From Blasia pusilla (lineage: Eukaryota): DNA of 64,000 bases. The stretch lies in NCBI GenBank assembly GCA_050084515.1, contig CM114271.1, positions 7,564,001 to 7,628,000 on the forward strand, given 5' to 3'. This document shows positions 1 through 64,000 of this stretch, in pieces; within the stretch, counting starts at the first letter, position 1; each line of letters begins with the position of its first letter. The notes under the pieces are model-generated. The model ran no database searches. It was not told where the DNA came from and saw only the letters and a list, made by a program, of their open reading frames with translations. The position numbers and the translations under genes are program-made.

Positions 1-99
1 CTCGAGTCTTGCCCCCAACCAGTGCCTCAACCGTCTCGGTAGGCATGGGTCTCACCAACGCAAAAAATGTAATATGTTTCATCCTCAAGTGACCCTGCT

Positions 100-1065
100 C
101 AGCCACTCCTAAGCTGAAAATCCATGTCAAGCGGTTCAAGTCCATCACCTGACCGAAGATATGATGTCATGATGCCTCTAAGAGGAACGGTATTTTCGTC
201 ACTCCTGTGGGAAATCCCATCGCTCGCTCTCGCTCATTGGCGTTATGCTCCACCAACCTTTACATATGGTCATCCCAAACCAAGCCAGGTCGAGCCTCCT
301 TGAATGCATAGGAAGCGGGAAAACTCACCAATGTGGGAAAGGCTGCCTGTGGCATGCCAATCCTGTTGACTACAGTCAACGGAAATCCATCATTGTGCCT
401 CACTGCTTGTGATCGACGACCTCGATCCAGAATTGAATCCACCAAAAAATCAGAGGGGTGCTCCACTCTTGCATGCACCCTCTATAAAACCTCATGTGGC
501 ACCAAGTTGGTCCACCAAAGACGCGGGCAATGTGTTCGTGAACCTACACTCGCCGCATCCAACCACACTGTTGAGCCGATCCATGCACGCACCTGATGTG
601 CACTCATCACCACACGAGACCTCAAATCGCCCAAAATCGGCACATTCTCGGGAATGTATGCTGGAGAACAAGACTAATGCTCCTTTAAATATTGTAGGAT
701 CCGCATCTTCTCCCAAAACAACCTGGACCGCGAGTCAACTAATCCGCTACCCCGTCCAACACTCGACTGGCCTTGACACGGCCAACCAACAATGACCAAG
801 TCTATCGTCCCTACCCGCTTCAAGTCCTACGCCCCCAACAATGAAATGTCCCTTGGTAGAGAACTCTAGTATGCCTGGACAACGGACGCAGACAACAAGT
901 CGGGAAAACGAAGGCGTAACTGCGCCACATGGCAAAGTGAAGCGCGCCTCGTAACATCATCAATCTCCACATACAGGTACTATTGTATGCGTACTCTTGC
1001 TTGCAAAACAGTAGCTAACCTAGTGCTGGTCCCTCCAAAGAGATCCAACACCCAAATACCCTCCT
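100..1065 (-). pseudogene. DNMT3-like cytosine-5 DNA methyltransferase domain within retroelement pol (stops and frameshifts)
   Basis: Manual translation gives motif I GIWVLDLFGG, motif II YLYVEIDD, motif IV DLVIVGWPCQGQSSVGRGSGL (about 741-805), motif VI AYIPENVPILGD, motif VIII LDAASVGSRTHCPRLWWTNL, motif IX ERERAMGFPTGVT and motif X HIFGQVMDLN, all in canonical order. Confidence 0.92.
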
Positions 1066-1439
1066 CTGAGATGCACCACACAATTGGGGTGATGTCCAAA
1101 GGGGTCATCATAGCACTCTTGGCTACCTTGGGTTTCTCTGACCCGTCATGCTCTTGTGCAAACGTCTTGCTCCACACGGTCTGCACATGCTCAGTGGTTA
1201 AACATCGAAGCTCCTCAGTCGAGCCTCAAAGAGACACCACTCCTCTCCATAGAAATGTTAGGAACATGAGTGTCCTTTGCATGGACGTGTCTCTCAATCA
1301 AATCACTAGGCCAAGTGATGGCCCTGCTAAATGCTGGTAAGGTCGCGATCTCTCTTGGCCGGCGCTCAATCACTGCACCTGTGAATCAAACGGGTAATGA
1401 GCTAAGGCGCCGATCATCTTATTGCCATCCTAGTCTATA

Positions 1440-2462
1440 GGACGTCGACTCCTCCAAATAATCCAGGGAAAACCCCATCGGGTACAACACTGCTCCACCA
1501 ACCAAGACTTTGCAGGACTCTACATCAGTCACTATCGCCTTGGCTCGCACCACGGACTCATCTGTAGGATATCCCGGACGAATCCTCACCACAACCTTCT
1601 GTCAGGTGATATACTCTATGGTACTCGCTCCACCCAAGAATGTATGTATCCAGAATGGACAACGATCCACATCGGTCCTCGTCAAGCCCAAACCTTTGAA
1701 TACTGCTTTCCCCAACATCATGGGTTGCGCTCCTGAATCCAACAAGATGCGTTGCGGACTAAAAGCTCTACCTCCTAGACTCACCAACTGGAAGACCTCT
1801 CCTTGGTTGTCTAGCAAAAAAACACCAAGAGAAGCCATGGCAATCTGTGTTGCGGGTCTAGCAGGTATCTCTGCCATCCTAGCATCCGTAGCCTGCCAAG
1901 AATCTGACGTGGACAGCCCAAGCATCAGCTCCAAGGACAGGCCCATCACCTCCTCTGCAATCACCTCTGAACATGATGCAGGAACTCCAACTCCACGCTC
2001 ACATAGCATAGCGGCCAGCCGGAAAACCTCGGCGGGTGTACCTCCCAACGTTATAACATGAGAAGTAGAAAATAAAGGAGCACGGTACACAACAGTGGCC
2101 GCCCCCAACAATGTGCTCGACACATGCTCCTTTTGAGCATAAGCAATAGGAGTCGTCGCACTCGCTTTTCCCATCGCCTTCCGTGCTTGCACACCAATAA
2201 CATCACCAACTCTCCGAGAACTCTTATCAGGACCCATCAATGGGATCCTCATTGCCTCGGCCAATGTGAAGGATTGAGAAAGCCTAGTGTGTTTCTTGGC
2301 TTCCCATCGTTGTGGATCCAACTGTGCGGCTGCTCCACGCGTAACAACTACGGCGGCCTCCATATGGGCAACCCCGCACATCCAACCAGGATCCTCCATA
2401 TCTTTGGCGGCTCCATAAGACGTTGATGCCATGGATCTAGCATCAGGTAACCTCAATGCCAT
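1440..2462 (-). pseudogene. Retroviral-type aspartic protease region
   Basis: ORF 1602..2462 contains RILLDSGAQPMMLG. The downstream VLVGGAVLYP segment is in a shifted frame. Confidence 0.8.
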
Positions 2463-2503
2463 AGCGGCAATCTGCTGCTGTAGCTTCTAGATCTGAGCAG
2501 CCA

Positions 2504-3920
2504 TCATAGCCTCATGCCCGATGTCTCCCTCGACGCGTCTAGGTGGGACTCTAGCTCTTCCACGGGCAACTCCACCACCCCCTTAGGCGAATCCAACTCC
2601 TCATCCCCCAACAAGACCACATGATGTGCGACCTCTAGGCCGGCCCACCCGGACCGACAACTAGCTCTGGTGCCCTCTCTGGCCTCGGTCGGAACATAAC
2701 TCAGGATGAAGTTGAAACACCTAGTGCATATGTGACCATAGCTCTGAAAATAGTCACACTGATAACCTCTTGGTGCAGCACCATCTCCTCCTCCATGCTG
2801 AGGCACGCGACTTTGACCCTCACGAGTGCAATCGCGTTGATGATGGGCTCTACCACATGACCAACAAGTAATTGCAGGCGGCTGCTGCTGAGCCGCATTT
2901 GAAGGCGCAGGTCTCTGTGGCACGGCCTCCCGGTATTCTCCCTGAGCTCGTGGTGCCACAGACCTATCTTGGAATCCACATTGCTGCACTTGTGGTACAG
3001 GCAATCATGACTGCTCTCGCCTAGAATCCATGGTGGCTACGGTCTCCTCTGCCATGCTGCGCTCAATATTCTTGGCGGTCCTAAAAACATCTCTCAACGT
3101 AGGGGAGGTGTTCATAAGAAGCACCCCCTCCCGCACACATGTCCGCAAGGTCCGGTCCAGCATCGTGTTTCATAAGCGCATAGCCAGAGCCTCTGTCACC
3201 CCCTAAGTGACGTTAATCAACCGGCGTAAGTGGTTATAGGCCTCATGCAAACTCTCACTCGGGTGCCTCTGGAAGTCGTGGATGCTCCGCAACTTCTCCG
3301 TCTGTTCCCCCTGGTAGCTCGCCCTCAACTCAGCAAAGAACTCAACCACGGGGTTGAACTTGGGACAAACTCGACTGGACGATGCAACTGCTCCAATGCA
3401 AGTCACCCCTCCTACAACATCATTGGTGGAGGAACCCTCTCTTACCTCCTCCTCCTCGTCGGGAAATGGTTCAGTCCATGACACATAGTATGGGTCATAG
3501 TAGAGTCTCCAAGCCTCAATCTCATGGTCATATCTCTGCAAGAACTCATGGTAATCGTCCATGGGTGCCCCGCCTAAATGTTGGAACATTTTTTTCCATT
3601 CCATAAACGGGTTAAAATCTTTGGAGTTCCTAGCCCGTTGTGAGTCACACCAACTCCTAAACTCTACAATGAAGTCGTGTAACTCTATAGTGCCTATAGC
3701 ACCCAAAAACCTACGCGGTCCTCTATCCCGGTCATCCATCTCGTACACCCAACTGGTAGGACCACTCAATGTGTGTGATGGATCACTAGCACACTCCTCT
3801 ACACTCTCCCCCTCGTCTGAAGAAGACATAGAAAGAGATCGAGGTGGTCTCTCAGGTGGAGACTCTCAAAACCTCGCACCACTCCGGGTCAACCCTCTAG
3901 AGCTACTCTCAGGTCCACCA
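2504..3920 (-). pseudogene. gag with CCHC zinc knuckle(s), degenerate
   Basis: ORF 3203..3829 is retrotransposon gag-like and ORF 2504..3004 contains CWSCGRAHHQRDC. Confidence 0.75.
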
Positions 3921-6479
3921 CCTCGCCTCTCAAAGTCTCAAAAGGATGCCGTGGTGACCCTTCTGCCCCCCTCACACGATCACTCTCAACCTCACGAGTA
4001 ATCACTCAAGCACTCAACTAAACATGCGGCACTCAATCCACACTCTCTCACTAAGACGTGTGCTGTGCGGCAATAAGCAGTGCAGTGCAAAAAATAGAAG
4101 ACTGTCCTATCATCTTATCAAAAAGACATACCCTCAACTCTGGACATCCCACACAGGTCTATGTCCCCTAAACCCATACATCAATGATGCTCTCAGCATC
4201 TGCACAAAATCCAATATCCCCAAATAACTTCCCAATACCCAAAAATCACTAACACGTGCACGGCACAAGACCAGAATGGATAACCTGACAACAAGTATCA
4301 ATGTCGCCCCTGAGCAATTGAAAAACCTTGGCCCCAACTCGGACGTGAAGACAACTCCTCCAAGCAGCAAGTCGTACTCCTTTGGTATTGACGATGCTCA
4401 AATCTCCTGGATGTGCGGTGCGGGTCCAGCGGTACGGTGCGGCACTCGCGGCACGGAACGGCTACAAACGGCACGGCATGGCACTCAGGAATGGGGTGCT
4501 GCACTTAGCGGCGTACCCTCCTAGACAACAAACACAATCTGCTCCTCAATGATGGTGCGGCTCGGCGATCGAGACGATGCGGTGCGGCCACAAGCGGCAC
4601 AACGCGGCAATCGGTGACGCGTTGCGACTACGGGCGTCAAGGCACGGTACTCAATCGTCCTCCAGAGGCTATAAATCATGGCATAACAAAGCGGATGGAA
4701 CACTACGACCCCATCAATAAAAAAATGCAAACGGCCGGCTGCGAACGCAAGCAGCCGCGACGGTCTGGGACAGAGATTCAGACGCCCGGATCCACAGGCG
4801 GCAGAAACGTAGGGTCGGATGGAGCAATGCACGGTTGCACGACGGCTCACTATTTTGTTGGCACTAGGAGGTACGAAAACCGGGTAGCGGCCTTTGAGCG
4901 TCGACGGACCATACAGCTTACAACGGCGGTAGGAAGTGCACAGTTGGTTTGCGCGTCTCTGGGACAGTCGGCTAGAACGTGGTAGGATAGATATTGTCCC
5001 CCGCTAAATTTTATATATATATATATATAAATTTTTTAACTAGAATAACCCCCCGAGGAAATTAGATCTCCACTATCTTTCCTTACTTGACAGCCCCCCA
5101 CCTGACAGATCTGGAAATCGAATGCCTTACCACAAATCCCTCCTAAGATTGAGGGTCAACACCCCCCAAAAATGGGATCTACTCAACCTACCTCCAAAAT
5201 GCTGAATTCATTTGTCCTATCCACCAAGTAAACTGATTTTTTTTCTACCTCTCAAGAAAGAATTTCTACCCAAAAATTTTGAAATTTCCCTCACACCTTG
5301 GAACGGTGGCTATGGCAGCCCAACAAAAATGATCATAACTCCGTGCTCCAATCTCCAAATTGTGCACCATTTCTTCAACATCGTACACCACTTCCCGATC
5401 TAGGACCTCATCAAATTGGTTTCTCCATTTAATTTTCCACCATAAACTGACAGGGACTCTCATGCAATCCAACGTCTCTTTCTCCTACACAAAATTTGGC
5501 TGCGCTTCCGTGCTGATTTCTCCCGGAAAAAATGTAAAACCTGTGAAAATACAGCAAGCTACGTGGTGCTCCCGAGAGCACTATGGCATGGGGCAACCTG
5601 CGCCTATACTCAATCCCTATAAAAAAATTGGGCAGCGCTTCCTCGCGCCACTCTTCCACACGAAAAATTGGCAAAAGAAACATCAAAAGTAAGCCACTCT
5701 TGCTTCGGTGAGCACTCCCATGAACCGTTGAACAAGGAATACAATCCCCAACCTGAAAAACCAGCGAGTGACCAACGAGCTCCCCCATGAAGCTCTCTCA
5801 CTCACTCATTCTCTCTTTGTAAATCAAGATCCAATATCTCTCAACACCATAGCTCTCAAATGTGTGCACCCTCACATGTCTCTCTAAATGTCAAACCAAA
5901 CCCACTCTCCTAATGAGAGGCTTGGGTTACACTTTTAAGGCAAGCAAGACCATAGCTCCACTGCCTCATGCCAAGAGGTTCAACAAAAAGAGAATGAGCT
6001 CTCAAGCTCTCTCTCTTGGAGGTATACCACCTTCCCTCTCCCAAGCTCTCTCCTCGATAACCTTTGCTTGCAGGTCACCTCCTTGGCTCTTGACCTACTG
6101 TAGCAGGTCAAGGGCCACTTCCCAAAGTGGAAAGTCACCTATACTCCAAATGGAAACTTACCCAAAATAGTAAGTTTCTCTATATGGCTCCAAATGAGCG
6201 GAAACAAAGGGGAAACATGGTCTCTCAGGTTACCCATGGCCTCAAAAGTCATCGTTGATCTCCTGAGGCTGTCCTCCAATATCTCCAAAGTTGCTCTACT
6301 AGATCTTGCCAATCTATCCTAAAAGTCGTGACAACATAGTTTATAATGATTTTTCAACTCCACAATTTTATCAGGTCAATCTGTAACTTTTTGGGCAAAG
6401 TACTCCTAACAACAAAAGTTGGCAACAACGGAAGAGACCATGGGCCACTTTCCAACTTTTATTCGAGTGGGTCATTTCT

Positions 6480-7180
6480 TCTCAAGATTCTTAAAAGCAC
6501 CACAAGACCAATGAGTTGGGTTGCGAAGAACATGAGGTACACGAAGTCGAAGTTGGGGGAAGAGATGGATCATGGACTAGATGAGGGTCATCTTAATCAT
6601 TGACGGTCTTGAAGTAGTAACCGCTATTATTTTTTCCACTTGATCGTTTCCTAGAGCCTTGATGCCATGATTCCTACTATTTTGGAATTCCTCGCTATGA
6701 GCATTACCTATCTTATGATCCTTGGGATGCAAACCCCCCAAAATTTTTGGGGGTGTGCACATAAAGATGCTGGAAGCCAACATACAACCTGAAATAATTG
6801 CAATGAGGGTGGCGAAAGTCTCCGAGAGCTTGTAGGCTTTGATGAGAGCTAGTTAAAATTTACTCTAGACAATAGAACCCGCACCTAATCCAGCCACTAG
6901 AAACCAAATGCCACTCCTTGATAATCGGGGAAAAAATTCTTGAGTGTTGATATTGGCGATATGTAGTTGATGTCGAGACCGAACTTTCCCAGAAGTCCAT
7001 AGCCAACATAAAGCCCACCTATTGATTTCCTGTGTAAGAAGAAGGACGCAATGCCATGGCCAATTGTGAATACCTTTGATCCTAGCATAAGTCCTCTACG
7101 AGACCCATGGCGCTCAATCCACGACCACATAATCATGGAAGTTGTTCCAAATATGCTTGCCATTTGAAACAAAACAAGTT
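6480..7180 (-). pseudogene. MFS transporter remnant, oxalate:formate antiporter (OFA/YhjX)-like
   Basis: Reads LYVGYGLLGKFGLDINYISPISTLKNFFPDYQGVAFGF, then after a frameshift VAGLGAGSIV, then MLASSIFMCTPP and SPNFDFVYLMFFATQLIGLVVLLR. This matches the GYISPxSTLxxxFPDxxG pattern of OFA-type MFS proteins. Confidence 0.7.
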
Positions 7181-8230
7181 ATCAATGTACTGATAGCGCC
7201 TCATAGCATTTCTGAACATGTCATTTACGATTCCAAACTTTTGCACAAGTGATCACTGAAGAAACACGAAAGCTCAATTGGACATGGATATTTTCCAAAG
7301 CCCAACAAGTTAAAAAAAATATTTTGATATAAAGCTCATGAAGGCGATTATTTAGGATCAAAGCTCTCCTTCCCAACACTTAATCAAGACTTGTTCCCAA
7401 AATTTGAAGATATGTACTCGACAAATTTTTTTTTGCAGAGATCCAGTTTGCATATTAAACACCAATTTTGGCATTCTTGGTGACTTAAAACATTTATGGG
7501 TTTTCTAAACCCTTCATTATTTCAAATTTCCTCAAATTCATGCTTCCAAATAAAATGAGGACTTCTGTTCATTTAAATCTGAATCACAATCTTCTCCACA
7601 GCAACAGTTCCACTCTAAGTTCCACTCATCTTTTTTATGTGCAATTAGTTCTCTTATTCTACCAAGGATCAACATATGAGAAATTAAATGTTCTTGATGT
7701 TTATTGAAAATTTTTTATCAACATCTCGGGCGACGGTGGTGCTGTGGCTTATAATTGATTCACTGACAGTCAACTTGCAAAGGCGTCCTTATGGTCGGAC
7801 ATTCAAATATTATCTCGGATGTACTTGTGTTAACTGACGGGGGAAAAGTTGTATTCTTCATTTGTAAAAAAATGTTGTTATTGCGAGTCAGATAGCCGTC
7901 TTTTGGAAAAAAAAAATCTTGTTGAAATCCTTGCAAGCCTGGGGGTCACTAATTAACGGTTCTGAGATGAACATCTGCACGTATGATAACAAATGCATGG
8001 AATTTAATGAGGTCAGTGCGACATGCCTTGCTTGGCCAGATTTGTGTGGATAAAATGAAGAACGAGGTTTCCTTCACCTCAACGACATTCAAATGCAGAC
8101 TAAAGGTTATGCTTTTAGGTTCAGAATTTGCAAAAATGGAACTTAAGTTCTAGTTATTTCTAAAGTCTTTGTCTTGTAGTTGTGGGTGTCAGGGCTCTGG
8201 CCTTCATCTTCATCAGGAGGAATATTGTAT

Positions 8231-9634
8231 GGTTAGTAATCAAAATTGAAATATTGATGTGGGTGAAATCCTCTTGACCGCGAGAAATCAAACATCACAG
8301 ATTATAAAACAAAATTATTCTACGGCCCATATACAACTGTAGAAGCAAAAGTTTAAATATGGCATGGCACCATGGATGGATTAGAGAAAGGATAGACTTT
8401 GCAAAGGTTCATCCATTGGGCCGCAAGAATATAGCATGGAAATAAGTACAATCAGTGTGTTGGGAGGCCACTTGTTTGGTGGATCTTTGTCTTCAATGTG
8501 GTTGCAAGAAGTCAGGAAAAAGTTCTAAATCGGAACTTAAGTCCCAAATCCTCCTCTCCTCCAAAAACAGAACAGAAAAAAAACATCAACTGGAACATGT
8601 CCGTAGATGGACTTGTTATGGCTACGCATGAGCTCCATCCAACGGAATTGGATCTTGAGAGCCAATTGAACATCATTCAAAACTGCATTTGAAACTCTAG
8701 TTCCAAATTAGTTCCGACCCATCGCCTATCCTCCAAGATTCTGGAAAGTCCAATTTGGTGATAGCCCTATAGTAGCCCGCAGAAGTAGTTGTTCCAAAAA
8801 TGACTCCAAATGGGATTTACAGAGACAATTAAATAGCGATTCAAAACTCTAGTTCCAAATGACGGAGTGGACTCATCAAAACCATTGCAAAATACCGCTA
8901 TTATAACCATGAGACATCCTCCACTCCGAATCTTCTATCTCTTTGGATCTGTCATTGGAAATCTAAATGTACAAGGAGTTACTCTAAACCAAAGATTGGA
9001 TGCTCTTAAGTAAGCAAGTATAAGATTTTCGAGTGTTTCGATTTCAGCGAAGAACACCAATAATCTTTCGCTTGCATTAAGACAACATCCATCGGCAAAA
9101 AGTTCTCTGAATTCTTCTACACTAAGCCACTCAAAGTCATTTGATGCACTAACCATATTTACAAATACTATATCGTAAAGGACATACAACTCATCCTCTT
9201 CCACCGCACTATTTACAATAGTCTGGAAAAATCCATCCTCCTTGTTTTTGAAAGGTCTTGTTGGCGGTAGCCATACATTTTCCCGTGGAAGGACCTATTC
9301 CGACAATGACATAGAGCTCCTAGCGATGGAATCGGGTTTCGGGAGGCACTCAGAACTCTAGTTCTGAATGCCTCCTGACAAGTGGAAACCAAACAAGTGG
9401 CCTCCCAACACACTCATTGTACTTATTTCCATGTTATATTCCCGTGGCCCAATGGATGAACCTTTGCAAAGTCTATCTTTTCTCTAATCCATCTATGGTG
9501 GCGCGCCACATTTGAACTTTTGCCACTACCCTATATATGGGCCGTAGAATAATTTAGTTTCATAATCTATGATGTTTGATTTCTCGCGGTCACGAGGACT
9601 TCACCCACATCCACACTTCAATTCTGATAACTAA
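8231..9634. repeat. Inverted repeat pair with arms of about 250 bp (8231-8480 and 9388-9634)
   Basis: For example, GTGTGTTGGGAGGCCACTTGTTT near 8455 is the reverse complement of AAACAAGTGGCCTCCCAACACAC near 9391. Similarity continues along the arms. Confidence 0.85.
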
Positions 9635-9649
9635 TTGAATTTTTGGGAC

Positions 9650-10810
9650 TCTTATCGAGTCCCAAACATTTTCCCCAAAAGTAACTGGTCTGGCTACGGC
9701 ATAGCTTCTACCGATGGAATCTGGTTTTGAGAGGCATTTGGAACTCTAGTTCTAAAGGAGATCCAATCCACCACCTATCCTCCAAGATTCCAGAAAGTGT
9801 GCTTGGCGATAGCCCTATAGTAGCCCGCGGAAGGAGCTGTTCCAGAAACCGCTCCGAATGGGATGTGAAAGGACAATTGAATAGCAATTCGGAACTCTAG
9901 TTTCAAATGAACTCCGACCCCCTAGCTATTCTCCTTGTGTTTGAAAGGTCCTCTTGGTAGTAGCCATACATTTTCCCGTGGAAGGACCTAGTACGGCACT
10001 AACATACAACTCATACCAATGGAATCTAGTTTCAAATGAGATCCAACCCACCGCCTATTCTTGAAGATTCCAGAAAGTCCTATTGGCGATATCCCTATAG
10101 TAGCCCGCGGAAAGAGTTGTTCCGGAAAGGGCTCCGAATGGGATCTGAGGAGACATTTGAAGTGCAATTCGAAACTCTACTTCCAAATGAACTCCAACCC
10201 ACCGTCCATCCTCCTTGTATTTGAAAGGTCTTCTTGGTGGTAGCCATACATTTTCCCACGGAAGGACCTATTTCGACATTGACATACAACTCCTACCGAT
10301 AGAATTAGGTTTCGGGAGGCATTTGGACTTCTAGTTTCAAATGAGATCCAACCCACCGCCTTTCCTCCAAGATTTTGGAAAGTACTCTTTGCGACAGCCC
10401 TACTGTAGCCAATGGAAGGAGCTGCTCCGAAAATGACACACCTCCTATTGATGGAATCGGGTTTCGGGAGGCATTCGAAACTCTACTTCCAAATGAACTC
10501 TGACCCCCTAGCTATCCTCCTTGTATTTGAAAGTTCCTCTTGGCGAGTCCCAAACATTTTCCCACGAAAGTAACTAGTCCGGCTATGGCACAACTCTTAC
10601 TGATGGAATCTGGTTTTGGGAGGCATTCGGAACTCTAGTTCTGAATGAGATACAGCCCATCGCCTATCCTCCAAGTATTTGGAATGTCCTCTTGGCGCTA
10701 GCCTTACAGTTGCCCACACAAGGAGCCAATCGAGCTACGGAAATACTCCTAGTGCCGCAATGGGATTTCAAGAGCGAATTCAAGGGCATTCATAACTATA
10801 GTTCCAATGG
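9650..10810. repeat. Tandem array of about 150-bp units with two alternating subtypes
   Basis: The core (A/G)AACTCTA(G/C)TT(C/T)CAAATGA recurs near 9742, 9893, 10025, 10173, 10328, 10480, 10631 and 10793. Related units lie at 8600-8860 and 9230-9370. Confidence 0.85.
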
Positions 10811-11550
10811 CAGGGATGTTATATTCCAACCACTAAACCTGAACTTAGGTTCTGATTCTTCCATTTTTTTCGAACAAATGTACGCTACCAAGTCTGATGA
10901 ACTTCACAACTAAACCTATGGTTTTACTAAGTGCTAATTGTCAGTGTTTACTTCCATTCCCCCAATGAAACCGACTCGCTTAATAGTACAGAGGTGGCAC
11001 CATTCACGATTCAAGTACTAGAACCTCTGAGACAATACATCCGTCACCTTTGATTTCCATCACATATTCATCAGAGGACGCAAAATAATTCAATAGAATA
11101 TCTCAAATTTGGAACTCAAGTTCCAAATGAGTATGAGAACATATCCATCGGCAAATAAACCCGACATACACATCTAGAAAGATGCTTCACACTCAGAAGC
11201 TTTTATCCTCTTCAATATGTTATATTTCACGTTCTATTTACAAATGTACCCAATGGCATCATTGTACAATATCATTGCGGCTTATCCTTAATCTCGGTTG
11301 CTTCTCTTCCTTCTCAATTGCGAGATGATCTCATCCTTGGCAATGTCGGAAACCTCCTCTGGATTAACCTAATGGACATACTTATGGAATATATCGGCAT
11401 ACTCACTCCAACTAAACCTTCCGTCTCTCGGAGTCACCAAAACTCTCGTGAAATCCACTTGGAGATCTTCCTTGAAACTCATGTAAATTTCTTGGAACTT
11501 AGCACTATTCAACTTCTAATACACCTTGTCCAAACTGTGTAGGTCCACAT

Positions 11551-14500
11551 TGTAGAAAATTGCCAAAGAAGCACAAGTGGTGGGAAATGGCTCTCACACT
11601 CAATCACCATCATGGAGAGCAAAATTTTACAATGAGAGAATGAATGGAGGTTGGTCCCCTTCTCAATTATATAGGGTATATACAAGCAACCCTAACCGTA
11701 ATCTTAACCATAGTCTCGAGTTAGACTAATTGTGATTAACTAATCCTAGTTAAGATAATTGCGCTTAATTGACTAACCAAGATTAAGCTTCCCTACTTTG
11801 TGTGGGTACCAAATATAATAGTTCAGGTGTCTGATGAGGTTAATTGTAACTCAGTCTTCAATACTCCCCCTCAAGCTCATATCGATATGTCTAACTCCTA
11901 AATTGTTTCTAAATATCTCAAACTTATCTTTAGACAATACCTTTGTAAAGATATCAATAATTTTCTGATCTGTATCTATATACACAAGATCAATTTCTCC
12001 TGCAAGAACTTTTTCTCTGATAAAATGATAGTGCACCTCAACATGCTTTGTACGAGCATGAAACACACGGTTATTAGTAAGCTTGATGCTACTAATATTG
12101 TCTGCATATATTACACTAGGTCCTTAATTACTAACACCAATCTCAACAAGTAATCGATGAAGCCACACCGCCTCACATACTGCATTGGTTGCTCCTTTGT
12201 ATTTAGCCTCTGTTGAAGATAAAGCAATTGTAGGTTGTTTCTTTGAAGCCCAACTTATAACTGCGCTTCCCAAAGTAAATGAATAATCAGATGTGGAGTG
12301 TCGATCAGACACGCTTTTTGCCTAATCAGCATCTATGAATCCTTATAATTGTAAACTCGGAGAAGGTTCAAATTGAAGCCCAAATTGAAGAAAGAATTTC
12401 ACATACTGCATAATCCTCCTCACAGCATCAAGGTGAGGTTTTCAAGGTGCTTGCATAAATTGGCTCAGAAGGCCAACTCCATACCTCAAATTTGGCATGG
12501 TTGTAGTCAGATAGATCAAACTTCCAACCATGCGCCTGTACATATTAGAATCTGCAAGCAACTCTCCTTTATCCACTCTTAGCTTCACACCCTGGTCCAA
12601 CAGTATAGAGATTGGCTTACAATCCGTTATACCATATTTTGAAAGCATGTGAAGAGCATATTGTTGTTCTAGTAACCACATGCTCTATCCAACCTTGACA
12701 AACTCAACACCAAGGAAGTACTTGAGTTCTCCCAAGTCCTTCATATCAAATTCTGCCTGTAACTTTAGCTTGACTTCTTATACCATATCCTTAGTACTCC
12801 TTGTAATCAAGAGGTTGTCAACATACAACATAATAATAACCGTATGATCTATCCTCTCAAGACATATAATGAGGAGTCAAAATCACATATCCTAAAACCC
12901 AACTCTTATAGGATGTATGTAATCTTGCAATACTAAGCTTTTGAAGCTTGTTTGAGCCCGTATAGAGCTTTCTTCAACCTGCATACGCGAAATGGAGACT
13001 CAAGATGCTCATATCCAGGTTGTTGAGTCATATATATCTCTTCATATAGCTCTCCATTCAAGAAGGCATTCTTGATGTCCATGTGATGTAATCTTCACTT
13101 CTTACTTATTGTAACTGCAACCACTGTTCTCGTAGTCGCCATCTTTGCAATAGGGTTAAATGTTTCCTCCTAATTGATGCCATATTATTATGCATAGCCC
13201 TTAGCCACCAATCTGGCTTTGTATCTGTTAATTGTACCATCTTGATTGCGCTTGATCTTGTAAATCCATTTGCAACCAATAGCCTCCTCATCATAAGGTA
13301 TATCAACCAGCTCCCAAGTCTGTTGATGTCTTACTAAAGCAAGCTCTTCCTCCATAACTTCAATCCATTTGACCTTACTTGTAGCTTCTTCAGAATAACT
13401 TGGCTCCTATTCTTGAAGGGTAGTAATCATTTATGCCTGATGTTTTATAAGGAATCCTTCATTTATAAATCTATGAACAGGATGTATGACTCTACTTGAT
13501 CTACGAAGTTGTTGTTTAGAGGTAGATGTCTCTGACACCTAACTCGAGCTCTGACTAGTGTCAACAGACTGAATACGTACTCTTTCCGTTCATGGACTCA
13601 AAGATTCAATTGACAAATCTAGGACCTCTCCTAATCCTGCACTAGTACTTGGGGAATTTGTAGGCAATGTCTGTTGGTTTCCAGTCATGTTCTCCCCCTC
13701 AATAGACAAGTTTAGAGGTGGAATAGGCTCAAATGGAGCATACTATGACTTTAGCTCATTAAAGACAACATCACGACCAATAATAAGCTGTTTACAGAAT
13801 GGAATGTAGCACTTATATCCCTTAGTTCCATCAGTGTAGCTAATGAATATACCTCTTTCAGATTTGGGGTCTAATATCTGACGTCTTTCAGAAGGAACAT
13901 GAGCATAAAAAATACAACCAAGTATTTTCAAGAAGGAAAAATTAGGTTTAGTTTCTCTGAAGACTTTGAATGGATTCTTATCATGAACTCTTGCAGTTGG
14001 AGTTCTATTAATTAAGAAGACTATATCTGCTACAACCTCTGCCCAAACCCCTTAGGCATGTTCTTCTCATTCAGCATAGCTCGTGCTGCCTCAACAATAT
14101 GTTGATTCTTCCTCTTAGTCACTCCATTTTGTTTTGGAGTGTAATGGCAAGTCACTTGACGTTGGATGTCATTCTAACGTAGTAGTCATCAAACTCTGTT
14201 GAAAGATACTCTCCTCCTCTATCATAACGTAATTTTAGAATTTATTCTCTAGTTTGCTTCTCTATTAGAACTCTAAATATTTGGAACACAGAGAATACCT
14301 TTTACTTGGCCTTCACAAGGTATACTCATATATACCTAGAGAAGTCATCAATAAATAAATAAAAGTACTAGCAACCACTAAGGCTATGTTGTGATGCTAT
14401 CCACACATCACTGTGAATCGATACCAATATCTTGGATGCTCTTCTACCTTGCTTTGGAAATGGAAATCTAGCTTATTTTCTAAATTAGCGAGCAAGATAT

Positions 14501-16818
14501 ACCTCTGACGTAGCAAGATTCACTAATTTAGAAAGTCTTATTACTAGATTAGATGATGAAAGACTTTGTAATCTTTGAAGATTCATATGTCCAATTCTCT
14601 TATGCCACACATTTAGATCTGTGACTTGTTGGCCAGTTTCACCATACATTGTTGGTTGAATCTCTGGGATAGAAACATCTAATTTGCCCGATCTAGTTCC
14701 TTTGGATATCGTAGTCTGGTCATCCATTGTTTCAATGAAACAACCATCTGTGTTAAACTTCACTTGATAACCCTGTTCTTCTATCTGTCCTATAAAAATC
14801 TAGTTTCTTGCAATGGTAGGAACATAGAGAATATTTCCAAGAGCACAAAGACCATATGATGCTATTGGAACTTTATCGGTATGCGTGATATGATATTGAG
14901 TGTCATCTCTTGTAAGCACAATTCCAAGATCTTTCACCGGCTCCATACTACTAAATCATTCTGCTTGTGAGGTCATGTGATTTGATGCAAGAGAGTCAAT
15001 GTACCAATCTTCTATCGAGTCTTTCTTGACCATTGCTCCCATATAATGAGTCATGACCAAGAGCTGCTCAATTTGTGAATGTTGTTGTTCTTGGTAATGC
15101 CCTTGATGTTGTTGCTCCACATAGTTTTGTTGTTATTAAGTACCTATTCTCATATCTGCCTTCTTCTTCAAACAAAACTTTGCATAGTGATCCTTTATCC
15201 CACAGTAATTTCAAGATCCAGACCTCGACCCCAACGGTTACCATCATTACCATCTTGTGATTGTGTCTGGTACTGATTCATAGTTGATTGAGTGACATTA
15301 TATTGAGTGCCTCTTCCTCCATATGTTTGGTATCCACCACGATCCCTGCCTCTATTTGATCCATAATGTGCAAATAGCGCAATCTTTTGTAGACTAGACG
15401 AGCTTCTACTACCTACTAGGCGCATCTCTTCTCTAATTAACAGTGGGACTAACACTTGAAAGGTTGGATACTTCTTTCTCACAAAGATCGATAGAGGTCT
15501 CAAAGGACTTGTAATCCTTTGGAAGGCCTTGAAGAGTGAACAAAATCAGATCATCATCTTATATTGTCACTCCAATGCTATTCAACTTATCAACAATATG
15601 TCTAATACTCAAAACATAATCATTTATGCTCTACGATCCTTTCCTCACTTCGTTCAATTGCTTTTTCAATTGAAGCTTTTTGGCCTTTGTAGATGTATGG
15701 AACAGCTTTTCCAATGCATCCCATGTCTCCTTCGGAATATCAACATCTTGAATATGACATGTCATTGGCACACTGATCGTTGTTGAAATATAGTGGATTA
15801 CTTACCTTGCGCGTTTTTTCCAAGCGCGAATACTCAAGTCTATTGAGTCACCTTCTGGCTTGGCCTCATAACATGTGACAAGCTCTCATAGTTCTTGACT
15901 CATTAGAAATTTTTTCATGCGAAACTTCGAGACATTGTAATTCTGCTTATCTAGTTTCTCGTCTCTGATTGATGTTGGAGAATACTCCATGACGACGATT
16001 TTACTCATAAAAAATATAATTTCAGGTTCTCTAGTACCCAATTGAAGCATAGACCACTTTTACATAAAAATTGATCTGGAATTCGCCAAAATTGACCAAT
16101 TATATGGAAGAAATAGTCAAAATTGGTATGTAAAGAGCAAACTACACAACTTTTCTTTATTAATTGCTCTTTCCTATACTGAAATTGCTACTGCAGGAGC
16201 TCAAAATATCAAAATTGAGCGATTTTGGATGCGTTGGAAAGCTCTCAACAAGCTCTATAAGAAATTTAAAACCAACCTCTAGCGCCATTCTAAAGAATAC
16301 AGACCCAAATGGCTAGATTGATTGGGAAAGCCCTCAAAAATGCCTCCAGAATTTTATCACCGTCAAAGCTTCACTTGAAATCTGCACCCACTAAGCACTG
16401 AACCAAATTTCCTTCTCCCAAACTAAAATTATGCCTTCTCTTTCCTCTCTTCTCTCCTCAAACATCAAGAATTTCAAGTGATGTTCTCCTATTGCTGTGA
16501 TACCATGAAGAAAATTGCTAAAGAAGCATAATTGGTGGGAAACGCCTTTCATACTCAACCACCACCATGGTAAACAAAATTTTGCAATGAGAGAATGAGT
16601 AGAGGCCGGTACACTTCTTAATTATATAGGGTATGTACAAGCAACCGTAATCCTAATCTTAACCATAGTCTCGAGTTAGACTAACTGTGATTAACTAACC
16701 CTAATTAAGATAATCACGCTTAACTGACTAACCAAGATTAAGCTTCTCTACTTCGTGTGAGTACCAGATATAGCAGTTCAAGCATCTGATGAGCTTCACT
16801 GTAACTTAGTCTTCAATA
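11551..16818 (-). mobile_element. Full-length degenerate Ty1/Copia LTR retrotransposon
   Basis: LTRs of 313 bp at 11551-11863 and 16506-16818, CACAT TSD on both sides, Met-type PBS TGGTATCACAGC (16494-16505) and PPT TGAGGGGGAG next to the 3' LTR. Confidence 0.95.
11851..15990 (-). pseudogene. Copia gag-pol (gag, PR, INT, RT, RNase H) with many stops
   Basis: Motifs WHKRIGHMN, GCIFYAHVP...[31 protein letters not shown] and HARTKHVEVHYHFIRE, with INT before RT. Confidence 0.92.
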
Positions 16819-17199
16819 CACATCCCACTCCTTAGCTTTTCTGATGATGTAATTGAACAAATGTTGCTTTAGTTCATGGAAGGCGTACTCGTCAAGGAAA
16901 AAATGGGCAACTTCTTGTCCGGTCACCTGCAATAAATCTTCATATGTTCGTTCAAAATCAAAGCCTTAAATGGAATAGTCTAATGTGTTATCCACCAAAG
17001 CAGTCGCCTTTGAGTCGAAGAAGATTTGGTATGTCTTATTACGTATATTCCCGGTCCAGACGGCGGCTGAGGGTATCTACAATGATGATCGACTTGGATA
17101 TAATCCTTAGAAAAAAGTGATACGCACGTAGGGTGATGATAAACATCTTGTTGGATCAATCCAACAAGGCGTTTACTCCACATTTAATTCCAAGGCTTG

Positions 17200-17603
17200 T
17201 AACAAGTTTTATCACCATCTAATGGTTAGGAGAAAAGTAAACACCATGTTAACATGAAAATGCCACAAGGACTCGGAAAAAATCCTACTCAATGCCCTCT
17301 TCCTTTTTGATGACATCTCTTACTCTACCCTTCCCCCCTAGGTAGAAAAAACACCGTAACATTGGAGCATGAAATTCTTAAACGCATTAGTCATTGTTTA
17401 TGCCTAGGTCTTAGTAGGCAAGTGAAACAAGTATGACTTGTCTTGACTAAAGGGTATTGATAACTACTTTAGTCATAAGCAGATGACTATGTGAGTTATA
17501 CAAACTTAAATTTAATGACTAAACCATTTTAGTCATAATTTGAGTCATTCTTTTGATGAGTCATATAAAGCCTACTCATAAAAACCACACACTTCTTCTA
17601 GTG
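17200..17603. mobile_element. Right end of a CACTA (En/Spm) element; left end not found in the window
   Basis: Ends ...CTTCTTCTAGTG (reverse complement CACTAGAAGAAG) with TGACT/AGTCA subterminal repeats. Homologous to about 48290-48751. Confidence 0.85.
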
Positions 17604-19308
17604 ATGCCTCGTACTACACCACTTCATGCCACACGGTATCCACGCTCTCATCTCCCATGGCACCATAAGGGAAAACTTCATAAATAAATGGAAGGGTGAT
17701 AAAACCCACAAAGCTTAGGCTATTGTCGTTGGAAACATTGATAGAAGGTCCACAACTCTGCCTCCACCTTGTTATGGCTGCTAGGTCTACGAAGCCGCTT
17801 CCATCACCAATGGACTTGAAAATAGGCTGCTTGCCCACTTTTTTTACAAGCGAGCACCCAACTTCACAATGGTGTCAAGAACTCCAGATGGGAGTCGTTT
17901 CTTCATCGGCTACTCCAAACATCACTTGGCAACAAGGAAGGCATTGATATTACATGCTGGCATAGGAGCGTCCACTAAATGCTAGTCCATCCTGCTGAAG
18001 AAAACTTCTGCGGTTATCTCCACTCGCAGACTTTCCTCACACACTGTCTGAGTCAACTGTCCAAGTACATTTTGGTATGAAATAGAGGTCTTTAGCTTTT
18101 CTTGGATTGCATGGAGAAGACGTTTTCTATTACACTAGAAGAAATCGATGGTTTTATAACTAGGTTATATGACTCATATGAGTCATACTTTACATTCCAC
18201 GACTCGCAATGACTGACGACTACTTTAGGCACAAAAGCCAAGTCATATTTATATGACGACTAGGCTAACTAGGATGGTCGGCTTAGGTGGACACTCGTAC
18301 ATGACTATAAGATGTAGTCATGAGGCCATGACTGACATGTCACTTAGATAATGTGGAATAATGACACGTCAATGGATGATGTGGACTAATTGGTGTGATA
18401 TGTCATTGATGACGTGGAATATGGAAGACAACTCGTGTAGTCATATCTAGGGTATCTGTCTAGTTACCACCAATGACTACAGTAGACATGTTTAGTCATG
18501 TAAAAGTTCACAATATCCAATGACAATGTGATAGGTGTATCCCATGGATGAGAAATCCACTTGGTGATAATAGTCATATCTCCGCCACTCATTAAATTTT
18601 CGGATTCAATCATAGTTAGCAACTTGTGTACTCATTTCAATTTTTTCCAATATTGTAATGTACTCATGTAGTCACATTTAATCACTGGCCGAGTAGTGAC
18701 ACATGACTAGAGTAGAAGGCCCTACAACTGGTGTAGACATAACAATATGACTGTGGGAGTTGCGGACATGGCAAAATGAGTCCTATAGTCATTGCAATAG
18801 GACTGAATGAGTAATTTTTAGTGACTAGGTAGGGATGAAAGCTCACTGCACCAATAATATTTATATAACAAGTAGTGAATGTAGGTTTCATTTTTGGACA
18901 TTTTTTATCAGTTTCTCAATGCCTTTTGAAAGATCTTTCAGTTGTAATTGGAGTCCGAGATCACCTTGGCACCAAGCTTCCCGTATACCATGATAGACAA
19001 GAGTTTGTCACACAAAATACACACCAACCTTGCTTTTGAGAGTTCTAGTCAGCTTCAATTGGAGCATTTTCAGATTAAGTTCAATATCATAGTCCTCACC
19101 TTTGCTTCTATGTCTGAAGGTTGATCACCAACAGGAACTTCGTAATGCTAGGTAAGTCTACAAGTGTGATATTCACAATATTTGGGGAGAATATTTACAA
19201 CCTAATTTGCTTCTCCGAAATCCCTTTTTTTCTTCCTATCTCTCCCTTCATTTTTTTCTGCAACAAACAAATACGATGAGAGCCAAAATGTGTAATGTGA
19301 TGCATCAT

Positions 19309-19422
<114 letters not shown>

Positions 19423-20082
19423 AGTCCCGACAGGCATGGTATGTTGGGACAACATGTTTTAAAGCACTACTCTTGGGTAGCTTATAATGAGTGAACTGCG
19501 TGCAAGCAATATAGCAATACTCTCTATCGAGTTGCCCATTGCCGTAGTTGAAACCTGTAGTGAGCTTGCGATGTTGTTCCCCTGGTTGGTAGGTGTGGAT
19601 TAGTGTGTCCTTTAATCCATGTGACTTGTGGCAGTTGTACCACAAGTAAGGTGTCCAATGGACTTAGTTGGAGTAATGGAGATCTGTCCTTCTTTTGAAG
19701 TTGGATTCACGGGCCCTCCTCTACAGCTTAATGCCAAGACTGTTCACCTTCGTAGGTAGTGACGATCTCTGGGGGTAACAAGCGGGCTCTCTTTGGGCAC
19801 CCTACCGCTTGGAGGCAACCCCTCCGCACAAATAGGACAATGAGTCCCTGTCTCAACTCTCGGGCTGGGAGCTTAAACATTCTCCCCGGATCCTAAATCA
19901 GTTGTTTGCCAAACCTCTACATATAATCAGCCGCCTTGAGCCCAATATATCTCCGTCCTCCCAAGCTTGTGAGGAGTATCAGTTCACCTATCAAAGGCGC
20001 ATACAAAAGCTCAGCATCCCCAAGCTGGGCGGGGAATACCGGCATGTTTATGTGAGACAATCAAAGGGCCCCTCTAGTTTGG

Positions 20083-22502
20083 ATGTGGGCAGAGATCGAG
20101 TTCAATCTGGTCTATAGGAGGAGACCACGGTTCCACATGACCATTTTTGGTGTACGTCCCACAATAGACTTCGTCTCATTTAAGATCATGTGCGTAGCTT
20201 TAGGCTTTGAATTCTTGGTTATTGTTGGAGTTACTCGGATGATGAATGGCCGTCAATGTATCTTCAAGGCGTCCATCAAGTGTAGAGGAGGCCAATACTT
20301 GGCTTGCCACAAAAACCAGGTGTCTCAAGAACTGAGATGTGCCTACAAATGGAGGGCTATGGTAGTTGACGGTGGTTCTAGCTTGAAGGAAAGGCCCATC
20401 TCCACAAAACCGTTGGTGATCTACACACCTAATATCTTTAGTGCTCTCCAAGGAACTAGCGATGAAGAGCCTGCACATGAAGAGGTTCCATGTTGCAAGC
20501 AGCCACACCTATGCCAAAAGCATGCCCGCCGACCCCCAACCCACTTAGTGATAGGTCTCCATTTGGGTACCTGGAACTTATGTGGACTAACCCATGCAAT
20601 GAAGGAGCTGGAGGTTGCTGAAGTTTTGCAAAAAAATCAAATACATATATGCTGTGGTCAGGAAACTTGGGAAACCAAGTTAATGGAGATACCCCATGTA
20701 CCACACTATGCATGGTTTGGAAAGATGTGCAACACCCAGGCGGACAACAACAGAGGTATGAAGGGTGTCGGGTTCTTCATCAGAGACTTCATGGTAGACA
20801 GGTATGAGATCATCCGCACACGGCTCGAGTATGAACACAACATATGGGTCAAAGTTCGAGCAGAGTGCAACTCGCGGGATATGTATATTGGGTGTATTTA
20901 CATGCCTACAAACAGTGAATCTGCTATTGTAACAGAGGCATCTTTTGATAGTGTGAAAATTGATTGCCTTGGGTTCCAGAAAAAGGGGAACATAGTCTTG
21001 CTGGGAGACTTCAATAACTCGGTGGGACAAGGCACCGATTCCCAAGCGGAGATCGGGATGTTTGGAGATGTGAGAGTGAAGGGCAATGGCACACGGCTAA
21101 TCACGATGTTGAGGGAACTTCAACTGATGGCACTGAATGATAGGCATAAGGTGGGTTCCCCGGCTTGGACTAGGGTCAACTTCAAGGAGAATGAAATCTC
21201 CATTATGGACTACATAGTTGTGGATGAGGAACTCTACACACGCAGTGGGAAGATCACAGTGGATGCAACAGACATTGGAAGATTAGATCATTCATTGGTT
21301 TAGACAGAATTGCAGCAAAGGCTAAAATGCTCGACCAAACCAGTGAAGAGAGTAATCAAGAAATGGAGGATACAGGACTTCCAAGATGAGGGCAACAAGA
21401 AGGTGTACATTGGCAAGTTGGAAGAAAATCTCTTAGCATTTGACACTTTCATTGCATCTATCTTCAAGACCTTTAGGTTCACAAGAACAACTATGGACAT
21501 GGTGTTGGCATTGTGGGAGTGTGGAGTGACAGATGCCGCCGAGATTGCTGTCGGCAGGAAATTGATAATATGCGGCAGAGTTGTCAAATGGTGGTCCTTG
21601 GAACTGAAGGCATCCATTGCCAAACGACGGGAAGCATATGTAACAAGTGCCAAAGTCTGGGACGATTCATCCTTGTGGGCAGAGTATGTGGCCCAACGCA
21701 AGGAAACCCGTCTTCTCGTGCGCATGCACAAGAAGAAATTGAACCAAGCGACATACTCATCCATCAATTAGAATTTCACTGAGAATCAGAAAAAGTTATG
21801 GATGGAAGTGCAGAAATTGAGCAAGGCCAGGGACAAAAATGACGTGAAGGCCTTGAGGAGAAAAGATGGTGGAATGGTGACCATGGCTAAATAGATCCGA
21901 CATGTGTTGGAAGACCATTACAAGGAATTAGGCAGGAAGCCCGCTCGGACATCCCTTGAAGAGCTGAACTTCGAGAGGGTGGTGGAGGATTCTATTAAGA
22001 TACAATGGGAGAAGGTAGATGATGAGGTTGAGTTGAGCAATCCATATAACGATTGGTTCTCCCTAGCTGAGGTGCGAGCAGCGATCAAAGAACTTGTGAA
22101 TCACAAAGCATGCGGTGGTGATGAGCTTGTGAATGAGTTGTTGAAGTATGGCGATGCTGCTATGGCTCGTTCTCTAGTGAGTCTCTTCAACCTGGTCTGG
22201 CGGGCAGATATCATCCCACAAAGATGGCGGATGGCAGTCATCGTGAACCTCTTCAATAAGGGTAAGCAAGACGACCCTGGAAACTACAGGGGTATTACAT
22301 TGCTGAGTATAGTCGGGAAGCTACTTTGCCGTATACTCAACAATAGGATCTCTGTGTACATGGAGGATAATTTTGTCATTAAGGAAGGCCAGGCTAGCTT
22401 TCGGCAAGCTTGAGGATGCGTGGATCACATCTTTACCTTCAGTCAGATTATCCAGGGTAGGAAAAAAGAGGGGAAACCCACCTATTGCTTCTTCTTGGAC
22501 CT
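20083..22502 (+). pseudogene. LINE ORF2, 5' part (endonuclease and RT N-terminus)
   Basis: ORFs 20083..21303, 21310..21771 and 21904..22413 lie in one frame separated by stops. Confidence 0.9.
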
Positions 22503-23721
22503 TATAATGTCTAAGTGTTTCTTATTTACAGTCAATTGTAGAGTTCGATCCCCAAGAGGATCATTGTTGGATGAAAAGAGAGTATAAGGTGATGATTATA
22601 TTGTAAAAGTGTAAGTGATTATGTAATTCAATTGTAGTATTCCAGTATCAGCTTCCGATCCTTCTTAGTACCTATGTTTTCTTCTTCAATTCTCTCGAGT
22701 GGAGTTTAAAGGACGCTCAGGCAATTTATTCTCTCATCATCTCGGAACCTGACAGAGACCTCAAGAATAAAGCTGGCTTCTCCTACTTTCGGAACTCAAT
22801 CCGTCGGGGTAGGTTACTCTCTGTCAAACAGATTTCATACAACTTTATATTGATTATTCCATGGATGAGAAAGGTTCGTCTGATTCACTCTTCACTCGGC
22901 AGACCCAAAAAGAATATTCAGACATAAGCATCGCACATCAAAATAATTGAATGAATGCTTTACTACTCCATCAAGAATTGGAAGACTTCAAAGTATCTAC
23001 AAGCTCGAGAGGGTACATCTCTCTTGCTCGGACCATTCCTATAGCATAAGGACTTCATGAGCGAATGATGATAATAGCTTCTGTCCTGTTTCTTAAATAT
23101 TCTCGAGAGTAGGATCGTTTCTATGATCCGAAGCGTTCTTGATGAAGGGTGTGTCTTTTCAATATCTGTAACTACCTAGATCTATGGTTCTCTTAGCTTT
23201 TCCTACGATCCCTATGAATCCGCGGTACAAAACTGTCCTAACTACCAATTTGATACAAAGGGTCGCGCCCTTTCCTAGTCTCATTCTGTAAACTATGTGT
23301 CGTTTCGAATCTCAATTCGCTGTGCTAAATTTTCGGAGGACGAAGTTCTTCTTTCTTCTTTGTGCTTCGCTCTTCGTGCTTCGCTCTTTGTGCTTCGCTC
23401 TTCGTGCTTCGTTGAAGAACAAGGTACTTTGTATATAGAGCTTCGTTAGCCTTCGTTAAGCTTCGCTGAGCTTCGCGTTGAGCCTTTATACTTCTTTACA
23501 GCTTTTGACTCTCCTCTAAGGCAAATCCTTGATCTTCATCTCTCTGCCTTGTCTTCGGAGCTTGGTGATTCACTTATTCTTCTTTATAATAATAGATAAT
23601 CATAATCAAAATCATAATATACAAGAGTCTTCGTTGAATAAAATGATACATTCTTCAAGATTACAAAATTGTGGGTATCACATACCCCCTCCCTCAAATG
23701 TGAGCCGCCTCGGCGAACACT

Positions 23722-25380
23722 TCATGATGTATCTGCTATCTCCATAAATGTGTCGTCTAAACTATCAAATTCAGGGTTAGGCACCAAACGGCCATGAATC
23801 GTAGAAGGTTTGTTGATAATGTTAGGGGTATGATTGCGCATTCTTTCTCGCGACTTGTTAACAACTAAGTGACTTCCGAGGACTTCATTCTGGACTAAGA
23901 CATCACATGGAGTGAATGCTGGTAATTCTTCAAGAGTAATGGAAAGAGTGGGTACTACTTGTGGAAGAGATTTAGTATGATTGTCGAATTGGCGCTTCCA
24001 ATGTTTGTTGATGTAGTCGATTTCCTCGTTCATCTGCTCTTCGAAGTTCTTGGTTGCTTCGTCGACCAGTTCTTTGACATCGTCCGGGTCCATCTGAGCT
24101 TCGTTGAGCAGCTTTTGCTCCGCCTCCAAGACTGCGATCCTCCCGGTAGCCTGCGTCCACTGTGCCAGTAAGTCTTTGTTCGCTTCTTGATATTCTTGAA
24201 GCAGCTTCGAAGACTCGGCATGCTGGATTGATAACTTCTTGAATTCGGTGTGAACTTGTTGTATCTGATGTCGATACTTGTTGATGAGGTGCGAAGCCTC
24301 CTTGATCTGCGAAACTAACTGATCCGCCCCACATTCGAGGTTAAGTGCCAGGCTTTCCCATTGGCGTGCGTTCCGTGCTTCGTACTGACACTGGACCAAG
24401 TCGCTCTGAGTTTTGTGAAGCGTGGTTTGCGTTTCTTGAGTTCCTGATTCCGTATTTGCAGATTCGTTTCTGCTACTCGACGCTGTACTTTGTGGTCTGA
24501 CGAAGCTTGGGCTCTGCAATTGAGGTCGTGCAAGCCTTCTAAATAATCGTCCACGGACGCCGTATCCTCGAGTTGAAGAATCCGCTGGAGTTGGTTCATG
24601 ATGGGAGAACCACATCATGTCGTCTGCCGTCTGCCGTCTGCGACATGAGACGAAGCGTAGGTTGATGATCCCTTGCCCGCGGGGTCTCGTCGGAATCCTC
24701 CTGCATTATAGGTTCTGGGTCCGGGGGTGATTCAAAATTGACCCGGCCTCGCTTTGGCCGAGGCATCTCGTTGATAGCTTCGTCTTTCTTCAAAGCCGAA
24801 GTATGCGGATGTTGCTCAGGTGCTTCGGAAGGCGGGGTGACTTCGCGGCAACCCGTGGTACTAGTTGCGCCTTTCCGTGGTAGTCGGACGGGGGTCACTT
24901 GCGTCCAATCTAACGCCTCCTCTACGGTCAATTCCTGCTTGTGAATATAAAGGTAAATCAAGAAAGGAGAGAGGAAGGACTTCGTGCTTGGATGAAGCAC
25001 GTCCACCATTCTCTCAAATGCGTGCGGTCCACCAAAGCAGCAAAGTCGACTCCTGGGGCTTCGGGGTCAAGGTGTTGATTCCAGATGATGTAGCACATCT
25101 TCAAGATCTTGTTCGATAGATAGTAAGAACGAGCGGGATAAAATAGGGTCATCAGATGTTTGCAAAACTGACCAAAGATGGGCGGAGAGAGTGACGAAGC
25201 CTTGTAGCCGTTCCTGCCCACGCGCTCAGACGTGACACAGCCGAGTGCTAAAAGATCTTCATGTTTGACGAGCAATTCCATGTCATATTCGTACTCTGGA
25301 GCAAAGCATGGAGCAGATAAGTTGTTGCTCTCGATCGTCCCCGTCGATGTTGGTGAGCTCGATATCAAGACCCTTCTTTC
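23722..25380 (-). CDS. Extra 3' ORF(s) of the Gypsy element: coiled-coil protein of unknown function (frameshifted)
   Basis: ORFs 24958..25779, 24596..25009 and 23722..24618 lie between INT and the PPT and have a heptad-rich C-terminal part. Confidence 0.55.
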
Positions 25381-25949
25381 AAAATTTGGCGCTGCCAGAC
25401 GCCGGCGGCTTCGCCAGGAGTTCTCGATGTTAGAGTCGATTGGCTTGAAAGAAAGTTGCCAACGATCGCTCCTCGGCCCGATCGCTCGGTGACGGCTTGA
25501 CCGTCGGCATCGCGCCATGAGAATGGGTGTGGCGTCTTCGCGAGGCATGTTGCTAGGTCGATCTCGATGGACACGGCGCTTGGGCTGCTCGCAACCGTGG
25601 TGATCCGTCCATGAAAATACCGCTTGGGTACGCCAGACGCTCTTATAGTCCGCTCCCCCCCTTATCATTCTTGGTCGTGGGCGCCGGGTCAGTAACAAGA
25701 AAGTGGGCGCCAGCGGCCGCCACGCAGTTCTCCTTCCTATCTTCCTGTGCTTCGCCGCCGGCGTAGCATGGGTCATCAAGAACCAGCGGTGCTTAAGCTA
25801 CTTAGCGAAGCACGGTCTATCTTGAACTTCGTAGCCGTGACTTTGCGAAGCTCAGACATCTTCGTAGCCGTGACTTTGCGAAGCATGGGGCGTCGCCTAC
25901 CCCTTCCTCATGTTTGATTATCCTCAAGTTCGGGCTCATAATACCGGCA

Positions 25950-27100
25950 AGCACATGCATTCCATTGACTCGCGTGGGTGGATTCTCCTGAAGGTTTCTA
26001 ATTGGAGGGATCCATTATCATAGATGGCCAATACCCGGTAGGGTCCCATCCAATTTAATTTTAATTTTCCGGGGAACTTTAGTCGCGGTTATCATCTAAT
26101 AGCGCTAAGTCGCCAACATTGATAGATTGTGGCGGAGATGTCGATCGTAACGTTTACGTTCTTTTTGCACTTGGGTTGTGCGTTGTAATGCGAGCATGCG
26201 TGCTTCTTCCAACTCCACTAGAGTCTCATTCTGTGTTCGATAACTTCGTCAGCGACTTCCGTTCTTGTGCCCTCCAATACCCGATAAGTGGGCAACGCGC
26301 CCATTGAATAGGTGTTAAGGGATGTACGCCATTAGTCGGGAAGAACGGGTGTAGTTTGTCATCACCTTCTCGGCTGTTCGGATGCGCCCATAATTGGGGC
26401 AATTTTTGTCCCAATCATAGGAATAGGTTACCGTTAATCGATTCAATATTCGGCAAATGAGGCCGTTCGATTTTTTCGTCAACCCGTTGGCTTTTGGGTT
26501 GTAGGGAGTGGTTTTCCGATGCTTAATGAGAAAGTGGGAAGTGAGAGACTCAATAGTCAGTTCAAGAAGTCGTCCCGGTCACCGACTAGTTCCAACGGAC
26601 ACCATAACGCGTGATAATCATCTCGTATAAAAACTTAGCCTTTGTTTCTTTGTCATCTTTCGCGTGGCTCGCTTCAACCATCTCAAGACAATAGTCCGTG
26701 GCGATAAGAATATACTTCCGCCGGGTTTGGTGAGTGGCCGGGGAGAAAGGGCCTACAAAGTCAATGCCCCATTTTTCAAAAGGAGCTAGGGGCATGATGG
26801 GGACCAAAGGCCACCGCAGAGTCGCCGTGGGTCGACACGCCTTTGGCAGCATCACAACTCGAATAAAATTACCTACGTCTTTATACATAGTCGGGCCACC
26901 AATATCGTGCGGCCAAAATTTTCTTCACGGTATTTTTTACCGCATAATGTCCACCGAATCACCATATCAGAGCTCGATGACTGGGAACCTCTTGACTTCC
27001 AAGCATCTTGATGCTCTTCATCAACACCTAATTTGAATAAGACCCTTGACAGAGCTCATAAGGGCCTATCCGATGTAAAAGATCACGCGCGTTCTTCCGT
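25950..27100 (-). pseudogene. Gypsy integrase, heavily frameshifted
   Basis: PLAPFEKWGIDFVGP...KYILIATDY, plus a WMGPY-like GPY/F segment near 26040. Confidence 0.85.
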
Positions 27101-27159
27101 CATCATCAAGGCGGAAGTCGCAGAGTCATTAGAAAACGAGAATATCCGTGATACAACGA

Positions 27160-28704
27160 CTAGCTCAACCGTTCCTCTGTTATCTGGAACAGATCTTCAT
27201 CGGGAAAGGTATCATCGACAGATTGGGTGAGGTCCGCATTTGTCATCCTCAACCGGGAAAGAAAATCGGCATTGGTATGCACCTTCCCGGCACGGGTCAC
27301 CACATCGAATGTGAATTCTTGTAGCAACAAGATCCACCGTGCAATGCGTCCTGACAGGTCGGCTTTCACCATTAAGGGTCTGAGTGCAAAATGATCCACA
27401 TGAAAGACAAATTCGTACCCTAATAAATAGTGTCGGAACTTTTTACACGAGAAGACCATGCCTAACGCCTCTCGTTCGGTGGTTGTATATTTCTGCTCTG
27501 CCGCCGATAGTTGTCGGCCGGCGTAGTAAATTGGAAAAGCATGTTTGTGCTCATCCAATTGGCTGAGCACTACTCCAATGGCAAATGAGGATGTGTCTAC
27601 ATACACGTGGAAGGGTTTGGTCCAATCGGGGGACCGAAGTACAGGAGCCTTCCGCAATGCGTCTTTTAAGGTGTCGAATGCCACTTGGCACGCTGGTGTC
27701 CACTCCCATTTGGTGGTCTTCTTAAGTAATGCAGTAAGAGCGCCTGCTTTTACCGCGTAATCTTTAATGAACCGTCGATAATACCCGACATGGCCCAAGA
27801 ATCCTCTCAATTCCCGGAGATTAGTGGATGGTTCCAATGCAACGATAATATCCACCTTGGCCTTGTCGACCTCAATTCCTTGTGCCGACACTCGGTGTCC
27901 CAGCAGAATTCCTTGTTTCATAGCGATATATGATTTGTCCGGATGAAGGGACAAATGCACTTCGCGACAACGTGCGAGTGTTAACTCTAACTTTTCAAGA
28001 TGTTCGGCCTCCGTGCTAAAGATACAAAAATCGTCTAAAAAGATTTCGATGAACTTCCGAAGATACTCCTGGAAGATGGAGATCATCATCCGTTGGAAAG
28101 TAGCTGGGGCATTGCACAACCCAAAAGGCATTACTCGATATGCGAAAGTTCCCCAGTCTGTCGTGAACGTTGTGAGGGGACGATCCTTTTCTCTTATGGA
28201 TACCTGGTTGTACCCCGAATACCCGTCCAAGAAGGTATAACGCTCGTGCCCGGCCACTTTATCCAAAATACTGTCGATGAAAGGTAGAGGATGGTGGTCT
28301 TTTAAGGTGGCCGCATTTAATTTCCGATAGTCTTGGCACACTCGGATTTTGCCCGTTTGTTTTTTAGGCACAATTACGATGGGCGACACCCACTCGCTGC
28401 TTAACACTGGATAGATTATTCCGGCCTCGAGATGCTGATCGATCTAGTCCTTAACTAACAATGAGTACTTTGGATTCAGTCGATATTGTCGCATTCACAC
28501 CAGGACCGCGCCTTCTTTAAGATCAATTCGGTGTTCACCATATTGTGCGGGAATGCCTCTCATTTCATCCATAGAGTATGCAAAGACATCCAAATACTTA
28601 AACAGTAGTCTTTTATATTTTATAAGTGTGGTAGGAGACAAATCCGCCGAAAGGCGTAGAGATTTTTGATCTGCAATATTGACTGGACATAGTCCGGCTC
28701 TCAA
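27160..28704 (-). CDS. Gypsy reverse transcriptase and RNase H
   Basis: RVCQDYRKLN, LDGYSGYNQ, VMPFGLCNAPATFQ, FLDDF, VDTSSFAIG, TTEREALG and NADFLSR. Confidence 0.95.
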
Positions 28705-28805
28705 CCATGTTTTTCAGAACTGGAAGGTGCTATGACCTAGCTTCTCTTCCTCTCGAGTCGACCTTGGCTTGGAGGGTACTGACTCCTCATCTATTTCATA
28801 ACATT

Positions 28806-29501
28806 CTAAATAATATACATTGGACGAGGACTCAGTAGTGGTGGTGTTGTCTTGATCTGACGTATAGCCGTCGTCAGTCGGTGGCGTCTCTCCTTGGGGT
28901 GGTCGAGATTTCCACAACTTGATGAGCCGCCGAGTCCTGATTCGGCGCCGAACGTGAACCGACGCCTTTTCCAATCTGTAGTCACTCTCGCCATACTGAC
29001 CCGGGGTCTTCCGATGAGCAGAGGATAGCCCGTCGCGGTCAGGGGCTGTAAGACTAAGTAGTCCAACATAAACAACACCCCCCCGAGCATGGTCGGAATT
29101 TGCGTGAGCTGTCCGAGGGGTCTCTTCCGGGATTGATCTGCAAACCGCAAGTACTTGTCCGTGGGCTCGTACACCGTGTACCCTAGGGCCCGAGCTGTTT
29201 GCTCCGTCATAATATTGATTCCGCTTCCGGAATCAATGGGGACCTTCTTAATGGTATTGCCCTCAATCTCCACCTCCACTTCGGGGGCTCCCAAGTCCTC
29301 GACTTCGATACGGAATAGGTCCACCACTAGCAGCTGCTTCGCTGCCTTCCTGGGTCTTTTGCGGCTGATTTTCCACTGCTGCAGGATTTTTCCGTATATT
29401 GGGTTATCCATTAGCAACTGCAGCAGGGTTATGTTGGCCGGGGTTGATGCCAAGTCCCTCAGTAAATCGTACGCTTCTAGGACCAGTGGTGATGTCGCCA
29501 T
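28806..29501 (-). CDS. Gypsy aspartic protease
   Basis: VPIDSGSGINIM...LLIGRP. Confidence 0.85.
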   Translation of the reverse strand: MATSPLVLEAYDLLRDLASTPANITLLQLLMDNPIYGKILQQWKISRKRPRKAAKQLLVVDLFRIEVEDLGAPEVEVEIEGNTIKKVPIDSGSGINIMTEQTARALGYTVYEPTDKYLRFADQSRKRPLGQLTQIPTMLGGVLFMLDYLVLQPLTATGYPLLIGRPRVSMARVTTDWKRRRFTFGAESGLGGSSSCGNLDHPKERRHRLTTAIRQIKTTPPLLSPRPMYII

Positions 29502-29738
29502 GGCTTGGACTGTCGTACTTGGGTTGGCCTTTGCCTTCTCTGGGGTCTGTTTCCCCTCTGGTTCCTAGGCCTCCCGCACTTGAGCACGGACCTGGTCCTC
29601 CACGTCCTGATGGAAGTATTTTGATGACTTGGTCAAAGGCCGGGTCCACATCGCTTTGAGGATGGCCTTTCCAAAGACGTAAGGTGTTGACCGCTTTGTT
29701 CTTGGGTTCCCGAAGCCAGCAAGACGAAGCACCCTTCT

Positions 29739-31250
29739 TTACCTTTGGGGTCCTGCGGGTCCGGACGCTTTGATCTCGTGGTGACCGCCAACACTGTTTC
29801 TTGAAATTCTTTGGGCGGTCGATGATTCTTGATGGCCCCTTGGGTCAGTCTTCCTCGCTGATGGTGACTCGCTTTGGTCTCGGGACACTACTTCTTCCAC
29901 CCGGACTAGTTGTACATTTACATCGTTCTTGGGCTCAGGTTGAGCCGCTGGAGTATTTACATACCTGACCAACAACCGTGGGACCTTAGGCTCTGGGCAT
30001 TCCACGGCAGTGTGCCCGCCCTTCTTGCAGTTCCCGCATAAGGGATTGAGTCCCACTGGTTGCTTCGGGTTTGGGCAATTATTGGCCCAGTGGTCTGCTG
30101 CGCCGCAGTTATAACAACAATTTCTCTTGCTGGGTGGCGTGAAGGCCGCCGGACCCATAATCTGTCTCAGGGGTCTTTGTTCCCCGTATTCCGGAGGCAC
30201 ATACCGCGTGATCCAGCTTCTTCCAGGGTTTGGGGGTGGCACCGCTTGCACGGCATAGCACCCTTCCCACTGTTTTGGTTCATACCATCCTTCTTCAATA
30301 GGGGCCTCTTCCTGGACCCACCGCAGATCCCGCTGAGCAGGGCATTCTTGTACAGTATGCCCCTTGGTTCCACAACTACTACACCAAACGTTGGGCCTCA
30401 TCAGCCTGGGTCGTCTTCTGGGGTCCTTCGGGCGCAAGTGAACCTTCAACTCAGCCATTTGTTTTCGAGTTCCTCCATGGCCGACTTGCTGGCCTTCCTT
30501 GCCGTCCCTCTTACCGGACTTTCCGACCCGCCGAGGACGACGCTTGGTAATTGGTCGGGTTTTAGTCGGTGCTTGGGGAGCGATGCGCTTTGCTCTTCCT
30601 CGCCTCTTAGCTTTTACCTCGCCCGAAGTCCAGGACTCGACGAATCCTCTGTAGAGAGGATTACGTGCCGATGGAGGACGCCGTCTTGGACGAAGCACTA
30701 TCTGCGACGCCCCTCTTCGTTGGTGACGCCGTCTTCGTGTTCGGCGGGACTTTTCTGAAGCTTCGTATGCCTCAACAGAGGCTATGACTACCTCTAGGGA
30801 ATCCGTTGACCTCTCCGGCAATACCTATCCATTTCTTTGGACAAGCCAGACACGAACCAATCTACCAATTGGGAGGTAGTCGTGTGTTCTAGCTTATTCA
30901 CAAGGCTCGGAACCGTTGGGTATATTCGGAGAGTTTCCTTCTTTCTTCGCTTCAGGTCGTCGAAGCTTTGTAAGAAGCTTTGTCCTCGAACTCCAAGTCG
31001 CGGAACTCGTGTAGGAAGGATTCCACGACCCTTTTCAGTCTCGTGACTTCGCTCCGAGACCTTCATACCACGCTTGCTTGCTCGCTTCTTGAGCAGGCCG
31101 GGAAGACTCGTAACAAATCCTCCTCCGCCCCTTCCCGTTGGCTTTTTGCGACATGGGTGAATTCAAGAATAAAGTTATCCACATCGTCTCGTCGGCCTCC
31201 AGCAAAGGTGGGGTACCTTAGTAGAGTTTTTCTAGTGTTGGCCATGGGCA
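29739..31250 (-). pseudogene. Gypsy gag with three CCHC zinc knuckles (frameshifted)
   Basis: CSSCGTKGHTVQEC, CYNCGAADHWANNC and CGNCKKGGHTAVEC. Confidence 0.85.
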
Positions 31251-33163
31251 CAACTCTCCTGCTGGCTCCCGGGCTTGATGCTCGTGAAGGAGGAGGTAAA
31301 GGTGCCGCCCGAGGTGCTCTGATCGGCTCCTCGCTCCCTGAGTCTCCAAAGGGGTCCCAGAGCGACTCTTTGTCCGACTGCAAACTGGCAGGGGACGTAG
31401 TGGGAAATTTGTCCCTTTCTTTCTTCTTGGTCTTCGTCTTTGGATGAGGACGAAGACTCGGAGACGAACCAGGGGTCTCAAGCCGGTTCTTGTCTCCTCG
31501 CCCCTCTTTGTGCCCGATCGGCTCGTGGCCGCTGCTCGCCGAAGAGGGCCGAGAGCCTTCCATAAGTTTCTTGGGGGATTTGGCAACTCGCAATCACCCC
31601 CACGGTGGCGATAGGGTAAGGGTCCATGGATGGAGGTTAACTACTGATTCTTTTTACATCTACAGGAGGGTGCCTGGTGCTCCTATGCTTCCTGCCAGGT
31701 TTTCCTCCCATAGACAGAAGTTTTCACCAAGTACAACTATCGTCCATGGGCGAAGCACCGTTCGGCGACCGGTTCTTTGACCATTCTAATTAGTTGGCCT
31801 ATCTTCTCTAGCACCAATGCAGCAACCGTATTGTTATCTTCGAGCATACATTGTCTTACAGGGGTCGCTAGAGCTAGCCGATGGTCTTTAGTAAGAATTA
31901 GAATGTGGGTTGTCTAGGAGCGAAGCTTCTTTCTCCGTTCCCCTGCTTCCCCATGGATCTTTCTCTCCCTTCTCACCAACGATATGATCCCGGCGTGGCG
32001 TAAAAAAGTCTTCGGCTCTATGTAATGTCTAAGTGTTTCTTATTTACAGTCAATTGTAGAGTTCGATCCCCAAGAGGATCATTGTTGGATGAAAAGAGAG
32101 TATAAGGTGATGATTATATTGTAAAAGTGTAAGTGATTATGTAATTCAATTGTAGTATTCCAGTATCAGCTTCCGATCCTTCTTAGTACCTATGTTTTCT
32201 TCTTCAATTCTCTCGAGTGGAGTTTAAAGGACGCTCAGGCAATTTGTTCTCTCATCATCTCGGAACCTGACAGAGACCTCAAGAATAAAGCTGGCTTCTC
32301 CTACTTTCGGAACTCAATCCGTCGGGGTAGGTTACTCTCTGTCAAACAGATTTCATACAACTTTATATTGATTATTCCATGGATGAGAAAGGTTTGTCTG
32401 ATTCACTCTTCACTCGGCAGACCCAAAAAGAATATTCAGACATAAGCATCGCACATCAAAATGATTGAATGAATGCTTTACTACTCCATCAAGAATTGGA
32501 ACACTTCAAAGTATCTACAAGCTCGAGAGGGTACATCTCTCTTGCTCGGACCATTCCTACAGCATAAGGACTTCATGAGCGAATGATGATAATAGCTTCG
32601 TCTGTTTCTTAAATATTCTCGAGTAGGATCGTTTCTATGATCCAGCGTTCTTGATGAAGGGTGTGTCTTTTCAATATCTCAGAACTACCTAGATCTATGG
32701 TTCTCTTAGCTTTTCCTACGATCCCTATGAATCCGCGGTACAAAACTGTCCTAACTACCAATTTGATACAAAGGGTCGCGCCCTTTCCTAGTCTCATTCT
32801 GTAAACTATGTGTCGTTTTGAATCTCAATTCGCTGTGCTAAATTTTCGGAGGACGAAGTTCTTCTGTCTTCTTCGTGCTTCGTTGAAGAACGAGGTACTT
32901 TGTATATAGAGCTTTGTTAGACTTCGTTAAACTTCGTTAAGCTTCGCTAAGCTTCGCGTTGAGCCTTTATACTTCTTTACAGCTTTTGACTCTCCTCTAA
33001 GGCAAATCCTTGATCTTCATCTCTCTGCCTTGTCTTCGGAGCTTGGTGATTCACTTATTCTTCTTTATAATAATAGATAATCATAATCAAAATCATAATA
33101 TACAAGAGTCTTCATTGAATAAAATGATACATTCTTCAAGATTACATAATTGTGGGTATCACA

Positions 33164-34040
33164 GACCTTAAGAAGGCATAAGACACTGTATGGCGTGACG
33201 GGCTATCTTATAGCTTGTGGAAGGCGGGGCTGAGAGGGAAAATGTGGAGGGTGGTGGAGAAGATGTACCTAAACACAAGGAGTAGAGTTCTGGTGAATGG
33301 CCAAAAGAGTGGGACATTCGACATCAAGCAAGGAGTGGCTCAAGGATGCCCGCTCTTCCCCACTCTCTTCAATATTTTTGCTAAAGCCCATTCGCGGCCA
33401 ATCTGGGGATTCCACTGATTTTTCACTTTTCTAAATTTTGTGCAATTTGCAACTCGTCGGACTCAGAGGGGTTGCCAAAATGTGGAAGAGGAAAAAAAAT
33501 TGTGGGAGTGCTTAAGAACTTAGCAGAAAAGTGCAAAAAAATTCACACAAAAAGTTCCTCTTTTCAACCCAACGGAAATTCCCTATTGGAAGAAATTGAG
33601 GATAGTGGACTAGGCATACGGGTGGGCAAACAACTCTGTTGTTGCCCTCATGTTTGGTGATGACTTTGGTGGCCTCGAGGAAACAGGAGAGAAACTCCAA
33701 GAGATGATCTCCCTGACCAAAATCTGGTGTGACATGTGGGGCATGGAGGCAAATGTAGTGAAGTGCGGTGTGATGATTTTCAATGGCAAGGAGGAGGACC
33801 AAGACCAACAGTGGTATTGGGGCAAACAAGAGATCCCTCGTGTGGCTACATACACCTATATGGGCATAGAATTCTCGAAAGATTGTATGTGGGATGCACA
33901 CATTAAGAAGACTACTGAGAAAGGCCACAAGAAGGTGAACGGTATGTCCAAATTCCTACATTGTCGGGATATCACATCAGAAGTAAAGCGCTCTCTCATT
34001 TTGCATACCATTCATCCTCGACTCCCCTGCTATCCTAAAA
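33164..34040 (+). pseudogene. LINE ORF2, 3' part (RT core), with an insertion of about 190 bp
   Basis: GLRGKMWRVV...QGVAQGCPLFPTLFNIFA [insert] NSLLEEIE...MFGDD...YTYMGI. Confidence 0.88.
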
Positions 34041-35164
34041 TATGGGGCAGCAATGTCAAGGGATACCAACACCATAACCAAAGCTTGCCAAACAAAGGAA
34101 TAGGCTTCTCTCTCTCTCTCTCTCTCTCTCTCTTCATGTGAAATTGAAGGCGTTTGGGGTTTGATGTCAACCTCATTCATGAATTTGTAATATTGAGACG
34201 CGTCTTTGAGAGAGAGTTGGTGTGAGATCACAAACATTACCTCTTGTGTGGAACCCTTGGAGGATACATTCCCCAACAAGTGACATTGCCAAGGTTGAAA
34301 TGGCAAGAGAGGATCCAAGGTGATGGAGACAATGTTCTATTCAAGGACTCCCCTAGCCCTCTATTTGGAGTTCCTAAAGAGGTGATCAACAACGCTCCAT
34401 GGGAAAACCTGGGGAGAGAACCTAAAATCAGCACCGGACCCAAAGTTCCAAAAAGACCCTATCCAAGAATCGGGGTGGCGGTGATCGGGATGAAAAATGT
34501 GAACATGCGTTAAGTTGCGGACGGCATACAGCTTCAGAAAAATCAAATCTTGGATACTACATAACATCATGCGTAAAACTCACTCCAAAATCAAAAGGTT
34601 CAAGAGATTATGCAAGCTTCCAAGCTCCGTGTGAGAACTACCTTGATGCGCATCTAAGGAGCCGCAAATGTGACTGGATTCCATATCCATATATAATTCA
34701 TTCCGTCGTATTGGATGAAAGATCGAGAAAAGAAAAATGGAGCAAGATGAGAAAGCATTCTTTCTTAGAACTATACTTGAGTGGATACCATAACCAGTTG
34801 AAAAAGCGTGGGCAAATGCTCATGACCACTACAATATATTTTACCTCTCTCTAACCAACCAACTAGTGCAATCAACCAGCTACACTGCTCCTCAAATGTA
34901 AGAAAATCACTCGTTGGGACTGTTTTCTCCGTCTCCAATTCTTGAGGGGGCAACATCATCAACAAATCCTTATAATTTCTACTGGCTCGGCCACACAAGC
35001 CAGCAATGGATTGGAGTATGAAGGCTCGGAATTGGTGATTTCCTGAGAAAAACATGAGAGGGTAGATGGTGGAAGTAATCGGGGTGGCGAAAGTGATGGT
35101 GAAAAGCCATACTTTACTATATTGGAGAGCAATGAAAAGCCAGATTGGCCTCTCTCTTCTGGGG

Positions 35165-35165
35165 A

Positions 35166-35202
<37 letters not shown>

Positions 35203-35211
35203 GAAGAGAGT

Positions 35212-35247
<36 letters not shown>

Positions 35248-35270
35248 CTCTCAAGAACTCTCTCTCAAGC

Positions 35271-35365
<95 letters not shown>
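35165..35365. repeat. Interrupted (TC)n microsatellite
   Basis: TC runs with short interruptions. Confidence 0.97.
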
Positions 35366-35367
<2 letters not shown>

Positions 35368-36109
35368 CAACAAACATCATTGTCACCAAAGACACACACA
35401 ATCCCATGTTAACTCATGGCATCCAAAAAACGAGACAAGAAGTACCAAAATATCTCTGATAAATCAAGATCCAATCTCTCTCAACACCATAGCTCTTAAA
35501 TGTGTGCACTCTCACATGTCTCTCTCAATGCCTATGTTCCCAAGTCACCTCCTTGGCTCTTGACTTGATGTAGGAGGTCAAGGGCCACTTAACAAAAATA
35601 GAAAGTCAACCATAGTCAAAATGGTACTAACCTAAAATAGTAAACTCCTCAATATGGCTCCAAATGAGCCGAAACGAAGGGGAAACCTGCTCTCTCAGGT
35701 TTCTTGGGGCCTCAATAGGTCATCCTCAACCTCCTAGGTCTATTCTCCACTACTCGCAAAGGCGGTCTCCTAGATCTCACCAATCTATCCTAAAAGACGT
35801 GATAAGTGTCGTGCGCATACACATCGCTACACAACATACATCGCTATCACCGAACACACACACACAAACACACACAATCCCATGCTAACTCATGCCATCC
35901 AAACAAGACAAGAAGTACCAAATATCTCCAATCGCCCTCCTAGTTGGTGTTTAGGTCCCTCTAACTCTAGATAGCCATCTATCCCTACCAACCATGACGT
36001 ACATCTCTTGGACGCTAAGAGCAAGAAGGCTGGGTGCTCATGGGGCCCCATCATTAGTCGCCTTCTTGTCATCCATGTTAGACATACAAGTCGAAATGTA
36101 GAACTACCT

Positions 36110-36265
36110 ACTCTATGTACATCAAGGACACATCCATCATCCCTCACGAACCCTAGTGAGAGGTGGCGTCAAGCATGCCGTATGCCATCCTCTTGAATAT
36201 CCATCATAGACTAGCATAGTGGCTGTAACACGGGCATAACCACACAACATATATCGCAAGCATAC
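36110..36265 (-). pseudogene. PHD finger at the integrase C-terminus (degenerate)
   Basis: YMLCG..ATMLVYDGYSRGWHTACLTPPLTRVREG*WMCP*CT fits the C4HC3 pattern, with several Cys codons changed to Tyr. Confidence 0.85.
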
Positions 36266-36299
36266 AAGAACTACAGCTAAGCTCGGATCAACTGTATAG

Positions 36300-37450
36300 T
36301 CAATGTTTCGAAGGTGACATAGTGCACAGTTACGCACATGGTCCTTCCAAACCATACCATCCCGTCCCTCCAAGCAGAGAACACCTAATGGCAAAACCTC
36401 ACGCACTCTCAAGATGGTGCGCCCTGCAATCACATCCAACGTTGTGGATGTCGTCTGCTCCAAGTAGACATAGTTTCCCTGATGAATACTCCGAATAGTA
36501 GGTCGATAACCACACCCCGAGTAGTCGCATACCTCAATGTATCCCGATGTTGCGCAATCGCCAAGTTCTCAAATGCCATGGGCATCAACCTCCGAAACAA
36601 TTCTGCCTTCTAAGAACATGCTCGCATCCATACATCAGGGTCATCAAGGTTCAACACCTCAACAACATCTTGATGAATGGCTGCAGGTAAATTAGGCTCT
36701 CGGCCATACAAAAGCAAGTACTGTCAGAAAGACGCTAAGGATGCCTGCCTGTTGAATCTGTATCCCATCGCCAATCATGGCAACTGGAGGTCCCAATCTC
36801 CTAGGTGACCTTTCTCCAAGCCATACTTATGTAGTCCTCTCTTCTTTGTCTACACAACCCACTCCGCTAGTCCATTTTCCTCACGATGATCTCGTAAAGT
36901 AGTGTGGTGGTCGATCAGTGCCTTATCACACAAGCCCTAAAACTCCCCGCGGACCTCTATACCGTGGTCTGTCAACACCTCAATTGGTGTGTCGTAATGA
37001 CTCAACATTGAATCTAGGAAGGCATATCCTACTCCCTCACTCGCTTTGTCAGGAAATGCAACCAACTCTATCCACTTCGAGAAGTGCTCGACCATCACCA
37101 ACACATAACAACTATGGCGCTTTGTCAAAGGCAAAGATCCTGCAAAATCCAAACTCCATCTATGACCTAAACCCATGATCGGAAGTGGATGCAACTGTGG
37201 ATTTGGAGCATTGAATGATGCTCAAACTCGATCACACACCATGTATCTGGCAACAAACTACTCAACGTCAGTCTGCATACCTCGCCACCGATATTGAATC
37301 TGGAGCAAGCTTTACGTCCGCTTCACTCCAAAATTACCCAACTCCTCGTAGGCATGACACACCAAACGTGCTCTCTGCAAAGGATGAGGCACTACATGCA
37401 CTCTATCATCCTCCCACACTCGCAACAAATGTGTCCCCTCCCACTAGAAC
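36300..37450 (-). pseudogene. DDE integrase of the MTase-Gypsy
   Basis: HPLPIMGLGHRWSLDFAG...YVLVMVEHFSKWIE...EVLTDHG. Confidence 0.9.
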
Positions 37451-37739
37451 CGTCTGGCTCGCCGTAGGATCCAATCCCGCTCTCTAGCACCCATTGTGCT
37501 CGCGATGCTGCCAGTACGCAAATACTCCAAGACCACTCCATCTTCGTGAATGTCTTGGCCACCTCTTGTCTCCACACCGGCCTCTGGATCTAAGGACTCT
37601 CCATCTGATTTGGCCATCGAAGTCTTAGAAATCTGGCTCTCCATAGCCAACAAACCCAAATAGGCTGACGCATGCCATACTAGCACTAACTCCTCATCAC
37701 TATCACCATGCCAACGAACTCATATCACACTTGCTGACT

Positions 37740-38325
37740 CGAGCATGGGTTACAGCTCAAACCATGTGCATCCTGGTTGAGCGTTCTAGGTCTATACACC
37801 ACCTAGAAGTCCTGCAACAAAAGAGCCCACCTTGCAAGCTTCCCTGTAAGATTATCGGACTCCTTCAACCACTTAAGTGGCTAATGATCAATAATGATGG
37901 TAAAGAGATTGCCGAATAGATAACTTCTGAAATGTGGGACACGCCACACTACAGCCAAGCACTCACGCTCATACGAGCTATACTTTGCCTCTGCTATGTT
38001 GTTCGAGCCACTAGCTTAAGCCACCACAAACTCTCTACCATCATCGTCATGCTGGGTGAGCACAGCTCCAAGCCCCAACATGCTCCAATTGATATGCAAG
38101 TGGAAAGGACACCCCCTGATCAGTCTCCTCAATATAGGCGCAAACCCAAATTTATCCTTGAGCATTTGAAATGCTCTCTCATGCTCATTCCCCTAGTTCC
38201 ACTCTTGATCCACCTTGATCAGCAAGGTTAGCAGCTTCACAATCGAACTAAACCCCTTGACGTACCATCGATAGAAGTTCGCCAATCCCATAAATGCATA
38301 AACTCGACTCACACCTCTAGGGCAT
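37740..38325 (-). pseudogene. RT thumb/connection and RNase H of the MTase-Gypsy
   Basis: AFMGLANFYRWYVKGFS, GLGAVLTQ, YSSYERECLAVVW, DH*PLKWL and KLARWALLLQ. Confidence 0.9.
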
Positions 38326-38327
38326 GG

Positions 38328-40053
38328 TGTCGCGACCCTCATGACCAAACAAGTGCCAAGCGGAACATCGGAACATTAGCGGGCTCACGCTAAGATGGTT
38401 TGCGCGTTGGAGTTGTCTCAAAGAGGAGACAAGAGACGAGACGCGAGCGAGGAGTTGCGTTTCAGGTGTTATGGTCGCGACTGAAAAACCTGGACCAAAT
38501 GCGGAATGAGACTTGAAAGAAGTCGAGTCTAGGAAGTGGGTTGCCAAAGGGAAGATCTGGATTTGGAACGCCACTAGCGTTTGAGAGTTTCCGACTATAT
38601 TTATGGCCATAACTTTTAGTGCCGAGATGCATTTGGAGTAAATAAGGGTGCATTAGAAAGCTTATGGAGATTCAGTCCAAACGCACTAAAGATCGTTGCA
38701 AACGCATAAGCAGAGGACAAGATACAACCCGAAAACAACTGTAAGTGGAGTCGGGTTGAGGGCCACAATGAAGGGCCCGACCCTCTTTTCCCAAAGGGAA
38801 GGGGTTATTGGAGAATCCCAGAAGTACTAGTAAGAGGGAAGGTCTCCGAGAGTGCTTGGAACCCAAACCCCACTTTGGGCGCCGCGGGGCCAGTGGGCCC
38901 AAACTCAGGGGAAAGGACGGAGTCGAGCCAGACATTGGACTTGTTGAAGGTGTTGGTGGAGCAGATGTCCCAGCAAAGCAAGCGGATTGCAGAGTTAGAG
39001 GCCACTCGAAACCCGGGTGTGGGCAAAAAGCTCTGCAAGACGAACCTACCCACGCCATTCACGGGAGTGGGACGCTCGCGGAAAGTGAATGATTTCCTTA
39101 CGGAACTGGAACTGTACTTCGAGGCGCAGAGGGCTGTTGAGCAGGACAAGGTGACGGTAGCCGTTACTTTCCTGAAGGATCATGCTCTACAATGGTGGAC
39201 AACTGAATGAGAGGAATATCTGGGCGGCGAGTCACCTCTGAGTTGGGAGGAGTTCAAGGAGCTGATTGGGGATTGGTTCAATCCGAAGTACCAAGGGTTG
39301 CGCGACACGGTGGAATGCGTTCGGATGCGGCAGAGTGGGTCCTTAAGCGCGTGTGTGAGGGAGTTTAGTGCAAAACTGACTTCAAGTCCAAAGATGGATG
39401 AGCACGCGAAGAAGGCTATCTTCATTAGCGGACTCAAGCCGAGCGCTGAAAAGACCCTGTACCGAATGCCGACGTTGCCAGAGACCTGCGCGGATCTTCT
39501 GAAGCTAGCGGAGCGGATTGGGGACGATGAGGTCCAAACCCAGAAACCCTTCGAGCCAAAAGGTTTTTCGAAGAAGTCTAAAAATAAGGAGACGTTCAAA
39601 AGAGGCTGGAGTGGGGGTCAGCACGAACCAGGAGAGTCGTCTACCCCGGCAGCAAAACGAGTGGAACTTCATGCAAAACCGAAAGGAGGACAACACTCAA
39701 AGCCAGGGAACGGCAAGGTCGTATGCTACAATTGTGGCGAACCGAGGCACCTGTCGAAAGGGTGTTCGAAACCGAAGGTTAGTAAAGGGAGTATGATTGC
39801 GTTTGGTGCTAAGCATCTGTTGGCGGGCGATCTCGAGACGTCCCTTCAAGTCACCAAGAGGACGCACAATTTGGTGTACCTAAGATCCAAGATTGCTGAT
39901 CGCGATGTGTTGTTGCTCGTGGAAACAGGTGCTTCGCACTCCTTCCTAAGCCCGAGAATCGTGAAGGAATTCGGGCTGTCTACCTCTAAGGCGGACGAGC
40001 CCATTCGAGTGGGATTTGCAGGAGGCAAGGAATCAGAAGTCTCATCGGACTTC
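38328..40053 (+). mobile_element. Nested fragment of the chromovirus Gypsy family: partial LTR (38328 to about 38888) fused to gag-PR
   Basis: Starts TGTCGCGACC and is the reverse complement of part of the LTRs at 49278-50273 and 59804-60803. Gag reads FLKDHALQWW and CYNCGEPRHLSKGC; protease reads LVETGASHSF. Confidence 0.9.
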
Positions 40054-40289
40054 TGATTTGGTCTTGGGTCATAGTACCCGGAACCATGCTCAATGTTGTG
40101 GCTACCATCTCCTAGCGTACGTGCAAAATATTCCAAGAAGTCCAAGGGTGTCTCTCCCGATCACCCTTGGTGTGTCGATCTCCTTGGGTCTTGCCCCCAG
40201 CCATTGCCTCGACCGTCTTCGTAGGCATGGGGCTCACCAATGCAACTGCTGTGATTTGTCACATCCTCAAACAACGCTGCTCAACTACT

Positions 40290-41245
40290 CCTAAGCTGAA
40301 AATCCATGTCAAGCAGTTCAGGTCAATTGCATGACCTAAGACATGACATCGTGATGCCTCTGATAGAGACGGTACAACCGTCACTCCTGTGGGGAATCCC
40401 ATTGCTCGCTCTCACTTATTGGCGTTGAACTCCACCAACCTCTTTACCTGGTCATCCCAAACCAAGCCAGGTCCAACCTCCTTGAATGCATAGGAAGCGG
40501 GAAAACTCACCAATGTGGGAAAGGCTTCCTGTGGCATGCCAATCCTGTTGATCACAGTCAACGGCGATTGATCATCTAGCCTCACTCCCTATGATCAATG
40601 GCCCGGATCCAATATAGAATCCATCAACAAATTGGATGGGTGCTCCACTCTTGCATATGCCCTCCGCAACACCTCGTGTGGTACCAAGTTGGTCCACCAA
40701 AGATGCGGGCGATGTGGTCGTGAACCCACACTCACCGCATCCAACAAAACTATCGGGCCAATCCATGCACGCACCTGATGTGCACTTGTCATCACACGGG
40801 ACCTTGAATCGCCCAAAATTGGTACATTCTCCATAATGTATGTTGGAGGATGAGATTAGTGCTCTTGCTAGTATCACAAGATCCGCATCATCTCCCAAAA
40901 CAACATGGACCGAGAGTGAGCTAATCCGCTACCTCGTCCAGCACTCGACAGGCCCTGATATGGCCAACCAACAATGATCAAGTCTATGGTCCCTACCCGC
41001 TCCAAGTCTTGCATCCCCAACAATGAAATGTCCCTTGGTAGGGAAGTCTAGTAACCCTGAATGGCGAATGCAGACAATAAGTCCAGAAAATGGAGGCATA
41101 ACTGCGCCACAAAGTGAAGCGCGCCTTGCAACATCATCAATCTCCACATACAGGTACTACTGCACGCGCACTCCAGCCTGCAAAACAAGAGCTAACCCAA
41201 TGTTGATCCCTCCAAAGAGATCCAACACCCGAATACCCTTCTCTG
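40290..41245 (-). pseudogene. DNMT3-like C5-MTase domain, copy 2 (catalytic Cys changed to Tyr)
   Basis: GIRVLDLFGGINIGLALVLQAGVRVQ*YLYVEIDD, DLIIVGWPYQGLSSAGRGSGL, MENVPILGD, LDAVSVGSRPHRPHLWWTNL and ERAMGFPTGVT. Confidence 0.92.
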
Positions 41246-41669
41246 GGATGCACCACACAATCGGGTTGTTGTCCAAAGGGGCCATAGCAGCACTCCTGGC
41301 TACCTAGGATTCTTCTGACCCGTCACACTCTGGTGCAAACGTCTCGCTCCACGCGGTCTGCACATGCTCAGTGGCTAAGCGTCAAAGCGTCAAAGCTCCT
41401 TAATCGAGCCCCAAAGCGGCACCTCTCCTCCACGGTCTGATGCGGCTACCATGACACTTCTCTCCATAGAAATGTCAGGAATGGGAGTATCCTCTGCATG
41501 GACATGTCCCTCAATCAAATCACTTGGCCAAGTGATGGCACTGCTAAATGCTGCTAAGGTCGCCACCTCTCCTCGCCGTCACTCAATCACTGCATCTGTG
41601 AATCGAGCGGGTAATGAGCTAAGGCGCCCATCACTTGACTATCATCCTGGTCCATAGGACGGTGGATCC

Positions 41670-44190
41670 TCCTAGTAATCCAGGGAAAACCCCATCGGAT
41701 AGAACACTGCACCACCAACCAAGACGTTGTAGGACTCTACATCAGTCACTATTGCCTTTGCTCGCACCACGGACTCATCTGTAGGATGTCCCGGGCAAAT
41801 CCTCACCATTACCTCATATCGGGTGATATACTGTGTGGTACTTGCTCCACCCAAGGATGTCTATATCTGGAATGGACAACGTTCCACATCGACTCTTGTC
41901 AAGCCCAATCCTCTTAATGACGCTTTCCCCAACATCAAGGGTTGCGTTGCTTAATCCAACAAGACGCGTTGCGGACTAAAAGCTCTACCTCCGAGTGTCA
42001 CCAATTGGAAGACCTCTCTTTGGTTATCCAGCAACACAACACCAAGAGAAGTCATGGCACGCTTTATCGCGGGTCTAGCGGGCATCTCCGCCATCCCTGC
42101 AGCCGCAGCCTGCCATGAATCTGACGTGGACGGCTGGAGCATCCGCTCGAAGGGCAGGTCCATAACCTCCTCTGCAATAACTTCTGAATGTGATGCAAGA
42201 ACTCCAACTCCAGGCTCACATAGCATAGCGGCCAGCCGAAACACCTTGGCGGGCGTACCTCCCAATGTCATAACATCGAAAGCAAAAAATAGTGGATCAC
42301 GGTATACCATTGTGGCCGCACCCAACATCGTACTCGACAGATGCTCCTCTTGAGCATTAGCAATAGGAGTCATCACACTCGTTTCTCCCATTGCCCTCTA
42401 TGCTTGCACACCAATAACATCACCAACTCTCCAAGAACTCTGATCAGGACCCATCGATGGGGTCCTCATTGCCTCGGACAATGTGAAAGACTGAGGAAGC
42501 TTGGTTTGTTTCCTAGCTTCCCCTTGTTGTGGATCCAACTTTGTGACTGCTCCATGCGTCACAACTATGGCGGCCTCCATTTGACCAACCCCGCACATCT
42601 AACCAGGATCCTCCATATCTCTGGCTGCTCCATATGATGTCGATGCCACGGATTCGGCATCGTGTAACCTCAATGCCATAGTACCAATCTACTCCTGTAG
42701 CTGTTGTTTCTGAGCAGCCATCCCAGCCTCATGCCCGGTGTCTCCCTCGACGCGTCTAGGTGGTGGGACTCTACCTTCTCCACAAGCAACTCCACCACCT
42801 TTTCGCGAAACTCCAGGTCCTCGTCCCCCAACGGGACCACCTGGTGCACGATCTCTAGGCCCACCCAGACCGGCTACTTGCTCTGGTGCCCTCTCTGGCC
42901 CTCGGTCTGGACGTAACTCAGGGTATAAACTGAAACACATGGTGCATGTGTGACCATACCTCTAATAATAGTCACACTTATAACCTCCTGATGCAACACC
43001 ATCTCCTCCTTCATGCTGAGGCACATGTCCATGACCCTAATGAGTGCAATCACGCTGATGATGTGCTCCACCACATGACCAACAAGTAATCATAGGCAGC
43101 TATTGTTGAGTTGCATATGAAGGCGCAGGTCTCTATGGCACGGCCTCCCGATATCCTCCCTGAGCTTGTGGTGCCACAGTCGACCTATCTCGGAGTCCAC
43201 GTCGCTGCACAAGTGGTGTAGACAATCGTGACTGCTCTCGCCCAAAACCCATGGTGGCTATGCTCTCCTCCGCCATGTTGCGCTCAATGTTCTCAGTAGT
43301 CCTAAAAACATCTCTCAACGTAGGGGAGGTGTTCATAAGAAGCACCCCTCCCGCACTCGTGTCCGTAGGGTCTTATCTGCATTACGTACCATGATTGGAT
43401 AGCCTAAGCCTCTCTCACCCCTTGAGTGACGTTGATCAATCCATGCAAGCGAGTGTAAGCCTCACGCAAACTCTCACCCGGGCACCTTTGGAAGTCCTGG
43501 ATGCTCCGCAACTTCTCTGTCCGTACCCCTTGGTAGATCGCCCTCAACTCAGCGAAGAACTCAACCACGGAGTTGAACGTGGGATGGACCCGACTAGATG
43601 GTGCAACAGCTCCACTACAAGTGATCCCTCCTAAAACATCCCTAGTGGAAGAGGAAGTAGCCTCTCTTGACTCCTCCTCCTCATCTGGGAACGGCTCCAT
43701 CCATGACACATAGTGAGGGTCATAGTAGAGTTGCCATGCCTCAATCTCCTAGGCATATCTGTGGGAGAACTCATGGTAATCGTCCATGGGTGCCCCTCCT
43801 AAATGCTCGAACATACCGTTCCATGCTGTAAACGGGTTGAACTCTCTAGAGTTCCTAGCCCGTTGTGAGTCACACCAACTCCTAACCTTCTCAATGAAGT
43901 CGTGTAGCTCTATAGTGCCTACAGCACCTGAAAACCTACGCGATCCTCTACCCTGGTCATCCATCTCGTATGCCCAACTGGTAGGACCACTCAATGTGTA
44001 TGGTGGATCACTAACACACTCCTCTACATGCTTCCCCTCGTCTGAAGACAACACAGAAAGAGATCGAGGTGGTCTCTCACGTGGAGACCATCGAAACCTC
44101 GCACCACTCCGGGTGAACCCTCCATAGCTACTCCTAGGTCCACTACCTCGCCTCTCAAAATCCTGAAAGGACGCTGTGATGACCCTCATG
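41670..44190 (-). pseudogene. gag and protease of MTase-Gypsy copy 2
   Basis: ORFs 43749..44189, 43404..43709, 41951..42391 and 41672..41854 are homologous to copy 1. Confidence 0.8.
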
Positions 44191-46215
44191 CCCCTCTCAC
44201 ATGATCACTCTCGATCTTGCGAGTAATCCCTCAATCACTCAAACTAAATATGCGGCACTCAATCTACCATCTCTCACTGAGACGTGTGCTATGCGGCAAC
44301 AAGCCGTGTGGTGCGGCAAATCAACTGATCTATCATCTCATCGACAAACCATCCTCAACTCTTGACATCCCACATAGCTCTATGTCCCCTAAATCCATAC
44401 ATCATCGATGCTCTCAACATCAGCACGGAACCCAATACCCAAAAATCCCTCACGCATGCAGGGTAAGAGACCACAATGGATAACTTGACAATAATGTCGA
44501 TGTCGCTCCTCAGCAACTACAAATCTCAACCCCAACTTGATCGTGAAGACAATTCCTCCAATCAACAAGTCGTACTCCTCTCATACTGACCCCGCTCAAA
44601 CCTCCTCGATGTGCGGTGCAGGTCCCGCAGTCCGATGCGGCACGAAACGGCTACAAACGGCACGACACTCGGGAATGGGATGCGACACTTGGCGGCATAC
44701 TCTCCTCAATCAGAAATTCCCACGCTCTACTCCTTAGTGAAGGAGCGGCTCCATGATCGAGAAGATGCGTTCCGACCACGAGCGGCATAGCGCGGCAATC
44801 GGTGGTGCGTTGCGGCTACGGGCGTCACCGCACCGCAACAATCACAACATAGCAACATGAAATGAAAACTCAAATACCATAACCCGAGGTCACCTGCCAT
44901 CATACGTTGATGATAAAACTACAATGACGGTGGCAGCCAAAACAAAGTATGTGATGGCGATGCAAGTCAGAGAATCAAGGATCGTCGTGGAAGACCCGCC
45001 ACTCCGTAATGACGGAAATGGCAACCAAGGGTGGACAACAGCCAAACGTGGCTCTGAGTAGCGCTAAGCGGCGGCGGCGGTGGACGGTGGACAGTTGATG
45101 GTGATGGTTGACCATTGATGGTGACGGTTGACGGTCGATGGCGGACCGTTGATGGTTACTATGTGTGGCGACAATCGCCGCCAGTGCGGTGGCTGGTTTA
45201 GGGTTTGAATAATTTTACCCTAAAAATCACCTAGCACTGAAAATTTTGCAAGATTGACCATAACCTTTTTTTTTGCAATCCAAATTGGTCACCATTTGTT
45301 GCACAACGTGCACAGCTTCACGATCTACAACGACGTCAAATTTTGAATCGGATCTTCGTGTAAAAATTGACAGGGACTCTTGTAAAGCCCCACATCTCTT
45401 TCTCCTACACAAAATTTGGCAGCGCTTCTACGCTGATTTCTCCCAAAGAAAATGTAAAACCTATGAAAATGAAAATCAGCAAGGTATATGGTGCTCCCAA
45501 GAGCTCTGGCATAGAGAAATTCGCCCTCATACTCAATTACTATCAAAAGTTGGGCAACGCTTCCCCGCGCCACTCTTCCACACAAAAAATCGGCAAAGGA
45601 AACATAAAAAATGAGCGGCTCCGGCTCCGGTGAGCACTCCCATGAACCCCAACCTCCAAAACCAGCAAGTGACCAGTGAGCTCCCCCTTGAAGCTCTCTC
45701 ACTCATCTCATTCTCTCTTTGTAAATCAAGATCCAATCTCTCTCAATACCATCGCTCTCAAATATATGCATTCTCATATGTCTCTCTCAATATCAAACCA
45801 AACCCACTCTCCTAATGAGAGGCTTGGGTTACACACACAAGGCAAGCAAGACCATAGCTCCGTCGCCTCATGCCAAGAGGTTCAACAAAGAGAGAATGAG
45901 CTCTCAAGCTCTCTCTCCTTGAGGTATACTCCTCCCCTTTCCCAAGCTCTCTCCATGGTAACATGTGCTCCTAAGTCACCTCCTTGGCTCTTGACCTGAT
46001 GTAGGAGGTCAAGGGCCACTACAAAAAAATAGAAAGTCGACCATATACTCAACATGGTACTTACCTAAAATAGTAAGTTCCTCAATATGGCTCCAAATGA
46101 GCCGAAACAAAGGTTTCCTGGGGCCTCAGTAGGTCATCCTCAACCTCTCAAGTCAGCCTCCACTACTCGCAAAGGCAATCTACTACATCTCACCAATCTA
46201 TACTAAAAGACATGA

Positions 46216-46349
<134 letters not shown>

Positions 46350-48480
46350 GAAGATCCACACCCTCTAAGTGCAAGAGAGCCTTCCCAACCCCACATCCCC
46401 CATATTTCAGCTCAATCCAACGGTGGAAGCTTGGGATGCCTGGGTAAGAAGACCAAAATTCAAAGAAGACTATGATCATCAATCGTAAATCACTCATATT
46501 CCTCTTTCTTCTTCAATTTTTGGCCCTTCTCTTCTTCCTGAGGCCCAAAAATTATGAAATTTTGTCACATAATGCAATTCAGTGTGAGGATTCCAATTGA
46601 AAAAATAAATTCTAAAAATGACCAGGTGAGGGAATTAAAAATCAAAAACCCTTAATATGGTATCCTAATTTTAAATTGAACATGAAGTATGATATAGACA
46701 ATCTGCACCATCCAAGGATAAGAGGGCATTCCCAAACCCATATCCCTAATGTTTCAGCTCAATCCAACGGTGGGACCTCCGAATTCTTGGGTCAGAAGTT
46801 GTCCCTTGAAGGAAGACTTGGAAAATGATTATAAATCACTCGTATTCCTCTTTCTTCTTCATTTTTAGGCCCTCATCTTCATCCTTAATCTCATAAATCA
46901 TGAAATTTTGTCACAACATGCTTCAGCCTCAAGATTCCAATAGAAAAAGAAAATCTCCAAATGACTACACATAGAGGGAGGTAAAAATAGAAAACCCTAA
47001 ATGTGGTTTCCAAATTTTAAATTGAACATAGAGTATGATTTGGAATATCCATACGGTCCAAGCTCAAGAGAGGATTCCCAACCCCATATCTCTCATGTCT
47101 TAGCTCAATCCAAGGATGGGAGCTTGGGGTGTGTTGGTAAGAAGACCTAAATTCAAAAAAGACTTGGAACATTACTAATAAATCACTCATATTCCTCTTT
47201 CTCCCCTCCACCCTCAAGAAGGATTCCAAAACTCAGGAAAGTTTTCCCATAGGGGCACCCCAACCCCAGGATCACAAGGGAAAAGAAACAACTTCAAATG
47301 ACCACTCACACATGGAATTAAAAATCGTAAACCCTAGAAAAGGTCTTTCATTTTTGTATGAGCATGGGGGACCAAAGGGCAGATCTGAACCGTTGAAGTA
47401 TTGTAAAGGTTTAATTCAAAGGCTTGTGCCAAGTTTCATGACCATCCAATTGTTAGAAGAAAAGATAGCTGTATGTTAACATGAAAATGACATAACGACT
47501 TGGAACAATCCTACTACAAGTCCTCTTCGTCCTTCTTGACCCCCCATTTTCTCCCCTCCACCCTCAACCAGGGGTCCAAAAATCAGAATTTTATTCCCAA
47601 AGGGGCACTTAAATTAGAGTAACGCAAGGGGAAAGAAAAAACTACAAATGACCACTCAAACATGGAATTAAAAAATCGTAAACCCTAAATAAGGTCTTTC
47701 ATTTTTGGTATGAGAGTGGGGAGCTAAAAGGCAGATTTGAACCGTTGAAGTTTTGGACAATGAAAAGGTTTGTGATAATTTTTATCACCATCCAATGGTT
47801 GGAAGAGACAAGAGCTCCATGTTAACATGAAAATGACACAATGACTTGGAATAAATCCTACTAAAAGTCCTCCTCTTACTTCTTGACCACCCATTTTCTC
47901 CCCTCCACCCTCAACCAGGGGTCCAAAAATCAGGAAATGTTTCCCGAGGGAGCATTCCAACCCCATGCACATAGGGAAAAAGAAAAATAAATTCAAATGA
48001 CCACTCACACATGGAATTACAAATCGTAAATCCTAAACAAGGTCTTTCATTTTTTGTATGAGTATGGGGAGTTAAATGGTAGATCAGAACCGTTGAAGTC
48101 TTGTAGAGATTTAATGAAAAGGCTTGTCCCAATTTTCATTACCATCCAATGGTTGGAAGTAAGGATAGCTCCATGTTAACATGAAAATACCATAAAGACT
48201 CGAAATAATTCTACTCGGAGCCCTGCTCTTCCTTCATGAAACCTCCTACTCAACACCATGAAATGGTTGGAAACAAAGATACCTTCCATGTTAACATGAA
48301 AATGGCATATATACTTGGAAAAATCCTACTGAAATCCCTCCTCTTCCTTCGTCATCCCTCTTTTTCTCCCCTCCCCCCTCAATTAGGGGTCCAAAAATCA
48401 AGAAACTTTTCCCAAATGGGCACCCCAACTCCACAAACACAGAGAAAAAAATAGTGTTGAGACTTAGGGTAAGAAATTCT
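46350..48480. repeat. Two consecutive arrays of tandem units of about 350 bp in the CACTA right arm
   Basis: AGCTCAATCCAA at about 46409, 46756 and 47102. CTCCCCTCC(A/C)CCCTCAA at about 47201, 47552, 47899 and 48367. Confidence 0.8.
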
Positions 48481-48754
48481 ATCCCAAATAAAAAAAAACA
48501 TGATAGCATTGGAGCATGAAATCCTTTAAACATATCAGTTGTTGTTTATGACTCCATATTACTAGGCGAGTGAAACAAGTATGACTCGTCTTAACTAAAG
48601 GGTATTGATAACTACATTAGTCATAAGAAGATGACTAGGTGAGTTGCATGAACGTAAATTTTATGACTAAACCATTTTAGTCATAATTTCAGTCATTCTT
48701 TCGGTAAGTCATTTAAAGTCTAGTCATAAAAACCACCCATTTCTTCTAATGTTA

Positions 48755-51257
48755 CCACCAATAGAATATGGCTTAAGAAAACCAAGTCGCCTAGTACTAA
48801 TAAAATGACCAACACCCATCCCATCCAAGAAACTCTCTTTCATTATCAAAAGGTAAGAGAGAAGAGTATCGGCCTCGCAATGATTTCTTTCGTCTCGAGG
48901 GCATGTAAATATACTAAATTTTGAAAGGGCTATAACACTATTTGGATCATTCAAAAGGAGGGAAGGGTTCCCAATGTCCACCAAGACTGTATTTTTTGGG
49001 CACGAGAAGTTTCTGAACTCTTTGACAAAGTGAAAAAATCGTAGATGTTTCACATACTTCATGCGAGTCCCCTTTTGAATAGAGCAGTCACGCACCGACC
49101 AAAAATAATTTGCCCTTCTTGACAAAAGATTCACACAAATAGCTCAAATTGGCCAGCCTTACAAGCATTTCAAGTGCATCTTCCTTACTCATCGTTGTCC
49201 AAATCCCATAAAGATATTCTCTCTCTATCATGTTAGTTAGTAGCCTAATGTGAGGGAGGACACATATAACCCGTCCATGTCGCGCCCCTACTCTCCTTGA
49301 ACGTCAATCTTTAGTGTTGCGGAAGCGTGCGTTCAGTAGGTCACGAACTCATCGCCGATCTGCACCCAAACACGCCCTCTCGTTAGTCGGGTTTGGGCCA
49401 ACCGGCGTTCCAACCCACCGAGTCCTCAACTCGGCGTCTCATCAAGCTCAACCTTCCTTAGTTCCTAGCTTCCAAAACATGGCAAGTCCTTCAAGACTTG
49501 GAACAGGACTTCTGGTTAGTCGAGGATCGAACGGCACTAACGGCGCCTAGCGATCCCAACATTCAACGGTCCTCGGGTGAGTTCGAACCGAGATCCAAGT
49601 AATTGAGTCGAGGGTGGAATCCAAGAGGGATGTCTAAATCGCCTCACTTTGGACTTGGTGCAGGGTTTCCAACCCAACCCCAAACTCGCGTTCCGTTCAC
49701 GCCCTTGAGCGCCCAGCGGTGCTCAAAGTGGGGTTTGGGTTCCAAGCACTCTCGGAGACCTTCCCCCTTACTAGTACTTCTGGGGTTCTCCAATAACCCC
49801 TCCCCTTTGGGAAAAGAGGGTCGGGCCCTTCATTGTGGCCCTCAACCCGACTCCACTTACAGTCGTTTTCGGGTCGTATCTCGGCCATTGCTTATGCGTT
49901 TGCAGCGATCTTTGGTGCGTTTGGACCGGCTCTCCATAAGCTTTCCAACGCACCCTTATTTTCTCCAAACGCATCTTGGTGCTAAAAGTTATGGCCATAA
50001 ATACAGTCGGAAACTCTCAAACGCTAGTGGCGTTCCTAATCCGGATCTTCCTTTTGGCAACCCACTTCCTAGACTCGACTTCTTTCAAGTCTCATTCCGC
50101 GTTTGGTTCAGGTTTCTCAATCGCGACCATAATACCTGAAACGCGACTCCTCGCTCGCGTCTCGTCTCTTGTCTCCTCTTTGAGACAACTCCAACGCGCA
50201 AACCATCTTAGCGTGAGCCCGCTAATGTTCCGATGTTCTGCTTGGCACTTGTTTGGTCATGAGAGTCGCGACAGTCCATCTCCTGACAGCAACTAGGAAA
50301 ACAAGGCATTATTTCCCCTTAGACCAAAGGGATATGGTTGGCTATCCCTGTCCATGATTTGGAAAAGAATTCCATTGATTTCGAGGATAGGAAGGGGCCT
50401 AAGAGATTTCACCTATCCACCAACCAAGGCAGGATATTAGCCTCTCAAAGAGAGAATTAGAACTTGAGTTCCACCAAGAAATATTCATTCATTGAACTAT
50501 CACAATGTTAGTGCTTACCTTGTTGGCTGAAGGTCGGAGTGCAATATTTTGACTTGCAGCAAGCTCCTTTGGATCAAAGTAGCGTCAGTAGTCACTAGGT
50601 TGCGTGACACATTTCACTATTAGGAAAAATCCCGAATTTATAGCTGAAAGAATGGTTCACAATGGGTAGGTATTCACATTACCTTCCTAGAATAAGAGAA
50701 CAACTTATAATGTCGGATGAACTCCCACGGAGTTTGGAAGTGGCTGTTGGATATGCTGAGCCGTAGAAATTTGAGATAGTTTATCAACACTATCTTTTGA
50801 CAGTGATGCCTTCCATTTTTGCATCTTCAAAAAATGCTCTACACTATCACGGTGGTTCTCATTTCCAACCATGTCAAAAAAAAATCTCTTGCTAGTTGTC
50901 CAAATCCAACCAACCTCTACATGACTCCTCAAATTGGTTCAATAGTTTGAATGGAGCTACTCAACCTTCACCCAGAGTGTCATTTGCAAGTCCCAAAGTG
51001 AACTCAATCAGGGGAAGATTACTCTCATGTAATTGCTTTGAAATTGCAACCTCCATTTTGGCTAGACCATCGGCATTCTTACACATCCATAGGCCCAAAC
51101 CAAAGTAGTCATTGGCTATGTGGAGAAATTCGGCATACCCGGGTCTCATTCTAATATTCTTTAAGTTGTCGTTGTTTTGATAAGCAGGGCAGGAAAGCAA
51201 GACCTCGTGTGATTCAAAAATCACCATGATTTTACCAGATTTGGGTCGAGTCTGCAT
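48755..51257 (-). pseudogene. Degenerate FCP1/NIF (HAD-like) domain coding remnants, interrupted by a solo LTR
   Basis: KIMVIFESHEVLL...MRPGYAEFL...FGLGLWM, VLPHIRLL...LYGIWTT and YVKHL...KNTVLVD...LLNDPNSVI resemble the NIF layout. The catalytic DxDxT is absent. Confidence 0.45.
49278..50273 (-). mobile_element. Solo LTR of the chromovirus family
   Basis: Ends TGTCGCG...CGCGACA, GTCCA TSD on both sides, highly similar to 59804-60803. Confidence 0.95.
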
Positions 51258-51689
51258 TAGAGATATCTTTGATCAGAATCCTAGGATAAAAAAAGTACGA
51301 ATGCGATGCAAGGGTGTAGGAGAGAATAAAAGACAACATGTAAGGGCATAATTCTTTCATTTCAACTATCAGAATGGTAGCATTACAAAAAAATTGCACA
51401 CCTCACATGCAAAGGGGATAGTATTGTTGCAAGAGAGAGTAAGAGAGGAAGATGTGAGAAAATAGAAAGTGACGAAATCACTGAAATCTTTACAAAACTT
51501 AGAGATACAAAGTGGGCTAGTCCATCCGTGCGCTCACAGAAGAGCTTCGATGGAACCTCAACATGGAGATAACTCGACATACGAGAATACGCTACCGCTG
51601 CGGCTTCCCAGTGTATCACTACTCGGGAAACTAGGGTTTTTACCTATTTTTCTTATTTTCTATTAATAGAAATTTTTTCAAATTTTACA

Positions 51690-54600
51690 AATTTGCTTCT
51701 GACAGACTCTTGATGAGACCCTTATCTTGGAAGAATGTATCTATTCATTGATACCATACCCTTGGGGATTGATTCAACCCATACAATGCTCGATGAAGTA
51801 AACACACTTTCTCTTTTGATCCAAGTGTCTCAAAACCTGGTGGTTGAGATACATACACCTCCTCCTTGAGACTCCTGTTCGTTTGATGATAATAAGAACG
51901 GACCATTGATATTTGCCACTTGACGAGGCTATCACATTTGAGTAATCGATAGGCCGAGATCTATCGTGGATAGGGCGTAGGAGCCAGCGGACTATCTTGA
52001 GTGTAAATTTGTCCCACGGTGTCGGATGAGGTTGAGGATAGGTCCATTGTGTCAGGAACGTCGTTTCTGACAACTTTCATGTTGAGGTCTTTTACACCTG
52101 GGTGACTTGTTGACCAGGTTATCCGCCCCTGGTAACCTATGCGCGCAGGTTACCAAGGGAAGGGCTGTTTTAAGGGGAAGAGCCTTTTGGCTCTTCCCAA
52201 CCCTATATAAGAGAGGAAGATGGCTTTCCTAAGCCATCTTTCTCATGTTGGGCCATTGGAGCACCTCCTTTGTATGTGTGTGAGATAGGACTAGGGTGCT
52301 AGCGTCCGGATTCCTTGATAGCACAGGGTGGACGAGGCCCGATATGCCGATGTAGATTAAGGAGTGGAGTTTTAGGCCGGGTGTGCCATTTTTTACTACT
52401 CTTTATTTTTACATGAGAAAGATGTTAGGGGGCTGGTGGGAATTTGTTGTTTGCATGTAGGCAAGCGAGTTGCCTTGGTTGGGAGCCCCTGGAGACGCGT
52501 GTGTTGCGTGTGTTTGTCATTTTTCTATTTGGAAGGCCGTGGGCGGAAGCGCTGTCTATTTTTCTCAGATTTTGTTGGCGCACAGGGATTGGGGACAGCG
52601 GCAGAGTGTAGTACGGAGTGGGCGTCGGGTGTACGCAAGTGAGGGTGTCGAGAGAGAGAAGAAAAGAGAGTTAGGGCTTGCAGCCGCCGGGGCGCTGACG
52701 GGCGTTAAGGTCGGCGGGCGCGGACAAACGGCGGCGGACGGGCGGCGACAAAGCTGACGGCGGGGGACGGGCGGCAACAAGCGGACGGCGGACGGCGGAT
52801 GGCGACGGGCAGACACTGGGCGGCAGACGGCTCCCCCCCCGAGGTGGGAGGCGCCCAGAGGAGCGCGCCCCAAGTTTCATGTTGAGGTCTTTTACAGTCG
52901 GGTGACGTGATGACCTGGTCACCCGCCCCTGGTAACGTGTGCGCATAGGTTACCAAGGGGAGGGCTATTTTTAGAGGAAGAGCCTTTTGGCTCTTCCTAA
53001 CCCTATATAAGAGAGGAACATGGCTTTCCTAAGCCATCTTTCTCATGTTGGGCCGTTGGAGCACCTCCCTTGTATGTGTGTGAGATAGGACTAGGATGCT
53101 AGCGTCTGGATTCCTTGATAGCACAGGGTGGACGAGGCTCGATATGCCGATGTAGATTGAGGAGTGGAGTTTTAGGCCGGGTGTGCCGTTTTTTACTACT
53201 CTTTATTTTTGTTGTGTGATCTCCATGTATATGTATGAGTTGATTTTTGTACATGTGTGGATCGACCCATGTGTGGGGAAGATCGGTGTTGTGTGGTGTA
53301 GATGTGACCAGCGATGTATGTTATGTAGCGATATATATGCGCACGACAAGGTTGTTCCTGGGACACCACATCACGATTCATAAGCATCTTCTTTGCCTCA
53401 GGACACCATAGGCGATAAGCTTTAGACTCATCACTGTATCCCATAAAGATGCACTTCCTTCTCTTGGACTCCAGCTTGGTCTGGATGCTTTAGGAATATG
53501 TACAAAGCACTCACTGCCAAAAGTCCTGAAATGTTGGACTGATGGTACCTTACCTAAGTATGATTGATGAGGAATCATGCCTTGCACTAACTTGGTAGCA
53601 CTTTTATTTAGAATGTAAACGGCAGTATTAATAGCTTTAGCCCAAAATCCTTCTGTCAAACCTTTTGCTTTCATCATACATCTTGCCATCTCCACCACTG
53701 TACGATTTTGACGCTCAATAAATCCATTTTGTTGTGGTGTATGTGCCGTGGTTAACTGTCACTTGATTCCATGCTCCCACAAATATTTGTTGAATTTTGT
53801 TGATAAGAATTCTCCTCCTCGATCGATGCGAAGCTTTTGTACCTTCTTTCCTGTCTCATTCTCAACCAGCTTGTGCCATACTTTAAATTTTCCAAAAGCA
53901 CTTGCCTTATCACGAAGGAAATACACCCACATCTTCCTACTAAAATCGCTGACAACTAAAAAGAAGTAGGAAGAACCACCTAATGCCATTGTTCTCATTT
54001 TACCACAAAGATCAACATGAATCAGCTCTAGAGGAGCCTTTGCTCTATTGTTGGACTCTTGTGGAAATGGTTGTCGATATTGCTTGCCCATCATACAAGC
54101 TTCACATGTATTCGACACTCAAAAAATTGTTGGTAAATCAACAACCATGCCAGATTTCTGCATCTGACTCAGTAAGGGAAAGCTTAGGAGACCAAATCTT
54201 TCATGCCACAACTTACAGCTACTAAGATATGTACCTACACTTGTCGTGAAAGCATACAACTCATAGATATTTCCACGTCGTATACCTTCATCCACTACTT
54301 TCCCATTGGCATCCTCAATGACTGCTCCAGTTTTCTTGAAACAAACTTCTAGGTCACGATCACATAATACTACTATTGAAATCAAATTTTGCTTCAACTC
54401 TGGTATGTACAGTACATTAATTAACTTCTTTTCATCGCCTTTTTGTGAGACTAAAGAAATTGTGCCTTTCCCTTCTACAGGGCACTTTGCATTATTCCCC
54501 ACAGTAACAACAATCGCCTCCTGTAGAGGGTGTAAGGAGCTATATCAATCCTTATGATTGGTCATATGCCTAGATGCTCCACTATCGAGAACCCATGCAT

Positions 54601-55520
54601 CTTCACTCTTTCAGTTAGTGGAATATTTTGCCTACATGCAAAACTCTTCGATTGCTACCCAAGCATCTACTACATGTTCTCCTAGTTCTACAGAATTTCC
54701 AGACTCCTTCTTAGGTGTTAAAAAATCGTTCTTCTCATCCTGACTCCTCTTTCTACAATCTTTGATAAGATGACCTAGGTTACCACAACAAAAACATTTG
54801 AAGGCTTTCCTTGGAAATTTCTTCTTGACATTTGAATTGTAATCCTGATTTCTACCTCTCTATATGTTGACAGTAAATGCTGCATCACTTCCCTCTCTTG
54901 GTTTGAAGCGCATTTCCTCTTCTACCAACATTGCACTAAATTGTTCAAAAGTAAGCGGCGTGGATCTTACTTGAGTATTCAATGCAGTGAACAAACTGTC
55001 ATACCTTGGAGGCAAAATCTTTATGCACTGACGTGCCAAATCTTTGCTAGACTTTGAAATTCCTACGGTCGCCATCTGATCTTGAAGATTCTTGATCCTT
55101 GTCAAAAATTGCTCCGCGCTTTCTCCTTCTGAAAATTTCTCGGACGTAAGCTAATTCTCCAGATTTTGAATTCGAGTCTCATTCCTCATTTCATACTGAT
55201 ACTTCAGAATGTTCCATGCCTCAGCAACAATGGTTGAATGAGAGTCATGACAGAATCAGTTGCATTTGTGACAATCGCATATAGAGCATCTGCGTTTCCA
55301 TGCCAGCAATACAACAGGATCGATATCACTAGATGAACATGAACTTGAAGAACTCAAAGTAGCTTGTGGATTCGAATCGACCCCTGTGGCTGTCTCCCAG
55401 ATCTCAAATAATTCGAGGACAGTTCTCATTTGGAACTTCCATAATGTATAGTTAGACCCATCTAACTTCCCTCACCCAGTGGAGGAGGGCGAGCACAAAC
55501 TGACAAATAAGTAGCCATCA
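51690..55520 (-). mobile_element. Fragmented Ty1/Copia (gag, PR and INT at 53366-55520; RT fragment at 51690-51875); LTRs not identified
   Basis: CFCCGNLGHLIKDC, WVLDSGASRHM, LELIHVDLCG, RIDRGGEF, GYSDESKAYRL and EEVYVSQPPGF...RALYGLNQSPRVWY. Confidence 0.88.
52048..53365 (+). mobile_element. 1.3-kb non-coding insertion in the Copia with an internal direct repeat of about 340 bp
   Basis: Ends TGTGTCAGGAAC and GTTCCTGGGACA form a 10/12 inverted match. 52074-52410 is repeated at 52873-53210. Flanks are CCAT and CCAC. Confidence 0.7.
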
Positions 55521-57051
55521 CACGAGTAGAAAATAATAAACATACATTTATCACACGAGGATGTGAAGATGGTATAAAGATTTTAAGATTCTCTTTCTTT
55601 TCAAATGTAGTAAATGTTTAGAAGAGAGATCTAAGTGGACCAAATTGTGAAAAAAACTAAGCTCATTTTTCCAGACCAGGATAGGAAGTTGGAAATGTGA
55701 AGCCCGCTTTGGACCTCCTTATATCAGTCTATGTGTAAGCCACATCAGAGAGTGTTAAGGGTAACAAAGTTCTTACTAAACTATTTGTGTAAGCCAAATT
55801 TACGAGTCAGACAAGGGAGCAAGGATCAGTCTTCTCAAAAGATGGAAATAATGAGAGGAAAAGACATAAATATTCATCCAAGCAACTAGTCGGAATGCAA
55901 CAGGTTGCATGACATGACAAGTAGAGGAAGAGTTGTAAGATATGACTTATCAGAGAGAAGGAAAAAAAAAGGAATGAGAAGAAAGACATGATGTGAGTAA
56001 AACCGAAGGAAATAACCTACCCTACATGTGAAGATATGACAGAAAATCCACTGGTTGCATTCTGATCAAAGGTGAGAAAAAGAAAGATCGAATAAATTTA
56101 ATAGGAGGCAATGATATATATCTGCCACCTGTCGGAATTGACGAGTTGCACATGTACATGCAAGAGAAATATAAGTAAGACATGGATTTTTTGTCATAAA
56201 GATTAGATTTGTAAACATGGATCCACGTGCAACCCGTCAGAATCCGATATGTTTCAAGACATAACAACTAGAGATTTTAGAAGACATCTTCACATCAATA
56301 TGATAAAATCTGCTCAGTCATCATAAAAGCATAGATAGTCCAACTCCCACTCTCACTTGCAACTCGTCGGAATTGGATGGATTGCAAGCCCTACCATCTA
56401 TCCAAAAGAGATTATAAGAGAAAAAAATGGATGTCAATATATCGAAATCCGAAAGTTGCAATAACATCAGTCCATTCAAATGAAGAAAATTTTGTGAAAA
56501 ATATCAAAATCCTTTATTACAATCTGTTTGCAACTCAGATATTTACATTGGATTTCCTGAATTAGAAAATCTAGTCTATGATTTCTTTGGCCTCGTCATC
56601 TACAAAAATGTTCCTAACGCTAATTGGTTCCTATACAAGGCACTTTTATGGGCTATCCATTGGCTCCTCTCCATGATTCTAGATGGAGATTGAGAAATAA
56701 GGAGAATTTGAGCGCCTAGTCCCCCTAAGAACACCGTATCAATCCCATCTGACCCGAAATAAGTCCCAACGTTTGCCTTGACAAATGATCTTGTATGCTC
56801 TGGAAAGGGACACCCATCCATAATCAAATATGTGCTCCTCTGCTTCAAACCAGTACACCCCAGCTCCAAAATGCTTGAAATCCAAAGCACCTACACTCCC
56901 ACTCGTCATCATCAGAGAGCTCTTCTAGAATCACCGATGGCCTTGCCGTTGCAATTTTTGGAATCACAAGTAGTGACGATAGTGTCACCACCAATGGCTC
57001 TCCTGCAGGTTCATTGAGATGTGGAGGCAACTTGTAAACTCCTAGCAACCT

Positions 57052-59803
<2,752 letters not shown>

Positions 59804-62800
59804 TGTCGCGCCCCTACTCTCCTTGAACGTCAATCTTTAGTGTTGCGGAAGCGTGCGTTCAGTAGGTCACGAACTCATCGCCGATCTGCACCCAAACACG
59901 CCCTCTTGTTAGTCGGATTTGGCCAACCGGCGTTCCAACCCACTGAGTCCTCAACTCGGCGTCTCATCAAGCTCAATCTTGCTTAGTTCCTAGTTTCCAA
60001 CACATGGCAAGTCCTTCAAGACTTGGAACAAACTTTCTGGTTAGTCCAAGGATCTGAAACGGCACTTGCGCGCCTAGCGATCCCAACTGTTCAACGGTCC
60101 TCGGGTGAGTTCCGAACTGAGACCCAAGTAATTGAGTCGCGGGGTGGAATCCAAGAGGGATGTCTAAAATCGCCTCACTGGACTTGGTGCAGGTTTTCCA
60201 ACTCAACCCCCAAACTCGCGTTCGTTCAGGTGCCCTTGAGCGCCCGCGGCGCCCAAAGTGGGGTTTGGGTTCCAAGCACTCTCGGAGACCTTCCCCCTTA
60301 CTAGTACTTCTGGGGTTCTCCAATAACCCCTCCCCTTTGGGAAAAGAGGGTCGGGCCCTTCATTGTGGCCCTCAACCCGACTCCACTTACAGTCGTTTTC
60401 GGGTTGTATCTCGGCCACTGCTTATGCGTTTGCAGCAATCTTTGGTGCGTTTGGACCGGCTCTCCATAAGATTTCCAACGCATCCTTATTTTCTCCAAAC
60501 GCATCTTGGCGCTAAAAGTTATGGCCATAAATACATTCGGAAACTCTCAAACGCTAGTGGCGTTCCTAATCCGGATCTTCCTTTTGGCAACCCACTTCCT
60601 AGACTTGACTTCTTTCAAGTCTCATTCCGTGTTTGGTTCAGGTTTCTTAGTCGCGACCATAACACCTGAAACGCGACTCCTCGCTCGCGTCTCATCTCTT
60701 GTCTCCTCTTTGAGACAACTCCAACGCGCAAACCATCTTAGCGTGAGCCCGCTAATGTTCCGATGTTCCGCTTGGCACTTGTTTGGTCATGGGGGTCGCG
60801 ACACTCACCCCTCTTTTAGAGGTTGATGCCCTCATCAACGCAAACTTTTATTATGTCAAGTCTCCTGGGCAGCCTACCCCTTGACATTGAATTGCGTTCT
60901 GGTGGCTAACCCGCAATTCCTCTTAGTCTCTAGTTGTCGCTTTGCCCCACTTAGAATTATTAGCCTCTCATCTTCGATAAGCATGGACTAGTTCCAAGGA
61001 ACTAACCTATCAAATAAGCAAACTAAGTGTGCAACCTTAGACTCTTTCGACTCATTACTGTAAACATCACAACTGTTTACCTGGTCCACAAATCGTACTA
61101 CTATTGGGTCGCTCTCGTATTCGACTTAGGCGCGTCACTAAGTTTACTTATGTGGCCACAAGTAAGATCACCCCAAGCCCCAAGACAGACTTCATCTGCC
61201 CCGCCGATGCTAGGGCGAGCCCGAGTGTAATCCAACACAAGGTCCTGTTCTAGGTGCTTATCCACATACGAGCTCTCACCTCAAATACTCCTTGTCTGTC
61301 CTCTTGTCGTACATTCTAAGTCTATGATGAACGACTCATAGCCATGCACTACCACATATAAATTGCAATCAACACTGGTATCGAATCTCCAAATCCATAC
61401 ACTCCTTTATTGCAACACTAGCATATTCTAGTTACAACGGCCTTCGGCCCAAGATTCCACTGATTACAAGTCATGTCTCTAGCTTCTCCTCGTACTAACG
61501 TATGTGCTTCGCTTGAAGTCACGCAAAAACTCTTGCGCGTGTTCCAAATCCGCCTCCGCAATCCAAGTCGCCTCCTTCACATGGTAGCCCTTCCATTTTA
61601 CCAAGTATTCATACTTGTTGGCCCAACGCCTCGAACGTAAGATGGTCTCCACCTCAAACTCCGGCTCTTCATTTACGATGACCGGGTGCGGTCTCACCAC
61701 CTGTCTCCGCTCGAAACGTCCATTATCTTGAAGATATTTCTTCAACAATGACACATGAAAGGTCGGGTGAATCTTGAACTCGTCCGGCAGCCTCAACGTA
61801 TACACATCCTCAAACAGGTTTGCCACAATCACATACGGTCCAAAGATACTTGGCGGGACCCATGAACAACTCTTTCGGAAGAGTGAGATTCTTTACACTC
61901 AACCACACTTGTTCTCCAACTTGGAATCGTACTTGGTGCCGACTCTTGTTAGCATGCTTAACGTACCTCATTTGAGCCTATGCAAGACTTCGCCTCACGC
62001 GCTCTTCTCGTTCTCGCATCTCTACCAACAAACCTTCTGCCGTCGCTTGTCGTGTTCGTGCCAATGTAGTACCCTTCGAAAGGGCTAGATCAAGAGGCCC
62101 TTCGGCTCGTCGTCCATTTGCCGGAAACGGAGATTCTCCAATTGCGAATGCTTGGTCGAGTTTAAGATTCCGCCATGCTTAGCCACACGACCCAATCGCG
62201 TTGATCAAAGACCGACATAATTCCTCAAATCTTGATTCACGATAGAGTTTACCTTTTCGTCTATCCATCCGTGCGTGGGTGGAAAGCCGTCATGAAACTC
62301 AGTTTGGTCTTAAACCTTGTGAACAAGTGCTTCGAAAGCTAACACTGGTAAACTTTGGATCGATCTGAAACAATGCTCCTCGGCAAACCATGAGCACGCC
62401 ACAGCTATCGAGGAATAGTTGCGCCGCCGATACGCCGTTCGCGGAATCCACCGTCGGCACGAATCTCGCCAACTTGCTAAACCGATCAACAATCACAAGT
62501 ATAGCGTTGTATCCCCCAGATTCCGGGAGACTCGTGATGAAATCCATACTCAAACTTTGCAAGGGTCCTTCGGGGATTGGCAAGGGATGCAGCAAGCCCT
62601 GTTTCTTATCATAAGAGACTCTATTCGCTTGGCAGGTCACGCAGGTCTTCACATATTGAGCAACATCCTCCTTCATGTTGGGCCAAAAGAACCGCTGAAG
62701 ACGAGAGCAGCTAGCGTAGATTTCTCTCCTTTATGTCTTGCCAAGGGCCCGTCGTGACATTCCGCTAACATCTTGGTTCGCGATTCGCCTTGCCCTACAT

Positions 62801-64000
62801 AGATCCTACTCTGTTTGAACCTTAGTAAACCGTGCCTCAAACTTATGTTGGTCACCTTCTCACCACCGCTTCAACTTCCTCAGGTATTCCCCTGCTTGAG
62901 CATCCTTCATATATCCTTCACGAATCCTTCTCTCCAGATCTGTTTCCTTAGGGAACATTGCTCTCAAGACTGTGTCGTCGATGGCATGTGTTCCTCCTTG
63001 CGACTTAACGATCCTGGAATCACATTATCTTTACTTGGCTTGTGGATCAACTCTACATCCATCAACGCCAAGGTATCATGCCACCGCAGTTGTTTCGGTG
63101 TCAATCGATCCTGGGTCTCAAAATACTTGAGTGATATATTATCGGTGAATACTCGAGTCCTGTGGAGCCCTAGATAATGCCGCCACTTCCTCAAGCAATG
63201 TACCACCGCGAACAACTCTTTCTCGTGAGTAGTCCATCTCCTTCGGTGTCGCTAAGCTTCTTGCTCTCATATGCCACCGGTCTCCCTTCTTGCACCAACA
63301 TTCCGCAATCGCGAAATCACTAGCATCGGTATGCCGAATGGTTTGTCAAACTCGACTTTAACACTTTGGTTCGTGCGATAGAATCGCTTCACTCGGTTGA
63401 ATGCCTCATTAACTTCCTGGGTCCAAGTCGTGTTGGCAAACTTTGCTGTCCAATCCGTGAGAGGTCTCACAATTCCCGAAAAGTTTTTCACATAAGTACG
63501 ATAAAATTACACCGCACCTATGAACCTCCTCATCCCCTTTACAGTGGATGGGGGTTCCCACTCGGAAATCGCCTTTACCTTTTCCATGTCTGGACTGACG
63601 CCATCTGCATTGACCACGTGACCCAAGAATTTGATCTTACTCAAACCAAATTCGCTCTTCTCTACATTCGCATACAGCTGACTTGCCCTTAGCTTAGACA
63701 AGACCGCTCTCACATGTCGAACGTGCTCCTCTAGTGACTTCGAATAGATAAGTATGTCATCGATATAGATGATAACATACTCATCCATTTCCTTTTGAAA
63801 AATGGAGTTCATCAATGTGGTGAACGTTGGAGGCGCGTTACATAGACCGAAAGGCATCACTACAAACTCAAAGGAAACGTATCTCGTCCTGCACGCAGTC
63901 TTCTCCACATCTGCCTCGGCAATCCGAATCTGGTAATATCCTGACTTCAAGTCAATCCTACAGAAATATCTCGCGCCTGCCAACCTATCAAAGAGATCAT
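59804..64000 (-). mobile_element. Chromovirus-type Ty3/Gypsy, 3' part (3' LTR at 59804-60803)
   Basis: LTR TGTCGCG...CGCGACA, PPT AAAAGAGGGGTGAG, and RT-RH-INT-chromodomain order. Confidence 0.95.
61479..64000 (-). pseudogene. pol: RT, RNase H, integrase and chromodomain (frameshifted)
   Basis: IDLKSGYYQ, VMPFGLCNAP, YIDDILIYS, SMDFITSLP, IHPTFHVSLLK and FEVETIL...YLVKWKGY...TW. Confidence 0.93.

Follow-up and report, generated by a model that had tools for sequence, protein, structure and literature searches.

A bryophyte Ty3/gypsy retrotransposon family predicted to encode a DNMT3-like methyltransferase and a PHD finger on its integrase

KnitGypsy-Dnmt3 of Klebsormidium nitens has been described as a Gypsy-type LTR element whose Pol includes a methyltransferase related to Dnmt3 (PMC5890265). 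For Chlamydomonas, a PHD finger in Pol has been reported for Gypsy-7a_cRei (PMC9940879), and REM1 has been presented as a PHD-bearing Gypsy element (Perez-Alegre 2005). Chromodomains are described as directing integration to heterochromatin. Both parts of the pairing reported here are in print separately in these descriptions, the methyltransferase in a streptophyte element and the PHD finger in Gypsy elements of Chlamydomonas; our literature search found no paper describing a DNMT3-like methyltransferase paired with a PHD-bearing integrase, or the two methyltransferase arrangements given below. The terms "PHD", "PF00628" and "Marchantia" do not occur in the three text supplements of PMC5890265, and the domain architecture itself is drawn in Figure 4c of that paper. 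The Chlamyvir clade was considered as a PHD-bearing group and rejected; two papers on this clade describe chromodomains and do not use the word "PHD".

We analysed a stretch of 64,000 nucleotides (hereafter the window), which is a dense graveyard of transposable elements. The pairing of a methyltransferase with a PHD-bearing integrase is real and widespread, and the window copy of it is broken.

Structure and decay of the window copies

The minus-strand interval 35457–46217 (copy 2) represents an ancient, no longer functional insertion from a bryophyte Ty3/gypsy LTR retrotransposon family, and we regard its architecture and family assignment as almost certain. The 5′ LTR occupies 45720–46217, with TGTCATG at 46217 and TTTACA near 45720 (self-blastn and a three-way LTR alignment). 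The 3′ LTR lies at 35457–35804 on the same strand, has an internal deletion of ~155 bp, and is 81% identical to 45947–46215 and 79% identical to 6036–6334. The interior, also on the minus strand, contains a decayed gag region (42400–43964; tblastn with residues 4–214 and 230–798 of the Marchantia protein P0003), in which 42400 is the estimated gag/PR boundary, followed by an aspartic protease (PR) region (41609–42064; tblastn with P0025 residues 644–790) and a decayed DNMT3-like C5 methyltransferase (40127–41363; PF00145, E 3.2e-8; tblastn with P0003 residues 806–1213 and P0025 residues 949–1307). The RT thumb and RNase H follow at 37731–38327 (RT_RNaseH, E 9e-28; RT_RNaseH_2, E 3e-22; P0016 residues 1–167 at 68.9% in tblastn).

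The integrase, comprising the H2C2 zinc finger, the DDE core and the start of the C-terminal domain, occupies 36514–37554 and is interrupted by nine in-frame stops. It matched Integrase_H2C2 (E 1.2e-6, ~37374–37225) and rve (E 1.7e-7, core ~37164–36898), and P0016 residues 162–593 at 58% in tblastn. The SH3-like C-terminal domain and a linker continue at 36254–36517, where the tblastn match passes from frame −2 to frame −1 with a frameshift near 36515, in agreement with the alignment. Pfam matches on the read-through frames place the methyltransferase, RNase H, H2C2 and rve on a single strand in the expected order. The LTRs and the order PR-RT-RNase H-integrase are those of Ty3/gypsy elements, apart from the RT core, which copy 2 has lost.

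The place of the RT core is taken by a foreign Gypsy-family fragment on the plus strand (38328–40126), which consists of an LTR (38328–38888) followed by gag and part of PR to ~40053. Its LTR (38327–38888) matched 60804–60243 and 50273–49711 at 93.7%, and its plus-strand ORFs matched Ty3_capsid, Retrotrans_gag, zf-CCHC and Asp_protease. Residues 1308–1615 of P0025 had no counterpart anywhere in the window by tblastn. Motif IV of the copy 2 methyltransferase reads PYQ, in which the catalytic Cys is replaced by Tyr (read-through IIVGWPYQGLSS). Copy 2 is non-functional because the RT core is missing, the integrase holds nine stops, three ligands of the PHD finger are lost and the methyltransferase lacks its catalytic Cys.

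A second member of the family, copy 1, lies at 2–6334 on the minus strand and is cut by the window edge just past the methyltransferase. It comprises a 5′ LTR (~5840–6334), gag, PR (1389–1784) and methyltransferase (2–1237), as mapped by self-blastn, translation and tblastn, and it is 81.7% identical to 40188–44833. PF00145 was thus detected in both window copies (copy 1, E 5.9e-7), and copy 1 keeps PCQ and ENV, against PYQ in copy 2.

The two halves of copy 2 might instead derive from two insertions of the same family, one contributing RNase H-integrase-PHD-LTR (35457–38327) and the other LTR-gag-PR-methyltransferase (40127–46217), which nested insertions and deletions later joined, so that copy 2 itself never had both. 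The foreign 1.8-kb fragment and the missing RT core between the pieces fit this reading, as do the dense crowding of transposable elements and the similar divergence between the two copy 2 LTRs (81% identity) and between these and copy 1 (78–79%; 78–82% over the copy 1 to copy 2 comparisons). However, the halves agree in strand and order, LTR-like direct repeats occur only at the outer ends, and (TC)n tracts lie on both flanks. GAGA at both edges also fits a target-site duplication, for which it is a weak candidate in a GA-rich microsatellite context. We therefore regard a mosaic origin as unlikely; it would leave the family-level finding untouched because intact relatives have all parts in one ORF.

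The decayed PHD finger and its intact counterparts

The preliminary description had reported a degenerate PHD finger after the DDE core of copy 2, and the peptide that it quoted is present on the minus strand directly after the integrase. The minus-strand frame from 36568 to 36089, with X at stops, contains LRYMLCGYARVTATMLVYDGYSRGWHTACLTPPLTRVREGXWMCPXCTX. Pfam, the alignment and a codon check placed the decayed finger at 36119–36253. Five of the eight C4HC3 ligands are kept: C2 (36244–36242), His (36184–36182), C5 (36175–36173), C6 (36130–36128) and C7 (36121–36119). C1 (36253–36251), C3 (36208–36206) and C4 (36199–36197), three of the seven Cys ligands, are replaced by Tyr, which leaves the finger without the full set of eight ligands. 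Two in-frame TGA codons interrupt it (36139–36137 and 36124–36122). A TAG stop at 36113–36115 on the same strand marks the site where five of six close relatives end, one to five residues past the last Cys.

Scanning ORFs of at least 70 aa singly missed both the PHD finger and the methyltransferase, which needed read-through translation with X at stops. On this translation PF00628 scored 20.3 bits (E 5.7e-4, profile positions 10–47 of 47), short of the 24-bit gathering threshold. The proposed search with this profile thus returned a match that is sub-threshold for the window copy and above threshold for relatives (P0025, 42.7 bits; P0024, 33.7 bits; P0140, 37.8 bits). Because the window finger is below threshold and has lost three ligands, the claim that copy 2 carried a PHD finger rests on relatives. 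Chromo gave no Pfam match on the window read-through (P0001) up to E 10, nor on the relatives scanned, and the ADD family likewise gave none on either (up to E 10 for the read-through).

With a 160-residue stretch of the window as query, six longer proteins were recovered (E 1e-36 to 1e-52; 63–69% identity across 64–85% of the query), all with PF00628. These close relatives include Marchantia and Sphagnum gene models and carry rve and/or PF00628. In five of the six, the C-terminus holds an intact C-x2-C-x11-C-x2-C-x4-H-x2-C-x14-C-x2-C that aligns column for column with the window; P0015, the sixth, lacks the last two Cys at their expected positions, and its gene model extends further. Calypogeia, Marchantia and Sphagnum provide the nearest named relatives. 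The strict C4HC3 pattern was found in 213 of 273 fetched proteins.

The structural model of P0014 places the PHD finger at residues 343–387 (block pLDDT 85–91), after SH3-like strands at 270–320. A fold search with this model matched integrases only (PFV, Ty3, RSV and HIV), the integrase part matching the PFV and Ty3 intasomes, and returned no PHD match. The position proposed earlier, that of a chromodomain, was borne out within the window itself. The ORF 61482–61892 on the minus strand, which covers most of the comparator interval 61479–61680, combines SH3_Tf2-1 and Chromo, and the chromodomain of this unrelated chromovirus lies at 61509–61658 (minus strand; PF00385, E 2.7e-14, residues 79–128 of the ORF). 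In the bryophyte family the PHD finger likewise follows an SH3-like domain. Sequence and position both mark the PHD finger as a true C-terminal part of the family's integrase, at the place of the chromodomain in chromoviruses.

Methyltransferase and PHD finger in one polyprotein

The preliminary description would have been overturned had intact copies never joined the integrase-PHD part to the gag-PR-methyltransferase part, or had no PHD match been obtained; neither is the case. The 2358-aa protein P0025 carries PR (663), methyltransferase (953), RT (1443), RNase H (1685), H2C2 (1925), rve (1996) and PHD (2300–2344) in a single ORF, and P0024 and P0061 have a similar layout with all parts in a single ORF. 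The order PR-DNMT-RT was found in P0025, P0028 and P0061. The Marchantia model P0018 joins the PR tail, methyltransferase, integrase and PHD, and the Sphagnum model P0013 contains gag, PR, methyltransferase and the start of RT together with the same integrase. From these domain maps, the intact family polyprotein is predicted to be gag-PR-DNMT3-like methyltransferase-RT-RNase H-integrase-PHD.

The class of the methyltransferase is DNMT3-like by sequence comparison. All 24 PDB matches of P0003 were DNMT3A, 3B or 3C, although these matches are weak (best E 2.3e-6). The motifs [PE]C and EN[VTA] of this domain are conserved in most relatives.

Among the 120 matches listed, the Pfam column gave PF00628 in 107, PF00145 in 39 and both in 35. 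We mapped domains by phmmer in 272 fetched proteins, leaving out P0001, and took as judgeable those with at least 260 residues past the integrase core. The PHD finger was present in all 146 judgeable methyltransferase-bearing relatives (9/9, 116/116 and 21/21), a share inflated by the use of an integrase-PHD query to collect them. Two arrangements occur. The commoner, RT-RH-DNMT-INT-PHD (122 proteins), has the methyltransferase directly before the integrase-PHD part. In the P0025-type family, ~1000 residues (RT, RNase H and integrase) lie between methyltransferase and PHD.

A FastTree phylogeny of the integrase-to-PHD stretch was built from 224 rows including 4 outgroups, the rows being fetched proteins with integrase and PHD matches 300–560 residues apart and all others being left out. 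It requires at least four switches between the arrangements "DNMT before RT" and "DNMT after RH"; with 68 of 221 inner branches below 80% support, however, it gives no basis for counting acquisitions of the methyltransferase. The bryophyte sequences grouped with P0024 and P0025 in one clade (support 97) that lacks members of the other type.

A broader reading, which we consider doubtful, is that a large and old green-lineage Gypsy clade keeps the DNMT3-like methyltransferase and the PHD-tipped integrase as a working unit. The bryophyte and Klebsormidium type would then be a rearranged offshoot in which the methyltransferase had moved before RT. If so, in the majority of members, which have the order RT-RH-DNMT-integrase-PHD, a single mature protein could recognise the H3 tail, integrate the cDNA and methylate the insertion site in one step, which would amount to self-silencing, stealth integration.

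The annotated Marchantia and Sphagnum DNMT or PHD "genes" P0003, P0013, P0015, P0018 and P0019 are pieces of the retrotransposon family and should be left out of inventories of host epigenetic regulators.

Role of the PHD finger and comparison with known systems

The solved structures most similar to the family's PHD finger were CHD4 PHD1/2 (E 8e-18), PHF12, KMT2C, KDM5B PHD1, PHF21A and DPF3, with further matches to ATXR5, KDM5A PHD1, UHRF1, AIRE and BAZ2A/B. We take these to be readers of the unmodified H3 tail, with CHD4, KDM5B PHD1, PHF21A and AIRE reading H3 unmodified at K4, and among the 60 solved matches listed presumably none is an H3K4me3 reader. We therefore tentatively propose, from sequence likeness, H3K4me0 as the ligand.

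The PHD finger most likely steers the integrase in the manner of a chromodomain, because relatives without the methyltransferase keep it: P0039 and P0060 have the order PR-RT-RH-INT-PHD and retain the finger. The targeting role taken by itself is slightly favoured, and the explanation that we prefer overall, with fair confidence, is an insertion of this family whose PHD finger steers the integrase. In active copies, the finger would tether the integrase-cDNA complex to nucleosomes with the H3 tail unmethylated at K4. Tethering of this kind would tend to direct new copies away from active promoters, and the methyltransferase from the same Pol would methylate either the cDNA or the freshly inserted copy. 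The analysis establishes the architecture, its conservation and the decay of the window copy, whereas the ligand on the histone, the role in targeting and any co-operation with the methyltransferase are proposals.

A role other than histone reading, such as host-protein binding, nuclear import or intasome stabilisation, appears improbable. In many algal relatives 100–500 extra residues follow the PHD finger, which therefore does not always form a free C-terminal end; against such a role stand its strong likeness to histone-tail-binding PHD fingers, with E values down to the CHD4 match, and its location at the position of the chromodomain in chromoviruses.

Still less probable is a partnership built on the ADD parallel of the preliminary description, in which the finger would guide the element's DNMT3-like enzyme in ADD-like fashion or switch it allosterically, confining methylation to H3K4-unmethylated chromatin. 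The presence of both domains in one polyprotein, on which that parallel was built, was upheld. The enzyme occurs together with a PHD finger whose solved neighbours we take to be H3K4me0 readers, the finger accompanies it in every judgeable relative, and the RT-RH-DNMT-INT-PHD order could put both in one mature protein. The partnership itself fared less well: methyltransferase and finger are ~1000 residues apart in the P0025-type family, relatives lacking the methyltransferase keep the finger, and the family has a single plain finger with no ADD match and no GATA-like part. A function as an integrase accessory is thus the more likely of the two. Finally, a chance origin of the PHD-like string in this decayed sequence, which only the sub-threshold Pfam score of the window finger favours, is ruled out for practical purposes by the matches to six PF00628 proteins, five of them with intact fingers at the same place, and by the column alignment.

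Should the PHD finger prove to steer insertion, and the methyltransferase to mark the new copy, such elements would carry both halves of host silencing, reading the H3 tail and then writing 5mC. Bryophyte and algal genomes would then offer a natural system for studying the choice of safe sites by transposons and persistence through self-methylation. The intact relatives, including the Marchantia and Sphagnum gene models, provide the test material, and the window copy serves only as a fossil.

With KnitGypsy-Dnmt3, as far as it is described in the source cited above, the bryophyte family shares a C5 methyltransferase of the DNMT3 class between PR and RT. The K. nitens model P0054 has the order DNMT-RT-RH-integrase, as in the bryophyte family, and its alignment with P0016, the bryophyte RH-integrase-PHD protein, spans 87% of P0016 at 47% identity; both Klebsormidium models in our set are partial and end before the place of the PHD finger. 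KnitGypsy-Dnmt3 differs in its DIRS-like repeats (PMC5890265), where the window copy has ordinary terminal direct repeats, and in its host, Klebsormidium nitens rather than a bryophyte.

The Gypsy elements of Chlamydomonas, as they have been described, resemble the family in having a PHD finger as an accessory Pol domain in the green lineage, and the C. reinhardtii protein P0079 belongs to the same homology set with PHD after integrase. These algal elements are larger, carry a DNMT-like region between RNase H and integrase (degenerate in P0079) and continue past the PHD finger.

Chromoviruses share with the family a small chromatin-reader module on the integrase C-terminus after an SH3-like domain. 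That module is a chromodomain in chromoviruses, whereas it is a zinc-finger PHD in the bryophyte family, and the likely ligands are methylated H3K9 for the former and the H3 N-terminus around K4 for the latter.

In animal DNMT3A, 3B and 3L, a DNMT3-type catalytic domain and a PHD-type reader likewise occur in one polypeptide. The ADD domain consists of a GATA-like finger and a PHD finger adjoining the catalytic domain, which it gates, whereas the bryophyte element has a single PHD finger on the integrase, far from the methyltransferase. Finally, the family's finger resembles those of CHD4, KDM5A/B PHD1, PHF21A/BHC80, DPF3 and AIRE (E 8e-18 to 1e-8), with which it shares the pattern ...MLxCDxCxxxxHxxCLxPPLxxxPxGxWxCPxC. 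CHD4, KDM5, PHF21A, DPF3 and AIRE are host chromatin proteins, and the C2–C3 loop of the bryophyte family has 11 residues.

PHD finger downstream of the copy 2 integrase

The degenerate PHD string quoted in the preliminary description is present in copy 2, the decayed Ty3/gypsy insertion at 35457–46217 (−), in the read-through 36568→36089 (−) with X at stops. Compared with the family finger, Cys 1, 3, and 4 are replaced by Tyr; five of the eight zinc ligands remain (Cys 2, the His, and the final three Cys). Within the finger lie two TGA codons, and a TAG comes after it at the position where the relatives end. The PF00628 (PHD) model matched copy 2 with an E value of 5.7e-4, but the score of 20.3 bits was below the gathering score of 24. 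Copy 2 alone is suggestive and is not sufficient as proof of a PHD. The same stretch matched six longer proteins (63–69% identity), all six with PF00628 and several also with rve, H2C2, and RNase H domains. An intact C-x2-C-x11-C-x2-C-x4-H-x2-C-x14-C-x2-C finger ends 1–5 residues before the stop in five of them; in the sixth, the Marchantia model P0015, the last two Cys are broken and the protein continues into DNMT-like pieces. At the sequence level, these relatives confirm the observation of a decayed PHD after the copy 2 integrase.

Structure and decay of copy 2

A Pfam scan of all stop-to-stop ORFs of at least 70 aa characterized the window as a eukaryotic transposable-element graveyard. 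The reverse strand carries two Copia elements (~13100–14800 and 51750–55470), the RT-RH of a younger Gypsy element (27163–28443), a chromovirus with SH3_Tf2-1 and Chromo (61482–61892), and the copy 2 integrase core (36940–37221); the forward strand carries LINE pieces (20056–21300 and 33182–33415). The younger Gypsy element spans 22505–33167 (−), with a CpG observed/expected ratio of 0.97 and 1.2-kb LTRs (22505–23686 and 32023–33167) that are 93.7% identical. Its gag and RT-RH ORFs are long, its integrase was seen by eye in the read-through, below the Pfam threshold, and two long downstream ORFs (24961–25797 and 23725–24705) gave weak coiled-coil-like matches alone. Tandem arrays occupy 9739–10697 (units 152/280 bp) and 46350–48188 (unit ~346–350 bp), and pieces of the latter also occur at 17182–17603.

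Self-comparison of the window revealed one family in two copies: 6–4645 of copy 1, at the window edge, matched 40188–44833 of copy 2 with 81.7% identity, and 5354–6333 matched 45279–46217. A repeat of ~300–500 bp is present three times (6036–6334, 45947–46215, and 35509–35805), and three-way alignment gave LTR bounds that start with TGTCA(C/T)G and end near ...TTTACA. The 5′ LTR of copy 2 is accordingly 46217→45720 (−), and the 3′ LTR, with an internal deletion of ~155 bp, is 35804→~35457 (−). Between the copies there are 508 transitions and 236 transversions, and both have a CpG observed/expected ratio of 0.60–0.69 versus 0.90–0.97 in two younger elements. The transition excess and low CpG fit long decay under cytosine methylation.

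The two LTRs of copy 2 are only 81% alike, no closer than copy 1 and copy 2, and no target-site signal was seen beyond a GAGA match amid GA-rich sequence, as could be expected if two same-family copies had been brought together here. We consider this origin less likely: the halves lie on the same strand and in the right order with repeats at the outer ends only, and (TC)n tracts are found on both flanks, which favors a single insertion. The (TC)n microsatellites occupy 35166–35365 and 46218–46346, just outside the copy 2 ends, the left one ~90 bp from the LTR end. These positions would fit an element that had inserted within or next to such a tract.

The domains of copy 2 were mapped by tblastn of P0025, a full-length relative of 2358 aa, on the window. 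All lie on the reverse strand: PR at 42064–41609 (frame −1), DNMT at 41237–40154 (frame −3 then −1), RT thumb and RNase H at 38327–37731 (frame −3), integrase at 37554–36514 (frame −2), and the integrase C-terminal domain with PHD at 36517–36119 (frame −1). P0025 residues 1308–1615 (RT fingers and palm) had no tblastn counterpart anywhere in the window. In place of the RT core, an LTR match and ORF domains identified a foreign Gypsy fragment at 38328–~40126 (+), the 5′ end of another family with a 562-bp LTR, then gag, a CCHC knuckle, and half a protease. Its LTR is 93.7% identical, in reverse orientation, to 60804–60243 and 50273–49711. The sites 49277–50276 and 59803–60806 have ~1 kb in common at 94% identity, and the Copia element at 51750–55470 lies between them. 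Two frameshifts set the RH, integrase, and C-terminal parts of copy 2 apart, and its translated integrase contains nine in-frame stops. Motif IV of its DNMT reads GWPYQG, the catalytic Cys being lost. Copy 2 is a fossil. The copy 1 DNMT keeps PCQ and ENV, and the window edge cuts copy 1 just past the methyltransferase.

DNMT and integrase-PHD in one polyprotein

The copy 1 methyltransferase matched Calypogeia, Marchantia, and Sphagnum proteins with 41–58% identity, most of them gag-PR-DNMT models ending just past the DNMT. The Sphagnum model P0013 continues into the RT start and an integrase that matches that of the window residue by residue, and the Marchantia model P0018 contains the PR tail, DNMT, integrase, and PHD in one string. 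A search among longer proteins with P0016, a bryophyte RH-integrase-PHD protein, gave 524 matches; among the 120 listed, our reading of the Pfam column found PF00628 in 107, PF00145 in 39, and both in 35. Complete polyproteins were seen by Pfam scan among 15 of the P0016 matches. P0025 has PR at 663, DNMT at 953, RT at 1443, RH at 1685, H2C2 at 1925, rve at 1996, and PHD at 2300–2344, and this domain order recurs in P0024 and P0061. Because these three proteins hold a methyltransferase and an integrase-PHD in one polyprotein, the outcome that would have refuted the preliminary description (intact copies that never join the two parts, or no PHD match) does not occur, and the gag-PR-DNMT and integrase-PHD halves belong together at the family level. 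P0003, P0013, P0015, P0018, and P0019, annotated as "hypothetical proteins" of Marchantia polymorpha or Sphagnum fallax and bearing a DNMT or PHD domain, are gene models spliced together from parts of this retrotransposon family; in P0015 the order is integrase-PHD, then DNMT fragments.

A full-database search with P0016 gave 150 representatives, and most of their alignments reach the C-terminal end of the query and cover its PHD. PR, DNMT, RT, RH, integrase, and PHD were mapped on 272 fetched proteins, leaving out the window's own read-through P0001, by phmmer with segments of P0025, P0100, and P0029. DNMT lies between PR and RT (arrangement 1) in 28 of the 272, the bryophyte family and K. 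nitens P0054 among them, and, more commonly, between RNase H and integrase (arrangement 2) in 122, including P0029, P0043, P0100, and P0137. PHD was present in 9/9, 116/116, and 21/21 DNMT-bearing proteins with at least 260 residues past the integrase core, a share inflated by gathering the relatives with an integrase-PHD query. Motif IV retains [PE]C and motif VI retains EN[VTA] in most members of both arrangements, though not in Chlamydomonas P0079. Many arrangement-2 proteins (RT-RH-DNMT-INT-PHD) are missed by PF00145, and many have 100–500 more residues past the PHD. The DNMT-less P0039 and P0060 are PR-RT-RH-INT-PHD, with no space for a DNMT before RT. As a modest additional point, DNMT is as a rule paired with PHD-integrase throughout a large clade of the green lineage.

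Putative role of the PHD and relation to known elements

The C-terminal 75 residues of the relative P0014 strongly matched solved PHD fingers, with CHD4 PHD1 and PHD2 at the top (E 8e-18); the other matches included PHF12, KMT2C, KDM5B PHD1, PHF21A, DPF3, ATXR5, KDM5A PHD1, UHRF1, AIRE, and BAZ2A/B. These PHDs are known as readers of the H3 tail in its unmodified state (K4me0 or R2me0), and none of the 60 chains listed is known as an H3K4me3 reader. The unmodified H3 tail is a candidate ligand of the family PHD, a lead from sequence neighbors. In the AlphaFold prediction for P0014 (mean pLDDT 74), the catalytic core is followed by a long helix, then by a bundle of SH3-like strands (270–320), and last by the PHD (343–387; block pLDDT 85–91). 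Foldseek matched the integrase part alone, to PFV, Ty3, RSV, and HIV integrases, and gave no PHD match for this model. The Marchantia gag-PR-DNMT protein P0003 matched 24 PDB chains at E ≤0.001 (best 2.3e-6), all 24 of which are DNMT3A, 3B, or 3C.

The preliminary description had likened copy 2 to animal DNMT3, with its PHD-like ADD domain. The architecture is real in complete polyproteins, but the ADD parallel is weak. We infer that the PHD serves the integrase in active copies, as chromodomains do in chromoviruses, because it is joined to the integrase, is well separated from the DNMT in the copy 2 family, and is kept in the DNMT-less P0039 and P0060. An ADD-like partnership, against which the same points argue, may apply to the RT-RH-DNMT-INT-PHD type, where DNMT and PHD could share one mature protein. 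As an integrase module, the PHD would anchor the intasome on nucleosomes whose H3K4 is unmethylated, and the cDNA or the new copy would be methylated by the DNMT3-like enzyme. Chromodomains are reported to direct integration to heterochromatin, and de novo CG methylation by retrotransposon DNMTs is described in the abstract of PMC5890265.

KnitGypsy-Dnmt3, a Dnmt3 within a streptophyte Gypsy Pol, has been published (PMC5890265), and a 2025 paper again places some DNMT3s in streptophyte and dinoflagellate retrotransposons (PMC12344493). PHD fingers are described as widespread in retrotransposons (PMC6673714) and as accessory domains that are common in Chlamydomonas elements (PMC8557442), and a figure legend notes a PHD in Gypsy-7a_cRei (PMC9940879). 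"PHD" and "chromodomain" are absent from the text, figures aside, of the PMC5890265 main article and three text supplements. Full-text literature searches, with most subscription journals and the cited Chlamydomonas thesis outside their reach, found no paper on the DNMT and PHD-integrase pairing, on members from bryophytes, or on the existence of two positions for the DNMT. The copy 2 family is a bryophyte addition to an already known element type. It is similar to KnitGypsy-Dnmt3 in that K. nitens P0054 also has its DNMT in the arrangement-1 position, and it differs from chromoviruses, in which a chromodomain serves the integrase, whereas here the PHD would take that role.
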